IMG/VR virus record: IMGVR_UViG_3300012943_000001
Span: 103,743 to 167,742 of that record
Direction: 5' to 3' (one strand)
Length of the DNA: 64,000 bases
Source: a virus
Taxonomy: Duplodnaviria; Heunggongvirae; Uroviricota; Caudoviricetes
The translations under genes were made by a program, and so were the position numbers. The notes beneath the pieces were generated by a model. The model saw only the letters and a program-made list of their open reading frames with translations. It ran no database searches and was not told where the DNA came from. Numbering within the stretch: the stretch's first letter is position 1; each line of letters opens with the position of its first letter. This document shows, piece by piece, positions 1 through 64,000 of the stretch.

Positions 1-167
1 ATATGCGAGTTAAGCATGTGCAGGCGAAATGCGTCATAGAAGCTTACGAAAAATATTTAGCTCGTGGAGGATTTTATCTTACTAAATCAGACTGTGAAAA
101 ATTAAATCGTTTAGTCAAAAGAATCAAAAAGTCAAATCAAAGAGGTATTACATGTATCGTTTAGCAA
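1..167 (+). CDS. 3' end of an upstream gene (hypothetical, partial)
   Basis: Open frame 3 from the window edge to TAG at ~165-167; overlaps the next start. Confidence 0.3.
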
Positions 168-1024
168 TTATAGGGTCTCGAAAATTTTCAGATTATTCCT
201 TACTATGTGGTGAGATGGGCAAATTGCCCAAACCCGCACTCATCGTAAGTGGTGGAGCTAAAGGGGCAGATACTTTAGGCAAGAGGTATGCGGACGAGCA
301 TGGAGTACCTACGAAGATTTTCCCGGCTATCTGGCGTCCAGAAGGCGAGGGTGGCCCTATGGACAAAGGTGCGGGCATGAAGAGGAACGTCGATATCGTA
401 GACGAGTCCACCGCCGTTCTTGCGTTCTGGGACGGAGACTCTACAGGAACAATGCACAGTATCAACCTTTGTATTCTGAAGAAGAAGTTTGTCAAGATTG
501 TCTACACGGGTCTTCCAAAGAAGTTGGACGAGAAAGACATTTTCGGATTCTCTGGCAAGCACCGCTGGCTTAGTAACATGTGGCCTGTCGAGATTGAGGT
601 CAATGGTATCAAGTTCGACTCCGTAGAGAACGCGTATCAGGCTTGTAAGTTCGCTGGACAACTTGACCTTATCAAGAAGCTGTCTACAATGCCAGCTCTG
701 AAGACGAAGAGCGAAGCAAAAAAGCACATCGTCACAACGGTAGACTTCCACGGCAAGAAGGTCAAGTTCATGAAGATGCTTCTTAAGAAGAAGTTTGAGA
801 ACCCATGTCTACGTCAGAAGCTCTTGAATACTGGTACAATCCATATTGAAGAGACGAATACTTGGGGCGACGATTTCTGGGGATGCTGCCCGCAGGGTGT
901 GGGCGAAAATAATTTAGGCAAACTTCTTATGGAAATTAGGCAGGAGCTTGCTGATAATGCTACGTACAAATTCGAGCGTGCAGAGGAACGCCAACAAGCA
1001 TTAAAAGACGCACAGCAACCATGA
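152..1024 (+). CDS. SLOG (DUF2493-like) / NADAR (YbiA-like) fusion protein
   Basis: N-term IIGSRKF...IVSGGAKGADTLG (SLOG/DprA-like Rossmann); C-term KHRWLSNMWP...FDSVENAYQACKF (YbiA/NADAR motif). Confidence 0.7.
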   Translation: MYRLAIIGSRKFSDYSLLCGEMGKLPKPALIVSGGAKGADTLGKRYADEHGVPTKIFPAIWRPEGEGGPMDKGAGMKRNVDIVDESTAVLAFWDGDSTGTMHSINLCILKKKFVKIVYTGLPKKLDEKDIFGFSGKHRWLSNMWPVEIEVNGIKFDSVENAYQACKFAGQLDLIKKLSTMPALKTKSEAKKHIVTTVDFHGKKVKFMKMLLKKKFENPCLRQKLLNTGTIHIEETNTWGDDFWGCCPQGVGENNLGKLLMEIRQELADNATYKFERAEERQQALKDAQQP

Positions 1025-1836
1025 AGAAAATTCTAGTCATCGGAGATAGTTGTTTAGATGTATTCATTAAGGGAACGGTAAATCGCCTATGTCCAGAGGC
1101 TCCCGTTCCGGTCTTGAATCCTACGAGCAAGACCATCAATCAAGGGATGGCGGGAAACCTAGAGGCGAATCTCCGCACTCTTGGACCAGACAATGAAATC
1201 GTCTTCATTACGAATACGTGTTCAATCACAAAGACTCGTTATGTAGATACCGCATCCGGCTACATACTTTTGAGAGTAGACGAGAACGACAAAATCAAAG
1301 ACCCATTGACCCTTGAGAGTCTTTACAAGACACTTCTAGCAATTGACATGTCCTTGAAGGATTTTCACTCTATTGTGATTTCAGATTATGATAAAGGGTA
1401 TCTTCCGATAGATAATTTGGAGAGCATCATCTCTTGTATAAAGCAGCATACAGACGCCATTATCTTCATGGACACAAAGAAGATTTTGGGCAATTGGTCC
1501 AAACAAGTTGATATCGTCAAAATCAACTCGAAAGAGTATCAAGAGCAACTGAAGTATCATTACCATCCAGAAGACTACTGTAAGACCCTAATTGTTACAT
1601 TAGGGGCAAAAGGTTCACAAATTGTAAAAGGGGACCACGTTGTCCATGTCGAAGGTAAACGCGTAGAAGTCATGGATGTGAGCGGAGCCGGAGACACTTA
1701 TCTCGCAGCTTTGGTCACCATATATGTAAACAACGACCTCATACAAGGGGCGATGCGTTACGCTAATTTTGCGGCTGCGGTCGCAGTGTCTAAGCATGGA
1801 GTCGTAACAGTCAAAAATACAGAGGTGGAGGTTTAA
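1021..1836 (+). CDS. PfkB-family carbohydrate kinase (HldE/RfaE domain-I-like)
   Basis: ILVIGDSCLDVFI...RLCPEAPVPV N-term as in heptose-7-P kinase; GAGD motif (VSGAGDTYLAAL); ATGA overlap with the upstream gene. Confidence 0.65.
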   Translation: MKKILVIGDSCLDVFIKGTVNRLCPEAPVPVLNPTSKTINQGMAGNLEANLRTLGPDNEIVFITNTCSITKTRYVDTASGYILLRVDENDKIKDPLTLESLYKTLLAIDMSLKDFHSIVISDYDKGYLPIDNLESIISCIKQHTDAIIFMDTKKILGNWSKQVDIVKINSKEYQEQLKYHYHPEDYCKTLIVTLGAKGSQIVKGDHVVHVEGKRVEVMDVSGAGDTYLAALVTIYVNNDLIQGAMRYANFAAAVAVSKHGVVTVKNTEVEV

Positions 1837-2291
1837 TGGGAGTACAAAAGGAGGTCTTTACCTTCAAAAAACAAATCGGCGTAGGTAACGTGGGAGAGAA
1901 TTTATTCTTGAAGACCTATGCGGGTTCAACAAAGAGTACAGACCTCAAGTACGATTTCACTTATAAAGGTAAGAAGGTCGAACTAAAGACCGACACTTAC
2001 CCAATGGAAAAGACCTCGAATTTCTTTATGGAACAATACGGAAGTATTGAAGACAAGAAACTCGGCGGACCTTGGAGGGCGTCACAAGACGAAGTTGATT
2101 ATTTCGTATATCTATATCTGGCGGACAAGAAGTTTTTCTGGTTTGAAACCAAAAGTCTTGTGAAGTTCTTAGACGAATGCGTCAAAGATTTACGTGGCAA
2201 ATCTGTGTGGAACAGAGGCTATACAACATTTGGATTTGCGGTTCCAAGAGCTTTAGTAGACGATTTGATTATCAAGAGAGACCAAGCATGA
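1836..2291 (+). CDS. hypothetical protein
   Basis: 151-aa ORF, TAATG overlap with the upstream gene, no recognised motif. Confidence 0.5.
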   Translation: MGVQKEVFTFKKQIGVGNVGENLFLKTYAGSTKSTDLKYDFTYKGKKVELKTDTYPMEKTSNFFMEQYGSIEDKKLGGPWRASQDEVDYFVYLYLADKKFFWFETKSLVKFLDECVKDLRGKSVWNRGYTTFGFAVPRALVDDLIIKRDQA

Positions 2292-3058
2292 AAGAAATGT
2301 TATTCTCATACATAGGAGGTTCGTCGATGTACGGACTTCCTAAAGTAGAGAGTTCCGACAAGGACTACTACGCTATTGGCACCTACAAAGATTTAGGTGG
2401 CGAGGCTCGCCTGTACCCACGCAAGAGGTGGAATCAGAAGAAGCGTACTAAGGCATGGGACGTAGAATATATTGAGCTGTGTGCGTTCTTTACCTACCTA
2501 ATGAACGGGCATATCTTCTACGTAGAGTCTTTATTCGTTCCGAAGAACGCCGTGCATATCAAGAATGATAAGTTTGAGCGTTTGGTTCTAGACAACGTTC
2601 CCAAGCTAATAGACCGCAATCAAGTCCTCGACAATATCTTTGAGAACGCGGAGCATATACAGGCCAGAAACTTGGAATGGGTAGAACTTCTTCGAAGCAA
2701 GATTCTTCCTACCAACCCCGAGAAGAAAATTATAGCGGGCATAGAGAGGATGCATCAGGAATTTATTCGTAAGGGGTTCTTCCATAGAGATTATCTCCAT
2801 GCTATCAGAGTCGCATCATCATCCATATCATTGATGAAAGATGGCGTCTATGGTACGCAGCTCGCAGACTTCGACCCAGAGGCTTTTGAGTTTTGCAGTA
2901 GGTTGAAGCAAAGACCAGAAGATTTTGAGAAGAAGGACGTAGACCAATTCTTGGAATCTCGCCTAGACATACTAAAGAAATTCGACTTCATATTAGATGA
3001 CCAATTCGAATTCAACACGTCTTACGTGCAGTCAGTGATTAAGGAATTCTACCCTTGA
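2288..3058 (+). CDS. MNT-type (Pol-beta superfamily) nucleotidyltransferase
   Basis: GGSSMYGLPKVESSDKDYY matches the GS-x9-13-DhDh NTase motif; start moved to the ATG at 2288 (ATGA overlap) instead of 2177. Confidence 0.5.
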   Translation: MKEMLFSYIGGSSMYGLPKVESSDKDYYAIGTYKDLGGEARLYPRKRWNQKKRTKAWDVEYIELCAFFTYLMNGHIFYVESLFVPKNAVHIKNDKFERLVLDNVPKLIDRNQVLDNIFENAEHIQARNLEWVELLRSKILPTNPEKKIIAGIERMHQEFIRKGFFHRDYLHAIRVASSSISLMKDGVYGTQLADFDPEAFEFCSRLKQRPEDFEKKDVDQFLESRLDILKKFDFILDDQFEFNTSYVQSVIKEFYP

Positions 3059-3085
3059 CTCTTTTGACACTTCTGAGTAAGATAG
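3055..3085 (+). promoter_or_regulatory. sigma70-like promoter (CTTGACT...-10 TAAGAT) upstream of dnaE
   Basis: cccTTGACTcttttgacacttctgagTAAGATagg. Confidence 0.5.
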
Positions 3086-3088
3086 GGT

Positions 3089-5734
3089 ATGCCCTTTGCT
3101 GACAGCTTTAAGCCTTACGGAAACCTTGGATTACACGGCGTACGCCTTCCACAATTTCAAATTGAAAAGAAGTATTACGACCGCCTGAGCATTTCCGACA
3201 AGGCAGACAACGCAACCTTTCTTAAAGAGCTTTGCAGAAAAGCCTTCGTCGAGAAAGGTCTTGGGCAAGCAACTAACAAGGCGGAATACGAGGATAGAGC
3301 GAAGATGGAGCTGGAGGTTTTTAGAGACCTTGGCTTCACTGACTACGTACTTCTTATTTGGGACATTCTTAATTTCTGCCATGAGAATGATATTCCAGTA
3401 GGTCCGGGTCGTGGCTCTGCCGCAGGCTCTTTAGTCCTTTATTTAATTGGCATTACGAATATCGACCCAATTAAAAACGGATTATACTTCGAACGTTTCG
3501 TATCGAAGAGCCGTGCAAAGAAAACGGTCGTTGACGGCATTACGTACTTGGACGGCTCCCTCCTTCCCGACGTTGACTCTGACATTTGTTACTACAAGCG
3601 TTACAAGGTCATCGACTATATTCAGAACAAGTTCCCGGGCAGAACTTGCAAAATTCTCACGGTAAATACTCTGTCTGGCAAGCTCGTATTAAAGGAGGCG
3701 GTCAAGACCGTCCTTGAGTATGCGGAAGATGACGTTAAAGTATTAGCAGGCTACATTGAAAAGGTTTTCGGCGTAGTTGAGAGTCTACATAAAGCTGAAA
3801 CCAAAGAAGGTGAAATCAAGAAGTGGGTTAGTCTCCCTAAGAAGAAATATGAGTTTACAACCAATAAGCAGACATATGAGATTGCCCGCAAGCTAGAAGA
3901 CCTTCCAAAAAACTTTGGCGTCCACCCTTCCGCTCTCGTAGTCAGCTACGATAAGTTGGAGAACTTCTGCCCTGTCCAATTGGCGAAGGTTAAGAAGGAA
4001 GAAGAGGGTTCTGAAATCCATACCGTATCGGGATTCGATATGAACTGGGTGGCAGAGTTTGCAGTTAAGGTTGACGTACTTGGTCTCCGTTCCGTCTCCA
4101 TTGTGGATGACGTATGCAAAATGTTGAAGTTGGATATCAATAGCGTTGACCTAAGCGACCCGAAGATTTATCAACCACTTCAGGACTTGAGGACGCCGCA
4201 TGGTATTTTCCAAATCGAAGCGAATACCCAGTACAAGGCTTGCAAAGATGTAAAACCAAATAGTTTGGCGGAGGTGTCTGACCTTATGGCTCTCGCACGT
4301 CCGGGAGCCTTGGACTATATTAAGAACTATGTCGAAAACAAAGGTGGCAAAGAGGTGGTTAAAGTTCACCCTGAGCTAGACAAGATTCTCGGCGAGACTA
4401 AGAATGTGGCTTTGTATCAAGAGCAAATGATGCAGATTGCCCATAAAGTTTTTGGCTTCACACTTGATGAAGCTGAAATTTTGCGTCGTATCGTTGGTAA
4501 GAAGAAGGTAGACCAAATGCCTGAATGGAAGGAGAAAGTTTACAAGAAGGCTGAAGAAAACGGACTATCCAAAGAGATTGGCGATATGTATTGGAAGATT
4601 CTGGACGACTCTTCTAATTACTCATTCAACAAATCTCACTCTGTCAGCTATGCAACGCTGGCAACGTGGACTCTTTATCTGAAGTTTAATCATCCTCAAT
4701 ACTTCTTCCTCGCTCTTTTGAAGATGGCGAAACATGAGCCAAAGCCTCTTGAAGAAATTTCCAAGATTTCCAAGGAACTTCACTACTTCAATATAAAACT
4801 CCTGCCTCCTGATTTGCTGTTGAGCGATATGGAATTCCGCATCGAGGGTCGCGATATCCGTTACGGACTTGGCTCTATGAAGAGCGTGTCCGAAAAGACT
4901 ATGGCGGCATTGACGACATTTAGGAGTGAAGACGTTTCCAGCAAAGTGACTAACAAGTTTCAATTGTTCCAAGCAGCCAAACAGGCGAAGCTTAACATTG
5001 GCGTTCTGTCCGTTCTAATTCAAGCCGGTGCATTGGCGTCCCTAAAGGGAAGCCGTAGCTACAACGTCATGGAAGCTCAGGTCTTTAATAAACTCTCAGA
5101 CACAGAGAAGAGATTCTTATTAGATATGGGCGAAGAGTTTAACTATGATGTATTCGTGGCCCTAAAGACCATTGTCAAAGAGAAGAGGATGAGAGAGAAT
5201 GGCAAGACGCCAATCATCAAGGACACTCGTTACGCAACCATTCAAAAGCACTGCGAAAAATATCTGAAGATTTATCAGATGAACGCTAAGAACGAGCCGC
5301 TTGCAAACTGGTTCTTTGAAAATAAGCTGTTAGGTTATTCTTACAGCAGCACGCTTTATGATATCTTGAAAGGGGAAATTAAAGGGCTCTCCCCATTGGA
5401 AGACTTCGACACTTACGAACAGAATGATAAGGTTGTGTTTGCGGGCGTAGTCAAGGAAGCTAAAGCAAGCAAGAGCAAGAAGGGAAAGAATATGTTCCGT
5501 CTAGTTGTAGAAGACGGCAACAAATCTCTTGGGACAATCATGTTCGACCATACCTTTGACGAGTGGAAGATGGACCATAGGGATGAAGCGGGCAAACCAA
5601 TCTTTCCTGAAGAAGAGGATATTGTTGTCATCGTAGGCAAGAAATCTAATGACATTGTGTTTCTAGATAATATGACGGTACTAGACGGCAAAGTATACCT
5701 CAAGCTTTCTGAACTCAAAGACAAGGACGAATAA
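3089..5734 (+). CDS. dnaE: DNA polymerase III alpha (DnaE) catalytic core lacking an N-terminal PHP domain
   Basis: GPGRGSAAGSLVLYLIGITNIDP palm/fingers signature; 881 aa; the sigma70-like promoter and -10 TAAGAT lie just upstream. Confidence 0.8.
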   Translation: MPFADSFKPYGNLGLHGVRLPQFQIEKKYYDRLSISDKADNATFLKELCRKAFVEKGLGQATNKAEYEDRAKMELEVFRDLGFTDYVLLIWDILNFCHENDIPVGPGRGSAAGSLVLYLIGITNIDPIKNGLYFERFVSKSRAKKTVVDGITYLDGSLLPDVDSDICYYKRYKVIDYIQNKFPGRTCKILTVNTLSGKLVLKEAVKTVLEYAEDDVKVLAGYIEKVFGVVESLHKAETKEGEIKKWVSLPKKKYEFTTNKQTYEIARKLEDLPKNFGVHPSALVVSYDKLENFCPVQLAKVKKEEEGSEIHTVSGFDMNWVAEFAVKVDVLGLRSVSIVDDVCKMLKLDINSVDLSDPKIYQPLQDLRTPHGIFQIEANTQYKACKDVKPNSLAEVSDLMALARPGALDYIKNYVENKGGKEVVKVHPELDKILGETKNVALYQEQMMQIAHKVFGFTLDEAEILRRIVGKKKVDQMPEWKEKVYKKAEENGLSKEIGDMYWKILDDSSNYSFNKSHSVSYATLATWTLYLKFNHPQYFFLALLKMAKHEPKPLEEISKISKELHYFNIKLLPPDLLLSDMEFRIEGRDIRYGLGSMKSVSEKTMAALTTFRSEDVSSKVTNKFQLFQAAKQAKLNIGVLSVLIQAGALASLKGSRSYNVMEAQVFNKLSDTEKRFLLDMGEEFNYDVFVALKTIVKEKRMRENGKTPIIKDTRYATIQKHCEKYLKIYQMNAKNEPLANWFFENKLLGYSYSSTLYDILKGEIKGLSPLEDFDTYEQNDKVVFAGVVKEAKASKSKKGKNMFRLVVEDGNKSLGTIMFDHTFDEWKMDHRDEAGKPIFPEEEDIVVIVGKKSNDIVFLDNMTVLDGKVYLKLSELKDKDE

Positions 5735-6096
5735 TGTCACAAGAATTCTTGATGAACAGAAAGATTCTGGCTAGACATAAGCTTGTAGACTTCTATGGCT
5801 GCAACCCAAACATACTAAGCTTTTCAAAGTTCCTAGAACCTATCATGATGGAAGCGAGCCAGAAGGCTGGCTGCTTTATGGTTGGAGTGAAGGCTCACCA
5901 GTTTAATCCAGTAGGGGCGACCGTGGTTGTATTGGTTGCCGAATCGCACCTATCCATTCACACTTGGCCCGAACATCATAAGGCTCTCGTAGATATCTTC
6001 GCCTCTGGAGACCTAGACTTTGAGGCGGCAATCAATCATATTCACAACGCACTTCAAGCAACTTCACGTAAAGTGATAGACGTAGAAAGAGGATAA
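5734..6096 (+). CDS. speD: S-adenosylmethionine decarboxylase proenzyme (class 1b)
   Basis: ESHLSIHTWPE self-cleavage/pyruvoyl motif; ~120 aa. Confidence 0.8.
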   Translation: MSQEFLMNRKILARHKLVDFYGCNPNILSFSKFLEPIMMEASQKAGCFMVGVKAHQFNPVGATVVVLVAESHLSIHTWPEHHKALVDIFASGDLDFEAAINHIHNALQATSRKVIDVERG

Positions 6097-7583
6097 TGGA
6101 CGACTTCATATTTGAGGAGATTACTATTAACTCCCAAGGCAGAAATTTTGCCGCAGCAATCAAGGCGAAGGAACAGCTTTATAAATCGAAGAACATCGAG
6201 GTTTACGATACAGAAGCGTTTGGCCGCTGCCTGTATTTGGATGGCTCATTGCAGCTCTGCGAGAAATACGAGCACATGTACCATGAGGCTATCGTACATC
6301 CCGGACTGTACAACGTCCCTAGTCTTCAAAAGGTTTTGATTATTGGTGGTGGCGACGGAGGCACGCTCAGAGAGGTCTTGAAATATAAAGGTCTCAAGAA
6401 GGTCGTGTTCTGTGAAATCCTTCCTGAGATTGTAGATGTCTCTAGGCAACATCTGCCATTTACAAAGCTAGAAGATAGCTTGCAGAATCCTATCGTCGAA
6501 TTGGTTTATCAAGACGGTGCAAAATACGTACAGTCTACTAAAGAATACTTTGACGCAGTAATCGTAGACTGCTCAGACCCGCAAGGTAATTCTGAAGTCT
6601 TATACTCTAGAGAATTTTTGACAAATTGCAGAGAGAGAATTTCTCAGGATGGAAGCTTTGCCATACAAGCAACCAACGCATTTGTAAGAGACGCGTTCGT
6701 AAGAAAATTAGAGTACGAACTTCGTCGTATATTCGGTATGGTAAAGTATATGTTCGTGCCCATTCCTAGTTATGTTACAGGTGGCATAGGCTTCTTTTTC
6801 GCTGGGGATAGAAACAGCCCCAAAAGCGGCCTACCCGCAGACCTCAAGTTTATTAACGAGAGAACTATTGCGGCTGGGTTTGCAATGTGTCATGACGTAC
6901 TCTATAAAAACAAACTAGAAGAGTTGTTCGATAAATACTGCGAAACATTCCTTAACTGGAAAGAAAAGCTTAGTCCCGCAGAACTTGAATACGTGCTCAG
7001 TTCATTTCAGTTTGAAAGCGAGCCCGTGTCTGAAGAAGGGCAGGTCAAACATTTAGAGTTTGGACATTCTGTAATGAAGGGTGGCGTTAGCTGCGAATAC
7101 TTGACGGTCATGACTGAAGAGAACGACGAAGAGATGCAGCCTCTAACCAAAGAGCTTATCAAGAAAAGAAAAGCCGTTATTCCAAAAGGGCTGAAGGTGA
7201 AGGGAGTTCGATTCTGCACAATGTTTAAGACGTGTGAGTACATAATGGTTTTGACGTTGGACGAACTCCGTGTCCACTATCCAGAGCTTTATGCCAAGAA
7301 GCCAGACCGTTGTTACGATAAAGTTCGGGTGCATTTGGCGTATTCTAACACTAGGTTTTGCATGGCCTCTGCCGTATTTTCAGACCTCAGTCGCAGATAC
7401 TATGTCGGTATCATGGATTGGGAGGCGGAGCTTATTCGCCCCGGAACAGACATAAAGCTTACCAGAGACAAGTTGAATAGCTACGGAAAAGTTCTAATTG
7501 ACGCATTCGGAAGAGAAGGAGTCCGCCCTTACGAGGTAATCTGGAAAAACAAGGACTGCTACGACATCTCGTTCGCGGCATAA
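6096..7583 (+). CDS. speE: spermidine synthase-like aminopropyltransferase with a ~200-aa C-terminal extension
   Basis: VLIIGGGDGGTLREVLKY signature; DGAKY and VDCSDP motifs; C-terminal 200 aa unassigned. Confidence 0.75.
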   Translation: MDDFIFEEITINSQGRNFAAAIKAKEQLYKSKNIEVYDTEAFGRCLYLDGSLQLCEKYEHMYHEAIVHPGLYNVPSLQKVLIIGGGDGGTLREVLKYKGLKKVVFCEILPEIVDVSRQHLPFTKLEDSLQNPIVELVYQDGAKYVQSTKEYFDAVIVDCSDPQGNSEVLYSREFLTNCRERISQDGSFAIQATNAFVRDAFVRKLEYELRRIFGMVKYMFVPIPSYVTGGIGFFFAGDRNSPKSGLPADLKFINERTIAAGFAMCHDVLYKNKLEELFDKYCETFLNWKEKLSPAELEYVLSSFQFESEPVSEEGQVKHLEFGHSVMKGGVSCEYLTVMTEENDEEMQPLTKELIKKRKAVIPKGLKVKGVRFCTMFKTCEYIMVLTLDELRVHYPELYAKKPDRCYDKVRVHLAYSNTRFCMASAVFSDLSRRYYVGIMDWEAELIRPGTDIKLTRDKLNSYGKVLIDAFGREGVRPYEVIWKNKDCYDISFAA

Positions 7584-7589
7584 TTTTCC

Positions 7590-7620
7590 TTGACTTTCAG
7601 TTAAATGTCTGCATTACTCC
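7590..7620 (+). promoter_or_regulatory. conserved CTTGACTTT-type promoter
   Basis: ccTTGACTttcag...; upstream of the HNH gene. Confidence 0.4.
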
Positions 7621-7630
7621 TCGTACAACC

Positions 7631-8323
7631 ATGAAAATCGTAGCACCTCAAGACCGTACTACCCTTCTTCTTAACTCAGCGTACATGCCCATCAACATCA
7701 CGACGGCAAGGGCTGCGTTCAACCACGTCATTACGGGTAGAGTTAAGCCAATCGACCGCTTCGGTATGCCCCACGGCTTCCCAGAGGACGATAAAGGACA
7801 TCTTATCACGGACATCACCCAGCATTACTGGTTCTTGTTCAAGGACGTACTTGACGGTACGCAAGAGAAGGATGGCACCGTAACCCCTTATGACGAGCGG
7901 GATGGCATCTACTTTGCCAACCAACCCATTCTTCGAAGTGCCCAAGGCTCATGGCCTATTCCTACTATCGCTCTCACTACGAGTAAGTTTTTCCGCAACA
8001 AAACGAGCGGAAAGATTACAATTCAAAGGCTTGCGAAGCACTACAAGAACGTTTGCCAAATTTGTAACCAAAAGTTTCCAACGGCTCAACTTACCATTGA
8101 GCACGTCTTTGCCCGCTCGAAGGGTGGAGCTAACGACGAAACCAACTGCATTCCTACGTGCCAGCCATGTAATTCGCAGAAGGCGGACATCGTTCCATAC
8201 TTCGACAGCAATGGCGTGAACCTTGAAGACAAGATTCAACCTCTTCCTTCTTTCTTGGTTGCGAACCAATCAGACGCTCGTCCCGAGTGGAGTCAGTACA
8301 TCGTACCTACGTACAAGCACTAA
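7631..8323 (+). CDS. HNH endonuclease
   Basis: CQICNQKF...HVFARSKGGANDETNCIPTCQPCNSQK (HNH with Cys pairs). Confidence 0.7.
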   Translation: MKIVAPQDRTTLLLNSAYMPINITTARAAFNHVITGRVKPIDRFGMPHGFPEDDKGHLITDITQHYWFLFKDVLDGTQEKDGTVTPYDERDGIYFANQPILRSAQGSWPIPTIALTTSKFFRNKTSGKITIQRLAKHYKNVCQICNQKFPTAQLTIEHVFARSKGGANDETNCIPTCQPCNSQKADIVPYFDSNGVNLEDKIQPLPSFLVANQSDARPEWSQYIVPTYKH

Positions 8324-8330
8324 GCATCAA

Positions 8331-8370
8331 GCAAAGAATCTTTAACCGGGTTCTTTGCTTGACTTTTTGT
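8331..8370 (+). terminator. intrinsic terminator candidate (overlaps the next promoter)
   Basis: GCAAAGAA-(loop)-TTCTTTGC then TTGACTTTTTG. Confidence 0.4.
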
Positions 8371-8390
8371 AAACGATGGGTATCATGACT
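8359..8390 (+). promoter_or_regulatory. conserved CTTGACTTT-type promoter upstream of clpB
   Basis: gcTTGACTttttgtaaacgatgggTATCATgac. Confidence 0.45.
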
Positions 8391-8392
8391 AC

Positions 8393-10879
8393 ATGAACGA
8401 AAATCTGACGCCACGTCTTAAGGAACTTCTTAAAAGGGCTCGTAAGCGGGCCGTGGAACTTAAAAACGACTACATCGGAGTAGAGCACGTTTTCCTAGCT
8501 TGGCTAGAAGGAACTAGCTCAGGACAGTCTACGGACGTTCTTAAGAAAACGGGTGTTGCGTTTGATAAGATTAAAGAGCTTATCTACAGGGCAATCTTAC
8601 CAGAGGTAGGTAAGGAAGCAGATATTACGAAAGCTATTGACCTGAACGCAGAGCTTGTAGCCAATATAAAAGAAGCGAAGACTATTGCAGATAACATCGG
8701 CAATGAGTATGTAGGCATTGAACATTTTATCATAGCTCTCTTCAATAATGAAGACGGCTTGATTTTCAAAACGTTGGACAGCTTGTCTGTCAACGTCGTA
8801 GATGTTAAGAAAGCTATCTCAGACAGTCTTTCGACTAAAGAGGTTGAACGTACAAAAATTCCTTCTGGCGGTCCAGTTAAAGACGAGTCTGAAGGCAAGA
8901 CGGGTGGAGACTCCATGCTTCGAAAGTTCTCTATTGAACTTGTGGAGCGAGCGTCTAAAGGGGAGCTTGACCCGGTTATCGGTCGTGAGGACGAAGTTAA
9001 GCGTGTCATCAGAATTCTTGCTCGCAAGAAAAAGAACAATCCTGTCTTAGTTGGTTCTGCGGGTGTGGGTAAGACTTCTGTTGTCGAAGGCTTGGCCCTT
9101 CGTATCTACGAAAAGAACGTCCCTCTTGCTCTACAGGACAAACGCATCTTTGCGTTAGACCTTGGCCGCATGATTGCGGGTACGGTTTATAGAGGTCAGT
9201 TTGAAGAGCGTCTAAAGAAAATCATGGAGGAAGTGAAGGCGAATAAGAATTTTATCGTCTTCATCGACGAGCTTCACACGGTCATCGGAGCAGGTGGAGC
9301 AGAAGGCTCTATGGATGCCTCCAACATGATTAAGCCCGCTCTTGCACGTGGAGACTTCAATTGCATAGGTGCAACCACACTCGACGAATATAGGAAGTAC
9401 ATTGAAAAAGACCCAGCTTTGGAACGCAGATTCCAAGGCGTACATGTGGGAGAGCCTAACCCAAAAGATACCGTTCTTATCCTTAAGGGTGCGGCAAAGT
9501 CATATGAGAAGTTTCACGGCGTCAAGTATCCTCTAGAAGTCATCGAAGCAATTGTAGATTTGTCTACTCGCTTCATCAGAGATAGATTCCAACCCGACAA
9601 GAGCTTTGACGTTCTTGACGAAATTGGTGCGGCTGTAAAGCTTGCGAATGGTAAAGTCTCTGGTGATAGACTTGAGACGGAAACAAAGCTCACAGAAATC
9701 AAAAAACTTAAGGCTCAGGTTATCAAAGAAGAGAGATATGAAGAAGCGGGCAAACTCAAAGAAGAAGAGGCTCGTCTTGAATTCGAACTCGCAAAGTACA
9801 AAGATACGGAGAAGACGAAAAAGAGTGTAGTTAAACTTGCGGATGTCCACGAGGTTATTAGCAAGTGGACGGGAGTTCCCGTGGGTGAATTGAGCAAGTC
9901 TGATAAAGAGAAGCTTCTGAATATCGGGGCGACTCTCAAAGCGGTCGTAGTTGGTCAGGACGAAGCAGCAGACGCGGTTGCGAAGAGACTTAAGAAATAC
10001 AACACTCCACTCAAAGACGAGAAGCGTCCAATTGGTGGATTCCTGTTTGTAGGTCCAACGGGCAGCGGCAAGACACTACTTGCCCAAACCGTCGCAGTGA
10101 AACACTTTGGTACTGAAGCGGAGAAATGCTTCCTAGAACTCGACATGAGCGAGTACGTAGATTCTGTATCCGCGAACAGACTGATTGGTCCTCCTCCCGG
10201 ATATGTAGGTTATGATGAAGGCGGCACACTTACCAAGTTCGTAAGAGAGAATCCGTATTCAGTTATCTTGTTTGACGAAATTGAGAAGGCTCACTACCAA
10301 GTAAGACTCCTCCTTCTTCAAATCTTAGATAAGGGATGCTTGACAGACAACAAAGGCATTGTGGTCGATTTCAAGAACACAATCATCATCGCCACCACGA
10401 ACGAGGCTATGGACGTTGCAAAAAGCATGGGCTTTGGAACTGCGGAAAGTATCAAAGAAAGTGTGCGTTCAAATATGATTACAAAGCTCAAGCAAACTTT
10501 TTCGCCTGAGCTTATCAACAGATTTGAAATTGCTTTCTTCAATAAATTGACAAAAGACACCGCTCGCCAAGTGGCAGAACTTGAAATTGCAAAGCTGAAT
10601 GGACGCCTTATAAAAGCCAAAGCCAAAGTTAAATGCCAGCCTGACGCTCTCGACCTCATATTGAAGAAGGGTTTTGATGACACGCTAGGTGCAAGGAATA
10701 TGCGAAGCGAAGTGGAGCGTCTGATAGAAGATGCTTTGACAGATGATTTCCTTAAGGAGAATATACCAGAAAACAGTGTAATTGTATTCAGAGCGGAGAA
10801 TGATTCTCTCGCTTATGAAATAACAAAAGAAACATATGAACACACTACTTCTCGTATATCTAGTCTGGCTACCTCTTAG
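8393..10879 (+). CDS. clpB: ClpB/ClpA-family AAA+ chaperone (two nucleotide-binding domains)
   Basis: Clp_N repeat N-term; Walker A GSAGVGKT and GPTGSGKT; coiled-coil M-domain between the NBDs. Confidence 0.85.
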
Positions 10880-11057
10880 CACAGTCTTCTATGAAACAGT
10901 TAAGAAAGACCAAATCGTAAATAAGAAGAAGAAAGCCCTTTTCTTGGCTCTCACGCTTCCTTCTTCATGGTTCTTCGTTCTTAATGAAAGCGTAGCAAAG
11001 CTTGCAACAAAACTACCATTCGTCGCGAAAGTTGCGAAATGGTTTGTTAAGAAGTAA
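10836..11057 (+). CDS. small membrane protein (hypothetical)
   Basis: 73 aa, hydrophobic N-term [11 protein letters not shown]; overlaps the clpB 3' end. Confidence 0.3.
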   Translation: MNTLLLVYLVWLPLSTVFYETVKKDQIVNKKKKALFLALTLPSSWFFVLNESVAKLATKLPFVAKVAKWFVKK

Positions 11058-11064
11058 TCTTCTG

Positions 11065-11090
11065 GGCCGGTAGAAATACCGGCCTTTTTA
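11065..11090 (+). terminator. rho-independent terminator
   Basis: GGGCCGGTAgaaaTACCGGCC + TTTTTATT. Confidence 0.7.
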
Positions 11091-11093
11091 TTG

Positions 11094-11125
11094 TTGACTT
11101 TTTTGACATTGTGGATATTATAGAT
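11094..11125 (+). promoter_or_regulatory. conserved TTGACTTTT-type promoter
   Basis: tgTTGACTtttttgacattgtggatATTATAgat. Confidence 0.5.
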
Positions 11126-11179
11126 GATGAAATCCGCAGTAAGTGCGGCTTGTCTTAACAATCAAAAGAGGAAATACAT

Positions 11180-12082
11180 ATGGATATCCACGGATATTCC
11201 GCACACATTCTTGTGAATGGTCGGAAGGTAAAAGAGTATCGCCACAAGGGACTTACGTTCATTGAGGCCAAAGACGGAACAGAGTTTACCGTCGAAGTAA
11301 AGAATCATACAGGCCAGAGAATTTTGGCAATTGTATCGGTCGATGGACTAGATATCATCGACGGAAAATCGGCAACGAGCAAGTCTCGCGGTTATATCAT
11401 TAACCCGCATTCAGCAGATACATTCTCTGGATGGCGTCGAAGCAAAGAGCAGGTTGCTTCTTTCAAGTTCACAACTAAAGAGAAGAGCTATGCAACAGAG
11501 AAGGGCGAAGGTCAGAACAACGGTGTCATCGCAATCAGATTGATTGCGGAGAAACTTAAGCCGTTCATTCCACAGTTTGTCGCTCCCGCACCTGAACCGT
11601 ATCAATGGCCGTCTCAACCACGTACCCCATTCCTTCCTCCATCCTTTGGAGACCATGTGATTTCAGGTACATCAGCACCTACATTAGGTGGAGGAACAAC
11701 AACCAGCAACAGACCGCGTACTCGTGTAACGTATAGTGCTAACGGACTATTTGCAGGTCCAGCCACCAGAGGAGTACAACCAGCTCAGGCGGAAACGTTC
11801 AACTACTCTGTACAATCAACTAGTCTTAATGAAGAGTCTGTGGCAGTTGCGGGTGCATCATTTGATATGGGCACGGGTTGGGGCACAGCCAAAGAAGAGA
11901 AGGTTGTCGAAACTGAATTCGAATACGGCGTAGAGCTTGGCACATTAGAGTTCTTCTATGCAAGCCGCGACGCACTTAAAGCAATGGGTATTCCATTGGT
12001 AACGCAAAGAGAAGTCCCAGCCCTTCCACGAGGATTTAAGGACGCACCATACGCACAACCACCAAAAGACTGGAGAGGGTAA
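11180..12082 (+). CDS. hypothetical protein
   Basis: 300-aa ORF after a terminator plus promoter. Confidence 0.55.
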   Translation: MDIHGYSAHILVNGRKVKEYRHKGLTFIEAKDGTEFTVEVKNHTGQRILAIVSVDGLDIIDGKSATSKSRGYIINPHSADTFSGWRRSKEQVASFKFTTKEKSYATEKGEGQNNGVIAIRLIAEKLKPFIPQFVAPAPEPYQWPSQPRTPFLPPSFGDHVISGTSAPTLGGGTTTSNRPRTRVTYSANGLFAGPATRGVQPAQAETFNYSVQSTSLNEESVAVAGASFDMGTGWGTAKEEKVVETEFEYGVELGTLEFFYASRDALKAMGIPLVTQREVPALPRGFKDAPYAQPPKDWRG

Positions 12083-12083
12083 T

Positions 12084-12740
12084 ATGCAAAACAACATTTC
12101 AAAAACAGCAAAGAAAATCGCGAACCTTATCGTTGTAGATAGAAGTAGCTCCATGTCTACTATTAGAGACAAGGTTATCCTTGGCTTTAACGAGCAACTT
12201 CAAAGTATCAAAACGCTGGACGAAACAAATGGAACGAAAAGTTCTGTCAGCATCGTCTACTTTGATTCAGGCGTAGAAGTTCCAGTCACGAAAGCGGACC
12301 CATTAAGTTTGGAACCTCTTACATCGACAAGTTACGTGCCGAATGGTATGACTGCGTTCTACGATGGTCTTGCAATGGGTATTAAGAACTTGGAAGACGC
12401 CCTAGGTTCAGAGCTAGGTGAGACTGAAGTGCTTGTCACGACAATCACGGACGGTCAAGAGAACAGCTCTAGGAAATATACGGGCTCACAGGTCGCGGAC
12501 CTAATCAAACAGTTCCAAACGGACTACGGTTGGACCTTTAATTTCATTGGGGCAAACATTGATACCGAACAATTGGCACAGACTCTAAACGTCTCTGCAT
12601 CAAACGCTATCAACTTTGCAGCCACAGACGAAGGAACAAAAGTTGCATTCGACACTTTAAGAATGGCAAGAACTTCGTACTATACTAAGAAGCTTTCGGG
12701 AGAAGATACCACTCAGGACTTCTACTCGGGATTAAAATAA
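12084..12740 (+). CDS. von Willebrand factor A (vWA) domain protein
   Basis: MIDAS DxSxS motif (VVDRSSSMS). Confidence 0.7.
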   Translation: MQNNISKTAKKIANLIVVDRSSSMSTIRDKVILGFNEQLQSIKTLDETNGTKSSVSIVYFDSGVEVPVTKADPLSLEPLTSTSYVPNGMTAFYDGLAMGIKNLEDALGSELGETEVLVTTITDGQENSSRKYTGSQVADLIKQFQTDYGWTFNFIGANIDTEQLAQTLNVSASNAINFAATDEGTKVAFDTLRMARTSYYTKKLSGEDTTQDFYSGLK

Positions 12741-12754
12741 ATAACGTTACATAT

Positions 12755-13162
12755 ATGGAACTACAAGGTAAAATCATCCTTATCAAGGAAACAGAAACAG
12801 TCGGTGCGAATGGCTTTCAAAAGAGAGAGTTCGTAATCGAGACAGCGGACCAATACCCACAAAAGATTAAACTTGAATTCACAAAAGACAAGTGCGGCTT
12901 GCTCGACAACTATGCTGTCGGTGCAAACGTGAAGGTTGACTTCAATCTTAGGGGTTCAGAGTACAACGGTAAATACTACGTCACGGTTCAAGCGTGGAAG
13001 ATTGGTGCAGCAACGGCAGCAGCAGGTGGCTCCGCTCCACGTGCAGGTGGTCCAACGACCGCTCGCCGTCCAGCAGCAGGTCCACGTGCGGGAGGCTCAC
13101 CAGCCCCTCGTCAACCACAACCGCCTGTAAATGATGCAGGTGGCGAAGACGCACCGTGGTAA
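12755..13162 (+). CDS. DUF3127-like small OB-fold protein with a Pro/Ala/Gly-rich tail
   Basis: N-terminal 85 aa conserved-looking; C-term AAGGSAPRAGGPTTARRPAAG low complexity. Confidence 0.5.
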   Translation: MELQGKIILIKETETVGANGFQKREFVIETADQYPQKIKLEFTKDKCGLLDNYAVGANVKVDFNLRGSEYNGKYYVTVQAWKIGAATAAAGGSAPRAGGPTTARRPAAGPRAGGSPAPRQPQPPVNDAGGEDAPW

Positions 13163-13187
13163 TCGACTTGATTAGTGTATGATTTAT

Positions 13188-13216
13188 GGGGAGTCCAGAA
13201 ATGGACTCCCTTTTTG
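13188..13216 (+). terminator. rho-independent terminator
   Basis: GGGGAGTCCagaaaTGGACTCCC + TTTTT. Confidence 0.7.
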
Positions 13217-13217
13217 T

Positions 13218-13247
13218 TTGACAAATTCGAAAGCTTTGAGTAAGATG
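13218..13247 (+). promoter_or_regulatory. sigma70-like promoter (TTGACA ... TAAGAT)
   Basis: tTTGACAaattcgaaagctttgagTAAGATgcg. Confidence 0.5.
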
Positions 13248-13252
13248 CGTGG

Positions 13253-13825
13253 ATGCGTATAGCACTAGACTTAGACGGGGTACTCGTCAACTTCACCAAA
13301 GCGGCCTGTAAGAAGATGGGCGAACCGTATCCAAGCAAGCTAGTATTCCCTAGTTACTCGTGGATATTCGACAAGTACGGCAAGCAGTCTTGTTACAAGA
13401 GGCTTCGCGGCCACCACTTCTGGGTAGAGATGGAGAAGTATCCGTGGGCAGACAAGCTCGTGAGTCTTGTAGATGAATTGTCTGATGGCAATTGGATGTT
13501 TCTTACAAAGCCGATGAGAGACCCGTATTGTTTCTCTGGTAAAGCTGAATGGTTGATGAAACACTATCCACAATACATGGATAGACTGACTATCATCAGC
13601 GGACCTAAAGAAGAGTTCGTCAGGAATATGTATGATATTCTCATTGATGATAAACCTGAGAATATTCAGGAGTGGAGTAAGAGTGGAGGCAGTCCCTTTT
13701 ATTGGCACGAAGTATCCGATGACATAGACGACGAAGTTATTGAGGAAAGACTCGAAAAGCTTAAGAAGCATATTCTCGGTCTAGTAGAATACAAAGAACG
13801 CATGAGCGGCCACAAAGACTTTTAA
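13253..13825 (+). CDS. HAD-superfamily 5'(3')-deoxyribonucleotidase
   Basis: MRIALDLDGVLVNF (HAD motif I DxDGV). Confidence 0.7.
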   Translation: MRIALDLDGVLVNFTKAACKKMGEPYPSKLVFPSYSWIFDKYGKQSCYKRLRGHHFWVEMEKYPWADKLVSLVDELSDGNWMFLTKPMRDPYCFSGKAEWLMKHYPQYMDRLTIISGPKEEFVRNMYDILIDDKPENIQEWSKSGGSPFYWHEVSDDIDDEVIEERLEKLKKHILGLVEYKERMSGHKDF

Positions 13826-13840
13826 CTCAACCCATATCAT

Positions 13841-14287
13841 ATGAAAATCAGTATCGACGCAGACGACCTAGAACTCATTCTCCGCAAGCATAAAATCGAC
13901 CAGAAGGTCGCGGAGTTTATTGTCAAAGATGCAGAGCAAGTTGCAGAGGACAACAAGCCAGACCCAACGGGCAAGGCACCAAAAGCCAAGTATAAGTATT
14001 TGGTTGTAGCCTCAGACCCAGACGGCTTGATTCCAAACCTTGAGAACGTTCCAATGTGGGTGTTCAAAGTACCAGAGGAAGAAAAGCACACGGAAGTGAT
14101 GGCTCGCTTCTTCAAAGGTGTCTACGACTTCAATGCCAAGTCCAGAAAGGGTAGGAAGAATCCTATTAAGTCTGTGGGTGACGGTATCCAAGCGGTGGGT
14201 TCAAAGCACTTCAAACCAGCGAAGAGCCCAATCGTAACAAAGGAGCCAGTCATTGTTCTCGTCACTGATAACAAGATTCCTAACTGA
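13841..14287 (+). CDS. hypothetical protein
   Basis: 148-aa ORF. Confidence 0.5.
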   Translation: MKISIDADDLELILRKHKIDQKVAEFIVKDAEQVAEDNKPDPTGKAPKAKYKYLVVASDPDGLIPNLENVPMWVFKVPEEEKHTEVMARFFKGVYDFNAKSRKGRKNPIKSVGDGIQAVGSKHFKPAKSPIVTKEPVIVLVTDNKIPN

Positions 14288-14460
14288 CGCAATATAATTG
14301 CAATTGTAATATAGAGAAAGGAGATGACCGCACTCAGAAACTAAATTTCAAAATGTAGGAAACGAGAAGGCCGCAAGAATATATTTTCGTGTAACCTTCG
14401 ACGAGCGAGTATCACTCAAGAAGAGTGCGACCGCTTTAACGTTTTTATCAAATCTACACT

Positions 14461-15399
14461 ATGAAAATTAGTTCTATGAGAACCGACACACTGCATGTTG
14501 TCACGGTCATCTCCAATCCAATCAGATTCAAATCTCGTTATGCACTATACGAGAATTTCAAGAGACAAGTAGCTTGTGCGGGAGCGAAACTCTGGACGGT
14601 AGAAATCGCATTTGGCGATAGACCGTTTGAAGTTACTGAGGCGGGAAACCCATATCATCTTCAGCTACGAACCTTTGAGGAGTTGTGGCACAAAGAGAAT
14701 ATGATTAACCTCATGATTCAAAGACTACCTTTGGATTGGGAGTATGTAGCTTGGGTTGACGCAGACATTCTTTTCCACAGACCAGATTGGGTTGAAGAGA
14801 CCGTCCACCAACTTCAACATTATATGGTCATCCAAATGTTTAGTCATGCAATCGACTTGTGTCCAAACTACAAGTGCATGAAGCAGCACAACGGATTTGT
14901 ATGGTCCTATTTTCAAAATGGATTTGAGTCTCCAAAGGGCTACGGTTACAAGAAGTATGGCCTATGGCACCCGGGCTTTGCGTGGGCAGCGAGACGCGAA
15001 GCGATTGACACTCTTGGAGGTTTGATTGATTTTGGTATTTTGGGTGCAGGTGACAGACATATGGCAACGGCCCTTATCGGTTGCGTCGAAGACTCCGTTC
15101 CTCCAAACATTGGTAAGGCTTACTTGAATGAGCTTAAGATTTGGGAGAAGAGAGCGGCCAAGTTGGACAAAGATATTGGCTACATGGAAGGAACCATCAG
15201 TCACTATTGGCACGGTAAGAAGAAAGACAGAAGATATACAGAGCGTTGGAAGATTCTTATCGACAATCAATACGACCCTGACACAGACATCAAGAGAGAT
15301 TGGCAAGGTTTGTGGCAGCTTGCGGGCAATAAGCCAAGGCTTAGAGACCAAATCCGCTCTTACTTCAGAGCGAGAAACGAAGATTCAATCGACGTTTAA
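14461..15399 (+). CDS. putative GT-A fold glycosyltransferase
   Basis: DxD-like WVDADI after a beta-strand-rich N-term; weak. Confidence 0.45.
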   Translation: MKISSMRTDTLHVVTVISNPIRFKSRYALYENFKRQVACAGAKLWTVEIAFGDRPFEVTEAGNPYHLQLRTFEELWHKENMINLMIQRLPLDWEYVAWVDADILFHRPDWVEETVHQLQHYMVIQMFSHAIDLCPNYKCMKQHNGFVWSYFQNGFESPKGYGYKKYGLWHPGFAWAARREAIDTLGGLIDFGILGAGDRHMATALIGCVEDSVPPNIGKAYLNELKIWEKRAAKLDKDIGYMEGTISHYWHGKKKDRRYTERWKILIDNQYDPDTDIKRDWQGLWQLAGNKPRLRDQIRSYFRARNEDSIDV

Positions 15400-15407
15400 C
15401 AGTTTAA

Positions 15408-15436
15408 GACGCATCGTAAATGGTGCGTCTTTTTTC
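15408..15436 (+). terminator. rho-independent terminator
   Basis: AGACGCAtcgtaaatggTGCGTCT + TTTTTT. Confidence 0.65.
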
Positions 15437-15462
15437 TTGACTTTCGCAACAGGATAGGCAGA
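15437..15462 (+). promoter_or_regulatory. conserved CTTGACTTT-type promoter upstream of the PARP gene
   Basis: tcTTGACTttcgcaacaggataggcagaatg. Confidence 0.45.
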
Positions 15463-16866
15463 ATGCACGCTATGCCTATCCCTAGCGAATCCTTCGGAAC
15501 AAGTCCGTTCGACTCTAAGTTCGACGTAGTTAAATCTGTCACGCTTCAAATGACGGACTTTGCCGAGGGAAACAACAAGTTCTATCAGATGGAGCTGCAC
15601 AAGGGCGATAGCGGCAAGTTCCGCATCTTCTCCGCGTACGGACGCACGGGCAAGACTCCAGTGAAGGAAGAGCGTATTCCTCGTGACGAAGCTCACGCTA
15701 TCTCTGAGATGGATAAGATTCAAAAGTCCAAAGAGAAAAAGGGCTATCGCAAAGTAGATATGGTTGCGACGAACCACGGTACGGACGTAGGCAACGCGAA
15801 GATTCTTTCTCAGGATTTCAAGAAGGATAAGGTAGTTGCCCCAAACAAGAATCAAAAGGCCGCGATTCAGCTAGAAGCCTCCATTGTGGGATTGGTAGAA
15901 CGCCTGTACTCTGAGGCTGGACAAAGCTGTAAGAGCCAGCTTAACGGCTCCCTGCAATCGACCGCATCCAATCCTCTAGGTACGCTTTCTCTTACTCAGC
16001 TTCAGGAAGGTAAAGACATCATTCTGAAAGTTAACGCTCTTCTGTCACAGAAGAAAAGCCTTATCGACTCTATTGAGCCAGAGGTCGTCGAACTTTCAAA
16101 CGCGTTCTATAGTGCAATCCCCCAAGAAATCCCATTGCGTCCAAAAGATGCAGACGGGCGTAAGGAATGGATTCGTAGATTTGCTTTGAACAACTCAAAG
16201 ATTCTTGACGAAAAGAATGACTTGCTAGACCTGCTTGGCGACGTTAAAGGCATGATGGCTGGTTTCGCCACAGACGATATCGCCGTCAAGTATAACGAGC
16301 TGAATTGCAAAGTCGAAGTCGCTCCTACCGACAAGTTCCGTTGGGCCAAGGACTATTTGGAGTCTTCCCAGTCCCGCCACCACAATTGGAAGCTTATCGT
16401 TAAGAAAGTTTGGCAGATTGAAAGCAAAGGACAGAGCGGCTATCGTAGTACGGTAGAGAAGATTGGAAATGTCCAGCAACTTTTCCACGGCTCCCGTGCA
16501 TCAAATATCATGGGTATCTGCAAAAAAGGCTTGCTATTACGTCCGCCCGGTGCATATGTTACCGGAAGCATGTTCGGCAACGGTCTTTACTTTGCCGACC
16601 AATCCACAAAATCTTCTCAGTACGCCACCGCACGTTTCGGAGGAAGCTCCTCAAGCTATGGTAACTCGTATTTCATGTTCATTGCGGATGTCGCATTGGG
16701 CAAGATTATGAAGTATCAAGACTCCCAAAGCTATCTACAGAAAGCTCCTCACGGCTACGACTCTGTACAGGGCGAAAAGGGCCGCAGTCTAGTACACAAC
16801 GAATTTATCGTCTACGATATCAAACAAAACGAACTCAAATACTTAATCGAATTCGAACAAAGGTAA
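15463..16866 (+). CDS. poly(ADP-ribose) polymerase-like protein (WGR + PARP catalytic domain)
   Basis: H-Y-E triad: FHGSRASN, GNGLYFADQS, NEFIVYD; WGR-like FYQMELH...FSAYGRTGKT at the N-term. Confidence 0.8.
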   Translation: MHAMPIPSESFGTSPFDSKFDVVKSVTLQMTDFAEGNNKFYQMELHKGDSGKFRIFSAYGRTGKTPVKEERIPRDEAHAISEMDKIQKSKEKKGYRKVDMVATNHGTDVGNAKILSQDFKKDKVVAPNKNQKAAIQLEASIVGLVERLYSEAGQSCKSQLNGSLQSTASNPLGTLSLTQLQEGKDIILKVNALLSQKKSLIDSIEPEVVELSNAFYSAIPQEIPLRPKDADGRKEWIRRFALNNSKILDEKNDLLDLLGDVKGMMAGFATDDIAVKYNELNCKVEVAPTDKFRWAKDYLESSQSRHHNWKLIVKKVWQIESKGQSGYRSTVEKIGNVQQLFHGSRASNIMGICKKGLLLRPPGAYVTGSMFGNGLYFADQSTKSSQYATARFGGSSSSYGNSYFMFIADVALGKIMKYQDSQSYLQKAPHGYDSVQGEKGRSLVHNEFIVYDIKQNELKYLIEFEQR

Positions 16867-16869
16867 TAT

Positions 16870-17775
16870 ATGAAAATCGCACAACTCAAAGTCGGAGATA
16901 GAGTCTTTCTTGACGCGTCTCTTGGTAGGAAATGGGACGAAGGTCAGGACAATCCATACTCTGACGGCCAATACGGAAATCTGGATGGCGAAGTTACCGC
17001 TATCAAATCTACTTGGGTAGATGTCAAATGGGATAACGGTCAAATCAATAGCTATGGAGATAATGACCTTAACTTGGCAGCGAACAGGCCGCAGGCTCAC
17101 GCCCCAGCTTCCGCCGCTCCAAGCGTCACGGTCACTCCTACTGGAACGACCACTGCACCTGTAGCTTCCAAGCCAGCAGAGGCAAAGATTATCATTACGG
17201 CAGCGGCTTTGGCCCTCCCTGATTTGGAGACCGCTGTAGCAAGAGTCGTTTCCAAGTTCACGAACGATTCGTTGACATTCTCCGCCTATGATGTCACGTC
17301 TCGCCTTCGTCAGGAAATCAATTCGAAGCAAATCGAAATCTCCAGCATTCCAGTGTCCGATGTAGACGGCGTACAAACCCGTCGCATTGTTCACGCTGAC
17401 GTTCGCCCAATCGTCACTCGCCTTGTCGCGGGTATCCCAGCATACACAAAGCGTCTTAGTGCGAATGGTGACTACATTGAGTACGCAACAATCGTTCCTA
17501 CTCCAATCCGTACTGCGAAAGCTCCTACTGTTACGGTGACGCCAACCGCAACGACGACCTCTGGCGTCTTGGGCTCCAAGACATCCGCGTCTCCTCGTGC
17601 TCACAAAATCACGCAGGAATACGTTACGGCAAAGCGTACCACCACGCTTAAGGCAATCCAGAGCCGTATCAAAAACGACGCTCCAACGGTTCGAGAAATC
17701 GAAACGATTGCAGTGGGGCTCGGGTTCAAGGTCACACCAAAGACCCCGTACTACGCAACGGAAGTTTCAGTCTAA
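16870..17775 (+). CDS. hypothetical protein with Thr/Pro-rich internal repeats
   Basis: Two PxVTVTPTxTTT repeats ~140 aa apart. Confidence 0.5.
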   Translation: MKIAQLKVGDRVFLDASLGRKWDEGQDNPYSDGQYGNLDGEVTAIKSTWVDVKWDNGQINSYGDNDLNLAANRPQAHAPASAAPSVTVTPTGTTTAPVASKPAEAKIIITAAALALPDLETAVARVVSKFTNDSLTFSAYDVTSRLRQEINSKQIEISSIPVSDVDGVQTRRIVHADVRPIVTRLVAGIPAYTKRLSANGDYIEYATIVPTPIRTAKAPTVTVTPTATTTSGVLGSKTSASPRAHKITQEYVTAKRTTTLKAIQSRIKNDAPTVREIETIAVGLGFKVTPKTPYYATEVSV

Positions 17776-17783
17776 TCTACGAA

Positions 17784-17810
17784 CCCTCGAAGAAATTCGG
17801 GGGTTTTTTC
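17784..17810 (+). terminator. rho-independent terminator
   Basis: CCCTCGAAgaaaTTCGGGGG + TTTTTT. Confidence 0.65.
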
Positions 17811-17842
17811 TTGACTTCTAACCCAAAGTCTGGACACTGTAC
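17811..17842 (+). promoter_or_regulatory. conserved CTTGACTT-type promoter upstream of the macro gene
   Basis: tcTTGACTtctaacccaaagtctggacactgTACGTC. Confidence 0.4.
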
Positions 17843-17845
17843 GTC

Positions 17846-18337
17846 ATGATTACAGAACGAATCGGTAACCTTCTGACGGACCCGCAAGTGAACGTCATCG
17901 CTCACCAGTGTAATTGTTTCCATACAATGGGAGGAGGTATCGCTCGCATCATCGCTCAGATGTATCCTGAAGCCGTCCGTGCAGATAATGAAACCCCTCA
18001 CGGTGACGAAAGTAAGATGGGTACGTTCTCCGTAGCGACTGTACAGAGAGGCGATAAAAAAATCCGCATCGTCAATATGTATGGTCAATACAAGACGAGC
18101 AATACGGAGCGTATGACCCGATACGACGCTCTACACGACGCTCTTTTCGAGCTTGAGGCAACGATTCGTGCCAGCGTTAACGTAGACCAATACATTGTAG
18201 GAGTTCCCTACGGATTGGGCTCGGCTCTTGGCGGAGGTTCGTGGACCATTGTGCGGGCAATCCTCGAACGCATCTTTGGTAAATCGCCCGTCCAACTTCA
18301 TATTATTCGACTTCCTGATGTTCCAGACCTCGAATAA
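17846..18337 (+). CDS. macro domain protein (ADP-ribose binding / hydrolase)
   Basis: NVIAHQCNCFHTMGGGIARII matches the macro VNAAN...GGGV core. Confidence 0.75.
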   Translation: MITERIGNLLTDPQVNVIAHQCNCFHTMGGGIARIIAQMYPEAVRADNETPHGDESKMGTFSVATVQRGDKKIRIVNMYGQYKTSNTERMTRYDALHDALFELEATIRASVNVDQYIVGVPYGLGSALGGGSWTIVRAILERIFGKSPVQLHIIRLPDVPDLE

Positions 18338-18339
18338 GC

Positions 18340-18372
18340 TTGACTTTCCTAACACGTTAAAATACCGTCCAC
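18340..18372 (+). promoter_or_regulatory. conserved CTTGACTTTCC-type promoter upstream of pncA
   Basis: gcTTGACTttcctaacacgttaaaataccg. Confidence 0.45.
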
Positions 18373-18379
18373 TCGCAAC

Positions 18380-19180
18380 ATGAATATCCAACTCCTCATT
18401 ATCGACCCGCAGATTGACTTCTGCGACCCCAAAGGTGCCTTATCTGTCAAAGGTGCCGACCAAGACATGGTTCGCCTCGCCGCGATGATTAAGAAGCATC
18501 ACGCTTCCATCGACGACATCCGCGTGACTCTCGACAGTCACCAGAAAATCCACATCGCCCACCCAATCTGTTGGGTTGACGCACAAGGTAAACATCCTGC
18601 CCCTTTCACCCTCATTACTGAGGCGGACGTTGCGGGTAGCAGCCCGAAGTGGAAGGCTTACAATCCAGCTTGGCAGAAACGTCAAGTTGATTACGTCAAG
18701 GCTCTCAGCACGGGTGGCCGCTACGTTCTCGTTATCTGGCCTGAGCATTGCCTTATCGGCACGCCCGGTCACGCGGTATACCCAACCCTCGGCGAAGCCC
18801 TTGCGGTATGGCAGGACGAAAACTTCGGCATGATTGACTTCGTGACCAAAGGTTCGAATCCATTCACCGAACACTATAGCGTCGTCAAAGCGGACGTTCC
18901 CGATATCGGAGACCCGACTACAAATATCAACACCAGCTTCATCAAGCGTCTTGAAGATGCGGACGTGATTTTGGTTGCGGGTGAAGCTCTCTCGCACTGT
19001 GTCGCTAATTCGGTTCGCGATATCGCACTCGAATTCGGCGACGAACATATCAAGAAATTCGTTCTTCTTGAAGACGCAACAAGTCCAGTCACCGGCTTTG
19101 AAAAGATGGCCGACGACTTCGTGACAGAGATGAAGGCGAAGGGTATGCAAATCGCCAAGACCACGACCTTCTTCAAGTAA
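18380..19180 (+). CDS. pncA: isochorismatase-family amidase, nicotinamidase (PncA)-like
   Basis: IIDPQIDFC (Asp), SHCVANS (Cys) triad elements; 266 aa. Confidence 0.65.
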   Translation: MNIQLLIIDPQIDFCDPKGALSVKGADQDMVRLAAMIKKHHASIDDIRVTLDSHQKIHIAHPICWVDAQGKHPAPFTLITEADVAGSSPKWKAYNPAWQKRQVDYVKALSTGGRYVLVIWPEHCLIGTPGHAVYPTLGEALAVWQDENFGMIDFVTKGSNPFTEHYSVVKADVPDIGDPTTNINTSFIKRLEDADVILVAGEALSHCVANSVRDIALEFGDEHIKKFVLLEDATSPVTGFEKMADDFVTEMKAKGMQIAKTTTFFK

Positions 19181-19213
19181 GAGGTCTCAACGCCAATATC
19201 AATCTCTATATTT

Positions 19214-19951
19214 ATGCCTAAACTAATGGGTAAGAATGATTCCGTGGTACTTAGCACGGTATCGAATTTCGGGTTTTCAGGTACACGTCCTGAAGCCCTC
19301 GGTGCAAGCGAGTACACAATTGTGTCCATCGCTGTAGACATTTCGGGCTCTGTAGCAAGTTACGAAGCAAGTCTCGTAGAAGCCTACAAGAACATTATCG
19401 GCTCTTGCCGCAAGAATCCTCGTGCCGAAAATCTTCTGGTGCGTGGAGTGACCTTCAACGAAAATCTGAGCGAGTTGCACGGCTTTGTAGGTCTCGACAC
19501 TATCAAAGAAGACCAACTCAGTCTTCACGCTCACGGCGGCACAGCCCTCTTCGACTCTGCCTTGGAAGGTGTTGAAGCTCTTGGCAAGTACGGCAAGACG
19601 CTCTTCGATATGGACTATTTGGTCAATGGAGTTCTCTTCATTGTGACCGATGGCGACGACACAAGCTCCCGCCTCGCGTCCCCAGACAAGATTAAGGCCG
19701 CTTTGGAGAAGGTTCGCAAGACGGAAGTCCTCGAATCTATCAAAGTGATTCTTATCGGTGTGGGCGACCAGAACTCGGTTCAGCAATACCTCGACACTCT
19801 CCATAAGAACGCAGGTTTCGACCAGTTCGCGTGGATTGGTGGTGCAGATGCCAAAGCCCTCGCCAAGATGGCTGCATTCGTCAGCAACAGCATTAGCTCC
19901 AGTTCGCAGGCGTTGGGTACAGGTGGCCCATCCCAGAATCTTACAGTCTAA
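19214..19951 (+). CDS. vWA domain protein
   Basis: AVDISGSVAS MIDAS motif. Confidence 0.6.
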   Translation: MPKLMGKNDSVVLSTVSNFGFSGTRPEALGASEYTIVSIAVDISGSVASYEASLVEAYKNIIGSCRKNPRAENLLVRGVTFNENLSELHGFVGLDTIKEDQLSLHAHGGTALFDSALEGVEALGKYGKTLFDMDYLVNGVLFIVTDGDDTSSRLASPDKIKAALEKVRKTEVLESIKVILIGVGDQNSVQQYLDTLHKNAGFDQFAWIGGADAKALAKMAAFVSNSISSSSQALGTGGPSQNLTV

Positions 19952-20298
19952 TGTCTGAGGTATCCAAAGAGCTGGCTCAAAAGATAGCCGACGAAATCAG
20001 GGAGAAGCTTATCGAAAAGTACATCACTGTACTTAACGAGGCTTACGATGCGGACCCTGCGGCTATCCACGCCTTGCTCCTCAACAGGATTCCCTGTAAC
20101 GAAAAGCTCGCAAATCATCCTACGATTCAGGTCACTGAAGAAACCGTTCCAAAGCAAACGTACTATTCGGTTGGCGTACTAGGTCTACTAAATGGACTTA
20201 TTGCGTCAGCTACAGGTACGTGTGTGGCGGCGAAGTTCTCCGAGCCTGATAAGGAAGGGCGAGCGACGCTCCTAGGGTTTCAAAAATACAACGGATAA
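19951..20298 (+). CDS. hypothetical protein
   Basis: ATGTCTGA overlap with the upstream gene; followed by an intrinsic terminator. Confidence 0.5.
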   Translation: MSEVSKELAQKIADEIREKLIEKYITVLNEAYDADPAAIHALLLNRIPCNEKLANHPTIQVTEETVPKQTYYSVGVLGLLNGLIASATGTCVAAKFSEPDKEGRATLLGFQKYNG

Positions 20299-20303
20299 CC
20301 AAC

Positions 20304-20326
20304 GGGGAGGGTAACCTCCCCTTTTT
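20304..20326 (+). terminator. rho-independent terminator
   Basis: GGGGAGGgtaaCCTCCCC + TTTTT. Confidence 0.7.
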
Positions 20327-20331
20327 AATTT

Positions 20332-20634
20332 ATGAGTTCGCTATTTATAACGAAATCAAGGTACGACCATATCACTAACTTGTTCACTTCGCTATCTATG
20401 GAGAAGTATAAAGCGGGCGTACCTATGGGTAAAGAATTCGTCTTTGAACTTAAGAAGGATAAGTTCATGAGCCTACAAGAACACTTTGGAGAAAACGCAA
20501 AATCCTTTTTTGATTCAGCGATACAATCTGATGGATTCTACCTCGTAGATGACATAGGTGTTCTGTCGGGTTGGGCAGGTCTCCGCCATATCAGAAAAGG
20601 TAAAGTGACGAACTACATAACTTATAGGTCATAA
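20332..20634 (+). CDS. hypothetical protein
   Basis: 100-aa ORF. Confidence 0.45.
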   Translation: MSSLFITKSRYDHITNLFTSLSMEKYKAGVPMGKEFVFELKKDKFMSLQEHFGENAKSFFDSAIQSDGFYLVDDIGVLSGWAGLRHIRKGKVTNYITYRS

Positions 20635-20635
20635 T

Positions 20636-21139
20636 ATGGAATGCTATAGAATCGAGAACGCCACCGCTATTGGCGGACAAAGATTGGTGGGTGTAGATAT
20701 GAGCAGTTACCCAATCAAAAAGGGAAACTGTTTTGACGTAAAGGTGGGTGAGGAGTACGTAGGTATAGTTAATTTTGGAGCGGAGAATTTAAGAGAGCTT
20801 GTTAAGAGAGGTCTGACGTGGCCTATCAAAATCAAACGTCTCGCTTCTAACGTAGGTTTGATTGTGGACGAGCGTATCCCAGACCACTGGTATCAAGATA
20901 GATACTGTGAGGTATGCACTCCTGAAGCGTTCCTCAATCACTTCCAACTTATGCGGCGTGAGCGTGCGGTGGCACGTGGAGACCGTGAAATTCTACCGGG
21001 CGGATACGTAAGGTCTAGAATAGGTCCGAATCCCGTTTTTGACTACGTTGGAGAGAAAAAGATTGACTTTAAGAACTGGCATTTCAAGATAGAAACCGAA
21101 GTCGTGCAACAGTTCGGCGACGACGGCAAACCACTATGA
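20636..21139 (+). CDS. hypothetical protein
   Basis: 167-aa ORF. Confidence 0.5.
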   Translation: MECYRIENATAIGGQRLVGVDMSSYPIKKGNCFDVKVGEEYVGIVNFGAENLRELVKRGLTWPIKIKRLASNVGLIVDERIPDHWYQDRYCEVCTPEAFLNHFQLMRRERAVARGDREILPGGYVRSRIGPNPVFDYVGEKKIDFKNWHFKIETEVVQQFGDDGKPL

Positions 21140-21327
21140 CGATAGGCAAATACAAAGTCTACCCATTCGAGAAGGTCGAAACGATTGACGGCGTTTGGGG
21201 AGACTGGAAATGCGAGATAGAAGACACTGCGGGCAACCTCAGCATCGGCTATATCGAAGGCGACGGTGGCCTGTTCGAAGAATCTACACTCAAAGACGAA
21301 AACGGAAATCTTATTCCTCATGATTAA
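21136..21327 (+). CDS. hypothetical small protein
   Basis: 63 aa, ATGA overlap with the upstream gene. Confidence 0.4.
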   Translation: MTIGKYKVYPFEKVETIDGVWGDWKCEIEDTAGNLSIGYIEGDGGLFEESTLKDENGNLIPHD

Positions 21328-22174
21328 CACAGACTCATACTATGAAATTGGGGCCGGGCATGTCTTCAATCAAGACTATGCTGATAGCGGTTTCTTTACT
21401 ACTCCCGAGAATGGGAAGAAGTATTACTATGCCGTGGTATCTGATGGATGCTCTGGGTCGAAGGATAGTGACATCGGGGCTCGCTGGATGGCGAAGAATT
21501 TCCCTATCGTTGCACGTGCGGCTCTTATGGGTGAGACAAGCGTCTCTCTACGTGAGAACATCGAGCATGTTCTTGTAGAGAAGATGAAGTCTGAAGAGCG
21601 GCTTTGGTCGATTGCTGGCGAAGCGTACGACGCAACGCTCGTGGCGGTCATCTATGACGAGACCCTAGACGTACTTCATTCCTTCGCTTGGGGCGACGGA
21701 CATATCTTACTCGTAGCCAAAGAGGGCGTATCATTTCTTACTTCAATCAAGTATCGCTCTAACGCTCCATACTATCTATCGTATAGAGTTAGTGTAGATA
21801 GAGAGATGCGGTATGAAGAGTTTTTTGGAAACAATTATGCCGACGTTACCTACAATCTTCTTACGGACGAAAATATTGTCCGTGTTGTAGAGAAGGATGA
21901 ATTCAAAAAGAAGTTTGTGTATGACGAAGTTCCGGGGGCGTCAAAGCTTATCAAGCACGCTCTAGTTATGACCGATGGCGTAGAGACGTATCATAGAAAG
22001 TTCGATGTAGATACCACTATGTCTATGCGTAACGTCTTCAGTCAATTTTCACAATACAAAAACACTCACGGCGAGTTCGTCAAACGTAGAATGCAAAAGG
22101 TCAAGTCCTTCGCAGAGAAGGAAGAGTGGCAGCACTTTGACGACATCAGCGTGGCAACAATTAGTCTGGTATGA
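21320..22174 (+). CDS. PP2C/SpoIIE-like Ser/Thr phosphatase
   Basis: YYAVVSDGCSGSKDSD and LVMTDGVETY resemble PP2C metal-binding motifs; start taken at the ATG overlapping the upstream stop (ATGATTAA). Confidence 0.55.
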   Translation: MINTDSYYEIGAGHVFNQDYADSGFFTTPENGKKYYYAVVSDGCSGSKDSDIGARWMAKNFPIVARAALMGETSVSLRENIEHVLVEKMKSEERLWSIAGEAYDATLVAVIYDETLDVLHSFAWGDGHILLVAKEGVSFLTSIKYRSNAPYYLSYRVSVDREMRYEEFFGNNYADVTYNLLTDENIVRVVEKDEFKKKFVYDEVPGASKLIKHALVMTDGVETYHRKFDVDTTMSMRNVFSQFSQYKNTHGEFVKRRMQKVKSFAEKEEWQHFDDISVATISLV

Positions 22175-23049
22175 GCGACCACAAACCAATTCATTTTCAC
22201 GTCTACGACCCATCTACCTCTTTCTTCAAGTCGAGCAAGAACGATGCGGCCAAAAGATTCGTAGTGCTCTGTAACAATTCAGAGAACTGTGAGCTTCATA
22301 AGAAAGGCACGTGCATACTCAGAAGCTTTTGGGGAGGCGGATGTCCGTATGGATATTGTTCTAATGAAGAAGGCTATACAAGAAGAGCCAGAGGGTTTGG
22401 GACATGGATTCGCAAGCAGGGAGAGATGTATAAAGGCGTCCCGTCTATTTCATCGCCTCCGAAGAAGCTTGCGGTGGTGGGAGACTACATCTATATCCCG
22501 TACGCTCATGCAAACATGAACAAGGAAGTTCCTTTCCTTGGTCATGGTGGGTTTATGTCCTCTGGTAGCAACTTCATTAAGAAAGAGGATTGGACCATAC
22601 ATAATATTGCGAAGATAGTCGCGTTCCATCCACAAGCTTTGATGGGAGGCTATATCGACTCATATTGGAAAGAGGAAGTCCCCCTTTTCCTTTCTCACCT
22701 TGAAGAGGTAATGCCTGACATGTATAAAGAGTTGCTGGCGACATATCCGCAATTCATAAAAAGCTTCAATCTCCTCGCTCCCAAAAACTACGTAGGCCGC
22801 AAAGCTAAAGTAAAAACTCTTTCGCCATGTACGTTCCGTACTAAAGGTTCTCAAGACGGGGACTATAAAGTTACGTGGATTTGGGACGGGAAAGTATTGA
22901 AGACGGCTTCGGATTCGGTCTACCAGTCCATATGGGGAAGTGTCAATAAATATGAGAGTTTGGAAATGACGCTCATACCTAATGACGACTCCGTTATCGA
23001 AATCACAGACAACGCTCAGGTAAATGCTGGCACCGTATTCGTTGACTGA
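22171..23049 (+). CDS. Cys-rich hypothetical protein
   Basis: CNNSENCELHKKGTCILRSFWGGGCPYGYC cluster. Confidence 0.5.
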   Translation: MSDHKPIHFHVYDPSTSFFKSSKNDAAKRFVVLCNNSENCELHKKGTCILRSFWGGGCPYGYCSNEEGYTRRARGFGTWIRKQGEMYKGVPSISSPPKKLAVVGDYIYIPYAHANMNKEVPFLGHGGFMSSGSNFIKKEDWTIHNIAKIVAFHPQALMGGYIDSYWKEEVPLFLSHLEEVMPDMYKELLATYPQFIKSFNLLAPKNYVGRKAKVKTLSPCTFRTKGSQDGDYKVTWIWDGKVLKTASDSVYQSIWGSVNKYESLEMTLIPNDDSVIEITDNAQVNAGTVFVD

Positions 23050-25166
23050 TGTCTTTATTCAATAAAATACTTTCCGCATACGGGATACGTAAAGGCGTAG
23101 GGAAATCTTATTTCAATTTCAATCCATATCTACCGCCCCCACCGATACCAATGCCGCCAGTGGCGACGCCAATGCCCACACCGCCTCCTCCTATTACGCC
23201 AATAGGCAAGCCGTACAATCCTTGGGCGAATGTTAACGTAACTTTTAATCCATACACTCTAAATAATAAAAAGAATCTCCCGGCGTTAGGCGTGTCCGGT
23301 GCGTTCCCTACCTGCATGGTTACGGGTCTGTCATCGCCAAGTAGTGGAAGTTTTTGGCACACCTACGGCAGAAGTAATCCCATTTATCCTGCACCAGTTA
23401 GCTCCGAACTAGAAGCCGAAGAGTTCCAAACCCATTTTAGTAGAAACACCTCAGCACGAATTCCAACCAATATGCTAAACAACTTAACAGTTAACGGAAA
23501 GAAGCTTTCCCTTAAGCAGTCTGACTATAAAGCGTCGGGTGGTGAAGGCGTCGTGTATGTAAAGCACGGAGAAGCTTTCAAGATTTATCATAATCCAAGT
23601 AAGATGATTCCTGTAGGTAAGATTCAGGAACTCAAAGAACTTGCACTTGGAAATGTCTTGGGACCAACCGATATTATCTACGAAGGTAATGCTCCAGTTG
23701 GATTCGTCATGAAGTACGTAAGCGATTCAGAGTTCCTGTGCAAGTTGTTCACGAAGGGATTCCGTGACAAGAATCAAATTACGCACGACAATATTAACGG
23801 GCTCGTACTGAATATGCAGAAGACTTTGGAGCATATTCATACTAAGAAAATTTTGGTGGTAGATTACAACGAGATGAATTTCTTGGTGAACAACGCCTAC
23901 GACACCGTATATCATATCGACGTAGACTCATGGCAGACTCCATCATACCCAGCCACGGCAATCATGGAGTCGATTCGTGACCGCTCTATCAAGAATAATA
24001 AGTGGACTGAAGGCAGTGATTGGTTTAGCTTCGCCGTCGTTGCATTTCAATTGTACTTGGGATGTCATCCGTATAAAGGTCGTCATCCAGACTTTGCTCC
24101 AAAGGATTGGCTGAAGATGATGGACCAGAACGTAAGCATCTTCAATAAGCAATGCAGGCTTCCGCCCGCATCACAGACGCTTGACGCTATCCCAAAAGGT
24201 CACCTCAAATGGTTTGAAGGCGTCTTTGAACGTGGAGAAAGAAATGCTCCGCCTCTTCCAGACCAAATGCCAGCCTTGGCGAGACTCAAGCCTACTATTG
24301 TTCAGTCGAACGCGAAGTTTGATATTTCGGGCGTACGCAAGTATAGTTCGAACCTTCAGATGATTCGCTTCATTGACGGAATTTGCTATGCTCTTACTGA
24401 GACGGGAGTTTATGGAGACTCTAAAGAGTTCGCCACATTCGCAAAAGAAACCGGCTACGTTTCTCGTAGGACGGTTAAAGACATCGTGCCCGTACAGGGA
24501 GACTCGCCACTTATTATTGAGTGGAATAAGATTGCGGCAAAGCTTACCTACAAGACTTTTGCTGGCGTAGAGGTCGGAGCGATTGAGTCGAATGGCTTTT
24601 TCGTTTCCAATCGTTGCGTCTATACCGTGCTTCGTGACAGTTTGATTGAGGTCTCGTTTATAAATAAAGGCGTCAAGATAAACGCTCCGCAGCAATCAGT
24701 GGCGAACATCTTCCATAATCATCAAGTCTTTGACGGATTCGTAGCACAGAACATGCTTAACACTTGCCGCTTTGCCATTCCAGTGAAGGCGGGTCTGTGT
24801 GTCAATCTCCATATGAAGGAGCTGGACAAGTACCGCATCATTGACGGCAAGTATGAATCGGGCGTTCTTATCGTCATCGTCGAAAAATCGGGTAAGTACG
24901 ATAGGTTCACTTTCATCCTCGACAAAACCTTCAGCAGCTATACATATCGGAAGGAAGAGGGCGTGATTGCTTACGACATCAACTTCGCAGTTAAAGACAA
25001 CGGAGTGTGCGTCGCAACCAATGACGACAAGATTGAAGCTTTTGTTACCTACGACAAGGTAAAGCTTTTGGAGTCGCCACTAGACGACAACGAACCTTTG
25101 GTGGCGTTTAAGAACGACATTTACTTCTACGCGGGGGACGGCTTATTCAAGCTGGCATCTAAATAA
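23049..25166 (+). CDS. eukaryote-like (Hanks-type) protein kinase with a Pro-rich N-terminus and a C-terminal domain
   Basis: G-loop ASGGEGVVYVK, Lys AFKIY, catalytic loop VVDYNEMNFLV, DVDS (DFG-like). Confidence 0.6.
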   Translation: MSLFNKILSAYGIRKGVGKSYFNFNPYLPPPPIPMPPVATPMPTPPPPITPIGKPYNPWANVNVTFNPYTLNNKKNLPALGVSGAFPTCMVTGLSSPSSGSFWHTYGRSNPIYPAPVSSELEAEEFQTHFSRNTSARIPTNMLNNLTVNGKKLSLKQSDYKASGGEGVVYVKHGEAFKIYHNPSKMIPVGKIQELKELALGNVLGPTDIIYEGNAPVGFVMKYVSDSEFLCKLFTKGFRDKNQITHDNINGLVLNMQKTLEHIHTKKILVVDYNEMNFLVNNAYDTVYHIDVDSWQTPSYPATAIMESIRDRSIKNNKWTEGSDWFSFAVVAFQLYLGCHPYKGRHPDFAPKDWLKMMDQNVSIFNKQCRLPPASQTLDAIPKGHLKWFEGVFERGERNAPPLPDQMPALARLKPTIVQSNAKFDISGVRKYSSNLQMIRFIDGICYALTETGVYGDSKEFATFAKETGYVSRRTVKDIVPVQGDSPLIIEWNKIAAKLTYKTFAGVEVGAIESNGFFVSNRCVYTVLRDSLIEVSFINKGVKINAPQQSVANIFHNHQVFDGFVAQNMLNTCRFAIPVKAGLCVNLHMKELDKYRIIDGKYESGVLIVIVEKSGKYDRFTFILDKTFSSYTYRKEEGVIAYDINFAVKDNGVCVATNDDKIEAFVTYDKVKLLESPLDDNEPLVAFKNDIYFYAGDGLFKLASK

Positions 25167-25167
25167 A

Positions 25168-25539
25168 GTGTACAGGCTGACAGGTACGATTAGGTATGGT
25201 AACTCATGGGCGTGGGTGGAATGTCCTTATGACGTAGGGGCATACTACCGGCATATCGTCAAGTGGTTGAGCGGGAAACAACTCAGTTCTCCACTTAACG
25301 GGGCTCATATCACTCTGGTTGCTGGAAAATACGAAGCCAACGCGAGCACGCATCCAATGTGGAGGGCTCACGAAGGCAAGCCCATAAACTTTACTTACGG
25401 AGTCCTTTCCGGCATTGAAAGCTATTACTGGCTCACAATCGAGGAAGATTCTGAGTTGAGAAATTTTCGTCGCGAATTAGATTTACCGCCAGAGCTAAAG
25501 TGGCCCTTTCACCTAACGATTGGGAAAGAAAATCCTTGA
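25168..25539 (+). CDS. 2H phosphoesterase superfamily protein (LigT/CPDase/Acb1-like)
   Basis: Two H-x-T-x motifs: GAHITLV and PFHLTIG; 123 aa. Confidence 0.6.
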   Translation: MYRLTGTIRYGNSWAWVECPYDVGAYYRHIVKWLSGKQLSSPLNGAHITLVAGKYEANASTHPMWRAHEGKPINFTYGVLSGIESYYWLTIEEDSELRNFRRELDLPPELKWPFHLTIGKENP

Positions 25540-25568
25540 CTTTTGAAAACGACCGTAAAAGCTCGTCC
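25536..25568 (+). promoter_or_regulatory. conserved CTTGACTTTTGAAAAC-type promoter upstream of pncB
   Basis: ccTTGACTtttgaaaacgaccgtaaaagctcg. Confidence 0.45.
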
Positions 25569-25570
25569 GC

Positions 25571-26794
25571 ATGATTATCACTAGTCTCCTCGACCTCGAC
25601 CTGTATAAGCTGACGGTAGGCCAAGTCATCTTCAAAAACTTCCGCTTCGTCCGGGCGAAGTACCGCATGACGGTTCGCAATGGCAAGCAGATTAACTTCT
25701 GGCATGGAGACATCGCTCGCCAGATGGAAGTTGAGATTAAAGCTCTTGAAAACTTGAGTCTACAACCTGACGAGGCAGACTATCTTCGCAAGTTGGGTTT
25801 GGGATTCGAAGAGTCGTATCTACGTTTTCTTTCGAACAAGCCTATGGAAGGTTGCTTCGTTAGATACGTTCATCAAGAAAGCATAAAGTTTACAGACAAC
25901 GACTACGTTCCTGAAGTACATGGAGAATGGTGCAGAGCTATGCTTTACGAAATCTTCTGTCTTAGTATCGCGAATGAAATTTTCGCTAGGCAGTATTGCA
26001 GGTTCAATAATGTCAAATACGATTGGCTTACAGAGGCGGGAGAGGTTCGCCTTGCAAAGAAGATTGCATATCTTCAAGAACATAAAGCGGGAAACTACTG
26101 TAAACATCCGATGTCGATTTCGGAGTTCGGTACGCGTCGCCGGTTGAGTCATGCTTGGCAAGCTCATGTCGTCAAGGAACTCTATAGCAGCGGAGTAATC
26201 AATGCCACGAGTAACGTTTACTTCGGAAAGCTATTCGACATTCCTGTTCGCGGCACTTTCGGCCACGAGTTCACAATGGGTATGCAAGCCTTAACCCGCG
26301 TGCAAGACAGTCAGAAAGAAGCGTTGTGGCTTTGGCATAGAGAGTGGAATGGAAAGCTTTCACTTGCTTTAGACGATACGCTTGGCGATGCGAAGTTCGT
26401 CCAAGATTTTGATAAGGACTTAGCTATGGCTTATTCGGGCCTTCGTCACGATTCGGGCGAGCCAGAGGCGTGGACGGAAGACCGCATCACTATGTATCAT
26501 AGGCTCGACGTGAATCCAGAACAGAAGACTCTTTTGTACTCAGACGGGCTGGACGTTCATAAAGCGGTAGCACTACGCAACCTTGTGGGCTTACGAGCCA
26601 TTCCGAAGTTCGGTATCGGTACGAATTTTACCAACGATACGTTCTCGCCTGTCCCGCAGGTTGTCATGAAGATTGTTCATTGCAACGGTCAACATGTTGC
26701 AAAGCTTTCGAACAATCCCGCCAAGGCTTGCTGCGATGACCCTGAATATCTCCGCTACATCAAGCACATTTCGGGAGTGAAAGATTCAGCTTGA
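25571..26794 (+). CDS. pncB: nicotinate phosphoribosyltransferase
   Basis: N-term SLLDLDLYKLTVGQV typical of NAPRTase; 407 aa. Confidence 0.8.
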   Translation: MIITSLLDLDLYKLTVGQVIFKNFRFVRAKYRMTVRNGKQINFWHGDIARQMEVEIKALENLSLQPDEADYLRKLGLGFEESYLRFLSNKPMEGCFVRYVHQESIKFTDNDYVPEVHGEWCRAMLYEIFCLSIANEIFARQYCRFNNVKYDWLTEAGEVRLAKKIAYLQEHKAGNYCKHPMSISEFGTRRRLSHAWQAHVVKELYSSGVINATSNVYFGKLFDIPVRGTFGHEFTMGMQALTRVQDSQKEALWLWHREWNGKLSLALDDTLGDAKFVQDFDKDLAMAYSGLRHDSGEPEAWTEDRITMYHRLDVNPEQKTLLYSDGLDVHKAVALRNLVGLRAIPKFGIGTNFTNDTFSPVPQVVMKIVHCNGQHVAKLSNNPAKACCDDPEYLRYIKHISGVKDSA

Positions 26795-26822
26795 CTTTCC
26801 TAGAACGATTTTCATCCTCCTA
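26791..26822 (+). promoter_or_regulatory. conserved CTTGACTTTCC-type promoter upstream of nadE
   Basis: gcTTGACTttcctagaacgattttcatcc. Confidence 0.45.
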
Positions 26823-26826
26823 ACCC

Positions 26827-28545
26827 ATGAAAGTTCTCCTCGCCCAGCTTAATCCCGTCGTAGGTGACCTCGAAGGCAACTTTGCCAAGGTCCGCGAAGT
26901 CATTCTGAAGCACGCGGGCAGTCATGATTTGATTGTCTTTCCCGAGTTGACCCTCACTGGCTACCCGCCAAACGACCTGCTTCTCCGTAAGGGATTCGTG
27001 GACGAACAACTCGTCTACGTAGACAAGGTTCGCAAGCTTTCCTACCGTACGCCCGAATGCACCATCCTCATTGGTGCCGTGACGAACAATGAAGAGGTGG
27101 GTAAGCCTCTTCGCAACTCCGCCCTTGGGTTTAACAACGGACATCGTATCGTCACCTATCACAAGCAACTCCTCCCTACCTATAATATCTTCGACGAGAA
27201 TCGTTATTTTGAACCGGGCAATGGAGATGGTTGCGTCTTCCATATCAATACGAAGAAACACGGCAAGGTTGTCTTGGGTCTTCTTATTTGCGAAGACTGT
27301 TGGAATGATGAAGCTGTGTGCGACGCACCACTCTATCCAACCAATCCTGTTCAGAAGGTATTCGAGAACGAGTTCGACCTTCCTAAAGTACAGGCCGTCA
27401 TCACTCTCAACGCTTCCCCTTCGGACGTAGGCAAGCATTCGTATCGCTACACTATGTATTCGACTTTATCGGAGAAGTGTGGCGTGCCGTTCGTCTATGT
27501 TAATTCGGTAGGTGGGCAAGATTCGCTCGTGTTCGATGGACACAGTTTTGTTGTGGATGGCAAGTCGATTTGGTACGCCAAAGGATTTGTTGAAGACCTA
27601 TGGAGTGCGGAGATTCTGGTGCCACAGCCAAACATGCCCGCCCTTCAAGTCCCGCAGTATCATCGCGAGATGCTTATCATTGAGCATTTGAAGCTCGGCC
27701 TCAAAGACTATGTTACCAAGAACGGTTTTCAGAAGGTTGTTGTAGGTAGCTCGGGCGGCATTGATAGTGCCGTCGTACTCATGATTGCGAAGGAAGCCCT
27801 TGGTGCAGAGAACGTCTTTGCGGTTACTATGCCGTCGAAGTTTTCGAGTGAAGGTAGTTGGAAAGACTCGGAAGTCCTCTGTGATAACCTTGGCGTCAAG
27901 CTATACAACCGTCCAATCATCGACGAAGTTCTGGCTTCGATTGAAGCATTTAAGAAGTCGTTTGGTGTAGAGCCAAGCCGCATGACCATCGAGAATATGC
28001 AGGCCCGCATCCGTGGCCGCATCCTCATGGAGTTCAGCAATCATTTTGGTGCCCTCGTTCTATCGACTGGTAACAAATCGGAAATGAGTGTGGGTTACTG
28101 CACTATCTATGGTGACATGTGCGGTGGACTCAGCCTCATTGCAGACCTCTATAAGATGGAAGTCTATGCGGTCGCCAAGTTCCATAACGAGAATCATAGC
28201 GAGCCAATCATTCCTAAAGACATCGTGGACAAAGCCCCTTCGGCTGAACTCTGGGAAGGTCAGAAAGACACTGACAGCCTGCCTCCATATCCAGTCCTCG
28301 ACGCAGTTCTAAAGCTTTATTTGGAGCGTGACCTCATGTCGTACGAAGAGATTCAAGAGGCGAAGCTCCTTATCGAGAACATGAGCCTGAAGGATATCAA
28401 ACGAATCCTCAAGATGACGGACAACGCAGAGTTCAAACGTCGTCAGGCCGCACCTGTCATCCGTATTCATAAGCGTGCGTTCGGATTCGGTCGTAATCTA
28501 CCAATCACCCAACGCTACAAGGTCAGCTACGAAAACGTACTGTGA
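26827..28545 (+). CDS. nadE: glutamine-dependent NAD+ synthetase (nitrilase + NadE domains)
   Basis: MKVLLAQLNP nitrilase start; SGGIDSAVV PP-loop; 572 aa. Confidence 0.85.
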   Translation: MKVLLAQLNPVVGDLEGNFAKVREVILKHAGSHDLIVFPELTLTGYPPNDLLLRKGFVDEQLVYVDKVRKLSYRTPECTILIGAVTNNEEVGKPLRNSALGFNNGHRIVTYHKQLLPTYNIFDENRYFEPGNGDGCVFHINTKKHGKVVLGLLICEDCWNDEAVCDAPLYPTNPVQKVFENEFDLPKVQAVITLNASPSDVGKHSYRYTMYSTLSEKCGVPFVYVNSVGGQDSLVFDGHSFVVDGKSIWYAKGFVEDLWSAEILVPQPNMPALQVPQYHREMLIIEHLKLGLKDYVTKNGFQKVVVGSSGGIDSAVVLMIAKEALGAENVFAVTMPSKFSSEGSWKDSEVLCDNLGVKLYNRPIIDEVLASIEAFKKSFGVEPSRMTIENMQARIRGRILMEFSNHFGALVLSTGNKSEMSVGYCTIYGDMCGGLSLIADLYKMEVYAVAKFHNENHSEPIIPKDIVDKAPSAELWEGQKDTDSLPPYPVLDAVLKLYLERDLMSYEEIQEAKLLIENMSLKDIKRILKMTDNAEFKRRQAAPVIRIHKRAFGFGRNLPITQRYKVSYENVL

Positions 28546-28910
28546 ATAAACTCAGGGAAGCTAAGAGGCTCGTCAGGTCCGCAAAGACCAAAGCGGATTT
28601 GAAAGCTTTAGGATTTAGACAGACCCGGGTCTTTAATAGTACGGTGGACTTTATCTACATTCACCATGAGCTTCAAGCCGTGGTGAAAGAGTCGTGGATT
28701 GTAGGGGAACGCCCTCCACGTCGCTTACGAATTCCGACTGAGAGATTTTTCTGTCCAGCATTCAACAGGTTGGTAATACTACAACCCTTTGCAGATACAA
28801 GGGAAGGTGGTAGAGCTTTAGACCTACTGAGAGTTTCCTATCTCAGTGCCGACCCAAAGTCTTCGAATGCAGCTTGGTTTGACGGCAAACCCGTTTACAT
28901 CGACTGGTAA
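28542..28910 (+). CDS. hypothetical protein
   Basis: 122 aa, 4-bp overlap with the upstream gene. Confidence 0.5.
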   Translation: MNKLREAKRLVRSAKTKADLKALGFRQTRVFNSTVDFIYIHHELQAVVKESWIVGERPPRRLRIPTERFFCPAFNRLVILQPFADTREGGRALDLLRVSYLSADPKSSNAAWFDGKPVYIDW

Positions 28911-28913
28911 AGC

Positions 28914-28946
28914 TTGACATTCTGAAAAATTCAGCTACTCTCTGCA
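28914..28946 (+). promoter_or_regulatory. sigma70-like promoter (TTGACA) upstream of nadD
   Basis: gcTTGACAttctgaaaaattcagctactctctg. Confidence 0.4.
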
Positions 28947-28948
28947 CC

Positions 28949-29554
28949 ATGAGACGCAAAGCCATTTTGGGTGGAGCCTTTGACCCAATTCATAACGACC
29001 ATATCCGCATGGGCTACGGCATCATGTACATGGGACTGGTTAATGAAGTTCACTACACTCCTTGTTACAAACACAAGTTTGGCAAGGATATGGCAACCGT
29101 AGACCATCGTCTAGCTATGGGGTTCGAAGGTCTTCAGGAAGCAAGAAAGAAGTACGCGATGGACTTCCGACTTTCGAGAGAAGAGTTCCGAATTCAGCAC
29201 GAAGGCAGCACGTACGAATATCTAACTCAACATATTTATCCAAAGTATAAAGAAGCTCAAGACGAATACTACTTCGTCATTGGCTCTGACAACGCGGTCC
29301 AAATCGAAAAGTTTCATTGTTGGCAGGAGTTGATTAAAATTATCAACTTCATCGTTGTACGTAGAGACGGCTTTATGGCGTCGGGCAACGAATGGTTTAT
29401 GCAGAAGCCTCACCGCTTTGTTGACCTTGGGCTTGCAGGTCTTTCCTCAACTTTGATTCGCGATACGATAAAGAGTCAGGGTCATATCGGCATCAAAGAT
29501 ATGGTGCCCGAATCTGTCTACGAGTATATTACCAAGCACAATCTATACAAATGA
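28949..29554 (+). CDS. nadD: nicotinate/nicotinamide mononucleotide adenylyltransferase
   Basis: GGAFDPIHNDH (H/TxGH) motif; SDNAVQI. Confidence 0.75.
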   Translation: MRRKAILGGAFDPIHNDHIRMGYGIMYMGLVNEVHYTPCYKHKFGKDMATVDHRLAMGFEGLQEARKKYAMDFRLSREEFRIQHEGSTYEYLTQHIYPKYKEAQDEYYFVIGSDNAVQIEKFHCWQELIKIINFIVVRRDGFMASGNEWFMQKPHRFVDLGLAGLSSTLIRDTIKSQGHIGIKDMVPESVYEYITKHNLYK

Positions 29555-30081
29555 GCAAGAAAAATTACCCAATGCCTTCTATCACTGGTGACGTTATTGT
29601 ATATGACGTGTTTTACCAGAAGATTCTTCTTATCAAACGTAAGAAAGACCCGTTCGCCAATACGTGGGCTATCGTAGGCGGATTCTTCAATGCAGAGACG
29701 CATGACGAAGGCGTACAGGACGCATCGGTTGAGGCGGCAGCTATTCGTGAGCTGAAGGAAGAGACCAATATCGACCTCGCACAAATCACGCCTTTAGGCG
29801 GATGCACGTTCCGCTTTCTCACGCTCCAAGACGCTCCCGGTCGTGACCCTCGTGGCCGCGTCGTAACTGCGGTCTATACACTCCGCATTACGAGTGGACA
29901 GGTCATGGACAAGATTCGCGTGGAAGCCAAGCCGCTTGACGACGCTGAAGATATGAAGTGGTTTTCCATCTTTGAGCTTGTTGAAGAAGACAAGATTCCT
30001 TTGGCGTTTGACCATAGGGATTCGATTCGCCAACTCTTCTATCAAGAATTCGGAGGCAGACCGTGGCTGACGAAAAAGTAA
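29551..30081 (+). CDS. Nudix hydrolase (probable ADP-ribose pyrophosphatase)
   Basis: Nudix box GGFFNAETHDEGVQDASVEAAAIRELKEETNI; 4-bp overlap with nadD. Confidence 0.75.
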   Translation: MSKKNYPMPSITGDVIVYDVFYQKILLIKRKKDPFANTWAIVGGFFNAETHDEGVQDASVEAAAIRELKEETNIDLAQITPLGGCTFRFLTLQDAPGRDPRGRVVTAVYTLRITSGQVMDKIRVEAKPLDDAEDMKWFSIFELVEEDKIPLAFDHRDSIRQLFYQEFGGRPWLTKK

Positions 30082-30434
30082 CATGGGAAGGAACGTCTTT
30101 TGGCAAGGCTATAGACTCGCACGTAGCTGAAATCAAAGACTGGCCTTATGTTATTGTTTTTTGGTGCGGATTAAAGGAGCAAGAGTACAACGAAGCCGTC
30201 TTAAACAATACTGGATTCCCTTACGCCTTCCTGTCTTTAATGAAGGCGGACGGTCCAGACAAGGTAGAGAACTATGAGTTCATTTACTTTGTTAAGATGA
30301 CCGAGGAAATGTATGAGTCATACTTTGGCTCAATGTTTGCGTCAGCTTTCAAAACAACTTACTTTAGAATTTACTACAATGGAGACTTCGTTGGAGGATA
30401 CATCAAAAAACCCGTCACGCCGACCGGCGATTGA
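30063..30434 (+). CDS. hypothetical protein
   Basis: 123-aa ORF. Confidence 0.45.
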   Translation: MADEKVTWEGTSFGKAIDSHVAEIKDWPYVIVFWCGLKEQEYNEAVLNNTGFPYAFLSLMKADGPDKVENYEFIYFVKMTEEMYESYFGSMFASAFKTTYFRIYYNGDFVGGYIKKPVTPTGD

Positions 30435-30459
30435 GGGCGAGTATTATTCGAATATCTTA

Positions 30460-31074
30460 ATGTTGTCGCGGGAGAATAAACCTCTTGCTTCAATAGGGGA
30501 GAAACGTGCGAATTGGTATGTCCAGCGAAAAGGTTTGGCAGAAGACGTGCAGGATGAAGAAACTAAGAAACTCTTCCCGTCTTTTCGCCGCATCATTCGT
30601 CTTAAGTTCAAAGCTAAGATGGAAGACCGGACGGACCCGTTCTATCTAGAAGTTAAAGAGACGCAGTGCGTTGTTTGTGGTGGTAGAGAAAATCTCTCAC
30701 TTCATCACGTTGTTCCTTCGTGCGTTCGCAAACATTTTCCTGAAGAACATAAGAAACACTCGCATAGCTGGTGTGTTCTATTATGCTCCCACCATCATCA
30801 CCTCGCGGATAAGCTTGCTCTAGAGCTTCATGAACAAGAACTGAAGGATTTGGAGGAAGGTATCCGCCTACACGCGGCACAGGCCCGCGAAGCGTGGGGT
30901 CGAAACTTCATTGCTCGCCAAGGTGGGCTCGAAAAGGTGAAAGAGCTTTACCGAGAAAAGTTTCTTCAAATCGAACCTCAGCATCTTCCGTCAGGATTTC
31001 TCGAAGACCATCTAACGCTTGAGAAATTTCTTGACTTTCCAGAAACATCGTGCGACAATCCGCCCATCAGTTAA
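30460..31074 (+). CDS. Cys/His-rich zinc-binding (HNH-like) protein
   Basis: CVVCGG...LHHVVPSC...CSHHHH; start moved to the internal ATG to avoid overlap with the upstream ORF. Confidence 0.45.
   Translation: MLSRENKPLASIGEKRANWYVQRKGLAEDVQDEETKKLFPSFRRIIRLKFKAKMEDRTDPFYLEVKETQCVVCGGRENLSLHHVVPSCVRKHFPEEHKKHSHSWCVLLCSHHHHLADKLALELHEQELKDLEEGIRLHAAQAREAWGRNFIARQGGLEKVKELYREKFLQIEPQHLPSGFLEDHLTLEKFLDFPETSCDNPPIS
31031..31062 (+). promoter_or_regulatory. conserved CTTGACTTTCCAGAAAC-type promoter (inside the 3' end of the upstream ORF)
   Basis: tcTTGACTttccagaaacatcgtgcgacaatcc. Confidence 0.45.
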
Positions 31075-31083
31075 ATTCATTCT

Positions 31084-31341
31084 ATGAGATTCCTACTTAT
31101 CCCTCTCGTCCTCATCCTTCTCGTCTGGGTACTTATCAAGTTCTACAAGTCCCGCCGCGTCGATAAATTTTTAGACAGCGTAGTCACGAAGCCAACTCCC
31201 AACAGTGCGGAAGCTCTTGCTCAAGAGGTAGACCGCATCAAAGAGGAGGAGGAACGCACAAAACGAGCAATCGAAACCCGCAAGGAAGAAATCGCTCGCG
31301 AACACGACTCTCTGTCTAAACTAACAAAAAACACAAAATAA
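31084..31341 (+). CDS. small single-pass membrane protein with a coiled-coil
   Basis: LLIPLVLILLVWVLI TM then EEEERTKRAIETRKEE. Confidence 0.5.
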   Translation: MRFLLIPLVLILLVWVLIKFYKSRRVDKFLDSVVTKPTPNSAEALAQEVDRIKEEEERTKRAIETRKEEIAREHDSLSKLTKNTK

Positions 31342-31342
31342 C

Positions 31343-32680
31343 ATGTCCCTCCGCAACTCAGATTCAGAAGGCTTCGGCTCTTCTATCAAAGACAAGTTCA
31401 AGATTGGTGCAGGCATCTTCGCGGTGCTCATCGTACTCAGTCTTTTCTTCGGTGCCATTGGTAAGAACGATGACCAAAACTGGCAAGTCCTCCAATACCC
31501 GAACGGCAACGTCCAAGTCATCAACACTCCCGGTTACTACTTGAAGTGGTTCGGCTCCGTTACGACCTATCCTCGTAACTGGCAGGTCGAATACAACGCT
31601 CATGACGGAGCGGACTGGTCCACCAAAGTGACGTTTAATGATGGTGGCTGGGCTCATATGGATTCTATCATCCGTTTTGCCTCCCCATCTGACACTGACA
31701 AGCAGCGTGCATTCCATCGTTTGTTTGCCGGTAGCGAAAAGAATGTAGAGTCTGCTGTTTGGGCTCACTTGTCTGACGCTATGAAGTCCTCTGGACCAGT
31801 AATGTCCACGTCCGAACACCAATCTGCCCGCCGCTCTGAATTCAACGCACTCGTACAAGAGCAGCTTGATAAAGGTCTCTTCGAAATGAAGAAAGTTGAG
31901 AAGCAGCTTCTTGACCAGACCGACGAAAAGGGTAAGCCAATCACGGTCTACGCCACCGAAGTCCTCGTTGACAAGGAAGGTAAGTCCCTCGTTTCTAAAA
32001 CTTCTCCTCTTACAGATTTCGGCATCAAAATTACGCAGTTCTCTATTACGGATGTCCGCTATGACGAGCAGACCGTCAAGCAGTTCGTAACAAAGAAAGA
32101 AGCGTTCCTCGCCGCAGAAAACTCCAAAGCTCAACGCGAGAAGGAAGTTCAGGAACGTCTCATGGTTACCGAAAAGGGTCTTCGTGAGAAGGCTGAAGCT
32201 GAAGCCGCAGCTAACAAGCAAAAGGCCACAGAAGTTATCAATGCCCAACGTGAGAAAGAAGTCGCCGAACTCAACGCTAACCGTGAGAAGGTCGTCGCTG
32301 AAACCAACGCCGCTCGTGAATACGCCGTCGCCAAGCTCACTAAAGAGCAGGCTGAGGTTAAGGCAAATCAAGAGCTTGAAGTTGCCCGCATCGGTCGTCA
32401 AGCCGCTGAGGAAGACGCCAAGAAGCAGATTGTCCTCGCTCAGGCCAAGAAGGAAAGCATCGCCCTCGGTGGTGCAATTACAGAGCGTGACCGCGTGCTT
32501 GCCGAAATTAGCCGCGACCGCGACGTTCAGGTTGCAGCTCAGTTGTCCAAGATTGCTACACCTTCGACCATTATCAGCGGTGGTGGAGCAAATGGTGGTG
32601 GCGATACACAGTCCACTCTCATGAACCTCGTGCTTATGAAGAGCATGGGAGTTCTCCCAGAGACGCCAGCCAAGAAGTAA
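31343..32680 (+). CDS. SPFH/band-7 (prohibitin/HflK-like) membrane protein
   Basis: N-terminal TM, SPFH core, C-terminal Ala/Glu/Lys coiled-coil repeats (AQREKEV...). Confidence 0.75.
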   Translation: MSLRNSDSEGFGSSIKDKFKIGAGIFAVLIVLSLFFGAIGKNDDQNWQVLQYPNGNVQVINTPGYYLKWFGSVTTYPRNWQVEYNAHDGADWSTKVTFNDGGWAHMDSIIRFASPSDTDKQRAFHRLFAGSEKNVESAVWAHLSDAMKSSGPVMSTSEHQSARRSEFNALVQEQLDKGLFEMKKVEKQLLDQTDEKGKPITVYATEVLVDKEGKSLVSKTSPLTDFGIKITQFSITDVRYDEQTVKQFVTKKEAFLAAENSKAQREKEVQERLMVTEKGLREKAEAEAAANKQKATEVINAQREKEVAELNANREKVVAETNAAREYAVAKLTKEQAEVKANQELEVARIGRQAAEEDAKKQIVLAQAKKESIALGGAITERDRVLAEISRDRDVQVAAQLSKIATPSTIISGGGANGGGDTQSTLMNLVLMKSMGVLPETPAKK

Positions 32681-32702
32681 GGAAAGTCTAGTTAAGTTTA
32701 CA

Positions 32703-32730
32703 AGCCGCTCAGAAATGGGCGGCTTTTTGC
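32703..32730 (+). terminator. rho-independent terminator after the SPFH gene
   Basis: AGCCGCtcagaaatggGCGGCT + TTTTG. Confidence 0.6.
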
Positions 32731-32760
32731 TTGACAAATGCCAGAGGTTACCCATAGTGA
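32731..32760 (+). promoter_or_regulatory. sigma70-like promoter (TTGACA) after a terminator
   Basis: gcTTGACAaatgccagaggttacccaTAGTGAaat. Confidence 0.4.
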
Positions 32761-32956
32761 AATCATGTTCGGAAAAGCGTCTCAAGAGATTTCCAAATAC
32801 CTCACGACAGGTATGCATCACTCGACTAACGAGGCTCAGGAACGTGTGACTCAAATCATAGAGAAATGCGTGGCTGAAGAAGCTCGAAACCATACGCCTT
32901 CAGAATTTGCTATTAAGCTTTTCCAAATTGCATCCTCACCAGACTATTCCATATGA
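32738..32956 (+). CDS. hypothetical small protein
   Basis: The first ATG lies inside the promoter -35; the true start is more likely the internal ATG ~32765. Confidence 0.35.
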   Translation: MPEVTHSEIMFGKASQEISKYLTTGMHHSTNEAQERVTQIIEKCVAEEARNHTPSEFAIKLFQIASSPDYSI

Positions 32957-33426
32957 ACTTGTTCAATATTGAAAACGCTTTCGAGCGTAATAAAGCTCGC
33001 GGTTGGCCTACAACCTATTTCGCTATCGACATCCACGATACCATCTTCAAGGGTGCGTACAAACTCGACAACCCCGGCAAGACGTTCTATCCTTGGGCCA
33101 AGGAAGTGCTCCTCAATCTAACCAACAACCCGGGCGTCTCTATCATCCTCTACACCGCCAGCCACCACGGACCTGCCAGAGATGTAGAACGGTGGCTCTA
33201 TGAGCACGGAATACGCATTCTAGACATCAACCACAACCCGGACCATCGTAGCAACGAGCTGTGCGATTTCTCCAAGAAGTTTCACTTCGACGTTCTTTTG
33301 GATGACAAGGGCGGCTTTGAAGGCTGGCATGATTGGTTCCTTATCATGCATGAGTTGAAACGCATCGGTCAATGGGTAGACGAACCTAAAGCTACTGAGT
33401 CAAAGAAGTCACTCACAAAGAATTGA
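32953..33426 (+). CDS. hypothetical protein (possible HAD-like)
   Basis: FAIDIHDTIF weakly resembles HAD motif I. Confidence 0.45.
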   Translation: MNLFNIENAFERNKARGWPTTYFAIDIHDTIFKGAYKLDNPGKTFYPWAKEVLLNLTNNPGVSIILYTASHHGPARDVERWLYEHGIRILDINHNPDHRSNELCDFSKKFHFDVLLDDKGGFEGWHDWFLIMHELKRIGQWVDEPKATESKKSLTKN

Positions 33427-33427
33427 A

Positions 33428-33460
33428 CTTGACTTTCCGAACAGCTTGTCAATACTCAAC
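33428..33460 (+). promoter_or_regulatory. conserved CTTGACTTTCCGAAC-type promoter upstream of lemA
   Basis: acTTGACTttccgaacagcttgtcaatactc. Confidence 0.5.
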
Positions 33461-33476
33461 CAGCAATCTCAAAACT

Positions 33477-34061
33477 ATGAAAGCACTCATTATCGTAGGC
33501 GTAATCGCCCTCCTCGCTGGCCTTTGGGCTATAGCTAGTTACAACGGTCTCGTCAACAAAGACGTAGAGGTTCAAGAGAAGTGGGCTCAGGTAGAAAACG
33601 TCTACCAGCGTCGCTTCGACCTCATTCCTAACTTGGTTGAAACCGTAAAAGGTGCAGCCAACTTCGAAAAGTCCACCTTCGTGGAGGTCACTGAGGCTCG
33701 TGCCAAGGTAGGCCAAATCAGCGTGGACATGAAGAATGCGGCCCCAACCGTCGAACAGTTGAAGCAATTCCAGCAAGCTCAACAAGGCTTAGGTGCGGCA
33801 ATGTCCCGCCTTATCGCAGTTGCGGAAAATTATCCACAACTCAAAGCGAACGAGAACTTCCTCGCCCTTCAGACTCAAATCGAAGGTACAGAGAATCGCA
33901 TTTCAGTTGAGCGTCGTAATTATAACACGGTCGTAGCATCATACAATAGTGCGGTCCGTCGTTTCCCCGGTAACATTTTTGCGGGCATCTTTGGCTTCCA
34001 AGTCAAGGCTCCGTTCGAGTCTGAAAAGGGTGCCGATAAAGCTCCTAAAGTTTCCTTCTAA
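33477..34061 (+). CDS. lemA: LemA family membrane protein
   Basis: TM then YNGLV...EKWAQVENVYQRRFDLIPNLVETVKG (LemA hallmark); start taken at the internal ATG after the promoter. Confidence 0.8.
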   Translation: MKALIIVGVIALLAGLWAIASYNGLVNKDVEVQEKWAQVENVYQRRFDLIPNLVETVKGAANFEKSTFVEVTEARAKVGQISVDMKNAAPTVEQLKQFQQAQQGLGAAMSRLIAVAENYPQLKANENFLALQTQIEGTENRISVERRNYNTVVASYNSAVRRFPGNIFAGIFGFQVKAPFESEKGADKAPKVSF

Positions 34062-34771
34062 TGAAGAAGTTCCTTCTAGTCCTCTCTCTGTTTTGTGCGA
34101 CGTTCGCGTTTGCAGAGACAGACCTCGCGGCCCCAACTCGCCTCTTCACTGATAAAGCCAATGTAGTGTCTTCGGACGTTGCATTGGATGTTGAAGTGAA
34201 GCTCAATCAGCTCAACGAGGCAACCACGACTGAGTTCGCGGTCTATATTGTTCCGACGCTCGACACAGAGTCCAGCTTGGAAGACTATACACAACGTACG
34301 GCTCAACGCTGGGGCACGGGCAAAGCCGACAAGAACAATGGTCTCGTACTTTTCCTGTTCGCCAAAGACAGCGAAGGTTATAAACGCATTCGTTTCGAGA
34401 CTGGATATGGACTAGAAGGTGCGTTCCCGGACGCCAAGGCAAAGCTTATCATCGAGCGTGCTATCGTTCCCCTTCTGAAGGAAGATAAGTGGAATGAGGC
34501 TGTACAGGCAGGCGTAGATGCTGCCATCGCAGAAATCAAAGGTGAGTACGAGGTTCCAAAGGCTCCAAGCAATGCCAAACTATACCTCAAGCTTGGGGCG
34601 TTCCTTTTCGGTATCTGGCTCGTTTGTATTTGCATTTGGCCTAAATATACTTGGGAGATTACTTGTATGTTCCTCGACGTACTTTTGACCTCTTCAAAGA
34701 GTAGTGGCAGCAAGGGATACTCGGGCGGAGGCGGAAGCTTCGGTGGCGGTGGAGCGTCAGGGAAAGCTTAA
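34061..34771 (+). CDS. TPM-domain (TLP18.3/YgcG-like) phosphatase-fold protein
   Basis: Signal peptide, TPM core, C-terminal TM and Gly-rich tail; TAATGA overlap with lemA. Confidence 0.75.
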   Translation: MKKFLLVLSLFCATFAFAETDLAAPTRLFTDKANVVSSDVALDVEVKLNQLNEATTTEFAVYIVPTLDTESSLEDYTQRTAQRWGTGKADKNNGLVLFLFAKDSEGYKRIRFETGYGLEGAFPDAKAKLIIERAIVPLLKEDKWNEAVQAGVDAAIAEIKGEYEVPKAPSNAKLYLKLGAFLFGIWLVCICIWPKYTWEITCMFLDVLLTSSKSSGSKGYSGGGGSFGGGGASGKA

Positions 34772-34772
34772 C

Positions 34773-35030
34773 ATGGACCCAACTCCCCTTCATCAACAAT
34801 CCGTCCTATCGGTATGCCTTAAGCTCGTGGTATCCATTGGGATAGTCGTAACGATAGCGAACCTCGTTCCTGATAAGGTAGCGACGCTTCTTATGACGTG
34901 GAGCATTCTTGGCTTCATAGCTTTTCCTATCCAAACCACAACTGCGTTGTGGAAACATTTCCTTCATAGCCCTATAATAGGTTTCTATGAAATCTTAGAC
35001 CGCATTCAACAAAGGTTCTCCCGTGGATAA
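34773..35030 (+). CDS. small membrane protein
   Basis: Two predicted TM helices; start at the internal ATG just after the TPM stop. Confidence 0.4.
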   Translation: MDPTPLHQQSVLSVCLKLVVSIGIVVTIANLVPDKVATLLMTWSILGFIAFPIQTTTALWKHFLHSPIIGFYEILDRIQQRFSRG

Positions 35031-35235
35031 ACCTATCCTGCCTCAAGAGTACGCCCATGAGTGGACGATTACTATCAAAGCTGACGACCCAAAGGGAGCA
35101 ATGGATGCAGTATGGGCATGTTGGGAAGCTTGGCAAAAGAAAGTGGAGCCGCTTGGAGGGGCGTGTCCTGCGTGCATGGGCAATCGTATGACCTATGACG
35201 TTCATAAGACTAAATCACCTCCTAAAACAGAATAA
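35023..35235 (+). CDS. hypothetical small protein
   Basis: 70 aa, CPAC motif. Confidence 0.4.
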   Translation: MDKPILPQEYAHEWTITIKADDPKGAMDAVWACWEAWQKKVEPLGGACPACMGNRMTYDVHKTKSPPKTE

Positions 35236-35237
35236 TT

Positions 35238-35420
35238 ATGCTTAGAAATCAATATCTCCGTGCCCGCCACAAAGCCTTCAAAGCTCAAAAGAACTTCGAA
35301 AAACATCGCATAGGCGATTGGAGATGGTGTTATTGGTACGCCGTCCATAAGAAGTGGGCTATCAAAGCTGACAAACTTTCCTGTATGTCTACGGCTGAGA
35401 AGGCCGCAATCCTTTACTAA
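35238..35420 (+). CDS. hypothetical small basic protein
   Basis: 60 aa, Trp/Lys-rich. Confidence 0.4.
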   Translation: MLRNQYLRARHKAFKAQKNFEKHRIGDWRWCYWYAVHKKWAIKADKLSCMSTAEKAAILY

Positions 35421-35421
35421 C

Positions 35422-35895
35422 ATGACTCCAGTCCTCTATATCCTAATGCGTACCGACCTTCCTAGCATGAATGCTGGCAAGGCAATGGCTCAGGCATCGC
35501 ACGCTTCAAACGCTTTTGTTAAAATGGCGGAGGGAGACCTACATGAAATTCGTGCTCAAATGACAGAGCAATGGAAGACTGAAACCAGTCAGGGCTTTGG
35601 TACGGTTCTTGTTCTCGCAGCCACACAAAAGGAAATCGAGGATGCTGTAGAAGCGGCCAGACTCAATATGCTTATTGCGGGTCAAGTCACAGACCCAACA
35701 TACCCTTATCGAGTAGACAATATCGAAATCGCAAACCTCATTCCTACGTCTGTTGATACAGCTCCTCGCTCTGTACCTTTAGATACAAAGACTCCCGTAA
35801 CTCTCTATAGAAGAGAAGTGACTTGCGGCTTTATATTTGGCGACAAAGACGACTATGCTGGTGAGGTAGTCAAACATCTAAAGCTCCATCCATAG
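35422..35895 (+). CDS. PTH2-family peptidyl-tRNA hydrolase
   Basis: RTDLPSMNAGKAMAQASHAS matches the PTH2 R.DL...GK..AQ..HA core. Confidence 0.65.
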   Translation: MTPVLYILMRTDLPSMNAGKAMAQASHASNAFVKMAEGDLHEIRAQMTEQWKTETSQGFGTVLVLAATQKEIEDAVEAARLNMLIAGQVTDPTYPYRVDNIEIANLIPTSVDTAPRSVPLDTKTPVTLYRREVTCGFIFGDKDDYAGEVVKHLKLHP

Positions 35896-35899
35896 TTCA

Positions 35900-36781
35900 A
35901 TGAACGTAAAGTGGCTGATAGAGGACTTCGACGCGGACAACAAAATCTGGGAGACGGTCGCGGAGGTAAGACGCCTCGGCCTACCCTGTGAGATTGCTGA
36001 CTACTACAATTTCTATCTCAACGGCAACGTTGTAGAAGATGGGAAGAAGGTCTTGTCGAAGTTTCAGGATGACGATTGCGTCATCTTCCAAGGCTCCATT
36101 CAGCTCGCCCTCTGGATTAAGAGGAACAAGCCGTGGGTGCCGGGAATGTGGTTTGAACCTGAGAAGTTCAAATGCACGTACTTCTACTCGTACTTGGGTG
36201 AATTCCTATTCAATCAAGACTATATCTTTTCGACCATTGGAGAGTACAAGCGTCGTCGCGACATGTTCTACCACCTTGTTGGCAAGGATGATTGCTTGTT
36301 CATGCGTCCTGACAACGGGACGAAATCATTCACTGGTCAAATCTTTAAGAAGGAAACCCACAATACAGATTGGGCTTTCTTCGACACGTACACAAAGGCT
36401 GAAGACATTGTAGTCATTGCTCCACCAAAGCGTATTCACGCTGAGTATAGATTTGTCATAGGAGGCGACGAGATTGTAGGAGCGAGTATGTATCGCTATG
36501 AAGACAAGGCCCGCCTAATGCCGGGAGCCCCAAAGCGTGCTCATAATGTCGTCAAGGAAATCGTCAAGGTCATCAACAAAGACATGAAGATTGGAGCTAT
36601 GTATGTCGTTGACATAGCGGAAGACTACGATGACAAATACAGCCTCATGGAAATCAATTGCTTCAACTGTGCAGGTCTATACGAGACAGACAGGAAGGCG
36701 GTCGTAGCCGCAGCGAATCAACTCGCTTGGAACGAGTATCAAGAGTATATGAAGGTAGAAGAAGAGTTTTCTCAGTCTTAA
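35900..36781 (+). CDS. ATP-grasp fold enzyme (paralog 1)
   Basis: EYRFVIGGDEIVGASMYRY and MEINCFN resemble ATP-grasp B-loop / Mg-binding E-x-N. Confidence 0.55.
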   Translation: MNVKWLIEDFDADNKIWETVAEVRRLGLPCEIADYYNFYLNGNVVEDGKKVLSKFQDDDCVIFQGSIQLALWIKRNKPWVPGMWFEPEKFKCTYFYSYLGEFLFNQDYIFSTIGEYKRRRDMFYHLVGKDDCLFMRPDNGTKSFTGQIFKKETHNTDWAFFDTYTKAEDIVVIAPPKRIHAEYRFVIGGDEIVGASMYRYEDKARLMPGAPKRAHNVVKEIVKVINKDMKIGAMYVVDIAEDYDDKYSLMEINCFNCAGLYETDRKAVVAAANQLAWNEYQEYMKVEEEFSQS

Positions 36782-36784
36782 GAG

Positions 36785-37525
36785 ATGAAAACCATAGCAT
36801 ACATTCAGAAGGTTGGTGGCGAGTTCCCCAACATCAACTTTCTTACAGCTTATATTGCTCTGAAGAGATTCTTTGGATACAGGATTGTATTCTTTGAGAA
36901 CGTCGAAGAGATACTGGACTACGTAACTAAAGAGACGATTGTCTTTGGCGGCATTCCTGTTATGGATAAGGTCTTTAAGAGGCTTGGCGTCAATCCCATT
37001 ATCCCGTATTATCCTTATAGGCTAATAGATTTTACTGGACGCAAGGTCTGGAAGATGAGCGTCAAGAACGTTCGTCACGACGTTGAGAACGGAGCCGCAT
37101 TCTTTGTGAAGCCCGTAGAGGAAATGAAGAAGAGCTTCAACGGAATGATTATGTCGAAGTTCCTGCATCTTCTACCCATGCATCATTTAGACGAGGATGT
37201 TATGGTATGGTGTTCGGAAATCATCAAGCTCGAATCAGAGTACCGATGCTATATTCATAGAGAGCAGGGAGTGTTGGGTTGTAAGCATTATGCGGGCGAT
37301 TGGAAGAAGATGATTGATACATCCCTTCCTGAAGTAATGCGGCATATCTATTACGACAAGTCTCCTATCGCCTATAGTATCGACCTAGGAGTAACAGACA
37401 AGGGAGAGACCGTTCTCGTGGAATGTAATGACGCATTGTCACTTGGATGCTATGGCTTAGACCCTTCTTTGTATGGATGTATGATTGTAGACAGATGGAA
37501 AGAAATAATGAATGAGCCAAGGTAA
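36785..37525 (+). CDS. ATP-grasp fold enzyme (paralog 2)
   Basis: EYRCYIHREQ..., VLVECNDA motif; tandem to paralog 1. Confidence 0.55.
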   Translation: MKTIAYIQKVGGEFPNINFLTAYIALKRFFGYRIVFFENVEEILDYVTKETIVFGGIPVMDKVFKRLGVNPIIPYYPYRLIDFTGRKVWKMSVKNVRHDVENGAAFFVKPVEEMKKSFNGMIMSKFLHLLPMHHLDEDVMVWCSEIIKLESEYRCYIHREQGVLGCKHYAGDWKKMIDTSLPEVMRHIYYDKSPIAYSIDLGVTDKGETVLVECNDALSLGCYGLDPSLYGCMIVDRWKEIMNEPR

Positions 37526-37823
37526 GAAACAGGTCCGAAACAATTTCCGCGAATCCGTCTTCAAGAGAGATGGTTACAGATGCCGCGTATGCAAGAAGGT
37601 AGACGCTTTAGACGCTCACCACATCACGGACCGTAACGAGATGCCAAATGGCGGCTACGTCAAAGAGAACGGTATCAGCTTGTGTCCTGAGTGTCACCTC
37701 AAGGCAGAGAAGTTTCATATCTACGGCGGCAGAATCTATGAGACGGGCTTCCACCCCGACGACCTTTACAGACGCATCAACTCTTCAAAAGAAAAGGCGA
37801 CCAAAGCAAGTGAGCTACTATAA
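37512..37823 (+). CDS. HNH endonuclease (small)
   Basis: CRVCKK...AHHITDRNE...SLCPECH. Confidence 0.6.
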   Translation: MSQGKKQVRNNFRESVFKRDGYRCRVCKKVDALDAHHITDRNEMPNGGYVKENGISLCPECHLKAEKFHIYGGRIYETGFHPDDLYRRINSSKEKATKASELL

Positions 37824-37863
37824 ACCATCCTCCATCAAGCTCGTCGAATACAATCTCTTGAAG

Positions 37864-38211
37864 ATGTCGGACGAGAAAGTTTGGGCAAGACTTCTCCCTC
37901 TTACGCTTCCAATGGGTTTGGCAAGAGGAGCGTTCGAAGATATACAGTCTCGTAGTCATTCTTATGAGAAAGCAAAGATTTGCGTAGCTAAAGTGAATGG
38001 CCGCATTGTAGCGTGGGCATTCGTCAATAAGTTGGCGGGTATGACCTATTCCAGTTTGTGGGCGTTCACGCATCCATCTTATCGTCAAAAGGGATTACAG
38101 AGTGAGTACCTGATGCCGTACTGGGCCAAACGGGAAAAGAAATGCGGGTATCAGAACGACAACCTGCGTCGCAAGAAAACCTTTGCCGCTTACGAGCGAG
38201 CCAAAGCTTGA
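37864..38211 (+). CDS. GNAT-family N-acetyltransferase
   Basis: Motif A-like YRQKGLQSE; start at the internal ATG after the HNH stop. Confidence 0.5.
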   Translation: MSDEKVWARLLPLTLPMGLARGAFEDIQSRSHSYEKAKICVAKVNGRIVAWAFVNKLAGMTYSSLWAFTHPSYRQKGLQSEYLMPYWAKREKKCGYQNDNLRRKKTFAAYERAKA

Positions 38212-38240
38212 CTTTTTCGAAACGTTAGGGTATCTTAAAG
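38208..38240 (+). promoter_or_regulatory. conserved CTTGACTTTTTCGAAACG-type promoter upstream of dCMP deaminase
   Basis: gcTTGACTttttcgaaacgttagggTATCTTaaa. Confidence 0.5.
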
Positions 38241-38242
38241 GG

Positions 38243-38761
38243 ATGTCTGAAACCCTGCCAATCCCTTCATGGGACGAACTCTTCATGCGTCACGCCTATC
38301 TGATTGCGTCCAAGTCGAAAGACCAACGTACAAAGATTGGTGCAATCCTAGTAAGAGACAAACACGTCATTAGTGAAGGGTTTAACGGTCTGCCAATGGG
38401 TGTATGCGACCATGACCCTCTCCGCCAACTCCGCCCCGAAAAATACTTCTGGTTCGAACATGCTGAACGCAATTCCGTTTATTGTTGTGCCCGTTACGGC
38501 ATCCGCTCCGAAGGAGCTGTTATGTTTACTCAGGGCATCCCCTGTGCGGATTGTGCCAGAGCAGTTATTCAAGCGGGCGTATCCGAAGTCGTGGTTCATA
38601 AACAATGGCAGGAGTTTGAGACCAAGTTCTATTGGGAGAAATGGTTGGACTCCAGCAAGCGGTCTTCGGCAATGCTTAAAGAGGCGGGAATTCAAGTCAG
38701 AGTATATGATGGAGTTTTGGGACTCAAAGGTATGTTAGATGGGAAAGTGATAGATGTATGA
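38243..38761 (+). CDS. dCMP deaminase
   Basis: HAERNS and PCADCA zinc-binding motifs; start at the internal ATG downstream of the promoter. Confidence 0.8.
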   Translation: MSETLPIPSWDELFMRHAYLIASKSKDQRTKIGAILVRDKHVISEGFNGLPMGVCDHDPLRQLRPEKYFWFEHAERNSVYCCARYGIRSEGAVMFTQGIPCADCARAVIQAGVSEVVVHKQWQEFETKFYWEKWLDSSKRSSAMLKEAGIQVRVYDGVLGLKGMLDGKVIDV

Positions 38762-39087
38762 GCACTGCATACCACTTTATTATAAAGGAAATCGACTTAG
38801 TAGATGATTGCAGGCATAAAAGATACTTCAGACTCTCTTTAACAGGAACAAGAGCAATCACCAGCCTCAACTATTTCTTTTGGGGCACAAAACGCAGAAA
38901 CTACAAACCTAGCTACGTCAAAGGCACTCACCTGTACTATTGTCAAAGAGAGCATGAGTTTAACGAAGACCAAGAACGCCATAAGAAACAAAACCTTCAT
39001 TGGAAGGGCGAACTAATAGAGGTAGACTCTATCTGGGCATTCTATAAGGCAATCGGCTACGACTATAAGAAACAAAAATGGGTATGA
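38758..39087 (+). CDS. hypothetical protein
   Basis: 109 aa. Confidence 0.45.
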   Translation: MSTAYHFIIKEIDLVDDCRHKRYFRLSLTGTRAITSLNYFFWGTKRRNYKPSYVKGTHLYYCQREHEFNEDQERHKKQNLHWKGELIEVDSIWAFYKAIGYDYKKQKWV

Positions 39088-39470
39088 AACTAAAATTTAG
39101 AGTTTGGGATAGAAAACAATTTCGCTACCTTGCGACCGTAGATGGTTCTTGGTACGAGCTATTCTCCACCCGTGAAGAGTCTCTTCGAGTCGAACGCTCT
39201 GGTCAACGCGGCTTCCTATCTCTTGGGTACGCCATCCAAAGAGACGACCTCTTTATCGTCGAACAATATACTGGCGTAAACGATAACTACGGTACAGAAA
39301 TCTATCTCAACGACATCGTTGAAGTGAACGGGCAGAGCAGACGCATCGTCTATAGATACAGCGGTTTTTATTGCGAAGGTTCAGACTATGGGTTAAATAC
39401 TGTTTGGTTTAGAGGGGGAGACCCCAAAGTCGTAGCCTGTATGGCAGACACAATTCTTACAACATCATGA
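39078..39470 (+). CDS. YopX-like phage protein
   Basis: N-term MKLKFRVWDRKQ typical of the YopX family. Confidence 0.5.
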   Translation: MGMKLKFRVWDRKQFRYLATVDGSWYELFSTREESLRVERSGQRGFLSLGYAIQRDDLFIVEQYTGVNDNYGTEIYLNDIVEVNGQSRRIVYRYSGFYCEGSDYGLNTVWFRGGDPKVVACMADTILTTS

Positions 39471-40807
39471 TTCCATTGAATAAACTTAAAGCGGTCCATA
39501 TCTTTGGTGGAGGCACGGTCGCCCATATCACGAACCACTTCGCGGTATCTGCCCCTGCGTACGGAGCCACGGCCAGACAGCTTGAACTTATTATTCGTAC
39601 GAACGAGCATGGATGGTTTGACAACTGTTACACAGAGACGCATTTTACAAAGATGGCAGACCCGCAAGGCGACTCTAGGTTTGTCCTAGAGACTAATGAA
39701 GACGTTGCCGCCCGCATTGAAGGGTTGAAGAAAAGCCCGAACACTAAAGTTATCTTCTTTAACTGTGCGTTGGTAGATTGGACACCTACAGAAGGAACGT
39801 TGTGGCCTCGCGACGGCTCAGACAGTTACGAGAGTTTGAAAGCCGAGAGTCTTGGGAAGTATGGTCCTCGTCTTAATTCCAGAGACCATAGAGACATCGA
39901 CATTAGATTCAAACCTGCTGAGAAAATCATCTCCAACATTCGTAAAGGCCGCAAAGACATCTTCCTTGTAGGTTTCAAGACAACTTGCGGAGCGTCCAAG
40001 CAAGAGATGTTTGAGAAGGGACTCAGGCTTTGTAAGGAGGGTTCTGTTAATCTTGTCCTCGTAAATGATACAAAGACGCGTTGGAATATGATTGTAACGC
40101 CCGAAGAGGTGACTTATCATGAGACGAGCGACCGCATTGACGCCCTCCGCAACCTTGTCGAAATGGCGTGGCTTCGTTCTCAGCTTACATTCACTCAGTC
40201 AACAGTGATTGCAGGCGACCCCGTACCGTGGACAGACCCGCGAGTTCCTAGCTCGCTCCGTAAGATTGTAGACCACTGTGTAAGCGGCTCTGCGTATAAA
40301 GTGTTTAACGGTGCGACCGTAGGTCACTTTGCTTGTAAGCTTTCTGATACGGAATTCCTGACTTCAATCCGTAAGTCTGACTTCAATAAACTTTACGAGA
40401 ACGGTCTTGTCTATGTAAAGACGGACGGACCCGATAGCGTCATTGCTTACGGAGCGAAACCTTCAGTAGGTGGACAGTCTCAACGCATCGTCTTCAACGA
40501 CCATAAGGGTTTTGACTGTATCGTTCATTTCCATTGCCCACTTCGCCCCGGAAATCCGGGCAACATTCCAATCCGCTCTCAGCGTGAGGTAGAATGCGGC
40601 TCGCATCAATGCGGTAAGAATACTTCTGACGGTCTCGGTCATTTTACAGTAGCAAACAGCACGGGTTCGTATGTTATTAAAGCGGTCATGCTTGACCAGC
40701 ATGGCCCAAATATCGTCTTCCATAAAGACACGCCTCCTCGGCTCGTCATCGACTTTATTGAGAGAAATTTCGACCTCACGAAGAAGACGGGAGGCTATCA
40801 CCTATGA
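39467..40807 (+). CDS. hypothetical protein (446 aa)
   Basis: Gly-rich N-term VHIFGGGTVAHI (Rossmann-like?); Cys cluster near the C-term. Confidence 0.55.
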   Translation: MIPLNKLKAVHIFGGGTVAHITNHFAVSAPAYGATARQLELIIRTNEHGWFDNCYTETHFTKMADPQGDSRFVLETNEDVAARIEGLKKSPNTKVIFFNCALVDWTPTEGTLWPRDGSDSYESLKAESLGKYGPRLNSRDHRDIDIRFKPAEKIISNIRKGRKDIFLVGFKTTCGASKQEMFEKGLRLCKEGSVNLVLVNDTKTRWNMIVTPEEVTYHETSDRIDALRNLVEMAWLRSQLTFTQSTVIAGDPVPWTDPRVPSSLRKIVDHCVSGSAYKVFNGATVGHFACKLSDTEFLTSIRKSDFNKLYENGLVYVKTDGPDSVIAYGAKPSVGGQSQRIVFNDHKGFDCIVHFHCPLRPGNPGNIPIRSQREVECGSHQCGKNTSDGLGHFTVANSTGSYVIKAVMLDQHGPNIVFHKDTPPRLVIDFIERNFDLTKKTGGYHL

Positions 40808-41169
40808 GTCCGATTAAACAAAAAATCGCAATCGCGGAAGCGTGTGGTTGGGCGTGGCTTATGTACAATGCACGTCCCGTTCTGTTTGACGCGGACTTTT
40901 GGGCCAAGCATCCAGAAACAAAGAAGCACCAAATCACCGCAGAAGAATTGGCGGACTCGTATCAATTAGAGATTGGGATGGGCGGTCTTCCCGACTATCT
41001 AAACGACTTAAACGCAATGCACGAGGCGGAGAAGTTTTTAACATCAACAGACCTAGGTTGGAAATATATTGAAGTTCTTAAGAAAGTGACTTTCGAATTG
41101 CCTTGGTGTGCGACGGCCCGTCAACGAGCAGAAGCATTCCTTAAAACACTCGACCTTTGGACATCGTGA
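40804..41169 (+). CDS. hypothetical protein
   Basis: 121 aa. Confidence 0.5.
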   Translation: MSPIKQKIAIAEACGWAWLMYNARPVLFDADFWAKHPETKKHQITAEELADSYQLEIGMGGLPDYLNDLNAMHEAEKFLTSTDLGWKYIEVLKKVTFELPWCATARQRAEAFLKTLDLWTS

Positions 41170-41843
41170 GATACGAAGACAAAACACTTGAATTTAGGCA
41201 CTTTCTAAAAACCAACCTTCCGGGTCATGAAGCACTCGTTGATTACGTACTTCTGAATCCGAAGTTTATGTTATGGAGCGGCTGTTCTCATAAAGACCGC
41301 CATCATTACGGTATTGGTGGACTTCAATATCATACGTGGGAAGTTGTTCACCTTTGTAATGTGAACGCCTACACTATGGACATAATATGTAAGGGTAAGA
41401 AGGAGATAAATAAAGTTGTACTTCTCCTCGCCGCTTTGTATCATGACGTAGGCAAGATGTGGGATTATGTACCCGTAAAACCTTCAAGGCCCTCGGAAGA
41501 CTCTCCTGTAAGAGAGGTTGATTTTCAAGGATTGCAAGACTACGCAAGAAATGGAGCGGCAGACTTTATTCAATGGAAAGGTGCCAGTCACAAACGTACT
41601 ATCCATCATATTTCCCGCTCTGGTGTCGAATGGACTAAAGCTGTAACTCAGACTGGCGTGGGCAAAGAGATTGAAGACGAGGTTCTTCATTGCATCCTTT
41701 CCCACCACGGCCAAAGAGAGTGGGGCTCACCAGTTGCACCAAAGAGTCGTGAAGCATGGATGCTATTCCTTTGTGACGGCATCAGTGCAAGAATGAACGA
41801 CGCGGATTCATTTGATATGAAGGGGCAGGTTAAAAACGTATAA
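41157..41843 (+). CDS. HD-domain phosphohydrolase
   Basis: H...LLAALYHDVGK HD motif. Confidence 0.65.
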   Translation: MDIVRYEDKTLEFRHFLKTNLPGHEALVDYVLLNPKFMLWSGCSHKDRHHYGIGGLQYHTWEVVHLCNVNAYTMDIICKGKKEINKVVLLLAALYHDVGKMWDYVPVKPSRPSEDSPVREVDFQGLQDYARNGAADFIQWKGASHKRTIHHISRSGVEWTKAVTQTGVGKEIEDEVLHCILSHHGQREWGSPVAPKSREAWMLFLCDGISARMNDADSFDMKGQVKNV

Positions 41844-42118
41844 TGGGCGTCCAATACGAAACCTTCATGGGTGGTTACACTCCGATATGTAACAACTGCG
41901 GGGTTTCTCTATGTTGGGATATCAGTCCAAATGATTACGAAGAAGATAAAGACTTCTGGGAACAGTGGACTTGCAAAGATTGTAATCCGAACTATCAAGG
42001 AGCCTTAAAACGTTGGAGAGTCGAAAATGTCAAACGAACTAGAAGCGGAAGCGGCAAGACTGAAGGTCATACAAGACAAGGACCAGAAATGGCGAAAAGG
42101 CCCAAAGATAACACGTAA
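41843..42118 (+). CDS. small zinc-ribbon protein
   Basis: CNNCG...CKDC; 3' end overlaps the next gene. Confidence 0.4.
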   Translation: MGVQYETFMGGYTPICNNCGVSLCWDISPNDYEEDKDFWEQWTCKDCNPNYQGALKRWRVENVKRTRSGSGKTEGHTRQGPEMAKRPKDNT

Positions 42119-42329
42119 AGATATAGACCTTGCAATTAAGAACGGAGGCGAATTAAGAATGCCTCCAGACGAATTCGAGCAAGTAGACAAGACAATTAAA
42201 TTTGGAAAGCACAAAGGCAAAACATATAGCTTCGTATACAAAAACGATTCAAGATGGTTCTATTGGGCTATGGACAACATCCAAGGGTTCAGAGCCAAAG
42301 CAGAGGCGGCAAAATATCAAAATGATTAA
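42027..42329 (+). CDS. small protein with an FGKHKGKTY motif
   Basis: Good RBS GGAGAG-8nt-ATG; shares a FG.[HY]KG.TY...W motif with 42806..42997. Confidence 0.45.
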   Translation: MSNELEAEAARLKVIQDKDQKWRKGPKITRKDIDLAIKNGGELRMPPDEFEQVDKTIKFGKHKGKTYSFVYKNDSRWFYWAMDNIQGFRAKAEAAKYQND

Positions 42330-42816
42330 GAAATTTAGAGTAAGAGACATGGCACGCAAGTGCTGGTTAGATACCACAGAAACGTCACTACACGCGTTTA
42401 CAGACTACTTCATAGACTTTAGTGGTCTTGTCAGGGCGACCGAAGGGGCTATAGGAGAGTCTTCTAAAATGGAGTATGCGAATTTAGACCATACAGATTA
42501 TGGAGTGCGTCCTATAGTCTTTACAAGAGAAGAGGAACGCTTCAAGGTCCAGCAATACATCGGAATGAAGGACAAGGACGGTAAGGAAATCTTCGAGGGT
42601 GATATTGTAGGAGGGTTTGGCCGCGAATTTGTAGTCGAATTTGGCATTGCCCGACGTACTATAGGTAGTGGTACGTCCGCTTACGAGATTGACATTCCCT
42701 GTTTCTATTTCCTAGATACATCTACAAGCGAGAAAGTCTTTCCTATATGCGAGACAGACTCCCGCCTTCACGACCTAGCCTCCTTAACTATTACTGGCAC
42801 TATATTTGATAAGTAA
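42322..42816 (+). CDS. YopX-like phage protein (second paralog)
   Basis: MIKKFRVRDMARK N-term; start at the internal ATG overlapping the upstream stop. Confidence 0.5.
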   Translation: MIKKFRVRDMARKCWLDTTETSLHAFTDYFIDFSGLVRATEGAIGESSKMEYANLDHTDYGVRPIVFTREEERFKVQQYIGMKDKDGKEIFEGDIVGGFGREFVVEFGIARRTIGSGTSAYEIDIPCFYFLDTSTSEKVFPICETDSRLHDLASLTITGTIFDK

Positions 42817-42997
42817 AATGGTACTTCTTATTGGCGACGAATCCAACGCGACGCCAGCTTCAGATAACAAACTAACATTCGGTTGCTATAAGGGACAAAC
42901 TTATCAGTGGCTTTACGAAAACGACGGGGAATATTGGACATGGTGTATGAAAAACGTGTCGTGGTTCAGAGATAAGGTAAACAAACTAGTGTGCTGA
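42806..42997 (+). CDS. small protein with an FGCYKGQTY motif
   Basis: Paralogous motif to 42027..42329. Confidence 0.4.
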   Translation: MISKMVLLIGDESNATPASDNKLTFGCYKGQTYQWLYENDGEYWTWCMKNVSWFRDKVNKLVC

Positions 42998-43005
42998 AAT
43001 TGGTC

Positions 43006-43038
43006 TTGACTTTCCCAAAACACCACCAACACTGACCG
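43006..43038 (+). promoter_or_regulatory. conserved CTTGACTTTCCCAAAAC-type promoter upstream of the RNA ligase gene
   Basis: tcTTGACTttcccaaaacaccaccaacactg. Confidence 0.45.
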
Positions 43039-43041
43039 CTT

Positions 43042-44154
43042 ATGAAAATCGTCCTCTCAGATATCGACCCAGAGTCTTTCATGGTTCATCCGCACGAGAT
43101 TGCGGGTGAGACCTGCTATCTGGTTCAGCCTATCCATATCGGTGCAAAGTGGACCAAATCCAACTTGCACCAACGGTCCTCCGTGTGGAACGCTCAGGGC
43201 GAACTCGTTTCCGCTTCCTTCAAGAAATTCTTCAATTGGGCAGAGCAGCCAGACCTTGCATACACTCCTTTCTCCCTGACGGCGAACGGTGGATGTGAGT
43301 TGATTGAGAAAATCGACGGTTCTACTCTTATCGTTTCGAGGTATAAGGGCCAGACTATCATCCGTACTCGTGGTACAACCGACGCCTCTAAACTCGACAA
43401 CGGTCATGAAATCGAGTGGTTGAAAGACAAGTATCCTCGTGCGTTCAAGTTCCCAGATAAAGATGGGAATGACTACGAGACCGCACCGTACTCATTGATT
43501 TATGAGTGGGTATCTCCAGAGAATAAAATCGTATTGAATTATGGTGAAGACCCAGACATTTATTTGACTGCGGTTATCAACCATGACACCTATACACTTT
43601 GGCCTCAAGACGAAGTAGATGTTCTCGCAACCCTTCTTCTAGTGAAACGTCCAGCTCGCTATAACTTCGCGTCCGTGGCAGAAATGCTTGCGGCTGTCGA
43701 AGACCTAAAGGGCAAGGAAGGTCTCTGCGTCTACTGTAACAAGGGTCAAGATATCCGTAAGGTTAAGTCCGCATGGTATCTCGCGTTGCACCGTATGAAG
43801 ACGGAGTTTGGTTCGTACGAGCGTGTAGTAGACTTCTACTTCACGATGAACAAGCCAACCTATCAGGAATACTACCAGTTCATTGTAGATAACTACGATT
43901 TCGAATTGGCAGAGCAGTGCCGTGGTCATATCTCAAAGGTATGCGACGGCATGAAAGAGGTTGCCGTTCTGATTGCGGCTATGACCGAAAAGGTTGAACC
44001 ACTCCGTACGAAGTCCCGCAAGGATGCAGCCGCAGTAATTCTTCAAGCTTATGGCTTGACAAATCGCTCAGGCATGGCATTCTCCATCCTCGACAACAAG
44101 CCACTCAAGGTAGACGACTACAAAAAACTCCTGTACCAAGTAACGAAGGACTAA
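43042..44154 (+). CDS. ATP-dependent RNA/DNA ligase-family nucleotidyltransferase (Rnl-like)
   Basis: Motif I EKIDGS, motif IV EGLCVY, motif V RKVKS. Confidence 0.6.
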   Translation: MKIVLSDIDPESFMVHPHEIAGETCYLVQPIHIGAKWTKSNLHQRSSVWNAQGELVSASFKKFFNWAEQPDLAYTPFSLTANGGCELIEKIDGSTLIVSRYKGQTIIRTRGTTDASKLDNGHEIEWLKDKYPRAFKFPDKDGNDYETAPYSLIYEWVSPENKIVLNYGEDPDIYLTAVINHDTYTLWPQDEVDVLATLLLVKRPARYNFASVAEMLAAVEDLKGKEGLCVYCNKGQDIRKVKSAWYLALHRMKTEFGSYERVVDFYFTMNKPTYQEYYQFIVDNYDFELAEQCRGHISKVCDGMKEVAVLIAAMTEKVEPLRTKSRKDAAAVILQAYGLTNRSGMAFSILDNKPLKVDDYKKLLYQVTKD

Positions 44155-44155
44155 A

Positions 44156-44479
44156 ATGATTCCCGACAAGCTCCTTAATCTCAGCTATACCAAGCACGCG
44201 ATTAGGGAAGCTTGTTGCGAACGTTTTGGTAGTATAGAGCATCGTCCCAAGAATTTTATAAAGGTGGGTTGCAAGGCGGTGACCGAAAGTGCAGAGAAGC
44301 CTAACGTTATCAAAGCTACCTATATCTATGACGACTGGCGAGATGTCATTTTAGTCATAGACACCATAACTAAAACCGTAATTACAAACTACCTCAAACC
44401 CGCCCAAAACAAAGGCGTATTCAAAGGTCGATTTCGAATTCAGCCAAAGCATGAGCTACAAACTTTTTCTCGACGATGA
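44156..44479 (+). CDS. hypothetical protein
   Basis: 107 aa. Confidence 0.45.
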   Translation: MIPDKLLNLSYTKHAIREACCERFGSIEHRPKNFIKVGCKAVTESAEKPNVIKATYIYDDWRDVILVIDTITKTVITNYLKPAQNKGVFKGRFRIQPKHELQTFSRR

Positions 44480-44813
44480 ACGCATTCCTCAAAAAGTTTT
44501 TTGGGTTCCGCTTCCACTAGGCCCTTGGGTAATTGTCCGTTCTTACAACGAGTTCGTAGAGCACATCACAAAGAACGGTCTACCTGAGTTCATCTCTTTT
44601 GACCACGATTTATCCTTCGAAGACCAGAACGTTGGGGGAAAATCCCCAGACGAATACAAGGAAAAGACCGGGATGCACTGTGCTCACTGGCTGGTTAACT
44701 TTTGCCTTGACAATAACCTCAAGTGTCCTAACTTCACGGTCCACAGTATGAATCCAGTTGGTGCCAGAAACATCCGCTGCCTCCTCCAAGACTTTATCAT
44801 CTCACAAGAATGA
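44451..44813 (+). CDS. hypothetical protein
   Basis: 120 aa. Confidence 0.45.
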   Translation: MSYKLFLDDERIPQKVFWVPLPLGPWVIVRSYNEFVEHITKNGLPEFISFDHDLSFEDQNVGGKSPDEYKEKTGMHCAHWLVNFCLDNNLKCPNFTVHSMNPVGARNIRCLLQDFIISQE

Positions 44814-45262
44814 CGCTTTCAAATCTAGCTTTCAAACTCGCCGTGTTCTACCACGAGGGACAGACGCGTGAAAACGGTGTACCGTATATCACTCACCCTA
44901 TCGCCGTGGCAGAGATTGCCGTCGAATCAGTTGGCAACCTCTATTCTGAGGAAGTCATCGACATCATCAAAGCAATCGCTGACCTCCACGACGTTTTAGA
45001 AGACTGCGAAAAGAAGGGTGCGAGTGTCCAGTCTCTCAAGGAAAGCTTTAAGGGCTTCGCCAGAGCTGACGACGTAATCGACGCCGTAGTTTGCCTCACG
45101 AAAGTTGCGGGCGAATCATATTTCGTATATCTACAACGTGTCAAAGCTAACGAGTTTGCCAGAATCGTCAAGCTCGCAGACCTCCAACATAACCTCGGCG
45201 ACCTGCCTCCGGGCAAACGCCGAGACAAGTATCTCCTCGCTCAGTATTTCCTCCTCAACTAA
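44810..45262 (+). CDS. small alarmone hydrolase (RelA/SpoT HD domain, Mesh1-like)
   Basis: FYHEGQTRENGVPYITHP and LHDVLEDC match (p)ppGpp hydrolase HD motifs; 150 aa. Confidence 0.7.
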   Translation: MTLSNLAFKLAVFYHEGQTRENGVPYITHPIAVAEIAVESVGNLYSEEVIDIIKAIADLHDVLEDCEKKGASVQSLKESFKGFARADDVIDAVVCLTKVAGESYFVYLQRVKANEFARIVKLADLQHNLGDLPPGKRRDKYLLAQYFLLN

Positions 45263-45263
45263 A

Positions 45264-45938
45264 ATGAAGATTCCAAAGTTCGATACAGTTAAGACGAAGA
45301 TTTTCTTCGGAAGCGACTTCCACTTGTCGCACAAGCAGCCATTCATTTGGCAGGCACGTGGCTTCAATTCGATTGAGGAGCACGCTAATTTCATCATTGA
45401 CGAGACGAACAAGGTTGTTGGTGAAGACGACATCCTGTTTTACTTGGGCGATTTCTCGCTCAACTCGACGCCTGACGAGACGCGTGCATACTTCCGTCGA
45501 TTCAAGACGAAGCACATCTATTACATTTGGGGCAACCACGAGTCCAACACTTGGGCTATCTATCAGGACGCAATCCGGGAGAAGTTCAAGGGTCTTCCAT
45601 TCGTGCCTCCAGAGGTTTATCATTTCACATGGGAGAACGTGACGTTCTTTGGTAAGAGCCTTATGGTTAATATCAATGGACAAATCGTAATCCTATCGCA
45701 CTTCGCCCATTACATTTGGGATACGATGCAGCACGGTGCGTGGAATATTTGCGGCCATAGTCATGGCAACTGTGCGGAGCTTGTACCAGAGGCGGCATTT
45801 GGTAAGGTTCTAGACGTTGGCGTGGATGTCGCCGTAAAGCTCAACGCAAGTCCTGTCGTATCGTTTGAAGAGGTGGAGGAAATCCTCTACAAGAAGGCGA
45901 TTCAAGTTCGAGACCATCACAATAAGCAGACAACATGA
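45264..45938 (+). CDS. calcineurin-like metallophosphoesterase (polynucleotide 3'-phosphatase candidate)
   Basis: GDFHL, GDF, GNHE motifs; start at the internal ATG immediately after the upstream stop. Confidence 0.7.
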   Translation: MKIPKFDTVKTKIFFGSDFHLSHKQPFIWQARGFNSIEEHANFIIDETNKVVGEDDILFYLGDFSLNSTPDETRAYFRRFKTKHIYYIWGNHESNTWAIYQDAIREKFKGLPFVPPEVYHFTWENVTFFGKSLMVNINGQIVILSHFAHYIWDTMQHGAWNICGHSHGNCAELVPEAAFGKVLDVGVDVAVKLNASPVVSFEEVEEILYKKAIQVRDHHNKQTT

Positions 45939-46414
45939 TTTCAGAGTTCCATATGTTAGTTGGTATCGTTGGCTCTGGCAAGAGCACGTTATGCAAGAAG
46001 TTACTTGTAGATAAGCAAGCGACTCTTGTCAGCTCTGACGATATACGCCTAGAGGTTTGTGGCAACATGACAGACCAATCCAAGAATGGCTTAATCTTTA
46101 CAAAGATTATTCCTGAGAGGATTAAGGCTGGACTGAAGGCGGGCAACGTTGTGTACGACGCAACGAACTATAACCGCAAGTCTCGCCGTGAGTGGTTGAC
46201 TCTAGCCAAGTCTCTAGGTGCGAGGACGGTAGTTCATCAAATGCTAACCCCATTCGATGAGTGCCGTCGTCGTAATGCCGCACGCCTAGAGCGTGTTGTG
46301 CCTGACTTCGTAATCGACAAGATGGTTGCGGGTTGGGAAGCTCCAGACATGAACATCGAGAAAATCGACGAAATCATCCTAGTATCTGAGAGTGGCGTTG
46401 CGAAAGTTGCTTGA
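45935..46414 (+). CDS. pnk: polynucleotide 5'-kinase domain protein (T4 Pnk kinase-like)
   Basis: P-loop GIVGSGKST; VVYDATNYNRKSRREW resembles the T4 Pnk DxTN...R segment. Confidence 0.7.
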   Translation: MISEFHMLVGIVGSGKSTLCKKLLVDKQATLVSSDDIRLEVCGNMTDQSKNGLIFTKIIPERIKAGLKAGNVVYDATNYNRKSRREWLTLAKSLGARTVVHQMLTPFDECRRRNAARLERVVPDFVIDKMVAGWEAPDMNIEKIDEIILVSESGVAKVA

Positions 46415-46442
46415 CTTTCCCGCCATTCTCGGTACTCTTAAC
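46411..46442 (+). promoter_or_regulatory. conserved CTTGACTTTCC-type promoter
   Basis: gcTTGACTttcccgccattctcggTACTCTtaa. Confidence 0.45.
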
Positions 46443-46465
46443 GTTTTACCTAATCAAATCTTACT

Positions 46466-46933
46466 ATGTCCAAAATCAATCTCGCCAAAGCCCTCAAAGT
46501 CAAAAATTCCCTTATCAGCGAAATCAATCGCTCCAAGGCTGTCTTTGCTCGTGAAAACTCCCGTAAGGAAGGCTCCACGTCCAAGGTTGACCGCGAACAG
46601 CTCTGGGACCAAATCTCCGTCAAAACCCAGCAGTTGGTCAAGCTGAAGGGGCAAATCGCCGCCGCGAACATTGCCATCTATCCAACGCTTGCCCTTATGG
46701 AGGAGGCTAAGTCTGCAATCACGTTCCTACAGCAGCTCAATACTACAGACGGAAAGGTCGTTGAGCATAGCCGCTATGGTACGGGTCCAAACCTTGAGAC
46801 GAACTTCTCCGCCTTCATCACGCAAGATGGGGTGGATAAGAGGGTCAACGAGTTTCAGAAGATTATCGAAGACGCACAAGATGCGGTGGACGCCTATAAC
46901 GCAACCACATTCATCGAAGTCTCATTCGTCTAA
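46466..46933 (+). CDS. hypothetical protein
   Basis: 155 aa after the promoter at 46411. Confidence 0.5.
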   Translation: MSKINLAKALKVKNSLISEINRSKAVFARENSRKEGSTSKVDREQLWDQISVKTQQLVKLKGQIAAANIAIYPTLALMEEAKSAITFLQQLNTTDGKVVEHSRYGTGPNLETNFSAFITQDGVDKRVNEFQKIIEDAQDAVDAYNATTFIEVSFV

Positions 46934-47151
46934 CACTTTGGGCCGCTGGTTCGGCGTCTAACAGGCACGGGAGTATTTTAATGACGAAAGTCATTGGAAA
47001 TCTATCTATAACGATAATGATAAGGAGTAAAGGCTTCGGCCCTAATAAGGTTCAACGCTCATGAACTCAAAAGTTATCAATTAAAGATTAAGAATCAAAA
47101 CTCTGTTTCCCTCACGTTTGTTATTCGCCGGATTAGCGGTTCATTTATTTT

Positions 47152-47304
47152 ATGATAAGATTCGCCATCGCGTTCTTATTGGGAGCGGCAGTCGCACTTT
47201 GGTTCCCCTTGTTTATCAAGGCGGTCCTCTGCCTCATTGGGTACGTAATCGTTGCGTCCTTAGCTACTCTCCTCTTCTTGGCTATCGTGGGTAGCAAGGC
47301 TTGA
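47152..47304 (+). CDS. small hydrophobic peptide (~50 aa, two TM)
   Basis: Manual ORF MIRFAIAFLLGAAVALWFPLF...; not in the ORF track (<60 aa). Confidence 0.35.
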   Translation: MIRFAIAFLLGAAVALWFPLFIKAVLCLIGYVIVASLATLLFLAIVGSKA

Positions 47305-47332
47305 CTTTACTGAAACGGCTACTAGAATGAAT
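47301..47332 (+). promoter_or_regulatory. conserved CTTGACTTTACTGAAACG-type promoter (-10 TAGAAT)
   Basis: gcTTGACTttactgaaacggctacTAGAATgaa. Confidence 0.55.
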
Positions 47333-47355
47333 TTCATGATTAACTCCCAACCCTA

Positions 47356-47649
47356 ATGGCTATTGTCAAAACAACCCGCTATTACCTGAATGTTTTTGGA
47401 AGCATTCAGAGAGACTTCAAGACTACAGCGTCCGAAGGCTCCAACAATAGAGACGACGTATTCGAATATACATTCCCAAACGACGAACTATTCTTTCAGC
47501 ATTTTTATCGACTCAATATCAAAACCGCTCAGGGCAAACTTCTAAAGGGTAAAACCTTGGTGGGGGTCTATACAAGAAGGGGTCTGGAAAAGAAAGACCG
47601 CCCTCGCCCCCGAATGAACAGCCAAAAATTCAGAGAACGCGACGAATGA
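47356..47649 (+). CDS. hypothetical protein
   Basis: 97 aa after the promoter at 47301. Confidence 0.45.
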   Translation: MAIVKTTRYYLNVFGSIQRDFKTTASEGSNNRDDVFEYTFPNDELFFQHFYRLNIKTAQGKLLKGKTLVGVYTRRGLEKKDRPRPRMNSQKFRERDE

Positions 47650-47858
47650 AAAAAGCATTTACATTAGTGGAAATCATGGTCGTCGTTTGTATCATAGGGG
47701 TTGTAGCCGCTATGGCAATTCCCGCCTTTCAAAAGCTCAAAGAGAGTAAAGCGAATGCAGATAAACGCAGGTCTCCACACAGAGTCGAACAAGTACAATC
47801 CTATACTCCTCCCGAGGAAATCATAATCAACGGTTATAAATATCGCCTAGTAAGGTAA
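47646..47858 (+). CDS. type IV pilin-like (prepilin N-terminal methylation motif) small protein
   Basis: KKAFTLVEIMVVVCIIGVVAAMAIP is a canonical class III signal / pilin N-terminus. Confidence 0.5.
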   Translation: MKKAFTLVEIMVVVCIIGVVAAMAIPAFQKLKESKANADKRRSPHRVEQVQSYTPPEEIIINGYKYRLVR

Positions 47859-47860
47859 CA

Positions 47861-48889
47861 ATGGCAGTGGCAAGAAAATTAGCGTCCATCCAAAAAATTC
47901 TAGACATACTTCCCCATGCAAACGCGGACACGTTAGAGATTGCCCGCGTCTTGGGTTGGAAGGTTTGCGTCAAGAAGGGCGAGTTCAAAGTAGGAGACTA
48001 CTGTGTCTACATGGAGATTGACTCTATGTTGCCGCAGAAACCTGAGTTTGAATTCCTTCGTTCCAAAGGATTCAGGATTAAAACCGTCAGGCTCCGTGGA
48101 GAAGTGTCTCAGGGCATCGCATTCCCACTATCTATCCTTGATGGATATAAGGTTCACGACCAGCATCAGGAGATACCTTACTTAGAAGATTTGGATGTCA
48201 CTGAGCTTATTGGCGTCGTCAAGTACGAGCCCGCAATCCACTTCGCTATTGGCGGAGAGATTAAGGGTCATTTCCCAGAGTTTTTGAAGAAGACGGACGA
48301 GACCCGCATCCAAGCCTTTCCTCGTCTCCTAGACCGCTACAAGGGCGAACGCTTCTACGTTACAGAGAAGTTGGACGGCTCTTCCATGACCGTATATTTC
48401 AAAGACGGTATGTTTGGTATTTGCAGTCGTAACTACGAACTTAGAGAGACTGAAGGTAACGCTCTATGGGCAACCGCAAAGAGGCTCCACCTACCCGAGA
48501 AACTTACGGCTTTTGGTCGCAATATTGCGATTCAGGGTGAGCTTATCGGTCCGGGCATCCAAGGTAACAAATACAAGGTCAAAGAACATCAGTTCCGTCC
48601 GTTCAACGCTATCAACATCAATGAGGCGAAACGTATTGGAGCTGTCGAACTGTTCTCTTTGTGCTCTGCACTAGACCTAGAGCCCGTTCCTGTAATCGAC
48701 TTCTGGTTCGTTCTTAACCATACTGTAGACGATATAGTGTCGTACGCAGAGGGTAAGAGTGCTTTGAATTCAAACACGGAAAGAGAGGGTGTCGTCATTC
48801 GTTACATCGAAGAGAAGTACGACGAAGACATTGGAGACTTGAGCTTCAAAGTCATCAGCCCTAACTTCCTGCTTAAATCAGACGAGTAA
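47861..48889 (+). CDS. RNA ligase, DRB0094/Rnl5 family
   Basis: N-terminal OB LASIQKI...ADTLEIARVLGWKVCVKKGEFKVGDYCVYMEIDS; motif I EKLDGSS. Confidence 0.75.
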   Translation: MAVARKLASIQKILDILPHANADTLEIARVLGWKVCVKKGEFKVGDYCVYMEIDSMLPQKPEFEFLRSKGFRIKTVRLRGEVSQGIAFPLSILDGYKVHDQHQEIPYLEDLDVTELIGVVKYEPAIHFAIGGEIKGHFPEFLKKTDETRIQAFPRLLDRYKGERFYVTEKLDGSSMTVYFKDGMFGICSRNYELRETEGNALWATAKRLHLPEKLTAFGRNIAIQGELIGPGIQGNKYKVKEHQFRPFNAININEAKRIGAVELFSLCSALDLEPVPVIDFWFVLNHTVDDIVSYAEGKSALNSNTEREGVVIRYIEEKYDEDIGDLSFKVISPNFLLKSDE

Positions 48890-48890
48890 T

Positions 48891-49412
48891 ATGCTGGCAC
48901 CGGCCTATGACCATAAAGACAATCTCTCAGAGGTCTGGGTTCAGTATTCGACGCATCCAGACTTCAAATTCTGGAATGCGGAGCCAACATATCATTTCAC
49001 TCCAGACATTTACCCTACTCAAAAGAAAGAAGAGTGGGTAAGCGTAGATGATAGCGGCAAGATTCATGGCTACTTCTGTGCGTGGGTAGACAAGAACACG
49101 TTCTGCCTCAATGATATTGGCATAGTAAGGTTTGTGGAAGGTAAGCGGTTTTCGCTTGACTTTTGCAGGTACATTGCTAGTATCAGGAAACGGTACAGGC
49201 TAGCACGTTGGGCTTGTATCGAAGGCAATCCCGCCTCAGCGTCTTATGACCATATGGTCAAGTTGCTAGGCGGCAAAAAGGTCGGAACGTTCACCAATAA
49301 GGTGCGGCTATCTGATGGCCAATTCTACAACGAAACTTGGTACGAAGCTCCGGGCGTTGTGCCGCTAAAAAATTACTTCAATGCTAAGAAACAAGCAGAC
49401 CGACAAGGATAA
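48891..49412 (+). CDS. hypothetical protein
   Basis: 173 aa. Confidence 0.5.
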   Translation: MLAPAYDHKDNLSEVWVQYSTHPDFKFWNAEPTYHFTPDIYPTQKKEEWVSVDDSGKIHGYFCAWVDKNTFCLNDIGIVRFVEGKRFSLDFCRYIASIRKRYRLARWACIEGNPASASYDHMVKLLGGKKVGTFTNKVRLSDGQFYNETWYEAPGVVPLKNYFNAKKQADRQG

Positions 49413-50049
49413 AAGCATTCTCAAGCTTCAAAGAGAGTTGAGCCGTCTATGGCAAGCTAAGTGGAACTATCCGCTAATTGAAGTGGACGTTCCATATCAA
49501 AACGGTTGGACGAAATCATTCGAACTTCGTGACGACATTTCCCGTCGTACAGACGCGGCGGTATTCAAGAAGATTCTGAAAAGGATTAACTCTAAAGTAT
49601 TTTGCCGAACCAAGAACTTCCTAAAACGAGATGGTACAGCAATCCCTCATGACCTAGACGTAATTGGAGTAAATGAGTGGGAGGGTTTGGGTTGGCCTGA
49701 GCATTACAAGAAGTATTTCTATTTTGGCTACATCATTCGCCACCGCCGCATTATTAAATGCTATAGCTTCATTAACTCCTACTATTTCGTAGATAAGATT
49801 GAGCCTCATATCATAACTCATCAACGCGTCGTTATTCCTCAAGTAGAATCTCGCATTGCAGAGATTCGTGCAAAGATGAGTCGTGGTCTATGGAATAGAC
49901 TGAATAATCTCAAGGGATGTCGTCGTATGTCTGACGACTGGCGTCTTTCTAAACAGCGAGCTTTTGAAGCTTTGAACACTAAAGAAATCGAAGATATCCG
50001 CTACGAGTCTATCCGTTTCAACCCTTACAAAGACCAAACCAATGATTGA
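49381..50049 (+). CDS. hypothetical protein
   Basis: 222 aa. Confidence 0.5.
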   Translation: MLRNKQTDKDKSILKLQRELSRLWQAKWNYPLIEVDVPYQNGWTKSFELRDDISRRTDAAVFKKILKRINSKVFCRTKNFLKRDGTAIPHDLDVIGVNEWEGLGWPEHYKKYFYFGYIIRHRRIIKCYSFINSYYFVDKIEPHIITHQRVVIPQVESRIAEIRAKMSRGLWNRLNNLKGCRRMSDDWRLSKQRAFEALNTKEIEDIRYESIRFNPYKDQTND

Positions 50050-50446
50050 CCCTATCGTAATCAAAGAGACCCAAGTCCATCATAAAGGCTGGGGTAAAGA
50101 AGTATGGATTGCCAACAACGCAAAATATTGCGGCAAAATACTCTATTTCAACAAGGGTGCAGAATTTTCCATGCACTACCATATGCTGAAGCATGAGACT
50201 TTTTACATTCTTAGTGGCAAGATTGTTTTACGAGGATTCGACCTGAGCGACGCCACCCCGCACGAAGAGACCTACGGACCGGGCACGGTCATCGTAATCC
50301 CCGCAGGAAACCCACACAAGATTTTCGCCATCGAAGAGACCGTCGTCATCGAAGTAAGTACGCAACACTTTGAGGATGACTCGTATAGGATTCAGAGGGG
50401 CGACTCTCAGAAGACCGTCTTCGCCGAGGCGGTAAGAACCGCTTGA
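50042..50446 (+). CDS. cupin-fold protein
   Basis: MHYHMLKHETFYILSG ... NPHKI (cupin metal-site pattern). Confidence 0.6.
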   Translation: MIDPIVIKETQVHHKGWGKEVWIANNAKYCGKILYFNKGAEFSMHYHMLKHETFYILSGKIVLRGFDLSDATPHEETYGPGTVIVIPAGNPHKIFAIEETVVIEVSTQHFEDDSYRIQRGDSQKTVFAEAVRTA

Positions 50447-50475
50447 CTTTCTGGAAACGCTAGGGAGAATGTAAA
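50443..50475 (+). promoter_or_regulatory. conserved CTTGACTTTCTGGAAACG-type promoter
   Basis: gcTTGACTttctggaaacgctagggaGAATGTaaa. Confidence 0.5.
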
Positions 50476-50477
50476 AC

Positions 50478-50933
50478 ATGCAGTTAACCGAATTCGTAAA
50501 ACAAACAGTCCGCAACTTCGACTCGACCGTAAAAAAAGCCGAGGAAAAAGCGGAAGAGATAGAAGCCGCCAAAAGCTGTGCAAAAGATGAATTATCTAAA
50601 TATCTAGAATGCTATATTGAAGAGTTCGTTCTTGAAGGTCGTGTAGTGACCTACCCTCGTCCTCGCAACCTTAAAATCTCATTCGACAATCATGAGGTCG
50701 TCTCAATTTCAATTACGAATCATGAACTGGGGTGCCGCGTAGTAATAAACTGCCCTCTATCCGATAAACACAGCGACACGTTTGCATTTCGAGTTAGCTC
50801 CAAAGAAGATGTAGACACGCTATTTACCAAGAAAGATAATCTCGACCTATTAACTTTAATCAAACAATCTATCTTAAATCATTTCAACTCTGGCGTAAAA
50901 ATCGTTCTTGACTCAGTTCTAAGTAGGTTATAA
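50478..50933 (+). CDS. hypothetical protein
   Basis: 151 aa after the promoter at 50443. Confidence 0.5.
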   Translation: MQLTEFVKQTVRNFDSTVKKAEEKAEEIEAAKSCAKDELSKYLECYIEEFVLEGRVVTYPRPRNLKISFDNHEVVSISITNHELGCRVVINCPLSDKHSDTFAFRVSSKEDVDTLFTKKDNLDLLTLIKQSILNHFNSGVKIVLDSVLSRL

Positions 50934-50934
50934 T

Positions 50935-51330
50935 ATGTCTCCAGCAGAAGTCATCAAGCTTTGGAAATCAATCGAACAAGAAAAACAATTTAAGGACGCA
51001 CTCAAAGAAAGCGGGTTTCGTTACATAGGAAGCGGGCTAGAGTCCGTGGTGTATGCAAAGCCTCGGTCAGAGTTTGTAGTTAAAGTTTGTGATGGTAGGA
51101 TAGCGACCCATAAATTAAAAGACCCACAATTAGAAAAATATCGACTAGGCTACATTTTTACAAACAGACGAAAAAGCGTCGGTATTCAAATGCGAGTAAA
51201 TAGGTCCAACCGTTATAGAGCTTGGGCTCAGATTAGAGACTCGGTAAATACAGACCTTTCTGAATTTGACATACATCAACAAAATGTAGGCTGGTATAAA
51301 GGTAAGCCCGTAATCATTGACTACGTATGA
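50935..51330 (+). CDS. hypothetical protein
   Basis: 131 aa. Confidence 0.5.
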   Translation: MSPAEVIKLWKSIEQEKQFKDALKESGFRYIGSGLESVVYAKPRSEFVVKVCDGRIATHKLKDPQLEKYRLGYIFTNRRKSVGIQMRVNRSNRYRAWAQIRDSVNTDLSEFDIHQQNVGWYKGKPVIIDYV

Positions 51331-51776
51331 AAACTAGGTATAAGGTAGCTATTAGCATCATCGCTCTCGCATTAACCGCACACTTCTTTAAGATTTGTAC
51401 GTACTCAGCGTATTACGCAGGCAAATTAGATGGAGCAAAAGAAAATGGCGACTATGTTATTCAGGTCAATAAGCAGGCGGCAAAGGAAAGGCAAGAAGGC
51501 ATCAAGAGTGACTGGATAAAGATTCTCACCCCAGACGGCAGAGCTTATTATAAGACAGATTTGGCCGCTCCTACGCTCTTTGTGGAGCAGATGGACTACG
51601 TTTCATTCGACAAGGGAACCTACGCCTTCAAACCGCAAGACTTCGATATCTTTGAAATCTTCTACATCGTCCACAATCATCCTGATGACGGCATCAAGTT
51701 TGAAGTACCGGCTCAGGAAGACCCAGAGGATTCAATCCCTGAAGGTAAGTATGGCGGCAAGTTTCGTCTTCTTTGA
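51327..51776 (+). CDS. hypothetical membrane-anchored protein
   Basis: N-terminal TM VAISIIALALTAHF. Confidence 0.5.
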   Translation: MKTRYKVAISIIALALTAHFFKICTYSAYYAGKLDGAKENGDYVIQVNKQAAKERQEGIKSDWIKILTPDGRAYYKTDLAAPTLFVEQMDYVSFDKGTYAFKPQDFDIFEIFYIVHNHPDDGIKFEVPAQEDPEDSIPEGKYGGKFRLL

Positions 51777-51784
51777 AAAGTCTC

Positions 51785-51815
51785 TTGACAAATCGACCAA
51801 ACCAGATATACTCTA
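51785..51815 (+). promoter_or_regulatory. sigma70-like promoter (TTGACA ... TATACT)
   Basis: tcTTGACAaatcgaccaaaccagaTATACTcta. Confidence 0.5.
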
Positions 51816-51833
51816 GCACATCAAGTTTAACAT

Positions 51834-52058
51834 ATGGCGTTCACACTCAAATCCAAAAAATCTCTCTCGACGATTCTCTCGTCTTTTCAAAAAACACTTG
51901 CAGAGCTTCAAGTTCTAACCGAAGCAAACCAAGCTGAGGTAGCAACCAATCAGACGAGGATAGCGTCTCTTCAGGAGACCAACGCAAATCTCGACGCAGA
52001 GACGAAACAGGCGGCAGTGGTGGCGACAAACCTCAAGTCAATCTTGGGTCAACAGTAA
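51834..52058 (+). CDS. small coiled-coil protein
   Basis: 74 aa; promoter at 51785. Confidence 0.4.
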   Translation: MAFTLKSKKSLSTILSSFQKTLAELQVLTEANQAEVATNQTRIASLQETNANLDAETKQAAVVATNLKSILGQQ

Positions 52059-52145
52059 GTTCTTTCAAATAAACAATTTAAGCGAATTTTGTGGAGTGTG
52101 CAAACCGTGCTTCACAGGGGAAAAGATTAGTGTTCTAAGTTTTGA

Positions 52146-52176
52146 GTTGACAAACGGTTCGAAAATTTCCTCAGAT
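52146..52176 (+). promoter_or_regulatory. sigma70-like promoter (TTGACAAACGG)
   Basis: gagTTGACAaacggttcgaaaatttcctcag. Confidence 0.4.
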
Positions 52177-52192
52177 TTCTAAAAATAAAGCT

Positions 52193-52225
52193 TGATTTTC
52201 GAAACATTCAGTGTAATATAGGTTG
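52193..52225 (+). promoter_or_regulatory. conserved CTTGATTTTCGAAAC-type promoter (-10 TAATAT) upstream of the tRNA-array leader
   Basis: gcTTGATTttcgaaacattcagtgTAATATagg. Confidence 0.5.
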
Positions 52226-52429
52226 TAGAAAATTAAGAAAGCAGCAGATGTATAAAACAATTTCCAGTTCATTTAGTAACCCGGCCTCTTCAAGAGCTGC
52301 CCTACCGTTGTCCCATCTCTGGGTCCGCGTAGGAAATCAAGAAGATAAGGGTAATCAGGGTCTCTCTAAGAAAGAGATATAAGGAATAACAAAACACTTT
52401 TGTAATCCGAATATCGTAAAACTTAAAGA

Positions 52430-52460
52430 GGCCCAAGAAGAAATTCTTGGGTCTTTTTTA
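52430..52460 (+). terminator. rho-independent terminator
   Basis: GGCCCAAGAAgaaaTTCTTGGGTC + TTTTTTATT. Confidence 0.7.
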
Positions 52461-52657
52461 TTAACAATTCTCAGGTTGTCGGTAACCACAAAACCGACAC
52501 TAACGTCCGAAGTCACAGTAGGGCGTCCAAACCAGAAGTGCGTCTAGTTTAACTAGGGCCGCTGAGAGGGACGAAACAAATGCCAAGTTTTACGGTATTG
52601 GATTATGTAATAGGTGGCGTCGCGGCCTTGCTCTATATGAGCAGAACGGCGACAAAT

Positions 52658-52733
52658 GGGGATGTAGCTCAGTTGGTAGAGCACCTGCTTTGCAAGCAGA
52701 TTGTCGCAGGTTCGACCCCTGTCATCTCCACCA
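52658..52733 (+). tRNA. tRNA-Ala(TGC)
   Basis: GGGGATGTAGCTCAG...TTCGACC...CTCCACCA; loop TTTGCAA; G3:U70. Confidence 0.8.
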
Positions 52734-52782
52734 TTTCATTGACGCGGTTGTTACTACACGGGTTAGTCAGGAAGTAACATTT

Positions 52783-52858
52783 GGGGGCAAAGCATTGCTG
52801 GCAATGCGTCTGTCTTGCACACAGAAAACTGCGGGTTCGACTCCCGCTGTCTCCACCA
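52783..52858 (+). tRNA. tRNA-Ala(TGC)-like, atypical D-arm
   Basis: GGGGGCA...loop CTTGCAC...TTCGACT...TGTCTCCACCA; G3:U70 present. Confidence 0.5.
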
Positions 52859-52992
52859 ATTTCGTATCAGTGAGTTCAATAGCAAAAGCCGCAAGGTGAA
52901 GTAACTATTATTCATAAGCTCTGTCTGAGCAAGTCGGGTTAAAATCCGAAAGCTGATACAAGCCCGCATATAGGTTGCGGGTGTTAATTTAT

Positions 52993-53067
52993 GGCCCGGT
53001 AGTTTAGAAGTTAGAATACCTGTCTTTCACACAGGAGATGAGGGAGCGTTACCCTCTCGGGCTACCA
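52993..53067 (+). tRNA. tRNA-Glu(TTC)-like, unusual T-loop
   Basis: Loop CTTTCAC; D-loop TAGAAGTTAG as in Glu; T-loop AGCGTTA non-canonical. Confidence 0.45.
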
Positions 53068-53150
53068 TTTATATGACGGCGTAGAGGTTCGGTATTACTA
53101 CGACTCGTAGATACCGTCATTAGCTTGAGATTAGATACCTCAAGCGTTAA

Positions 53151-53240
53151 GGAGAGGTGTCAGAGCGGTTTATTGAGTCTGTCTTGAAAACAGAAGGGTT
53201 GTAAAAGGCCCCGTGGGTTCAAATCCCACCCTCTCCTCCA
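53151..53240 (+). tRNA. tRNA-Ser(TGA), type II
   Basis: GGAGAGG...loop CTTGAAA...long variable arm...TTCAAAT...CCTCTCCTCCA. Confidence 0.75.
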
Positions 53241-53297
53241 TTTTTCTGTTGTGAATGTTCAGCGGGCCTAGCGACCCGCCTATAGAGTGAGCAATGG

Positions 53298-53323
53298 GAA
53301 GCAACTAGCGGGTTGCTTTTTGT
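53298..53323 (+). terminator. rho-independent terminator candidate inside the tRNA array
   Basis: GAAGCAACtagcggGTTGCTT + TTTTG. Confidence 0.5.
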
Positions 53324-53397
53324 GTCAGAAAGGGCACGATATAAAAGACGAATACGATGGAACGCGGTCGTCTCTAAATAATACGGAGTTCCACCAC

Positions 53398-53487
53398 GGA
53401 GAGTTGGGCGAGTGGTTTATGCCGAGACTTTGCTAAAGTCTTGCTGCCGAAAGGTGGCCGGGGGTTCGAATCCCTCATTCTCCGCCA
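53398..53487 (+). tRNA. tRNA-Ser(GCT), type II
   Basis: Loop TTGCTAA, long variable arm, TTCGAAT T-loop, CCA. Confidence 0.7.
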
Positions 53488-53491
53488 ATTT

Positions 53492-53567
53492 GGTTGTATA
53501 GTGTAAAGGTCGCATTGGTAGATTGTCAATCTACAGGTCGGGGTTCAACTTCCCCGTACAACCGCCA
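53492..53567 (+). tRNA. tRNA-Asp(GTC)
   Basis: Loop TTGTCAA; TTCAACT T-loop; ...CAACCGCCA. Confidence 0.7.
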
Positions 53568-53573
53568 ATTTAT

Positions 53574-53647
53574 GGTTCCATCGTTCAACGGATAGGACAG
53601 CATCCTTCTAAGTTGCATATGGGGGTTCGATTCCCTCTGGAACTACC
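53574..53647 (+). tRNA. tRNA-Arg(TCT)
   Basis: Loop CTTCTAA, stem GCATC/GTTGC (one U.U); TTCGATT. Confidence 0.65.
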
Positions 53648-53652
53648 ATTTA

Positions 53653-53728
53653 TAGAGTCATCGTTCAACGGATAGGACTTAAGTTTCCTAAACTTAGTAT
53701 CAGGGTTCGATTCCCTGTGACTCTACCA
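53653..53728 (+). tRNA. tRNA-Arg(CCT)
   Basis: Stem TAAGT/ACTTA, loop TTCCTAA; TTCGATT; ACCA. Confidence 0.7.
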
Positions 53729-53738
53729 TTCAGTTTAT

Positions 53739-53814
53739 GGACGATTAGCACAGCGGCTAATGCACCTGCTTTACACGCAGGCTACCGGGGGTTCGAGTCC
53801 GTCATCGTCTACCA
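53739..53814 (+). tRNA. tRNA-Val(TAC)
   Basis: Loop TTTACAC; TTCGAGT; ...CGTCTACCA. Confidence 0.7.
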
Positions 53815-53926
53815 TTTAGGTTTGCTCACCAGCCTTTGTAATAGTGAGTCTTTTGATGATTAAGGTGAAAATCATCCAGTATACATAGTGGATTATGTCA
53901 TCGTCTTCTTTACGATAAAAGAAAAT

Positions 53927-54001
53927 GGGTTGTAAGCATAGGTGGCGATGCTCTAGGCTCTTAACCTTGAGAACGGGGTTCGATTCCCCGACAACCCACC
54001 A
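53927..54001 (+). tRNA. tRNA-Lys(CTT)
   Basis: GGGTTGT...loop CTCTTAA...TTCGATT...ACAACCCACCA. Confidence 0.65.
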
Positions 54002-54005
54002 TTTT

Positions 54006-54078
54006 GACGCGTTAGCCAAGCGGCAAGGCGGCTCTCTGCAAAAGGGTCTAGACTGGTTCGACTCCAGTACGTGTCTCC
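54006..54078 (+). tRNA. tRNA-Cys(GCA)
   Basis: Loop CTGCAAA; GGTTCGACTCC; discriminator U + CCA as in Cys. Confidence 0.7.
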
Positions 54079-54125
54079 AATTATGAATTATAAGGAAAGA
54101 GAAAATAGAAACGCAGAATAGTTAT

Positions 54126-54199
54126 TGGCCTATGATGTAATGGTAGCGTCTTCGCTTGATAGGCGAATGGTTAGGGTTCGATTCCCTGTAGGCCAACCA
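54126..54199 (+). tRNA. tRNA-Ile(GAT)
   Basis: Stem TTCGC/GCGAA, loop TTGATAG; TTCGATT; ...GGCCAACCA. Confidence 0.65.
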
Positions 54200-54274
54200 G
54201 TTTATGACTCGACACCGTTGTGGCGAAAACCTTTTTGAAGGTTAATAACTCGCTCTTCGCTTTAGAGTCTCTTT

Positions 54275-54351
54275 GGAAATATAGCTCAACTGGTTAGAGC
54301 AGCATCCTTTTAAGTTGTTGGTTGTGGGTTCGAGTCCCGCTATTTCCACCA
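54275..54351 (+). tRNA. tRNA-Lys(TTT)
   Basis: GGAAATATAGCTCAACTGG...loop CTTTTAA...TTCGAGT...TATTTCCACCA. Confidence 0.7.
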
Positions 54352-54484
54352 ATTTCCGTTAGTAGTAACACCCCTATAATTAGACGAACCTTAAGTCATC
54401 GCTCTTTTTGAAGCTGGGACTACGTGTTTACTCGTAGTAAATAGTCTCGTGTGGAAACGAGTAGCTACGACGGAATTAGTTTAT

Positions 54485-54558
54485 GGACCTTTAGTGTAAT
54501 GTAGCACGAGAACCTTTGAAGTTCTCCAGTGTAGGTTCAAGTCCTACGGGGTCTGCCA
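54485..54558 (+). tRNA. tRNA-Gln(TTG)
   Basis: Stem AGAAC/GTTCT, loop CTTTGAA; discriminator G; TTCAAGT. Confidence 0.6.
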
Positions 54559-54563
54559 ATTTT

Positions 54564-54637
54564 GGGTTTATGGTGTAATGGCTGCACAGCGTCCTTTTAA
54601 GTCGTATGTCACGGTTCGAGTCCGTGTAGACCCACCA
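54564..54637 (+). tRNA. tRNA-Lys(TTT), second divergent copy
   Basis: Stem GCGTC/GTCGT (U.U), loop CTTTTAA; TTCGAGT; ACCA. Confidence 0.55.
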
Positions 54638-54643
54638 ATTTAT

Positions 54644-54718
54644 TGTTCTATTGTGTAATGGTTAGCACGGCATCCTTTGAAGTTGCTTGTCCTCGTTCGA
54701 ATCGAGGTAGAACAGCCA
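54644..54718 (+). tRNA. tRNA-Gln(TTG), second copy (U1:A72, G73)
   Basis: TGTTCTA...loop CTTTGAA...TTCGAAT...TAGAACAGCCA. Confidence 0.65.
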
Positions 54719-54813
54719 GTCTCCAACGGCGGGTAGGCCCGTCAAACAATATAGGAAGTCCTAACAAAACATATATCAGAAGGAGTAGGTGAAATCTTCT
54801 GAGCTTCCACTAT

Positions 54814-54888
54814 GCAAGTGTCGTCCAATGGATAGGACATCAGATTACGAATCTGAGAACGGGGGTTCGACTCCCTCCACTTGTACCA
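54814..54888 (+). tRNA. tRNA-Arg(ACG)
   Basis: Stem TCAGA/TCTGA, loop TTACGAA; TTCGACT; ACCA. Confidence 0.65.
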
Positions 54889-54894
54889 ATTTAT

Positions 54895-54970
54895 GGATAC
54901 GTGAGATAATGGAAGTCTGCTTGTCTTCGAAACAAGTTCTATGTAGGTTCGAGTCCTACCGTGTCCACCA
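54895..54970 (+). tRNA. tRNA-Arg(TCG)
   Basis: Stem CTTGT/ACAAG, loop CTTCGAA; TTCGAGT. Confidence 0.6.
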
Positions 54971-55114
54971 ATTTGCGGTCATACCGCAGCGTTTAGTAGT
55001 AATAGTTGCGAAGCAAAGTTCAATGCCGCATGTTAAAGTCAAAGTCTTCTTTGTAAAGATGATGAGCCCAGTACGGGTAATGTGCGAAACGTTTAAGCTA
55101 GACGTAGAATTTAT

Positions 55115-55209
55115 AGAGGGGTCGCATAGTTGGCCTAGTGCGTTCGCTTGGAAAGCGAATGGTCGGTTAAAAACCCGGCCCGCGAGTTCGAATCTCGCTC
55201 CCTCTGCCA
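55115..55209 (+). tRNA. tRNA-Ser(GGA), type II
   Basis: Loop TTGGAAA; long variable arm; TTCGAAT; ...CCCTCTGCCA. Confidence 0.65.
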
Positions 55210-55219
55210 AGTTTCTTAT

Positions 55220-55306
55220 GGAGATGACGCCGCAATTGGTAGCGGTATTCGGCTGTAAACCGAACGCCTTCGGGCACTGTGGGTTCGAATCCCTCCAGCT
55301 CCACCA
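55220..55306 (+). tRNA. tRNA-Tyr(GTA), type II
   Basis: Loop CTGTAAA; variable hairpin GCC-TTCG-GGC; one acceptor mismatch. Confidence 0.6.
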
Positions 55307-55311
55307 TTTAT

Positions 55312-55397
55312 GGGAGTCATGACAATCGGCTAGTCGCTTCGCTGTAAACGAAGTAACCCGCGAAGGGTGGCAGGTTCAATTCCTGCGGCTCCCACCA
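55312..55397 (+). tRNA. tRNA-Tyr(GTA), second divergent copy
   Basis: Stem CTTCG/CGAAG, loop CTGTAAA; variable ACCC-GCGA-AGGGT; TTCAATT. Confidence 0.6.
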
Positions 55398-55404
55398 AGT
55401 TTAT

Positions 55405-55479
55405 AGGGTGTTCGTCCAATTGGTAGGACAACTGTCTCCAAAATAGTGAATCTCGGTTCAAGTCCGAGGCACCCTGCCA
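55405..55479 (+). tRNA. tRNA-Trp(CCA)
   Basis: Loop CTCCAAA; discriminator G; TTCAAGT. Confidence 0.65.
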
Positions 55480-55558
55480 CCTTCCGACGCCCGTCTATAG
55501 ACTCGTCTATAGCTTGCGAAGAAGTTTGTGCGTTTGGGTTCGCCTTAAAAAGCCCTAT

Positions 55559-55633
55559 GGGATGGTAGCTCCAATGTAGAGCAGATGCCTGAAGAGCATC
55601 GTGTTGTCGGTTCAAGTCCGACCCTTCCCACCA
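55559..55633 (+). tRNA. tRNA-Phe(GAA)
   Basis: Stem GATGC/GCATC, loop CTGAAGA; TTCAAGT; ACCA. Confidence 0.65.
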
Positions 55634-55639
55634 ATTTAT

Positions 55640-55716
55640 TATGTCGAACGAACCATCGGTTGGACGACCTGACTGTTAATCAGGTGAAGCAAGTTCGAAC
55701 CTTGCCGACATAGCCA
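55640..55716 (+). tRNA. tRNA-Asn(GTT)-like, atypical D-arm
   Basis: Stem CCTGA/TCAGG, loop CTGTTAA; TTCGAAC; GCCA end; D-stem poorly paired. Confidence 0.4.
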
Positions 55717-55722
55717 TTTTAT

Positions 55723-55799
55723 TCCGCGTTAGCTCAGTTGGCAGTAGCGAGTGTCTGTTAAACACTAGGTCGTACGTTCGAACCGTACACGCGGAGCCA
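55723..55799 (+). tRNA. tRNA-Asn(GTT)
   Basis: TCCGCGTTAGCTCAGTTGG...loop CTGTTAA...TTCGAAC...ACGCGGAGCCA. Confidence 0.75.
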
Positions 55800-55839
55800 A
55801 ATTTCAGTTGAAAAATTAACGAGTCCTGTTAATATCAGG

Positions 55840-56391
55840 ATGTCGGTTCAATCAGATAGGGTCAAACTTTGGAGAAAACAAACCAAGCTACGTATCGTTC
55901 AGGCGATGGGTGGAAAGTGTCAGTGTTGCGGATACAACAAATGTGTAGACGCCTTAGAGATTCATCACCTAGACCCAGAGGAGAAGTCCTTTACGGTCTC
56001 TGCATTAAGAGCGAATCACGGAAGCTGGGACTCCATAGTGAAAGAACTTAGAAAGTGTGTAATGCTTTGCGGCATCTGTCACGCAGAGTACCACGCGGGC
56101 ATGAGAGAAATTCCCGCAGACGCCCAAAGATTCAACGAAGAATACGTTGACTACAAAGCGTTGGGCAAAGAAAAGAGTTTCTGCCCAATTTGTAAAGAAG
56201 AGAAAGAGGAGTTCAACAAAACATGCTCGTACAAGTGTGCGGCTGTATACAAGGCTCCAATAGATTGGTCTAAGTACGACTTGAAGAAAATGTACGTGGA
56301 CGAAAAGAAAACTCAAACAGAGATTGGCACAATAGTTGGCCTGTCTGATGTTGCGGTTAGTAAGCGACTTAAAAAGTTGGGTCTCAAATAA
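55840..56391 (+). CDS. HNH homing-type endonuclease
   Basis: CQCCGYNKCVDALEIHHLDP...CGICHAEYH; inserted between tRNA genes. Confidence 0.7.
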   Translation: MSVQSDRVKLWRKQTKLRIVQAMGGKCQCCGYNKCVDALEIHHLDPEEKSFTVSALRANHGSWDSIVKELRKCVMLCGICHAEYHAGMREIPADAQRFNEEYVDYKALGKEKSFCPICKEEKEEFNKTCSYKCAAVYKAPIDWSKYDLKKMYVDEKKTQTEIGTIVGLSDVAVSKRLKKLGLK

Positions 56392-56398
56392 TTTTTAT

Positions 56399-56477
56399 AC
56401 GAACGTAGTGCTAGTCTGGTTAAGCGACTCGATTTGGAATCGAGATTTCGCGGGTTCAAATCCCGCCGTTCGTACCA
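56399..56477 (+). tRNA. tRNA-Pro(TGG)
   Basis: Stem CTCGA/TCGAG, loop TTTGGAA; TTCAAAT; ...CGTTCGTACCA. Confidence 0.55.
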
Positions 56478-56496
56478 TTTGTTAGTGTTAGTATAT

Positions 56497-56574
56497 CCGT
56501 CATTAGCGTAATCTGGCTATCGCGTTTCGTTTGGGGCGAAGAGACTGCTGGTTCGAATCCAGCATGGCGGACCA
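56497..56574 (+). tRNA. tRNA-Pro(TGG), second copy
   Basis: Loop TTTGGGG; TTCGAAT; ...ATGGCGGACCA; long D-loop. Confidence 0.5.
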
Positions 56575-56579
56575 TTTAT

Positions 56580-56652
56580 TCACTCGTAGTTTAGTATAAA
56601 ATTCCCTCGCTTTAGAGGGTGACACGCGGCTTATAACCCGTCGAGTGAGCCA
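56580..56652 (+). tRNA. tRNA-like gene with a 6-nt anticodon loop (GCTTTA)
   Basis: Perfect acceptor TCACTCG/CGAGTGA + GCCA; stem CCCTC/GAGGG closes a 6-nt loop; no GG in the D-loop. Confidence 0.35.
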
Positions 56653-56717
56653 TTCTTGCAAGACCGTGAAGCTTGAGGTTGCAACCTTGAGTGAGTGACG
56701 GAAAGCGAAACGTACGT

Positions 56718-56790
56718 GGTGAAGTAACCCAGTGGAAGAGGTAGGCCCGTTAAAGGGCCTCAAGCGTTGGTTCGAATCCAACCTTTGCCG
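56718..56790 (+). tRNA. tRNA-like gene with a 6-nt anticodon loop (GTTAAA), no encoded CCA
   Basis: Acceptor GGTGAAG/CTTTGCC (2 G.U); stem GGCCC/GGGCC; T-arm GTTGG-TTCGAAT-CCAAC. Confidence 0.35.
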
Positions 56791-56875
56791 TATGCGTACT
56801 GAGTAGCATAACTTTATCTAGTGGTTCGCCACTTAGAACCTTCAGGTCTCCATGAAGCAAAACCGGAGACATTAT

Positions 56876-56952
56876 GGGCGTGTGGCGTAATTGGTAAACG
56901 CGTTTGACTCAAAATCAAAATTCTGTCGGTTCGAGTCCGACCTCGCCTACCA
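56876..56952 (+). tRNA. tRNA with anticodon CAA (Leu-like decoding) but a class I body
   Basis: Stem TTTGA/TCAAA, loop CTCAAAA; TTCGAGT; ...CTCGCCTACCA; one acceptor mismatch. Confidence 0.45.
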
Positions 56953-56956
56953 CTTT

Positions 56957-57087
56957 GGGGAGTTAGTTAAAAACTAATCATCCACTTCGACATTTCTCTG
57001 GCAACAGTAGCTATGAAGAGGATTACATCGGAAAAACAAATGCCTGTAAAGCGTTAATAGGAGGTTCGAATCCTCCACTCCCCACCA
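56957..57087 (+). tRNA. elongated tRNA-like gene (~131 nt) with an internal insertion
   Basis: GGGGAGT...(approx 70-nt insert)...GGAGGTTCGAATCCTCC ACTCCCC A CCA; perfect 7-bp acceptor. Confidence 0.35.
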
Positions 57088-57150
57088 ATTTACTTTTCAA
57101 CGCTCGAAGTCCTACGGGACAAGGGCCGAAAAGAAACAGAAAGGATAACA

Positions 57151-57237
57151 ATGGAATTCGTAACTATTGCTATCGCTGCTTATGCGGTTATCGGTTTGCT
57201 ATATCAAATGGCAAAAGCGTACCCGGCAGTTAAATAA
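57151..57237 (+). CDS. small hydrophobic peptide (28 aa)
   Basis: RBS AGGATAACA-ATG; MEFVTIAIAAYAVIGLLYQMAKAYPAVK; followed by an intrinsic terminator. Confidence 0.3.
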   Translation: MEFVTIAIAAYAVIGLLYQMAKAYPAVK

Positions 57238-57246
57238 GAAAACAAA

Positions 57247-57278
57247 TGGGGGCGGCTCTGTAATGGGGTCGCCCCTTT
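57247..57278 (+). terminator. rho-independent terminator after the small peptide ORF
   Basis: GGGGGCGGCtctgtaatggggtCGCCCC + TTTCTATT. Confidence 0.5.
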
Positions 57279-57282
57279 CTAT

Positions 57283-57358
57283 TGATGAATGGTGTAACTG
57301 GCAACACGCTTGATTCTGACTCAAGAGACTCTAGGTTCAACTCCTAGTTCATCAGCCA
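57283..57358 (+). tRNA. tRNA-Gln(CTG) (U1:A72, G73)
   Basis: TGATGAA...stem CTTGA/TCAAG, loop TTCTGAC...TTCAACT...TTCATCAGCCA. Confidence 0.7.
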
Positions 57359-57364
57359 ATTTAT

Positions 57365-57442
57365 GGACGCGTAGCTCAGTTATGTAAGAGCATCGGCTTG
57401 AAACACCGAGGGTCGGCGACTCAGCATCGCCCACGTCCACCA
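57365..57442 (+). tRNA. tRNA-Phe(GAA)-like, non-canonical T-loop
   Basis: GGACGCGTAGCTCAG...loop TTGAAAC; T-loop CTCAGCA; ACCA. Confidence 0.4.
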
Positions 57443-57448
57443 GTTTAT

Positions 57449-57563
57449 GGGCGTCTAGTGTTGAATCCGTAACTCGTACGGAAGTTGAAATACAAGGAAG
57501 CACATCGCGTAGTTGAAGAACGATGACCGCGAAGGTACGGGTTCAAATCCCGAACGTCCACCA
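57449..57563 (+). tRNA. elongated tRNA-like gene (~115 nt)
   Basis: GGGCGTC...CGTAC[~55 nt]GTACG...GGGTTCAAATCCCG AACGTCC A CCA. Confidence 0.3.
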
Positions 57564-57709
57564 CTTTTAGCGACCGCACCAGCTTACGTGAAGATTCGTA
57601 CATTTCGAAGCGTGGACGCACGTGTAGGACCGCAGGCCCCTATATCTTTCGGTATAGAGATTTCCCTGAGACGGGCCGCTAAACAATTTCCAGTAGTCAC
57701 AGTCAGACA

Positions 57710-57781
57710 TTCATCGTAGCTTAATGGTTAAGCAATTGTCTCAAACACAGTATATTGTAGGTTCAAATCCTACCGATACCG
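57710..57781 (+). tRNA. tRNA-like (loop CTCAAAC), weak acceptor, no CCA
   Basis: D-arm GCTT-AATGGTTA-AAGC; T-arm GTAGG-TTCAAAT-CCTAC; acceptor only 4 bp. Confidence 0.3.
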
Positions 57782-57823
57782 CAAGGTATTACCTGTCTGG
57801 CAAATTTTCTCTGGAAAATCTTT

Positions 57824-57898
57824 GGTTGTATAGCTCAATGGTTGAGCAATCTCTTGATAAGGGATAGGTTGTCGGTTCGAACCCGGCTGCAACCACCA
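57824..57898 (+). tRNA. tRNA-Ile(GAT), second copy
   Basis: GGTTGTATAGCTCAATGG...loop TTGATAA...TTCGAAC...TGCAACCACCA. Confidence 0.7.
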
Positions 57899-57943
57899 AT
57901 TCTCTGTTGGCTTGACGGAGCTAAAAATATTGAGCCTTCTTAT

Positions 57944-58021
57944 GGTGTCGTAGGTGTAATTGGCTTTGCATACTAGACTGTGAATCTGGGGGAACGAATT
58001 CGAATTTCGTACGACACACCA
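57944..58021 (+). tRNA. tRNA-His(GTG) with encoded G-1
   Basis: G-GTGTCGT...loop CTGTGAA...TTCGAAT...ACGACACACCA. Confidence 0.7.
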
Positions 58022-58026
58022 TTTAT

Positions 58027-58103
58027 GGCCGTTTAGCCCAATTGGCAGAGGCGTCTGCCTTAGAAGCAGAATGTTGAGGGTTCGAGTCCCTTGGCGGCTA
58101 CCA
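58027..58103 (+). tRNA. tRNA with anticodon TAG (Leu-like decoding), short variable arm
   Basis: Stem TCTGC/GCAGA, loop CTTAGAA; TTCGAGT; ...GGCGGCTACCA. Confidence 0.5.
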
Positions 58104-58267
58104 CTTTAAGGTACTAAAATGTTTTTACTACCTACAGATACTAAAACTATGGAGGATGCTATGACAATGCTAAACGCGAAAGAGAGCAAGCACATCACGG
58201 GCTTGACAATCGGAAGTTAAAGAGAGTTAGGGTTAGAGAACACCATCATAGAGATTACGATTTCTAT

Positions 58268-58624
58268 TTGAGTTATGGAGATATGCTTAAACGCTTTCCC
58301 GTAACTAAGCAAGGCGACCCAGAAGGCTACGACCCAATTCAATGCTACGTCCTAATCGACTCGCATGGAGAACGGAGCGGGCCTCACCCTTGCAATGACC
58401 CTGACACTTTAGACAAAGTTTTAAGAGGCAAAGAGAACGTAAACCTGCAAATCAAAATGTGGGTTGAGTCAGTAATGGACAGCACTCTTTGGCCTGAAGA
58501 AGTGAAAGAGTATACGAAAGATTATCCTGAGTGGGTATTCAAATCGTTCCTCAATCAATTGCATAGAGAGATAGTTAAGAAGATAGGATTCGTTCCTACC
58601 TTTATGAAAGTTTCGCCGCAGTGA
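58268..58624 (+). CDS. hypothetical protein
   Basis: 118-aa ORF (TTG start) between tRNA genes. Confidence 0.45.
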   Translation: MSYGDMLKRFPVTKQGDPEGYDPIQCYVLIDSHGERSGPHPCNDPDTLDKVLRGKENVNLQIKMWVESVMDSTLWPEEVKEYTKDYPEWVFKSFLNQLHREIVKKIGFVPTFMKVSPQ

Positions 58625-58635
58625 TGCGGCTTTGT

Positions 58636-58712
58636 GGCCGGATGACGGAATTGGCATACGTATTGGTCTAAGAAGCCAAGTTTTGTGGGTTCGACTCCCA
58701 CTTCGGCTACCA
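58636..58712 (+). tRNA. tRNA, anticodon read as AAG (uncertain)
   Basis: Stem TTGGT/GCCAA, loop CTAAGAA; TTCGACT; ...TTCGGCTACCA. Confidence 0.4.
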
Positions 58713-58717
58713 CTTTT

Positions 58718-58809
58718 GGGAGTGTAATGTAATGTAGCATCGCACGTTTTATAAACGTGGTGCAGTAGATAACTGCCGAGTATGGGTTCAAGTCCCTTCG
58801 CTCCTACCA
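58718..58809 (+). tRNA. type II tRNA with anticodon read as TAT (unusual)
   Basis: Stem CACGT/ACGTG, loop TTTATAA; variable hairpin GCAGT-AGATA-ACTGC; TTCAAGT; ACCA. Confidence 0.4.
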
Positions 58810-58810
58810 T

Positions 58811-58953
58811 GAGAGTGAGGTGTAATGGTTGCACGTTGACGATAGCAGGCGAAAATATGAGTGAAGCTGGCTAATAACCAACCGCTCCTCAAAGCATAGC
58901 TGTAAGTCTTGAAACATGTCAAAGGAATGGGTCCGAATCCCACGCTCTCTCCA
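58811..58953 (+). tRNA. elongated tRNA-like gene (~143 nt)
   Basis: GAGAGTG...(approx 80-nt insert)...TGGGTCCGAATCCCA CGCTCTC T CCA. Confidence 0.3.
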
Positions 58954-59047
58954 ATTTTGTGAGGGTAGGATAGGTTGTTGCAAATGATAATGTCTTTAGG
59001 TAACTTGCCGCGTAAAGAGTCCTATCTCGAATCACAATCAATTTTAT

Positions 59048-59122
59048 GGCGATATCTTCTAATGGCTAGGAAGGCTGGTTCTCAACCAGATAATCGGGGT
59101 TCGATTCCCCGTATCGCTACCA
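59048..59122 (+). tRNA. tRNA-Glu(CTC)-like
   Basis: GGCGATA...loop TTCTCAA (4-bp stem)...TTCGATT...TATCGCTACCA. Confidence 0.45.
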
Positions 59123-59337
59123 ATTTATGGCGAAGTGCGAGAAAGCTTTAAGTCGCGGTTAAAGTGCAGTGCTTAATAAGCCACTTACGTCACCAATTTA
59201 TAAATACACTCTAGTATCAAATTTCCAGACAGCATAACGAGCGGTTCGACTCCGCCCGAGCATCCCTAAGAAGATGCCGAGGGAACGCTGGAGAACATTT
59301 CTAACTTGAAAAATAGTTAGAGACGGATATAATTCGG

Positions 59338-59721
59338 ATGAAACAAAAGATTTTGAAACTCCTATCCGAAGGAAAGAGTCAGAAGGAAGTGGTAAGACTG
59401 TTGGGTTGCTCATCGGCGACGGTCTGGTATCATTCCTCAGATAAAGCGAAAGCAATAGTTCTACGGAACAACGCAAAGAACAAAACCGACTCTAAGAGAA
59501 GATTGAAAGAAGAGTTCGGAGGAAAGTGTATGTGTTGTGGATACAACAAAAGCTTCAGAGCGTTACACTTTCATCATAAAGACCCGTCTAAAAAGGACGA
59601 CGATATCAATAGCCTTGTAAGTAGAGGTCAGATTACACAAGCACGAGAAGAAGCAAAGAAATGCGTTCTTGTCTGTGCAAACTGCCACGCGGAAATCCAC
59701 GAAGGTATCCGCACCATATAA
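59338..59721 (+). CDS. HNH homing-type endonuclease (paralog of 55840..56391)
   Basis: CMCCGYNKSFRALHFHHKDP...CANCHAEIH. Confidence 0.7.
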   Translation: MKQKILKLLSEGKSQKEVVRLLGCSSATVWYHSSDKAKAIVLRNNAKNKTDSKRRLKEEFGGKCMCCGYNKSFRALHFHHKDPSKKDDDINSLVSRGQITQAREEAKKCVLVCANCHAEIHEGIRTI

Positions 59722-59864
59722 TTTCAGTAGTTACGTAGAGACTTTCATCGTCTATTAAACGAGTGTTTGTGAGGTTCGAATCCCACTCGCCCCACCATTT
59801 ATGGGGCGATACGCAAATGGTAAAGCGGCTAAAATCGTCTCTGCAATTTTTCTCTGAAAACTAA

Positions 59865-59940
59865 GCTGTAGAAGTTCAAAAGGTTGAACGACTCATTGGT
59901 AATGAGTAGGCAGCGGGTTCGATTCCCGCCTATAGCTCCA
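59865..59940 (+). tRNA. tRNA-Thr(GGT)
   Basis: GCTGTAG...GTTC/GAAC D-stem...stem ACTCA/TGAGT, loop TTGGTAA...TTCGATT...CTATAGCTCCA. Confidence 0.7.
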
Positions 59941-59988
59941 CTTTCAACTTGAAGATTACGCCCCTTTGGCGTATAATCTTTAAGACAT

Positions 59989-60064
59989 GCACCAGTATCA
60001 TAGCGGCTAATGAGCTACTTTGCCAAAGTAGATATCGCGGGTTCGAATCCCGCCTGATGCACCA
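59989..60064 (+). tRNA. tRNA-Gly(GCC)
   Basis: Stem CTACT/AGTAG, loop TTGCCAA; TTCGAAT; ...CTGATGCACCA. Confidence 0.65.
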
Positions 60065-60068
60065 ATTT

Positions 60069-60332
60069 ATGATTAAAAGACTAATAGGCCGATTTCAAAT
60101 CTGGCGTTTCAAACGTCAAAACCCAAAGAAAGCGATTGACGTAGAGATGCCCAATTCCGCTCCAGTTGTTGGCCGCTTTGAACTTAAGCCTTCAGGTCTA
60201 GATATTAATTGGCTATCAGAACCTACGCAAAGATTTCCTTACAAAGAGTCTTCACTTAACGAGTGGAAATTTCAGTGGGAAAAAGAGCGTATGAGATTGA
60301 TTAAGGTTGACCAACCTGAAAAAACTTCGTAA
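60069..60332 (+). CDS. hypothetical protein (88 aa)
   Basis: Start moved to the ATG (MIKRLIGRF) immediately after tRNA-Gly; the track ORF start lies inside the tRNA. Confidence 0.45.
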   Translation: MIKRLIGRFQIWRFKRQNPKKAIDVEMPNSAPVVGRFELKPSGLDINWLSEPTQRFPYKESSLNEWKFQWEKERMRLIKVDQPEKTS

Positions 60333-60522
60333 CATGGCCGAGCGTGAATATACAGAAGTTGGAGACGGAGTTTACTTAGGTAAGACCGGCCCTATAGAAG
60401 AAGGAGACATCGCTCCGCCAAATTCTAAAAGTCGTCGATGGGTTACGCAAAAGGGTCTAGAAGACGCGGGTGGACAATTCAAAGACGGTAAGAAAGTTCC
60501 TCCTACAGAGACAGACATATAA
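60307..60522 (+). CDS. hypothetical small protein
   Basis: 71 aa, TTG start, overlaps the upstream ORF end. Confidence 0.35.
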   Translation: MTNLKKLRNMAEREYTEVGDGVYLGKTGPIEEGDIAPPNSKSRRWVTQKGLEDAGGQFKDGKKVPPTETDI

Positions 60523-60530
60523 CATTTTTC

Positions 60531-60605
60531 GCGGGATTCATATATCGGCTATTATGTGAGTTTTCCAAACTTGACAGGTGGGTTCGACTCCCTCATCCCG
60601 CACCA
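60531..60605 (+). tRNA. tRNA-Gly(TCC)
   Basis: GCGGGAT...stem TGAGT/ACTTG, loop TTTCCAA...TTCGACT...ATCCCGCACCA. Confidence 0.55.
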
Positions 60606-60609
60606 TTTC

Positions 60610-60685
60610 GCATCGGTAACTCAATAGGTAGAGTGTCTGTGCTCCACACAGAAGGCTGCGGGTTCAATTCCTGTCCGGTGCTCCA
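60610..60685 (+). tRNA. tRNA with an ambiguous anticodon loop (GCTCCAC; TCC or 5-nt loop CTCCA)
   Basis: GCATCGG...ACTC/GAGT D-stem...TTCAATT...CCGGTGCTCCA. Confidence 0.4.
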
Positions 60686-60692
60686 ATTTCAA

Positions 60693-60768
60693 GCTGACAT
60701 AGCACAACTGGCGGTGCGTTTCTTTCGTAAAGAAAAGGTTGAGGGTTCAAATCCCTCTGTTAGCTCCA
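60693..60768 (+). tRNA. tRNA-Thr(CGT)
   Basis: Stem TTTCT/AGAAA, loop TTCGTAA; TTCAAAT; ...TGTTAGCTCCA. Confidence 0.65.
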
Positions 60769-60774
60769 TTTTAT

Positions 60775-60851
60775 GCAGGTTCTAGGGATGCTGGCTTCCC
60801 GTTTAGGCTCATAACCTTTATGTCGTGGTTCAATTCCATATCCTGCTTCCA
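60775..60851 (+). tRNA. tRNA-Met/Ile2(CAT)
   Basis: Loop CTCATAA; TTCAATT; ...TCCTGCTTCCA. Confidence 0.55.
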
Positions 60852-60854
60852 TTT

Positions 60855-61001
60855 ATGATAGAGTTATCTAGGACAGAAATCATTCGTTTCATTTGCGATA
60901 GAAGAGCTGTACATGAAGGAAGAATGACAAAAGAAGTCTTTTACGCAAAGTACAAAGAGTACGTTGACGAAAGGCCGCACCTTAAGAAACGATATAAATA
61001 A
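60855..61001 (+). CDS. small ORF (~48 aa) between tRNA genes
   Basis: MIELSRTEIIRFICDRRAVHEGRMTKEVFYAKYKEYVDERPHLKKRYK; manual. Confidence 0.25.
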   Translation: MIELSRTEIIRFICDRRAVHEGRMTKEVFYAKYKEYVDERPHLKKRYK

Positions 61002-61004
61002 TTT

Positions 61005-61080
61005 GCCGCTGAAGTTCATATGGGTGAACGCCTCACTTGTAATGAGGATGTAGTCAGTTCAAATCTGACCTGTGGCTCCA
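61005..61080 (+). tRNA. tRNA-Thr(TGT)
   Basis: GCCGCTG...stem CCTCA/TGAGG, loop CTTGTAA...TTCAAAT...CTGTGGCTCCA. Confidence 0.65.
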
Positions 61081-61083
61081 TTT

Positions 61084-61170
61084 GCCGAATTGGCTCAGTG
61101 GCAACAGCACCGCTTTTGTAAAGCGGCGAGGGAAACCTCTACGTCGGTTCGAGTCCGACATTCGGCTCCA
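61084..61170 (+). tRNA. type II Leu-like tRNA, anticodon loop TTTGTAA (assignment uncertain)
   Basis: GCCGAATTGGCTCAGTGG (Leu-like 5' end); variable hairpin GAGG-GAAA-CCTC; TTCGAGT; ...ATTCGGCTCCA. Confidence 0.5.
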
Positions 61171-61539
61171 CTATCTCACTCTCTTTGAGTCTGAGTTCAA
61201 ATTGCGAAAGTTAGGAGTAAGAGAATGACAGTTTGGACACAGTAGTTCTAAATTCTCTTCCCAACTATTTTCTGCGTTACCGTCGATATGATTAACTTCT
61301 AAAGGTACAAGTTGAGTAACGGGATGTTTGGCTGACCAGCCGCACTTGCAGCATTTAGAATTGTATTTCTGAAATAGATACTTACGAACGAATGGTTTTA
61401 TTTTCTTGGTTATTCCTGTCCAACCGATAAGCTCACGAGCTTGCCAAGTCCTGACGCTATTTTCGTAAGTCGTTTTTCCCTGACATTTTAGGGAGCAATA
61501 TTTCTTTTTAGCAGGAGCGTTACAACAGATACAAACCAT
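61171..61539 (-). CDS. HNH endonuclease
   Basis: CPNCH, NHIDGN, multiple Cys pairs; the only clear minus-strand gene, flanking the tRNA array. Confidence 0.65.
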   Translation of the reverse strand: MVCICCNAPAKKKYCSLKCQGKTTYENSVRTWQARELIGWTGITKKIKPFVRKYLFQKYNSKCCKCGWSAKHPVTQLVPLEVNHIDGNAENSWEENLELLCPNCHSLTPNFRNLNSDSKRVR

Positions 61540-61768
61540 GCTGATTATAACTTTAACCTCGCAACTTTCAACAATTTCTGTGATGTGGTTAGCTTAGAAG
61601 CAGCGAGCCTTAATGAGTGTCGATGTTCCCCGCAGGTGTAAAGATTGCGGACCAAAACATCTTAAACAATTGACCCGTGTGTGATAACAATTCGATAGGG
61701 GATGTTTATCGGTGGTCTGTCGAATGGTCACCAGACTTTGGCGTAACAGCACGCGTCCAGAATTCCTC

Positions 61769-61800
61769 TTGACTCTTTTGACAAGGATTACTAGGATAAA
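61769..61800 (+). promoter_or_regulatory. sigma70-like promoter with tandem TTGACT/TTGACA
   Basis: tcTTGACTcttttgacaaggattacTAGGATaaa. Confidence 0.45.
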
Positions 61801-61803
61801 GAG

Positions 61804-62442
61804 GTGAAGTACCTCTTAGTTCTACTGGCTCTTTTGGTCGCGGTTCCTGCGGCTCTTATCCTCACCGATGACCGTAAAGAAGTTAAGGTAGGTTACGAGT
61901 CAGCCCGCGAAGAAATGATTCGCAAGCTCCGTAAGCACGAACAACATATTAGAGAATTGGATGGAGATTACGAGTTCCAAAAGTACCGCGTAAACTACAT
62001 TAGGCGTTCAAAGCAACTTTGTGACTACATAAGGACTCAAGACGTAAAGTTCTACGAAGGCAATGAAGACCATGCCGTAGCTTATGTTAAAGGATTTGCG
62101 AGCTGGTTGCCCCGCAGTGGCATCTACATCAATCCAGCGTTTCTCAGCCAACTCCAAAGTGGAGATGTGATGACGCAACAAGTAATTTTGAATGAGTTAA
62201 GTCATATGGCGTTTTGGGCTGAAGACGCTCCCGTAGGTAATTGGGAGGATTTGCCCCGAGCTAAACTAGCCGACTATTCGGACTGGTACGACGCTTTGAT
62301 TATGTTTGGAGATAGGCAAGAGTATCTAGATAAAATCATTTTAGGGAAAAGTCTTGACTTTACTAACAGAATCCGTATGATTAAGTCATCATGGCAAGAA
62401 CTCATAAATCCATTCTTTCGGGCTCCAAAGGTCGCTTTGTAG
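61804..62442 (+). CDS. secreted/periplasmic hypothetical protein
   Basis: GTG start; signal/TM LLVLLALLVAVPAALIL; promoter at 61769. Confidence 0.55.
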   Translation: MKYLLVLLALLVAVPAALILTDDRKEVKVGYESAREEMIRKLRKHEQHIRELDGDYEFQKYRVNYIRRSKQLCDYIRTQDVKFYEGNEDHAVAYVKGFASWLPRSGIYINPAFLSQLQSGDVMTQQVILNELSHMAFWAEDAPVGNWEDLPRAKLADYSDWYDALIMFGDRQEYLDKIILGKSLDFTNRIRMIKSSWQELINPFFRAPKVAL

Positions 62443-62621
62443 CCATCAACGTACATAACACCAGAATCGACGACACTACGTTCGTCGGCAAGGTACTCAG
62501 GGTCTCCCCTCAGTATGTTACGATTCAATCTTTCGCCAACGCAGGCTTTAAGGGCGGCTTTGAAACCGTTCGCAGAGTCCGCAAGTTTCACAGAGACTCT
62601 ATCGTCTCCGTAACGGGCTAA
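62391..62621 (+). CDS. hypothetical small protein
   Basis: 76 aa, overlaps the upstream gene by ~50 nt. Confidence 0.3.
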   Translation: MARTHKSILSGSKGRFVAINVHNTRIDDTTFVGKVLRVSPQYVTIQSFANAGFKGGFETVRRVRKFHRDSIVSVTG

Positions 62622-62712
62622 CCAATTTGTCAGTAGCTAGGGCCAGACATTCATCGTTATTATCAAAACAACCAAAAACTGTCTACCCATTTTTCTCTGA
62701 CGAAAATTTTTC

Positions 62713-62913
62713 ATGGAAGTAAAAGAACTAGAAGGCAAGGTCGATAAGCTCAGAGCTGACATCATGCATCTCATAAGAGAATTCAAGCGTGAAACGAACT
62801 ACTCTGTAAGCGAAATCGAAGATATGACCGTTCAAACAATAAGCGGCCCGCCTGAAGTTGTTCACCTCCATATAACGGTCTCTTATGATGGACAATCAAC
62901 CTTCAGAAAGTAA
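62713..62913 (+). CDS. hypothetical small protein
   Basis: 66 aa. Confidence 0.35.
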   Translation: MEVKELEGKVDKLRADIMHLIREFKRETNYSVSEIEDMTVQTISGPPEVVHLHITVSYDGQSTFRK

Positions 62914-63100
62914 ACCAAACCTCACAAGATTAGAGGAGTGGTGTAAGCAGGAACAAGAGAAGGGTCTAATCCACGCTCACGTTTCGCATCTCACCAATGA
63001 AGACGTAGAGAGCTGGAATAAGCTGACTGAAGAAGAGCGGGCGAAGCAAGTCATGGACCTTATCGAGGCTCCCACCGTCCCTGACCCAGATTTCTTTTAA
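62885..63100 (+). CDS. hypothetical small protein
   Basis: 71 aa acidic; followed by a double-hairpin terminator. Confidence 0.35.
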   Translation: MMDNQPSESKPNLTRLEEWCKQEQEKGLIHAHVSHLTNEDVESWNKLTEEERAKQVMDLIEAPTVPDPDFF

Positions 63101-63120
63101 CTTTGGTTCGCAAGAATCGA

Positions 63121-63190
63121 ATGGTGGAGGGTGCCAAATCTGGCACCCCTAGCCCCTCCCTAAAAAAGAGGGGTTTAATTTTTTAAGAAA
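63121..63190 (+). terminator. tandem hairpins + T-tract terminator
   Basis: GGTGCCAaatcTGGCACC, CCCCTCcctaaaaaaGAGGGG then TTTAATTTTTT. Confidence 0.55.
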
Positions 63191-63207
63191 GTTCGTATAA
63201 CAAGAAT

Positions 63208-63444
63208 ATGAGCGAGAGCGAACAGATGCGGGCCGAACTTCAAGAGACCTTGAATAAACTTCGTAGCAGATGCGAAGAGAAAAGGGGAATCTGGATAGAG
63301 ACGGACTACGAAGACCTTTGTGTTTACATGGACTCTGCTTTATTCTATTTAGAATTGAATGAGTTCGCGAACTGCGTCAAAGAGATTCAGTACGCTATTG
63401 ACCTCGTAAAGAAATGCGAAGAGGACGTGGGTCCACAAATTTAA
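63208..63444 (+). CDS. hypothetical small protein
   Basis: 78 aa. Confidence 0.4.
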   Translation: MSESEQMRAELQETLNKLRSRCEEKRGIWIETDYEDLCVYMDSALFYLELNEFANCVKEIQYAIDLVKKCEEDVGPQI

Positions 63445-63445
63445 T

Positions 63446-63775
63446 ATGGATAAAGTAAAACAAGAAGTTGCAAGTTACATAGAGAATATTCTCAGAGTAT
63501 GCTATCACGATTGCTCCGATTCGGCTGAGGAGGCCGAGAAGTACGAAGCCCGTTTCAACGCCCGCAACGACGATACGATGACTATAGCAGCTTATATTGA
63601 AGAATTCGCTTTAGACATATACGCAGAGAAGTTCCAAGCTATCTACGACGCGGATTTGAAAGATTGTTCTTACTACGATACGAAGAAAGAGTTGGAAAAT
63701 CCTGTGTTTAGTTTACCAGTACCTCTTGAGAAGATTTGGGACAAACTCAAATTAGACGAGAGACATAAGAAATAA
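63446..63775 (+). CDS. hypothetical protein
   Basis: 109 aa. Confidence 0.45.
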   Translation: MDKVKQEVASYIENILRVCYHDCSDSAEEAEKYEARFNARNDDTMTIAAYIEEFALDIYAEKFQAIYDADLKDCSYYDTKKELENPVFSLPVPLEKIWDKLKLDERHKK

Positions 63776-63779
63776 TTTT

Positions 63780-63857
63780 AGGGTGTTAGCTCAGTTGGTT
63801 TAGAGCGTTTGCCTGTCACGCAAAAGGTCGCGGGTTCGAGTCCCGTACATCCTGCCA
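63780..63857 (+). tRNA. tRNA-Asp(GTC)
   Basis: AGGGTGTTAGCTCAGTTGG...loop CTGTCAC...GGTCGCGGGTTCGAGTCCCGT...ACATCCTGCCA. Confidence 0.75.
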
Positions 63858-63861
63858 GTTT

Positions 63862-64000
63862 ATGAATACATATAGTTATATTTTACTCACATACATCGAC
63901 GGCAAAACCCACAAGTTCGTCTATAACGACGTGAACAAATGTAGAAAGATATTCGGAGAATATAGAAAACGTATTCAAGATGACAAGGAAAAGGGGATTT
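63862..64000 (+). CDS. hypothetical protein, 5' partial (runs off the window)
   Basis: ATG 5 nt after the tRNA; open to the window end. Confidence 0.3.
   Translation, partial: MNTYSYILLTYIDGKTHKFVYNDVNKCRKIFGEYRKRIQDDKEKGI

Follow-up and report, generated by a model that had tools for sequence, protein, structure and literature searches.

Two adjacent genes in the tRNA array of a huge phage raise the question of what a tRNA-like RNA with a 6-nt anticodon loop is for: does it decode, does it serve some other function, or is it a relic? The window analysed here, a stretch of 64,000 nt, comes from a 205-kb contig of an uncultivated huge phage with about 48 tRNA or tRNA-like genes, and the two genes, candidates 1 and 2, lie 65 nt apart within it (Table 1).

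Two cloverleaves with contracted anticodon loops

The preliminary description had reported two tRNA-like genes here with 6-nt anticodon loops, the first with a perfect acceptor stem followed by GCCA and a CCCTC/GAGGG stem closing GCTTTA, and the second with a 7-bp acceptor, a canonical T arm, a GGCCC/GGGCC stem closing GTTAAA, and no CCA. All of these elements are present at the positions given in Table 1, and the minimum-free-energy (MFE) folds of both candidates recover the 6-nt loops. Every helix of each cloverleaf is paired, with 21 pairs and one bulged C in candidate 1 and 20 pairs in candidate 2, whose anticodon stem can be extended to 6 bp in the MFE fold by A26-U43 (56743/56760). Both loops have a C-G closing pair and the pattern G-N4-A.

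Table 1. Coordinates of the two candidates and of neighbouring features in the window
Feature	Position	Strand	Details and basis
Candidate 1, 73-nt tRNA-shaped gene	56580..56652	+	sequence, fold, energies, descriptor versus shuffles
acceptor UCACUCG/CGAGUGA	56580-56586/56642-56648	+	7 Watson-Crick pairs
D arm GUUU-AGUAUA-AAAU	56589-56602	+	
anticodon-position hairpin	56604-56619	+	stem CCCUC 56604-56608 / GAGGG 56615-56619
6-nt loop GCUUUA	56609-56614	+	
variable loop	56620-56623	+	4 nt
T arm ACG[C]GG-CUUAUAA-CCCGU	56624-56641	+	one bulged C
3' end	56649-56652	+	G73 at 56649; CCA at 56650-56652
Spacer between candidates	56653..56717	+	65 nt; folds
Candidate 2, 73-nt tRNA-derived gene	56718..56790	+	ARAGORN, Rfam, fold, family comparison
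acceptor GGUGAAG/CUUUGCC	56718-56724/56783-56789	+	7 pairs, wobbles U3-G70 and G4-U69
D arm ACC-C AGUGGAAG A-GGU	56727-56742	+	class-II-type
anticodon stem GGCCC/GGGCC	56744-56748/56755-56759	+	
6-nt loop GUUAAA	56749-56754	+	
T arm GUUGG-UUCGAAU-CCAAC	56766-56782	+	canonical
3' end	56790	+	G73, then UAUG; no encoded CCA
HNH homing-endonuclease gene	55840..56391	+	C-terminal helix-turn-helix; PHROG 35854, E=7e-32
Putative transcription unit	55808..57276	+	consensus scan only
promoter-like site	55808-55835	+	consensus scan
terminator-like hairpin	57248-57276	+	consensus scan
130-nt rnaC-like/tRNA-like RNA	56956-57085		within putative unit

Refolding, which had been proposed as a check on the stem assignment, did not rescue standard 7-nt loops. 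For candidate 1 the 6-nt loop gave -18.7 kcal/mol, compared to -14.1 for an 8-nt loop, which leaves a 4-bp stem, and -3.3 for a 7-nt loop, a penalty of ~15 kcal/mol. For candidate 2 the corresponding values were -23.7/-24.8 (6 nt), -20.1 (8 nt) and -14.0 kcal/mol (the canonical-frame 7-nt loop GUUAAAG, with a C-C mismatch), so that an 8-nt loop costs 3.6-4.7 and a 7-nt loop ~10 kcal/mol. A 7-nt anticodon loop with U33 and a purine at position 37 is absent from the favoured folds of both candidates, and in candidate 1 U33 can be attained only with a stem in which three of the five pairs form.

Infernal scoring, another check proposed, bore out one candidate and not the other. Candidate 2 is a genuine tRNA relative: it matches Rfam RF00005 at 39.5 bits (E=7.6e-5 for the whole window), above the gathering threshold of 29 bits, it has the elbow nucleotides (G18G19 in the D loop, AGUGGAAG, and U54-U55-C56 in the T loop, UUCGAAU), and ARAGORN calls it as tRNA-?(Stop|Leu)(ta). 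Its score is nonetheless the lowest among the class-I-length tRNAs of the array (others 42-69 bits), and the Rfam alignment draws it with a 5-bp stem AGGCC/GGCCU and an 8-nt loop, CGUUAAAG, with one base inserted 5' of U33. Candidate 1 had no match to the Rfam tRNA model at E<=10 and was not called by ARAGORN even with a lowered threshold; the metazoan-mitochondrial mode (ARWEN) alone calls it, with exactly the boundaries 56580-56652, as 'Stop(tta)'. It lacks both G18G19 (D loop AGUAUA) and the T-loop consensus (CUUAUAA). Elbow nucleotides are also non-canonical in the Glu(UUC) gene at 52993 and in a Phe-like gene at 57365, both of which have normal anticodon loops, so a missing elbow is not by itself the mark of a pseudogene.

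That candidate 1 is no chance match follows from a strict descriptor (all seven acceptor pairs formed, NCCA, and, where the anticodon arm belongs, a hairpin with five unbroken pairs), which matched the window eight times on the + strand and not at all on the - strand, compared to a mean of 0.03 matches in each dinucleotide-shuffled window. The eight matches are six annotated tRNAs, a tRNA-Asn-like gene at 55640-55716 that had not been called before, and candidate 1. The latter is also phased within the array, starting 5 nt past the CCA of a tRNA-Pro and followed, after GCCA, by a T-rich spacer (TTCTTG), and its U1-A72, G73 and G10 recur in the Gln and Asn tRNAs of the array.

Setting, parentage and relatives

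The HNH gene sits within the tRNA array, and candidate 1 starts 190 nt downstream of it. The putative transcription unit runs, in order, through the HNH gene, two tRNA-Pro genes, candidate 1, candidate 2, tRNA-Leu(CAA) and the 130-nt tRNA-like RNA, and in the consensus scan the first + strand terminator-like site downstream of the promoter-like site is the one at 57248; the two candidates probably share one transcript with their neighbours. In the spacer between them, folding predicts a 9-bp hairpin at 56671-56692 with the loop UGCA, and its 3' end (~56712-56717) could pair with 56795-56800 to lengthen the acceptor helix of candidate 2. Just upstream lies a set of genes of RNA-repair type, encoding an Rnl1-like ligase, a second RNA ligase, a metallophosphoesterase and an HD protein. 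A CCA is encoded in 46 of the 48 tRNA or tRNA-like elements of the array, the exceptions being candidate 2 and an apparent pseudogene at 57713-57777 that forms only four acceptor pairs.

The preliminary description had related the UUA and UAA triplets of the two loops to leucine and to the ochre codon. The leucine link holds in part for candidate 2, when compared to 18 unique short (class-I-length) tRNA-Leu genes of this huge-phage group. It shares their D arm, NCCC-A..GG.AG-AGGN (its own is ACCC-AGUGGAAG-AGGU), its 6-nt variable loop, UCAAGC, resembles their UCAG/UCAAG-like loops (UCAGU/UCAGG), and its best foreign covariance-model match is a short tRNA-Leu(UAA) (L076:2970-3042, 48.9 bits). 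However, the discriminator is A73 in all 18 and G73 in candidate 2, and the 7-nt loop Y32-U33-NNN-R37-N38, also found in all 18, is replaced by GUUAAA. One extra A in its A-run would give GUUAAAA, which is the family loop CUUAAAA save for position 32. Among the columns conserved in at least 90% of the family, candidate 2 deviates at four (A73 to G among them, and one a gap column in the 3' trailer), compared to 0-2 for true members. It is also redundant: 12.4 kb further downstream the contig carries an intact tRNA-Leu(UAA) with CCA (L103:15760-15836, 59 bits).

Identity of the candidates to all other tRNAs of the contig is 58-61%, against a background mean of 57% (sd 4.7%), and the parent isotypes are therefore tentative. 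For candidate 2, descent from the short tRNA-Leu genes is suggested by shared idiosyncrasies of sequence rather than by significant identity. An early lead, derivation from tRNA-Asn, was abandoned because a T arm in common was most of its support.

Searches for relatives of the locus returned little. Megablast and blastn against GenBank phages gave no match, and the adjacent HNH protein found no close relative in IMG/VR, JGI metagenomes or GTDB genomes (best 51-61% identity). A search of 5.8 billion proteins yielded the source contig itself and one useful relative, contig L098 (60% identity); the other contigs found were too short for comparison. Neither of the candidates, nor the conserved tRNA-Pro next to them, had a relevant match in exact-pattern scans, which included IMG/VR; the single hit, in L034, is an unrelated chance match in high-GC sequence. 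Using the HNH gene as a marker, we located related arrays (its homologues lie inside tRNA arrays at ~100 loci). In 0.8 Mb of these, single-sequence covariance models of the candidates retrieved ordinary tRNAs only: Glu(UUC) and Ile for candidate 1 (29-33 bits), and Leu(UAA), Asn and others for candidate 2. No other CCA-bearing element with a 6-nt loop was found by the descriptor scan, and a relaxed scan for non-7-nt loops returned mostly false positives in coding regions. A locus considered as a homologue of candidate 2 with a 91-nt insert (L024:7622-7772) was set aside, as ARAGORN in intron mode did not support a tRNA there.

Non-7-nt loops are sporadic in the related arrays, with at most 2 of 651 unique tRNAs (<=0.3%). 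One of these (L031:4256-4327) resembles a tRNA-Pro(UGG) minus one loop base, which fits occasional indel damage. At both candidate positions the nearest relative, L098, carries different, also partly aberrant tRNAs with 7-nt loops, which indicates rapid turnover in this part of the array. The counterpart of candidate 2 has G73 and no CCA, yet scores 57.8 bits, so these two traits may be ancestral rather than damage. The spacer at the same position in L098 (2351-2420) shares GGTTGCAA and GGAAAG with that of the window.

Degenerate copies, functional RNAs or unusual decoders

We favour, at about even confidence, the reading that both candidates are tRNA paralogs that have become defective, which would share a transcript with their neighbours but would not act as normal decoders. 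A fast-evolving phage tRNA array with homing endonuclease genes would be the setting of the degeneration. Candidate 2, which carries UAA where the anticodon would lie, would stem from the phage's own short tRNA-Leu genes, and candidate 1 would belong to the array subgroup of tRNAs without the G18G19/T-loop elbow, from which it is further set off by the lack of a U33-containing 7-nt loop and by its T-stem bulge. Both would still be transcribed and cut from the precursor, but would probably be neither aminoacylated nor used in normal decoding. Several observations count against degeneration. The helices are intact although similarity to the contig's tRNAs is at background; since long neutral decay would break helices, the lesions must be recent if selection no longer maintains the fold. 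Candidate 1 also keeps a perfect acceptor, its CCA and its phasing. Furthermore, two adjacent odd elements are unlikely to have arisen independently, given the low rate of such loops in relatives.

Intact helices and adjacency make functional tRNA-like RNAs without a decoding role a serious rival, even if an unlikely one: small stable RNAs, elements in precursor processing or structure, or mimics that would occupy tRNA-targeting nucleases or tRNA-binding enzymes of the host. The deviations fall at single-stranded functional positions, the two odd elements lie side by side with loops closed and patterned alike, and candidate 1 retains its CCA and phasing. There is a precedent in T4, where the homing endonuclease gene segB in the tRNA cluster is followed by two small stable RNAs, and the layout of the window is the same, including the 130-nt rnaC-like RNA at 56956-57085; the RNA-repair-type genes just upstream also fit. 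Phage tRNAs are known to counter anticodon nucleases (PMC10264068, PMC11464382, PMC11555353). Against this reading, no conserved family emerged from covariance models, the descriptor, IMG/VR patterns or BLAST of GenBank phages, and the positional counterparts in L098 carry 7-nt loops. Decoys made from contracted-loop tRNAs are without precedent, and PMC10264068 is silent on indels and decoys. A more specific proposal, that the candidates are a maintained pair of tRNA mimics with contracted loops closed by a C-G pair, we regard as improbable. Such mimics would be made and matured as tRNAs are; as recoding tRNAs they would then adopt an 8-nt-loop form with +1 reading at UUA-N, or allow weak readthrough of UAA, and as decoys or competitors they would engage host anticodon-loop nucleases. 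Beside its tRNA array the phage also encodes two RNA ligases and enzymes of end-healing type.

The preliminary description had called non-7-nt loops typical of frameshift-suppressor or decoding-defective tRNAs, and the second term fits whereas the first finds no support. Known frameshift-suppressor tRNAs have enlarged loops of 8-10 nt, not contracted ones, and our literature search found no description of 6-nt anticodon loops. Natural tRNAs with odd loops, phage ones included, are not known to mediate frameshifting (PMC5009743). That the candidates are charged, ribosome-active tRNAs with unusual decoding is improbable. Candidate 2 would open C32-G38 to give the 8-nt loop CGUUAAAG and read +1 or quadruplet at UUA-N in the manner of SufJ, and candidate 1, with the anticodon UUA, would read UAA as a weak ochre suppressor. 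In favour of such a scheme, Infernal itself aligns candidate 2 with the 8-nt loop, at a modest energetic cost, and the ARWEN label of candidate 1 is that of a stop-codon reader. The U1-A72, G73 and G10 that candidate 1 has in common with the Gln and Asn tRNAs also speak for it, and amber-suppressor tRNA(CUA) genes in relatives of this phage group indicate that recoding occurs in the clade. Charging of candidate 2, however, would have to do without A73, which in E. coli is the chief determinant for LeuRS, and without the long variable arm that SerRS would need, and the UUA frame of candidate 1 combines the 3/5-paired stem with a non-canonical elbow.

Nor do the genes examined call for ochre decoding, and the proposed link to that codon, together with the readthrough of UAA that was to be looked for, found no support. 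In the 74 kb examined, out of the 205 kb of the contig, more ORFs end in TAA than in any other stop codon (52 of 85), and the standard code yields a coding density of 94% with no broken genes; the ORF map showed no evident split genes. As a codon UUA is rare, at 6.7 per 1000 codons and 118 of the 1403 Leu codons. Five in-frame ORF pairs have a single TAA between them, about as many as packed co-oriented genes predict, and the chance of TAA in all five separating stops is ~0.085; readthrough of TAA was therefore rejected as their explanation.

It is very unlikely that candidate 2 is a working second tRNA-Leu(UAA) that holds the canonical register (27-31/39-43, C29-C41 mismatch, loop GUUAAAG) in the tRNA body and receives its CCA post-transcriptionally. 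The register does yield U33, UAA and A37, the 73-nt length and the other arms match standard numbering, and a UAA anticodon is otherwise missing from the tRNAs of the window. Transfer RNAs without an encoded CCA, such as T4 tRNA-Pro and tRNA-Ser, can mature. The canonical register is, however, ~10 kcal/mol weaker than the slipped stem, and G73, the low Rfam score and the intact Leu(UAA) gene on the contig stand against it as well.

Finally, sequencing or assembly indels in homopolymer runs (UUU, AAA) are a scarcely credible source of the short loops: the data are metagenomic and both loops contain 3-base runs, but in the ENA contig record (k141 name, MEGAHIT style) both elements read exactly as they do in the window, with one substitution in 6.5 kb, at 53801, the loop of candidate 1 stays non-canonical after a base is added, G73, the missing CCA, the D and T loops and the T-stem bulge are independent of homopolymer length, and two errors arising independently within 140 nt of each other would be improbable.

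Significance and comparison with known systems

If the candidates are relics, they make the turnover of phage tRNA arrays visible: small alterations at the 3' end and in the anticodon loop of a gene copy abolish its decoding, and the fold outlasts it. Standard annotation misses candidate 1 and labels candidate 2 an undetermined tRNA, and such gaps affect counts of phage tRNA repertoires as well as the inference of alternative codes from 'suppressor-like' calls. Functional candidates, on the other hand, would be the first case of a role for natural tRNA-like RNAs whose anticodon loop is contracted. The phage has visibly invested in tRNA supply and RNA repair, and such a role would bear on how phages counter tRNA-targeting defences.

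The T4 RNAs rnaC (species 1) and rnaD (species 2) share the setting of the candidates, the end of a tRNA cluster with a homing endonuclease gene in it, and rnaC has a canonical T arm. They differ in being 119-139 nt long, not cloverleaf-sized, and without sequence similarity to the candidates; within the window, the 130-nt RNA at 56956-57085 corresponds to rnaC better than they do. With the frameshift suppressors sufA6, sufB2 and SufJ (in part after PMC5009743) the candidates have a non-standard loop size in common, and candidate 2 can be drawn with an 8-nt loop and the extra base 5' of U33, although it favours 6 nt, has lost the identity element of its presumed parent at position 73, and no genes that need frameshifting were seen. 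Candidate 1 resembles metazoan mitochondrial-type tRNAs in its A/U-rich D and T loops and in lacking G18G19 and T-Psi-C, a likeness of shape only, as candidate 1 belongs to a phage, carries CCA in its gene, and has no proper 7-nt loop. Candidate 2 departs from the short tRNA-Leu family in its G73, 6-nt anticodon loop, 6-nt variable loop and missing CCA, and agrees with it in the class-II-type D arm, the variable-loop motif, the T loop and the UAA triplet.

The tRNA pseudogenes and aberrant tRNAs of large phage arrays, for which the non-standard-loop tRNAs of a mycobacteriophage group (PMC5009743) are an example, have enlarged loops, unlike the contracted 6-nt loops of the two adjacent candidates, whose helices are moreover all intact and of which candidate 1 also lacks the elbow nucleotides. 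Like the candidates, they lie in a dense co-oriented array and combine a cloverleaf with a deviant loop size, and they too are sporadic, not conserved, and have no known decoding role.

The tRNA array and its surroundings

The window DNA is uncultivated and phage-like (43-51% G+C), and its + strand carries all convincing ORFs, including those for a DnaE-type polymerase, a ClpB-like ATPase, a PARP-like protein, an NAD synthase, an NAPRTase, a spermidine synthase, two RNA ligases, a metallophosphoesterase and an HD protein. The window lies within a 205,482-bp contig (ENA ERZ27256383, k141_2352669); over 6.5 kb the ENA record differs from it by a single substitution (53801), and none of the GenBank phages is similar to it at the DNA level. 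Several auxiliary genes (15463-16866, 25571-28545, 6096-7583, 8393-10879) are unusual for a phage: a PARP-like gene with WGR and regulatory domains, NAPRTase and glutamine-dependent NAD synthase, spermidine synthase, and a ClpB-like disaggregase.

A co-oriented tRNA array spans from 52.6 kb to the window end, with an RNA-repair-like gene set just upstream (41157-48889). ARAGORN identifies 42 tRNA genes in the array, Rfam contributes three further elements (57365, 57713 and 57945), and a strict descriptor (perfect 7-bp acceptor, NCCA and a correctly placed perfect 5-bp hairpin) contributes a tRNA-Asn-like gene missed by ARAGORN and the Rfam gathering run (29.1 bits in a lax search). Counting candidate 1 and a 130-nt tRNA-like RNA, the total is ~48 elements; beyond the window end follow Val(GAC), two Met(CAU) and Leu(UAA). 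Lying between a promoter-like site and the first terminator-like hairpin, the two candidates are probably transcribed together with their neighbours.

Features of the window discussed in the text
Feature	Position	Characteristics
HD-domain protein	41157-41843	RNA-repair-like set
T4 Rnl1-like RNA ligase	43042-44154	RNA-repair-like set
Metallophosphoesterase	45105-45938	RNA-repair-like set
Second RNA ligase	47861-48889	RNA-repair-like set; PHA02142 OB fold
tRNA-Glu(UUC)	52993-53067	T loop AGCGUUA; 51.5 bits
tRNA-Asn(GUU)-like gene	55640-55716	Perfect acceptor UAUGUCG/CGACAUA, GCCA, loop CUGUUAA; odd D arm
Promoter-like site	55808-55835	
HNH homing-endonuclease gene	55840-56391	Within array; C-terminal helix-turn-helix
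Candidate 1 (tRNA-shaped)	56580-56652	+ strand
Candidate 2 (tRNA-shaped)	56718-56790	+ strand
tRNA-Leu genes	56876-56952, 58027-58103, 58636-58712	77 nt; no long variable arm
130-nt tRNA-like RNA	56956-57085	8-bp acceptor-type helix with A-CCA end; canonical T arm GGAGG-UUCGAAU-CCUCC
First terminator-like hairpin	57248-57276	
Second tRNA-Phe(GAA)-like gene	57365-57442	T loop CUCAGCA; 42.1 bits
tRNA-Leu(CAA)-like element	57713-57777	52 bits over model positions 4-67; 4 acceptor pairs; no CCA
Long-variable-arm tRNA(UAU)	58718-58809	92 nt
Second HNH homing-endonuclease gene	59338-59721	Within array
Long-variable-arm tRNA(UGU)	61084-61170	87 nt

Fold and detection of the two candidates

Candidate 1 reads UCACUCG UA GUUU-AGUAUA-AAAU U CCCUC-GCUUUA-GAGGG UGAC ACG(C)GG-CUUAUAA-CCCGU CGAGUGA G CCA. 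Candidate 2 reads GGUGAAG UA ACC(C)-AGUGGAAG-(A)GGU A GGCCC-GUUAAA-GGGCC UCAAGC GUUGG-UUCGAAU-CCAAC CUUUGCC G, with UAUG coming after it. Everything that the preliminary description stated about the two is correct at the sequence level, and the 6-nt anticodon loops are reproduced by minimum-free-energy folds. When drawings with 6-, 7- and 8-nt loops were evaluated explicitly by energy, the 6-nt fold came to -23.7 kcal/mol for candidate 2 (-24.8 with a sixth pair, A26-U43) and -18.7 for candidate 1, and the 8-nt fold, in which the closing C-G pair is opened, to -20.1 and -14.1. The 7-nt fold is far less stable (-14.0 for candidate 2 in canonical numbering, with loop GUUAAAG and a C29-C41 mismatch, and -3.3 for candidate 1), and refolding into standard loops therefore fails on energy. 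A canonical-register drawing of candidate 2 exists on paper, and Infernal aligns it as AGGCC-C(g)UUAAAG-GGCCU, which makes the loop 8 nt long, one base being an insertion. Both loops have a C-G closing pair and the pattern G-N4-A. We also note that CUUUA in the candidate 1 loop (56610-56614) could pair with UAAAG in candidate 2 (56751-56755, four loop bases and the closing G), so that on paper the two loops might contact each other.

Candidate 2 matches the Rfam tRNA model with 39.5 bits (E=7.6e-5, whole window). Rfam gives no match to candidate 1, either at E<=10 when 641 nt were searched or at E<=1 across the array, and ARAGORN does not call it even at a lowered threshold. The strict descriptor, which yields 0.03 matches per shuffled window, matches tRNA genes, the tRNA-Asn-like gene, candidate 1 and nothing else in the real window. 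The start of candidate 1 lies 5 nt past the CCA of the second tRNA-Pro, and its 3' end, like those of its array neighbours, is GCCA with a T-rich spacer behind it. The metazoan-mitochondrial mode of ARAGORN calls exactly this element as 'mtRNA-Stop(tta)', relying on a stem with 3/5 pairs.

Relatives in this and other arrays

The HNH protein adjoining the candidates recovers ~100 metagenomic loci (identity <=61%), in every one of which its homologue is embedded in a tRNA array. Only L098, the nearest relative (60% HNH identity), has the same local order: HNH, Pro, Pro, X, a ~65-70-nt spacer, Y, a Leu-type tRNA (acceptor GGGCGUG in both) and an rnaC-like RNA. Between these two phages, canonical orthologues share 77-84% identity (Pro 84%, Val 79%, Arg(CCU) 78%, Tyr 77%), while candidates 1 and 2 are at background (53% and 59%) relative to their counterparts. 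Position X is a weak tRNA-Ala(UGC) (35 bits, bulged acceptor stem) and position Y a good tRNA (57.8 bits) with a 7-nt loop, UUAACAA (anticodon AAC); the 6-nt loops are thus not conserved in the sole syntenic relative. Since position Y also has G73 and no CCA, this state of candidate 2 may be ancestral. ARAGORN reports non-7-nt loops for two of the 651 unique tRNAs of related loci, one re-readable by eye with a normal loop and the other (L031:4256-4327) resembling tRNA-Pro(UGG) minus one loop base.

At position Y (L098:2414-2499), an outer helix (GGAAAGU/GCUUUCC+G) with the same sequence as the acceptor stem of the clade's tRNA-Ser genes encloses the tRNA, giving the impression of one tRNA nested between the ends of another. 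The long UAU tRNA recurs in L017, L018, L019, L048 and L076; L076 has the long UGU tRNA as well. Amber-suppressor-type tRNA(CUA) genes in related arrays (L022/L069:2831-2905, L051:1725-1797) are a hint that some phages of this group recode TAG.

When 0.8 Mb of related arrays were searched with a covariance model of candidate 2 by itself, the best match (48.9 bits) was L076:2970-3042, a 73-nt tRNA-Leu(UAA) with CCA and loop CUUAAAA. The class-II-type D arm of candidate 2 (NCCC-A..GG.AG-AGGN, a 3-bp stem with a 13-22 mismatch) is also found in the phage's Leu(UAG) at 58027, in its intact Leu(UAA) (L103:15760-15836, 77 nt and likewise lacking a long variable arm) and in short Leu tRNAs of other loci; the variable loop UCAGU/UCAGG, which in candidate 2 is UCAAGC, is common to them too. 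Related arrays contain at least 18 unique genes of this short type, and despite their length all tRNA-Leu genes of this phage retain the class-II-type D arm and A73. When candidate 2 was aligned with 18 unique short Leu tRNAs, every one of the 18 proved to have A73 and a 7-nt loop; candidate 2 itself carries G73 and departs at 4 columns conserved at >=90% (one a gap column in the 3' trailer), as compared to 0-2 for true members. One A added to its A-run would give GUUAAAA, matching the family loop save at position 32. Its highest global identity, 61% to Leu(UAA), is inside the unrelated-tRNA background (mean 57%, sd 4.7%), so the suggested parentage draws on shared idiosyncrasies only. Besides candidate 2, the only array element without CCA is the tRNA-Leu(CAA)-like element, probably a truncated pseudogene. 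L024:7622-7772 has an acceptor (GGGGAGG/CCUUUCC, G3-U70), D arm, T arm and G73 similar to those of candidate 2, with 91 nt in place of the anticodon arm; ARAGORN intron mode does not call it as a tRNA.

A model of candidate 1 matches only foreign-phage tRNA-Glu(UUC) genes (29-33 bits) and one tRNA-Ile. The candidate has in common with tRNA-Glu a 4-nt variable loop and UA-GUUUAG (positions 8-15), with the foreign Glu genes G73, and with the array's Gln and Asn genes U1-A72 and G73; identity to the window's own Glu(UUC) is at background (58%). In that gene, the sole UUC gene although GAA codons are frequent, and in the second Phe-like gene, G18G19 and the T-loop consensus are missing, yet both genes have CCA and normal 7-nt anticodon loops. 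Candidate 1 accordingly seems to belong to the same subgroup with a non-canonical elbow, its anticodon loop being unusable besides, and no single indel gives back a U33-type loop.

What the candidates may be

The preliminary description had raised frameshift suppression and a decoding defect, of which the latter is the best reading. The weight of evidence favours candidate 2 as a divergent and redundant element related to the short tRNA-Leu(UAA) type, its loop contracted, and candidate 1 as a tRNA with a non-canonical elbow and an anticodon loop that has lost its decoding geometry. SerRS needs a long arm on its tRNA; having neither this nor the A73 of the Leu family, candidate 2 probably cannot be charged. 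That both are defective paralogs we consider no better than about an even call, because all helices are intact although similarity to any paralog is only at background, the two odd-loop elements adjoin each other although the clade has few loops of this kind, and candidate 1 retains a perfect acceptor and CCA. These same features fit structured RNAs still under selection. A non-decoding role is conceivable, given the RNA-repair-type genes just upstream and current research on phage tRNAs as counter-defence (PMC10264068, PMC11464382, PMC11555353).

The suggested frameshift suppression finds no support: natural tRNAs with non-standard loop sizes are few, phage ones included, and are not known to act in frameshifting (review PMC5009743), and our literature search found nothing on 6-nt anticodon loops. 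Nor does the proposed link to the ochre codon, as 85 non-overlapping + strand ORFs, read with the standard code, fill 94% of the first 52 kb and end in TAA (52), TGA (29) or TAG (4); five in-frame neighbouring pairs parted by a single TAA, tandem paralogs included, are what tight packing predicts. UUA is among the rarest Leu codons (118/1403; 6.7 per 1000) and is already served by the contig's intact Leu(UAA) gene.

The candidates belong to a known category, the aberrant tRNA genes of phage arrays, and their interest is modest unless expression data show that the RNAs are made and maintained. Their layout resembles the T4 tRNA cluster, in which tRNAs and the homing-endonuclease gene segB, paralleled here by the HNH genes, are followed by rnaD and rnaC, small stable RNAs of unknown function. 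The 130-nt RNA (fold z-score -3.2) has an anticodon-arm-like hairpin with loop CUGUAAA (GUA) and a small D-like hairpin, with a ~55-nt insert between; its L098 counterpart (about 2780-2895) has GAGRATTACATCG, the T arm and CCA in common with it. The 130-nt RNA of the window resembles T4 rnaC, a canonical T arm being present in both.

Follow-up and report, generated by a model that had tools for sequence, protein, structure and literature searches.

When a gene in a tRNA array has the ends of a tRNA and an interior too long for one, is the extra sequence removed or does it stay in the RNA? Three such genes were present in a giant, uncultured metagenomic phage of ~205 kb, represented by a 205-kb phage-like contig. 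The window analysed here is a 64-kb stretch of this contig. Its tRNA region (52.6-63.9 kb) contains 42 tRNAs called by ARAGORN and 44 called by Rfam, nearly all with an encoded CCA, and the 47-gene array, with all genes on the same strand, encloses the three elements. The coordinates given by the original prediction were exact.

56957 to 57087, + strand: E1, tRNA-like gene, 131 nt (four homologues, covariation)
57449 to 57563, + strand: E2, tRNA-like gene, 115 nt (five homologues, covariation)
58811 to 58953, + strand: E3, tRNA-like gene, 143 nt (six homologues, covariation)

E1, E2 and E3 were mostly flanked by the short U-rich spacers (UUUAU-like) typical of the array. Several degenerate tRNA-like stretches were also observed elsewhere in the array. 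Two RNA ligases (one of them Rnl1-like), a P-loop kinase and a phosphoesterase are encoded 8-14 kb upstream.

Detection by standard tools and chance expectation

ARAGORN, run with and without intron mode, called none of the three elements, and at a lowered threshold called just a 70-nt 3' piece of E1. With the Rfam tRNA model (RF00005) the 3' part of E1 reached 22.4 bits, short of the cut-off (29 bits), and neither E2 nor E3 matched it at E<=10. Detection as tRNAs by covariance model or intron mode, which had been put forward as a check, thus failed both in ARAGORN and at the Rfam tRNA threshold. Rfam also gave no match to known ribozymes, riboswitches or Y RNA at E<=10, and no group I intron in the window, nor at E<=10 over 56400-59400. 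As the genes are invisible to standard tRNA and Rfam annotation, such genes are probably under-counted in metagenomes.

The motif of a T arm followed by 7 nt, any base and CCA occurred 41 times in the window as compared to 0.61 times per shuffle. An acceptor partner matching at least 6 of 7 positions 100-160 nt upstream was common by chance, and the window alone is therefore no proof of long-range acceptor pairing; that proof came from covariation in homologues. Single-sequence folding energies gave weak z-scores for the three elements (-2.9, -2.2 and -0.5) and were not relied on.

Conservation in related phages

Full-length homologues of all three elements were present in related phage contigs whose in-array ORF is just 60-76% identical. 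Pair formation in these small families (4-6 sequences each) was compared to slid alignments as controls. Of the 34 pairs proposed for E1, 95.6% formed in four homologues (slid controls 40-55%), with 13 compensatory pairs. The E2 structure was 94.8% paired in five homologues (controls 35-57%; 10 compensatory pairs) and E3 92.4% paired in six (controls 31-50%; 16 compensatory pairs), both figures being inflated as the alignments were hand-fitted to the proposed structures. Across the families 92-96% of proposed pairs formed, with the same inflation for E2 and E3, and each family had 10-16 compensatory pairs. The acceptor complementarity held up in homologues, with the stem covarying in the E1 and E3 families. 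The genes and their inserts are conserved and their structures covary, and with full-length homologues this demonstrates that E1, E2 and E3 are real structured RNA genes, neither chance matches nor pseudogenes.

Searches of public collections added few relatives. Near and distant DNA searches of 50,697 GenBank phages found zero homologues; Taipeivirus phages have a 25-nt perfect match to E3, but it falls within an opposite-strand CDS and was rejected as chance. In IMG/VR the 3' end of E1, the E1 linker and the in-array ORF had no matches, an E2 pattern matched one locus, and an E3 pattern matched 11 loci, only 2 of them real. Two scans of JGI metagenomes gave no matches in a collection that lacks even the JGI-derived relative L006. 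A scan of GTDB genomes returned one match, on a Nostoc plasmid without tRNA features, also dismissed as chance. As possible antisense targets, sites complementary to the conserved E1 and E3 motifs were sought in the window and were no more frequent than chance predicts. These RNAs, or permuted tRNAs in phages, were not described in any literature we found.

Structures of the three elements

The original prediction proposed that each element pairs its first 7 nt with the 7 nt before a discriminator and CCA, carries a canonical T arm, and holds its extra sequence between the D and T arms. The E1 acceptor (56957-63/57077-83, GGGGAGU/ACUCCCC) is Watson-Crick at 7/7 positions and is followed by A73 and CCA (57085-87), the T arm (57060-76) reads GGAGG-UUCGAAU-CCUCC, and the anticodon arm (57039-55) reads AAUGC-CUGUAAA-GCGUU with anticodon GUA. 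It is the only element with a 5-bp anticodon stem and a 7-nt loop with U33, and the only one with a 5-bp T stem and UUCRANY loop. The insert, between the D and anticodon arms, has two parts.

56980 to 57023, + strand: E1 extra arm (X/Y arm), 44 nt (homologues, covariation)
57024 to 57038, + strand: E1 linker, UACAUCGGAAAAACA, invariant in 4/4 homologues

The arm consists of helix 1 (AUCCACUUC/GAAGAGGAU), an internal loop (GACAUUU/CUAU), helix 2 (CUCUG/CAG(U)AG) and a GCAA tetraloop; the terminal loops of the four homologues are GCAA, GCAA, GUAA and UACG. The insert sequence (arm and linker UNCAUCG) is more conserved than the surrounding tRNA stems. Judging from its invariant bases, the linker may contribute G18, G19 and A21, as well as the 3' side of a D stem (G10-U11-U12/A-A-C25). 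A covariance model of E1 scored the four homologues at 129-151 bits and ordinary tRNAs, aligned end to end, at 35-52 bits. The anticodon differs by homologue (GUA, UAA, AGA and CAU) and the 7-nt loop with U33 and A37 is kept in 4/4. E1 can be described as a complete tRNA, with 7/5 stems and an ordinary anticodon arm, to which a 44-nt arm and an invariant linker are added.

E2 departed from the prediction at several points. The acceptor (GGGCGU/ACGUCC) forms 6 bp, one of them G3·U70, with C7 and A66 mismatched, and is followed by A73 and CCA, and the T stem is 4 bp (CGGG/CCCG). The extra sequence lies partly in the D loop, enlarged to 38 nt and enclosed by a D stem at 57458-61/57500-03 (GUGU/GCAC). 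A stem in the anticodon position (57505-09/57528-32, UCGCG/CGCGA) closes an 18-nt loop made of UA, a GUU-GAAG-AAC mini-hairpin and GAUGAC; the loop is 17-18 nt in the family and holds no anticodon. Covariation was seen at each of the 5 pairs in the anticodon-position stem and each of the 3 in the mini-hairpin. The CGTAC/GTACG helix that had been proposed to close the insert was not conserved; the covarying helices are the D stem and the stem in the anticodon position. Homologue length ranges from 93 to 122 nt.

All five divergent E2 homologues have the same bases at the six paired acceptor positions, G3·U70 among them, and at A73, with only position 7 varying; the tRNA-Ala acceptors of the same phages vary. 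Among ARAGORN tRNA calls at 8 loci, G3·U70 was found in tRNA-Ala only (7/7, all with A73). The E2 acceptor is, by its bases, alanine-type; charging by AlaRS is predicted, and codon reading would be impossible. ARAGORN found neither a tag reading frame nor pseudoknots in E2, and tmRNA size is about 250-400 nt. The related phage L003 carries, besides E2, a true tmRNA of 385 nt (ARAGORN) with the ends GGGCAUA...UAUGUCCACCA.

E3 lies 1 nt downstream of a tRNA-Ile gene, and its insert has two landmarks.

58718 to 58809, + strand: tRNA-Ile(UAU) with long variable arm, 92 nt (ARAGORN)
58866 to 58882, + strand: anticodon-arm-like hairpin at the tip of the E3 insert, GCUGG-CUAAUAA-CCAAC (homologue comparison)
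58904 to 58917, + strand: one-sided bulge of E3, AAGUCUUGAAACAU, 13/14 positions invariant

tRNA-Ile(UAU) is the usual gene directly upstream of E3, with the same pairing in L013, L008 and L015. We considered E3 as a paralogue co-evolving with it and rejected this, as the acceptor stems do not track each other. The E3 acceptor (GAGAGUG/CGCUCUC) pairs at 7/7 positions with one G·U and is followed by U73, a discriminator that varies in the family, and CCA. The D arm (58820-34) is canonical, and a stem in the anticodon position (58836-40/58918-22, UUGAC/GUCAA) encloses a 77-nt insert (58841-58917) that takes the place of the anticodon loop. The T stem is 4 bp (UGGG/CCCA) with a loop, UCCGAAU, that is non-canonical at position 55, and the loops in homologues deviate as well (UCCGAAU, CUCGAAU, UUUGAUU). 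In all homologues the 4-bp T stems of E2 and E3 adjoin the acceptor strand directly. A fully canonical T arm was thus confined to E1, and the three inserts share no common site (D/anticodon junction in E1, D loop and anticodon loop in E2, place of the anticodon loop in E3).

Within the E3 insert UCUUGAAACAUGU is invariant, and the tip loop is CUCAUAA in four homologues. The bulge includes UUGAAAC, the anticodon loop of the tRNA-Phe(GAA) genes of the same phages. A disrupted tRNA-Phe was also rejected, as the body spliced in silico resembles no particular tRNA family. With two anticodon-loop look-alikes on a long arm, E3 is best read as a tRNA mimic. The suggestion of giant variable arms was not supported: all three families have a variable region of 4-5 nt, no class II extra arm was found between their anticodon and T arms, and the extra sequence is located elsewhere.

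The E1 arm in other RNA genes

The arm module of E1 was also found as the terminal stem of three more RNA genes in the window.

57688 to 57815, + strand: type A element (orthologues at L006 9467 and L013 1815)
59724 to 59858, + strand: type B element, circularly permuted tRNA-like gene (conserved in L006 and L013)
62628 to 62705, + strand: type C element, Y...UUCAUCGU...X stem, just before ORF 62713-62913 (shared stem)

The 11 instances of the X/Y arm were 97.9% paired, a figure inflated by hand-fitting, and 8/9 helix-1 pairs covary. In type A the Y and X strands pair as a terminal stem around a tRNA mimic. The mimic has D and T arms, an anticodon arm (CUCAAAC) and, in the acceptor position, a hairpin capped by GCAA; there is no free CCA. 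In type B the Y strand and a small anticodon-like hairpin come first, then the T arm and the 3' strand of the acceptor; ACCA and UUUAU follow, and after them the 5' strand of the acceptor, the D arm and the X strand. Both the acceptor strands and the terminal helix covary. Type C has no tRNA within the stem. The arm sits in E1 at the same tRNA position as the open ends, or break point, of the permuted gene. As the same arm is the terminal stem of three nearby RNA genes, the module most likely binds, or gets cut by, one specific factor.

Interpretation

With moderate confidence we favour the reading that E1, E2 and E3 are genuine tRNA-shaped RNA genes of a phage of a bacterium, cut from the array with their inserts kept and the tRNA frame used as a scaffold. 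The best reading is that they are tRNA-scaffolded or tRNA-mimic RNAs that retain their inserts, as for RNAC and RNAD of T4, and the tRNA-like structural RNAs of the original prediction were its best-supported suggestion, given inserts that are conserved and covarying and the lack of a usable anticodon loop and the 4-bp T stems in E2 and E3. The parts that tRNA-processing enzymes would read (acceptor stem, T arm, encoded CCA and mostly U-rich spacers) are kept in each element. RNase P and 3' trimming would release each from the array transcript with the predicted ends, and the product would persist as a stable RNA of 115-143 nt. RNase P or the CCA enzyme might recognise E2 and E3 less well on account of their 4-bp T stems. 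The extra sequence would be a conserved folded domain of the mature RNA, and if it stays there the tRNA frame would act as a processing and stability scaffold. For E1 charging may still occur and even decoding is conceivable; E2 could be charged by AlaRS without reading codons.

An unlikely alternative is that the elements are intron-containing pre-tRNAs, with an endonuclease excising the inserts and phage RNA ligase and end-healing enzymes joining the halves. E1 would yield tRNA-Tyr(GUA) and E3 a Phe-type loop UUGAAAC, and splicing would be signalled by the X/Y arm, acting in cis in E1 and, in the permuted gene, between leader and trailer. We scanned all single deletions of 25-95 nt for a callable tRNA. 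For E1, 150 different deletions gave a full-length tRNA-Tyr(GUA) call, but no single excision restored E2 or E3. That E1 and the open ends of the permuted element share an identical arm fits splicing, and the two phage RNA ligases, kinase and phosphoesterase could heal and seal cut RNA. Lak megaphages are reported to have tRNAs, including tRNA-Tyr(GTA), with "enigmatic", highly conserved introns (PMC6784885). Deletion of positions 34-98 of E3 leaves a stem closing UUGAAAC as in the phages' own tRNA-Phe, but in this product the stem would exceed the normal length by 2 bp, the T stem would have 4 bp and the discriminator would be variable. No group I intron was detected, and inserts of about 45-77 nt are well below the roughly 200 nt or more of group I introns. 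Inspection of the covarying helices showed no bulge-helix-bulge at the base of any insert, and Pfam matches in the 64-kb window of the 205-kb genome included no splicing endonuclease. The arm and linker UNCAUCG outdo the tRNA stems in sequence conservation, unlike shape-defined introns, and removal of the arm alone leaves ~18 nt between the D and anticodon arms of E1. Intron-less alleles were looked for among relatives and none were found; L006 lacks E3 altogether. Splicing is thus possible for E1 alone of the three.

A more elaborate proposal, to which we give a low probability, is that the X/Y arm marks substrates of a previously unknown, protein-dependent phage system for cutting and joining RNA. 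It would remove the arm from E1-type pre-tRNAs and circularise or re-join 59724-59858 with the phage ligases, kinase and phosphoesterase, as a counterpart of archaeal and algal tRNA splicing and maturation of permuted tRNAs, with E2 and E3 as further substrates or decoys in the contest with the host over tRNAs. In archaea and algae such an arm-at-break-point pattern marks a shared splicing signal.

It is doubtful to a similar degree that the elements are working translation tRNAs, charged, delivered by EF-Tu and decoding, with extra domains that only tune identity or shield them from host anticodon nucleases. This could fit E1, with its 7/5 stems, canonical T loop, anticodon loop of constant shape in four homologues, and invariant candidates for A14, G18, G19 and A21. 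Ordinary tRNAs align end to end with its model, and its anticodons change from homologue to homologue on a loop of constant shape, a pattern also seen in tRNA gene families. Tyr, Leu and Ser account for three of these four anticodons, and bacterial tRNAs for these amino acids normally carry an extra arm. But we know of no ribosome-compatible tRNA with a 44-nt arm at this position, the D region has no standard D arm unless a weak 3-bp reading is accepted, and the discriminators are not those expected for the identities (the L013 homologue has a Leu anticodon and G73). Translation does not easily fit E2, which lacks an anticodon, or E3 with its 77-nt insert, and both have 4-bp T stems.

For E2 there is a slim chance of an alanine-charged RNA acting outside normal decoding, as an alanine donor, an AlaRS sponge, or a small relative or antagonist of tmRNA. 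The invariant G1-C72, G2-C71, G3·U70, C4-G69 and A73 in five divergent homologues and the restriction of G3·U70 to tRNA-Ala among the other calls in these arrays are consistent with this, as is the presence of E2 beside a true tmRNA in L003. Against it, E2 lacks the tag frame and pseudoknots (ARAGORN) and at 93-122 nt is far below tmRNA size, no aminoacyl-transferase gene was seen in the window, and the charging is read from sequence alone. Decaying pseudogenes broken by insertions, or chance matches, are highly improbable: degenerate tRNA-like stretches do occur in the array and chance acceptor partners at 100-160 nt are frequent, but this reading is already at odds with full-length conservation across phages this divergent, compensatory changes in helices and inserts that outdo the flanking stems in conservation.

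Phage tRNA clusters are now viewed as weapons against host defences that destroy tRNAs, and the retained-insert RNAs favoured here may play a role in this contest over host tRNAs. To our knowledge no role has been found in fifty years for the non-tRNA RNAs of phage tRNA clusters (RNAC and RNAD of T4). The three families, the arm module and the permuted gene show that in giant phages such non-tRNA RNAs are of diverse kinds, conserved and built from modules, and they supply defined sequences with predicted folds that are open to direct tests with RNase P, AlaRS, protein partners and ribosomes. If E1 is charged and decodes, the range of ribosome-compatible tRNA shapes would be wider; if the arm is a splice signal, it would give bacterial viruses their first protein-dependent system for tRNA splicing or permuted tRNAs.

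Comparison with known systems

Circularly permuted tRNA genes occur in the red alga Cyanidioschyzon and some archaea, and permuted ssrA genes give a two-piece tmRNA. Like these, 59724-59858 has the 3' half before the 5' half; its joint is ACCA-UUUAU and its terminal stem is the same as the E1 arm. Unlike permuted tRNA genes, it has no bulge-helix-bulge by inspection and its CCA is encoded; it could mature to a two-piece RNA without ligation.

YrlA is a bacterial Y RNA-like tRNA mimic tethered to Ro60. It is mentioned in PMC7824862. The likeness is a tRNA-shaped domain with a conserved stem as a protein handle, in the phage elements a putative one, and type A also has a capped acceptor and no free CCA. 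In contrast, E1-E3 have free CCA ends, Rfam gave no YrlA or Y RNA match, and no Ro/TROVE gene was seen in the window.

In the engineered "tRNA scaffold" of Ponchon and Dardel, recombinant RNAs are reportedly stable and correctly processed in E. coli. E2 and E3 likewise carry foreign structured RNA in the anticodon-loop place of a tRNA-like frame, but the scaffold is an artificial construct whereas E2 and E3 are natural and conserved.

Lak megaphages, also huge and uncultured, have oversized tRNA genes with highly conserved inserts described as "enigmatic" introns, one in a tRNA-Tyr(GTA) (Devoto et al. 2019, PMC6784885). Those inserts were placed by the eukaryotic mode of tRNAscan and re-checked on alignments of alleles with and without the insert (PMC6784885). 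Such allele pairs are known there and none were found here, and the E1-E3 inserts occupy the D/anticodon junction, the D loop or the site of the anticodon loop.

The closest counterparts are in T4, whose tRNA cluster includes rnaC (species 1, 139 nt) and rnaD (species 2, 119 nt), two genes with no known role (PMC3014915; PMC9697503). There is no sequence relationship: the E1 model scored rnaC at 21.6 bits, a generic tRNA-like match. The acceptor of RNAC is poorer, with two U·U, and no CCA is encoded, and for RNAD a single MFE prediction showed no clear tRNA-like fold. rnaC has a T arm (CCGGG-UUCGAAU-CCCGG), an acceptor-like stem, an extended arm in the anticodon position and a long D-region hairpin. 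Both systems are non-tRNA genes of ~120-140 nt on the tRNA strand of a phage tRNA cluster with a tRNA-like 3' domain, and among known RNAs it is these T4 species 1 and 2 RNAs that E1, E2 and E3 most resemble.

The tRNA array and its three oversized genes

The window came from a 205,482-bp metagenomic contig (ENA ERZ27256383 k141_2352669), and a near-identical 205-kb contig was present in SRR7976138. Protein-level kinship to known phages was distant only, and no DNA-level match to the window was found among 50,697 GenBank phage records. All long ORFs of the window lay on the + strand and included a DnaE-type polymerase, ClpB, NAD synthetase, PTH2, PARP and R2K ATP-grasp proteins. A set of RNA end-healing and sealing genes, HD proteins included, occupied 43042-48889, 4-10 kb upstream of a tRNA array spanning 52.6-63.9 kb. 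ARAGORN called 42 tRNAs in the array and Rfam 44, with a few more added at lower thresholds. Encoded CCA was found in nearly all array tRNAs, and short U-rich spacers (e.g. UUUAU) separated most of them. The survey for partner proteins covered 64 kb of genome plus flanks.

Repair genes, endonuclease ORFs and oversized tRNA-shaped genes of the window
43042-44154, +, Rnl1-like ligase
45105-45938, +, metallophosphoesterase
45935-46414, +, P-loop kinase
47861-48889, +, second RNA ligase, with a PHA02142 OB domain
55840-56391, 59338-59721 and 61171-61539 (-), three HNH-type endonuclease ORFs within the tRNA array
56957-57087, E1: acceptor of 7/7 Watson-Crick pairs, A73, CCA, canonical T arm
57449-57563, E2: six acceptor pairs including G3·U70, a C7·A66 mismatch, A73, CCA, 4-bp T stem
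58811-58953, E3: 7-bp acceptor with one G·U, U73, CCA, 4-bp T stem, T loop UCCGAAU

In relatives, HNH, NUMOD3 and PDDEXK_5 genes were seen at different positions of the array.

E1, E2 and E3 lay exactly where the original prediction had placed them, and their complementary acceptor ends and encoded CCA were borne out. A canonical T arm had been claimed for each; this held for E1 and failed for E2 and E3. None of the three was called by ARAGORN, intron mode included, or by the Rfam tRNA model. The tRNA-type 3' signature (T arm, 7 nt, discriminator, CCA) occurred at 41 sites in the window as compared to 0.61 per shuffle, which is far from chance. A complementary 7-mer 100-160 nt upstream of such sites was found by chance at nearly half of them, and single-sequence folding was unimpressive (z = -2.9, -2.2 and -0.5 for E1, E2 and E3). 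Because chance acceptor partners were frequent and folding energies weak, the case for the elements rests on their relatives.

The elements are conserved in related phages

Homologues of the in-array ORF 58268-58624 were present in other metagenomic contigs at 45-76% identity, and every neighbourhood fetched from them carried a large tRNA array. Full-length homologues of the elements were found using nhmmer and pattern scans.

Members of the three families (L numbers are related phage contigs or loci)
E1 family: window; L013; two copies in L006
E2 family: window; L003; L009; L012; IMG/VR contig L025
E3 family: window; L013; L008/L010; L003; IMG/VR contigs L015 and L016

No further real homologue came from JGI metagenomes, GTDB genomes or GenBank phages when these were scanned. 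The families are small. The members of each are related, so shuffle counts are not probabilities. Pairing was recounted with helix partners slid along the alignment as a control; the E2, E3 and extra-arm alignments were hand-fitted to the structures with N-padding for pair counting, which favours the structures.

The acceptor, anticodon and T stems of E1 and the helices of its insert held in 4 homologues. Standard pairs filled 95.6% of 136 cells as compared to 40-55% with partners slid 1-3 columns, compensatory changes were present in 13 of 34 pairs, and the observed values were reached by 0/500 shuffles, a count among related members and not a probability. The anticodon arm was normal, with a 5-bp stem and a 7-nt loop keeping U33 and A37, and the anticodons were GUA in the window, UAA in L013, and AGA and CAU in L006. 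Between the D region and this arm sat a 44-nt extra arm (56980-57023) and an invariant linker, UACAUCGGAAAAACA. In the extra arm, an asymmetric internal loop separated a 9-bp helix from a 5-bp helix (CUCUG/CAG-N-AG, one base bulged), and the tip was a tetraloop of the GNRA or UNCG type. One reading of the D region is a small local hairpin (UAGUU-AAA-AACUA). The other is a putative G10-U11-U12/A-A-C25 D stem with the arm inside a giant D loop; A14, G18, G19 and A21 were all present, and covariation cannot test this stem because its bases are invariant. An E1 covariance model scored its four members at 129-151 bits and recovered no further insert-bearing member from the sequences searched. Ordinary tRNAs aligned to it end to end at 35-52 bits, which makes E1 a tRNA with an added module that can be deleted. 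Directly 3' of E1, 57153-57276 held a 28-codon hydrophobic ORF (MEFVTIAIAAYAVIGLLYQMAKAYPAVK) followed by the strongest terminator-like hairpin of the array (13 pairs).

The five E2 homologues measured 93-122 nt, and G1-C72, G2-C71, G3·U70, C4-G69, G5-C68, U6-A67 and A73 were invariant in all of them. The D stem covaried (GUGU/GCAC, GUAU/AUAC, GUGU/ACAC), and the D loop that it enclosed, 16-44 nt long, ended in GG-N-A ahead of the 3' strand in four of the five. All 5 pairs of the anticodon-position stem covaried; its 17-18-nt loop consisted of 2-3 nt, a 3-bp mini-hairpin with 3/3 pairs covarying, and a GAUGA-like tail. In the hand-fitted alignment 94.8% of cells were paired as compared to 35-57% in slid controls. 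Alanine identity is conferred by G3·U70 with A73, and AlaRS ignores the anticodon. Among ARAGORN-called tRNAs of eight loci, G3·U70 occurred only in tRNA-Ala genes (7/7, all with A73); the acceptor sequences of these genes were variable and that of E2 was constant. By the identity rule, the E2 acceptor would probably be charged with alanine on an RNA that, we infer, would be unable to read a codon.

E2 as a tmRNA was ruled out, being far too short, having no tag frame by ARAGORN and occurring in L003 beside a true tmRNA. That phage-encoded 385-nt tmRNA (L003 15552-15936, tag DAVMSLADTDLVSTNEVLAVA) shares its contig with E3 as well as E2. The E2 D-loop insert (57461-57471) contained GAAUCC, a copy of the T-arm 3' strand, and can pair with the T-arm 5' strand and loop (57536-57546), an alternative fold that dominates the MFE. 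GAAUCC or AAUCCC also occurred in the E2 homologues of L003 and L025.

E3 had a canonical, covarying D arm, a covarying 5-bp anticodon-position stem (UUGAC/GUCAA, UUAAC/GUUAA, CAUAC/GUAUG) and a 4-bp T stem that held in every member. Pairs filled 92.4% of 170 cells of the hand-fitted alignment as compared to 31-50% in slid controls, and 16 pairs were compensatory. About 77 nt replaced the anticodon loop: one G, a long irregular hairpin and a 14-nt one-sided bulge, AAGUCUUGAAACAU, within which UCUUGAAACAU, continuing into the GU of the stem, was invariant. The tip of the hairpin was a 5-bp stem closing a 7-nt loop, which read CUCAUAA except in the window (CUAAUAA) and L003 (UUAAUAA). The UUGAAAC of E3 was the anticodon loop of the same phages' own tRNA-Phe(GAA) genes. 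In a tRNA-Phe(GAA)-like gene at 57365-57442, the loop UUGAAAC was closed by a C·A mismatch and the T loop (CUCAGCA) was not canonical; the gene scored 42 bits with Rfam, and ARAGORN needed a lowered threshold to call it.

In four of six contigs a 91-92-nt tRNA-Ile(UAU) with a long variable arm sat 1-2 nt upstream of E3; L006 had the long-arm tRNA-Ile and lacked E3.

Long-arm tRNA-Ile(UAU) genes, 91-97 nt
window 58718-58809
L013 3698-3788
L008 1034-1124
L006 10446-10542

To our knowledge a long variable arm is not known in bacterial tRNA-Ile. The tRNA preceding E3 in L016, with anticodon CAU, had a long variable arm as well.

Possible removal of the inserts as introns

Introns had been among the explanations offered for the extra length. 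Rfam found no group I intron, no bulge-helix-bulge was seen by inspection at the insert bases of E1-E3, and relatives yielded no allele lacking an insert. Every 25-95-nt stretch was deleted from each element and ARAGORN was asked for a full-length tRNA. In E1, 150 deletions (5' edge at 7-26, 3' edge at 60-88) gave tRNA-Tyr(GUA). No deletion did so in E2 or E3. Removing positions 34-98 of E3 gave the loop UUGAAAC on a 7-bp stem with a bulged G, 2 bp longer than that of a tRNA, and no likeness of the spliced body to a particular tRNA family was found. From these outcomes, splicing is possible for E1, weak for E3 and excluded for E2 as a route to a normal tRNA.

The E1 arm is shared with a permuted gene

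Arm strands of the E1 type formed the ends of three other genes of the window.

Other genes with the E1-type arm
57688-57815, type A: 128-nt tRNA mimic in an E1-arm-type stem; also L006 from 9467 and L013 from 1815
59724-59858, type B: tRNA-like gene in circularly permuted order; kept end to end in L006 10892-11023 and L013 4324-4456
62628-62705, type C: minimal CAGUAG...UUCAUCGU...UUUUUCUCUG stem-loop with no tRNA inside, between two ORFs

In type B, a T arm and an acceptor 3' strand with a terminal ACCA preceded UUUAU, and the partner acceptor 5' strand and then a D arm came after it. Its acceptor strands covaried (UCGCCCC/GGGGCGA, CCUCUCC/GGAGAGG, CGUCCCC/GGGGAUG), as did the helix between its two ends in three phages, and its small anticodon-like loop was CUAUUAA in the window and L006 and AUUCAAA (UCA) in L013. 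The ends were E1-arm sequences: CAG-N-AG, 12-13 nt and UNCAUCG at the 5' end and UUUCUCUG at the 3' end. After RNase P and 3' processing this gene would yield a two-piece tRNA-like RNA, predicted to be held by the acceptor stem and the arm.

D, anticodon and T arms were all present in the type A mimic. A GCAA-capped hairpin, which covaried, took the acceptor position, and there was no free CCA. The anticodon loop of the mimic was CUCAAAC, and CUUCAAC in L013, where ARAGORN called a tRNA-SeC; Rfam called only the core (57713-57777) as a tRNA. Type C ended 13 nt ahead of the ATG of ORF 62713-62913, which had no obvious Shine-Dalgarno sequence.

Across 11 instances in the window, L006 and L013, 97.9% of 142 hand-fitted cells of the arm strands paired as compared to 30-49% when slid. 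Outer-helix pairs covaried in 8 of 9 cases, and the inner helix, U-run and UCAUCG were invariant. The window had five copies of TTTCTCTG, all of them on the + strand and four within arm-bearing elements; the - strand had none. Because its arm sequences are shared with these genes, E1 is the closed version, in one piece, of an architecture found elsewhere in open-ended and permuted form.

Further tRNA-like stretches in the array

Other unusual stretches were observed in the array.

56717-56791, tRNA-like, 6-nt anticodon loop GUUAAA, no encoded CCA; ARAGORN gave a 2-base anticodon; similar gene at L006 6401-6473
58957-59043, conserved non-tRNA element between E3 and tRNA-Glu(CUC), complementary ends (UUGUGA...UCACAA); also at L006 10577-10650 and L013 3964-4048, with a shared 20-mer AATGTCTTTAGGTAACTTGC
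52864-52982, tRNA-like stretch of ~110 nt, 7/7 acceptor-like pairing GUAUCAG/CUGAUAC, T-arm-like UCGGG-UUAAAAU-CCGA, no CCA, terminator-like hairpin after it; part conserved in L003 1710-1793
56581-56657, 73 nt, a degenerate tRNA-like gene without CCA, acceptor UCACUCG/CGAGUGA, loop of 6 nt at the anticodon position; uncalled by either tool yet conserved in L013 1135-1216
59128-59195, 68 nt, UUUAU spacer before it, ACCA end, acceptor-like pairing GGCGAAG/CUUACGUC, no T arm; no homologue in the fetched loci

Probable tRNA-like RNAs with retained inserts

All three elements kept the parts needed by tRNA-processing enzymes, their inserts were conserved in sequence and structure, and E2 and E3 followed the short-spacer punctuation of the array. 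Together with the failed excisions in E2 and E3 and the precedents of T4 and Lak phages, this favours the prediction of tRNA-like structural RNAs: judged from sequence, E1-E3 are most likely RNAs that mimic tRNAs or use a tRNA as scaffold, with the inserts kept in place. E1 may still accept an amino acid, and E3 is most likely a mimic displaying anticodon-loop look-alikes. The nearby RNA-repair genes and the size of the array suggest tRNA conflict with the host as the setting, and a decoy, a sponge or a protein handle would be plausible roles.

The closest described objects are RNAC (139 nt) and RNAD (119 nt) of T4, located in the T4 tRNA cluster beside tRNA-Arg. In RNAC, a canonical T arm and an acceptor-like stem are accompanied by a 10-bp anticodon-position arm and a long D-region hairpin. 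No Rfam family covers RNAC or RNAD, and their roles are listed as unknown in reviews (PMC3014915; PMC9697503). Lak megaphages are a second precedent, with oversized tRNAs carrying conserved 'enigmatic' introns (PMC6784885).
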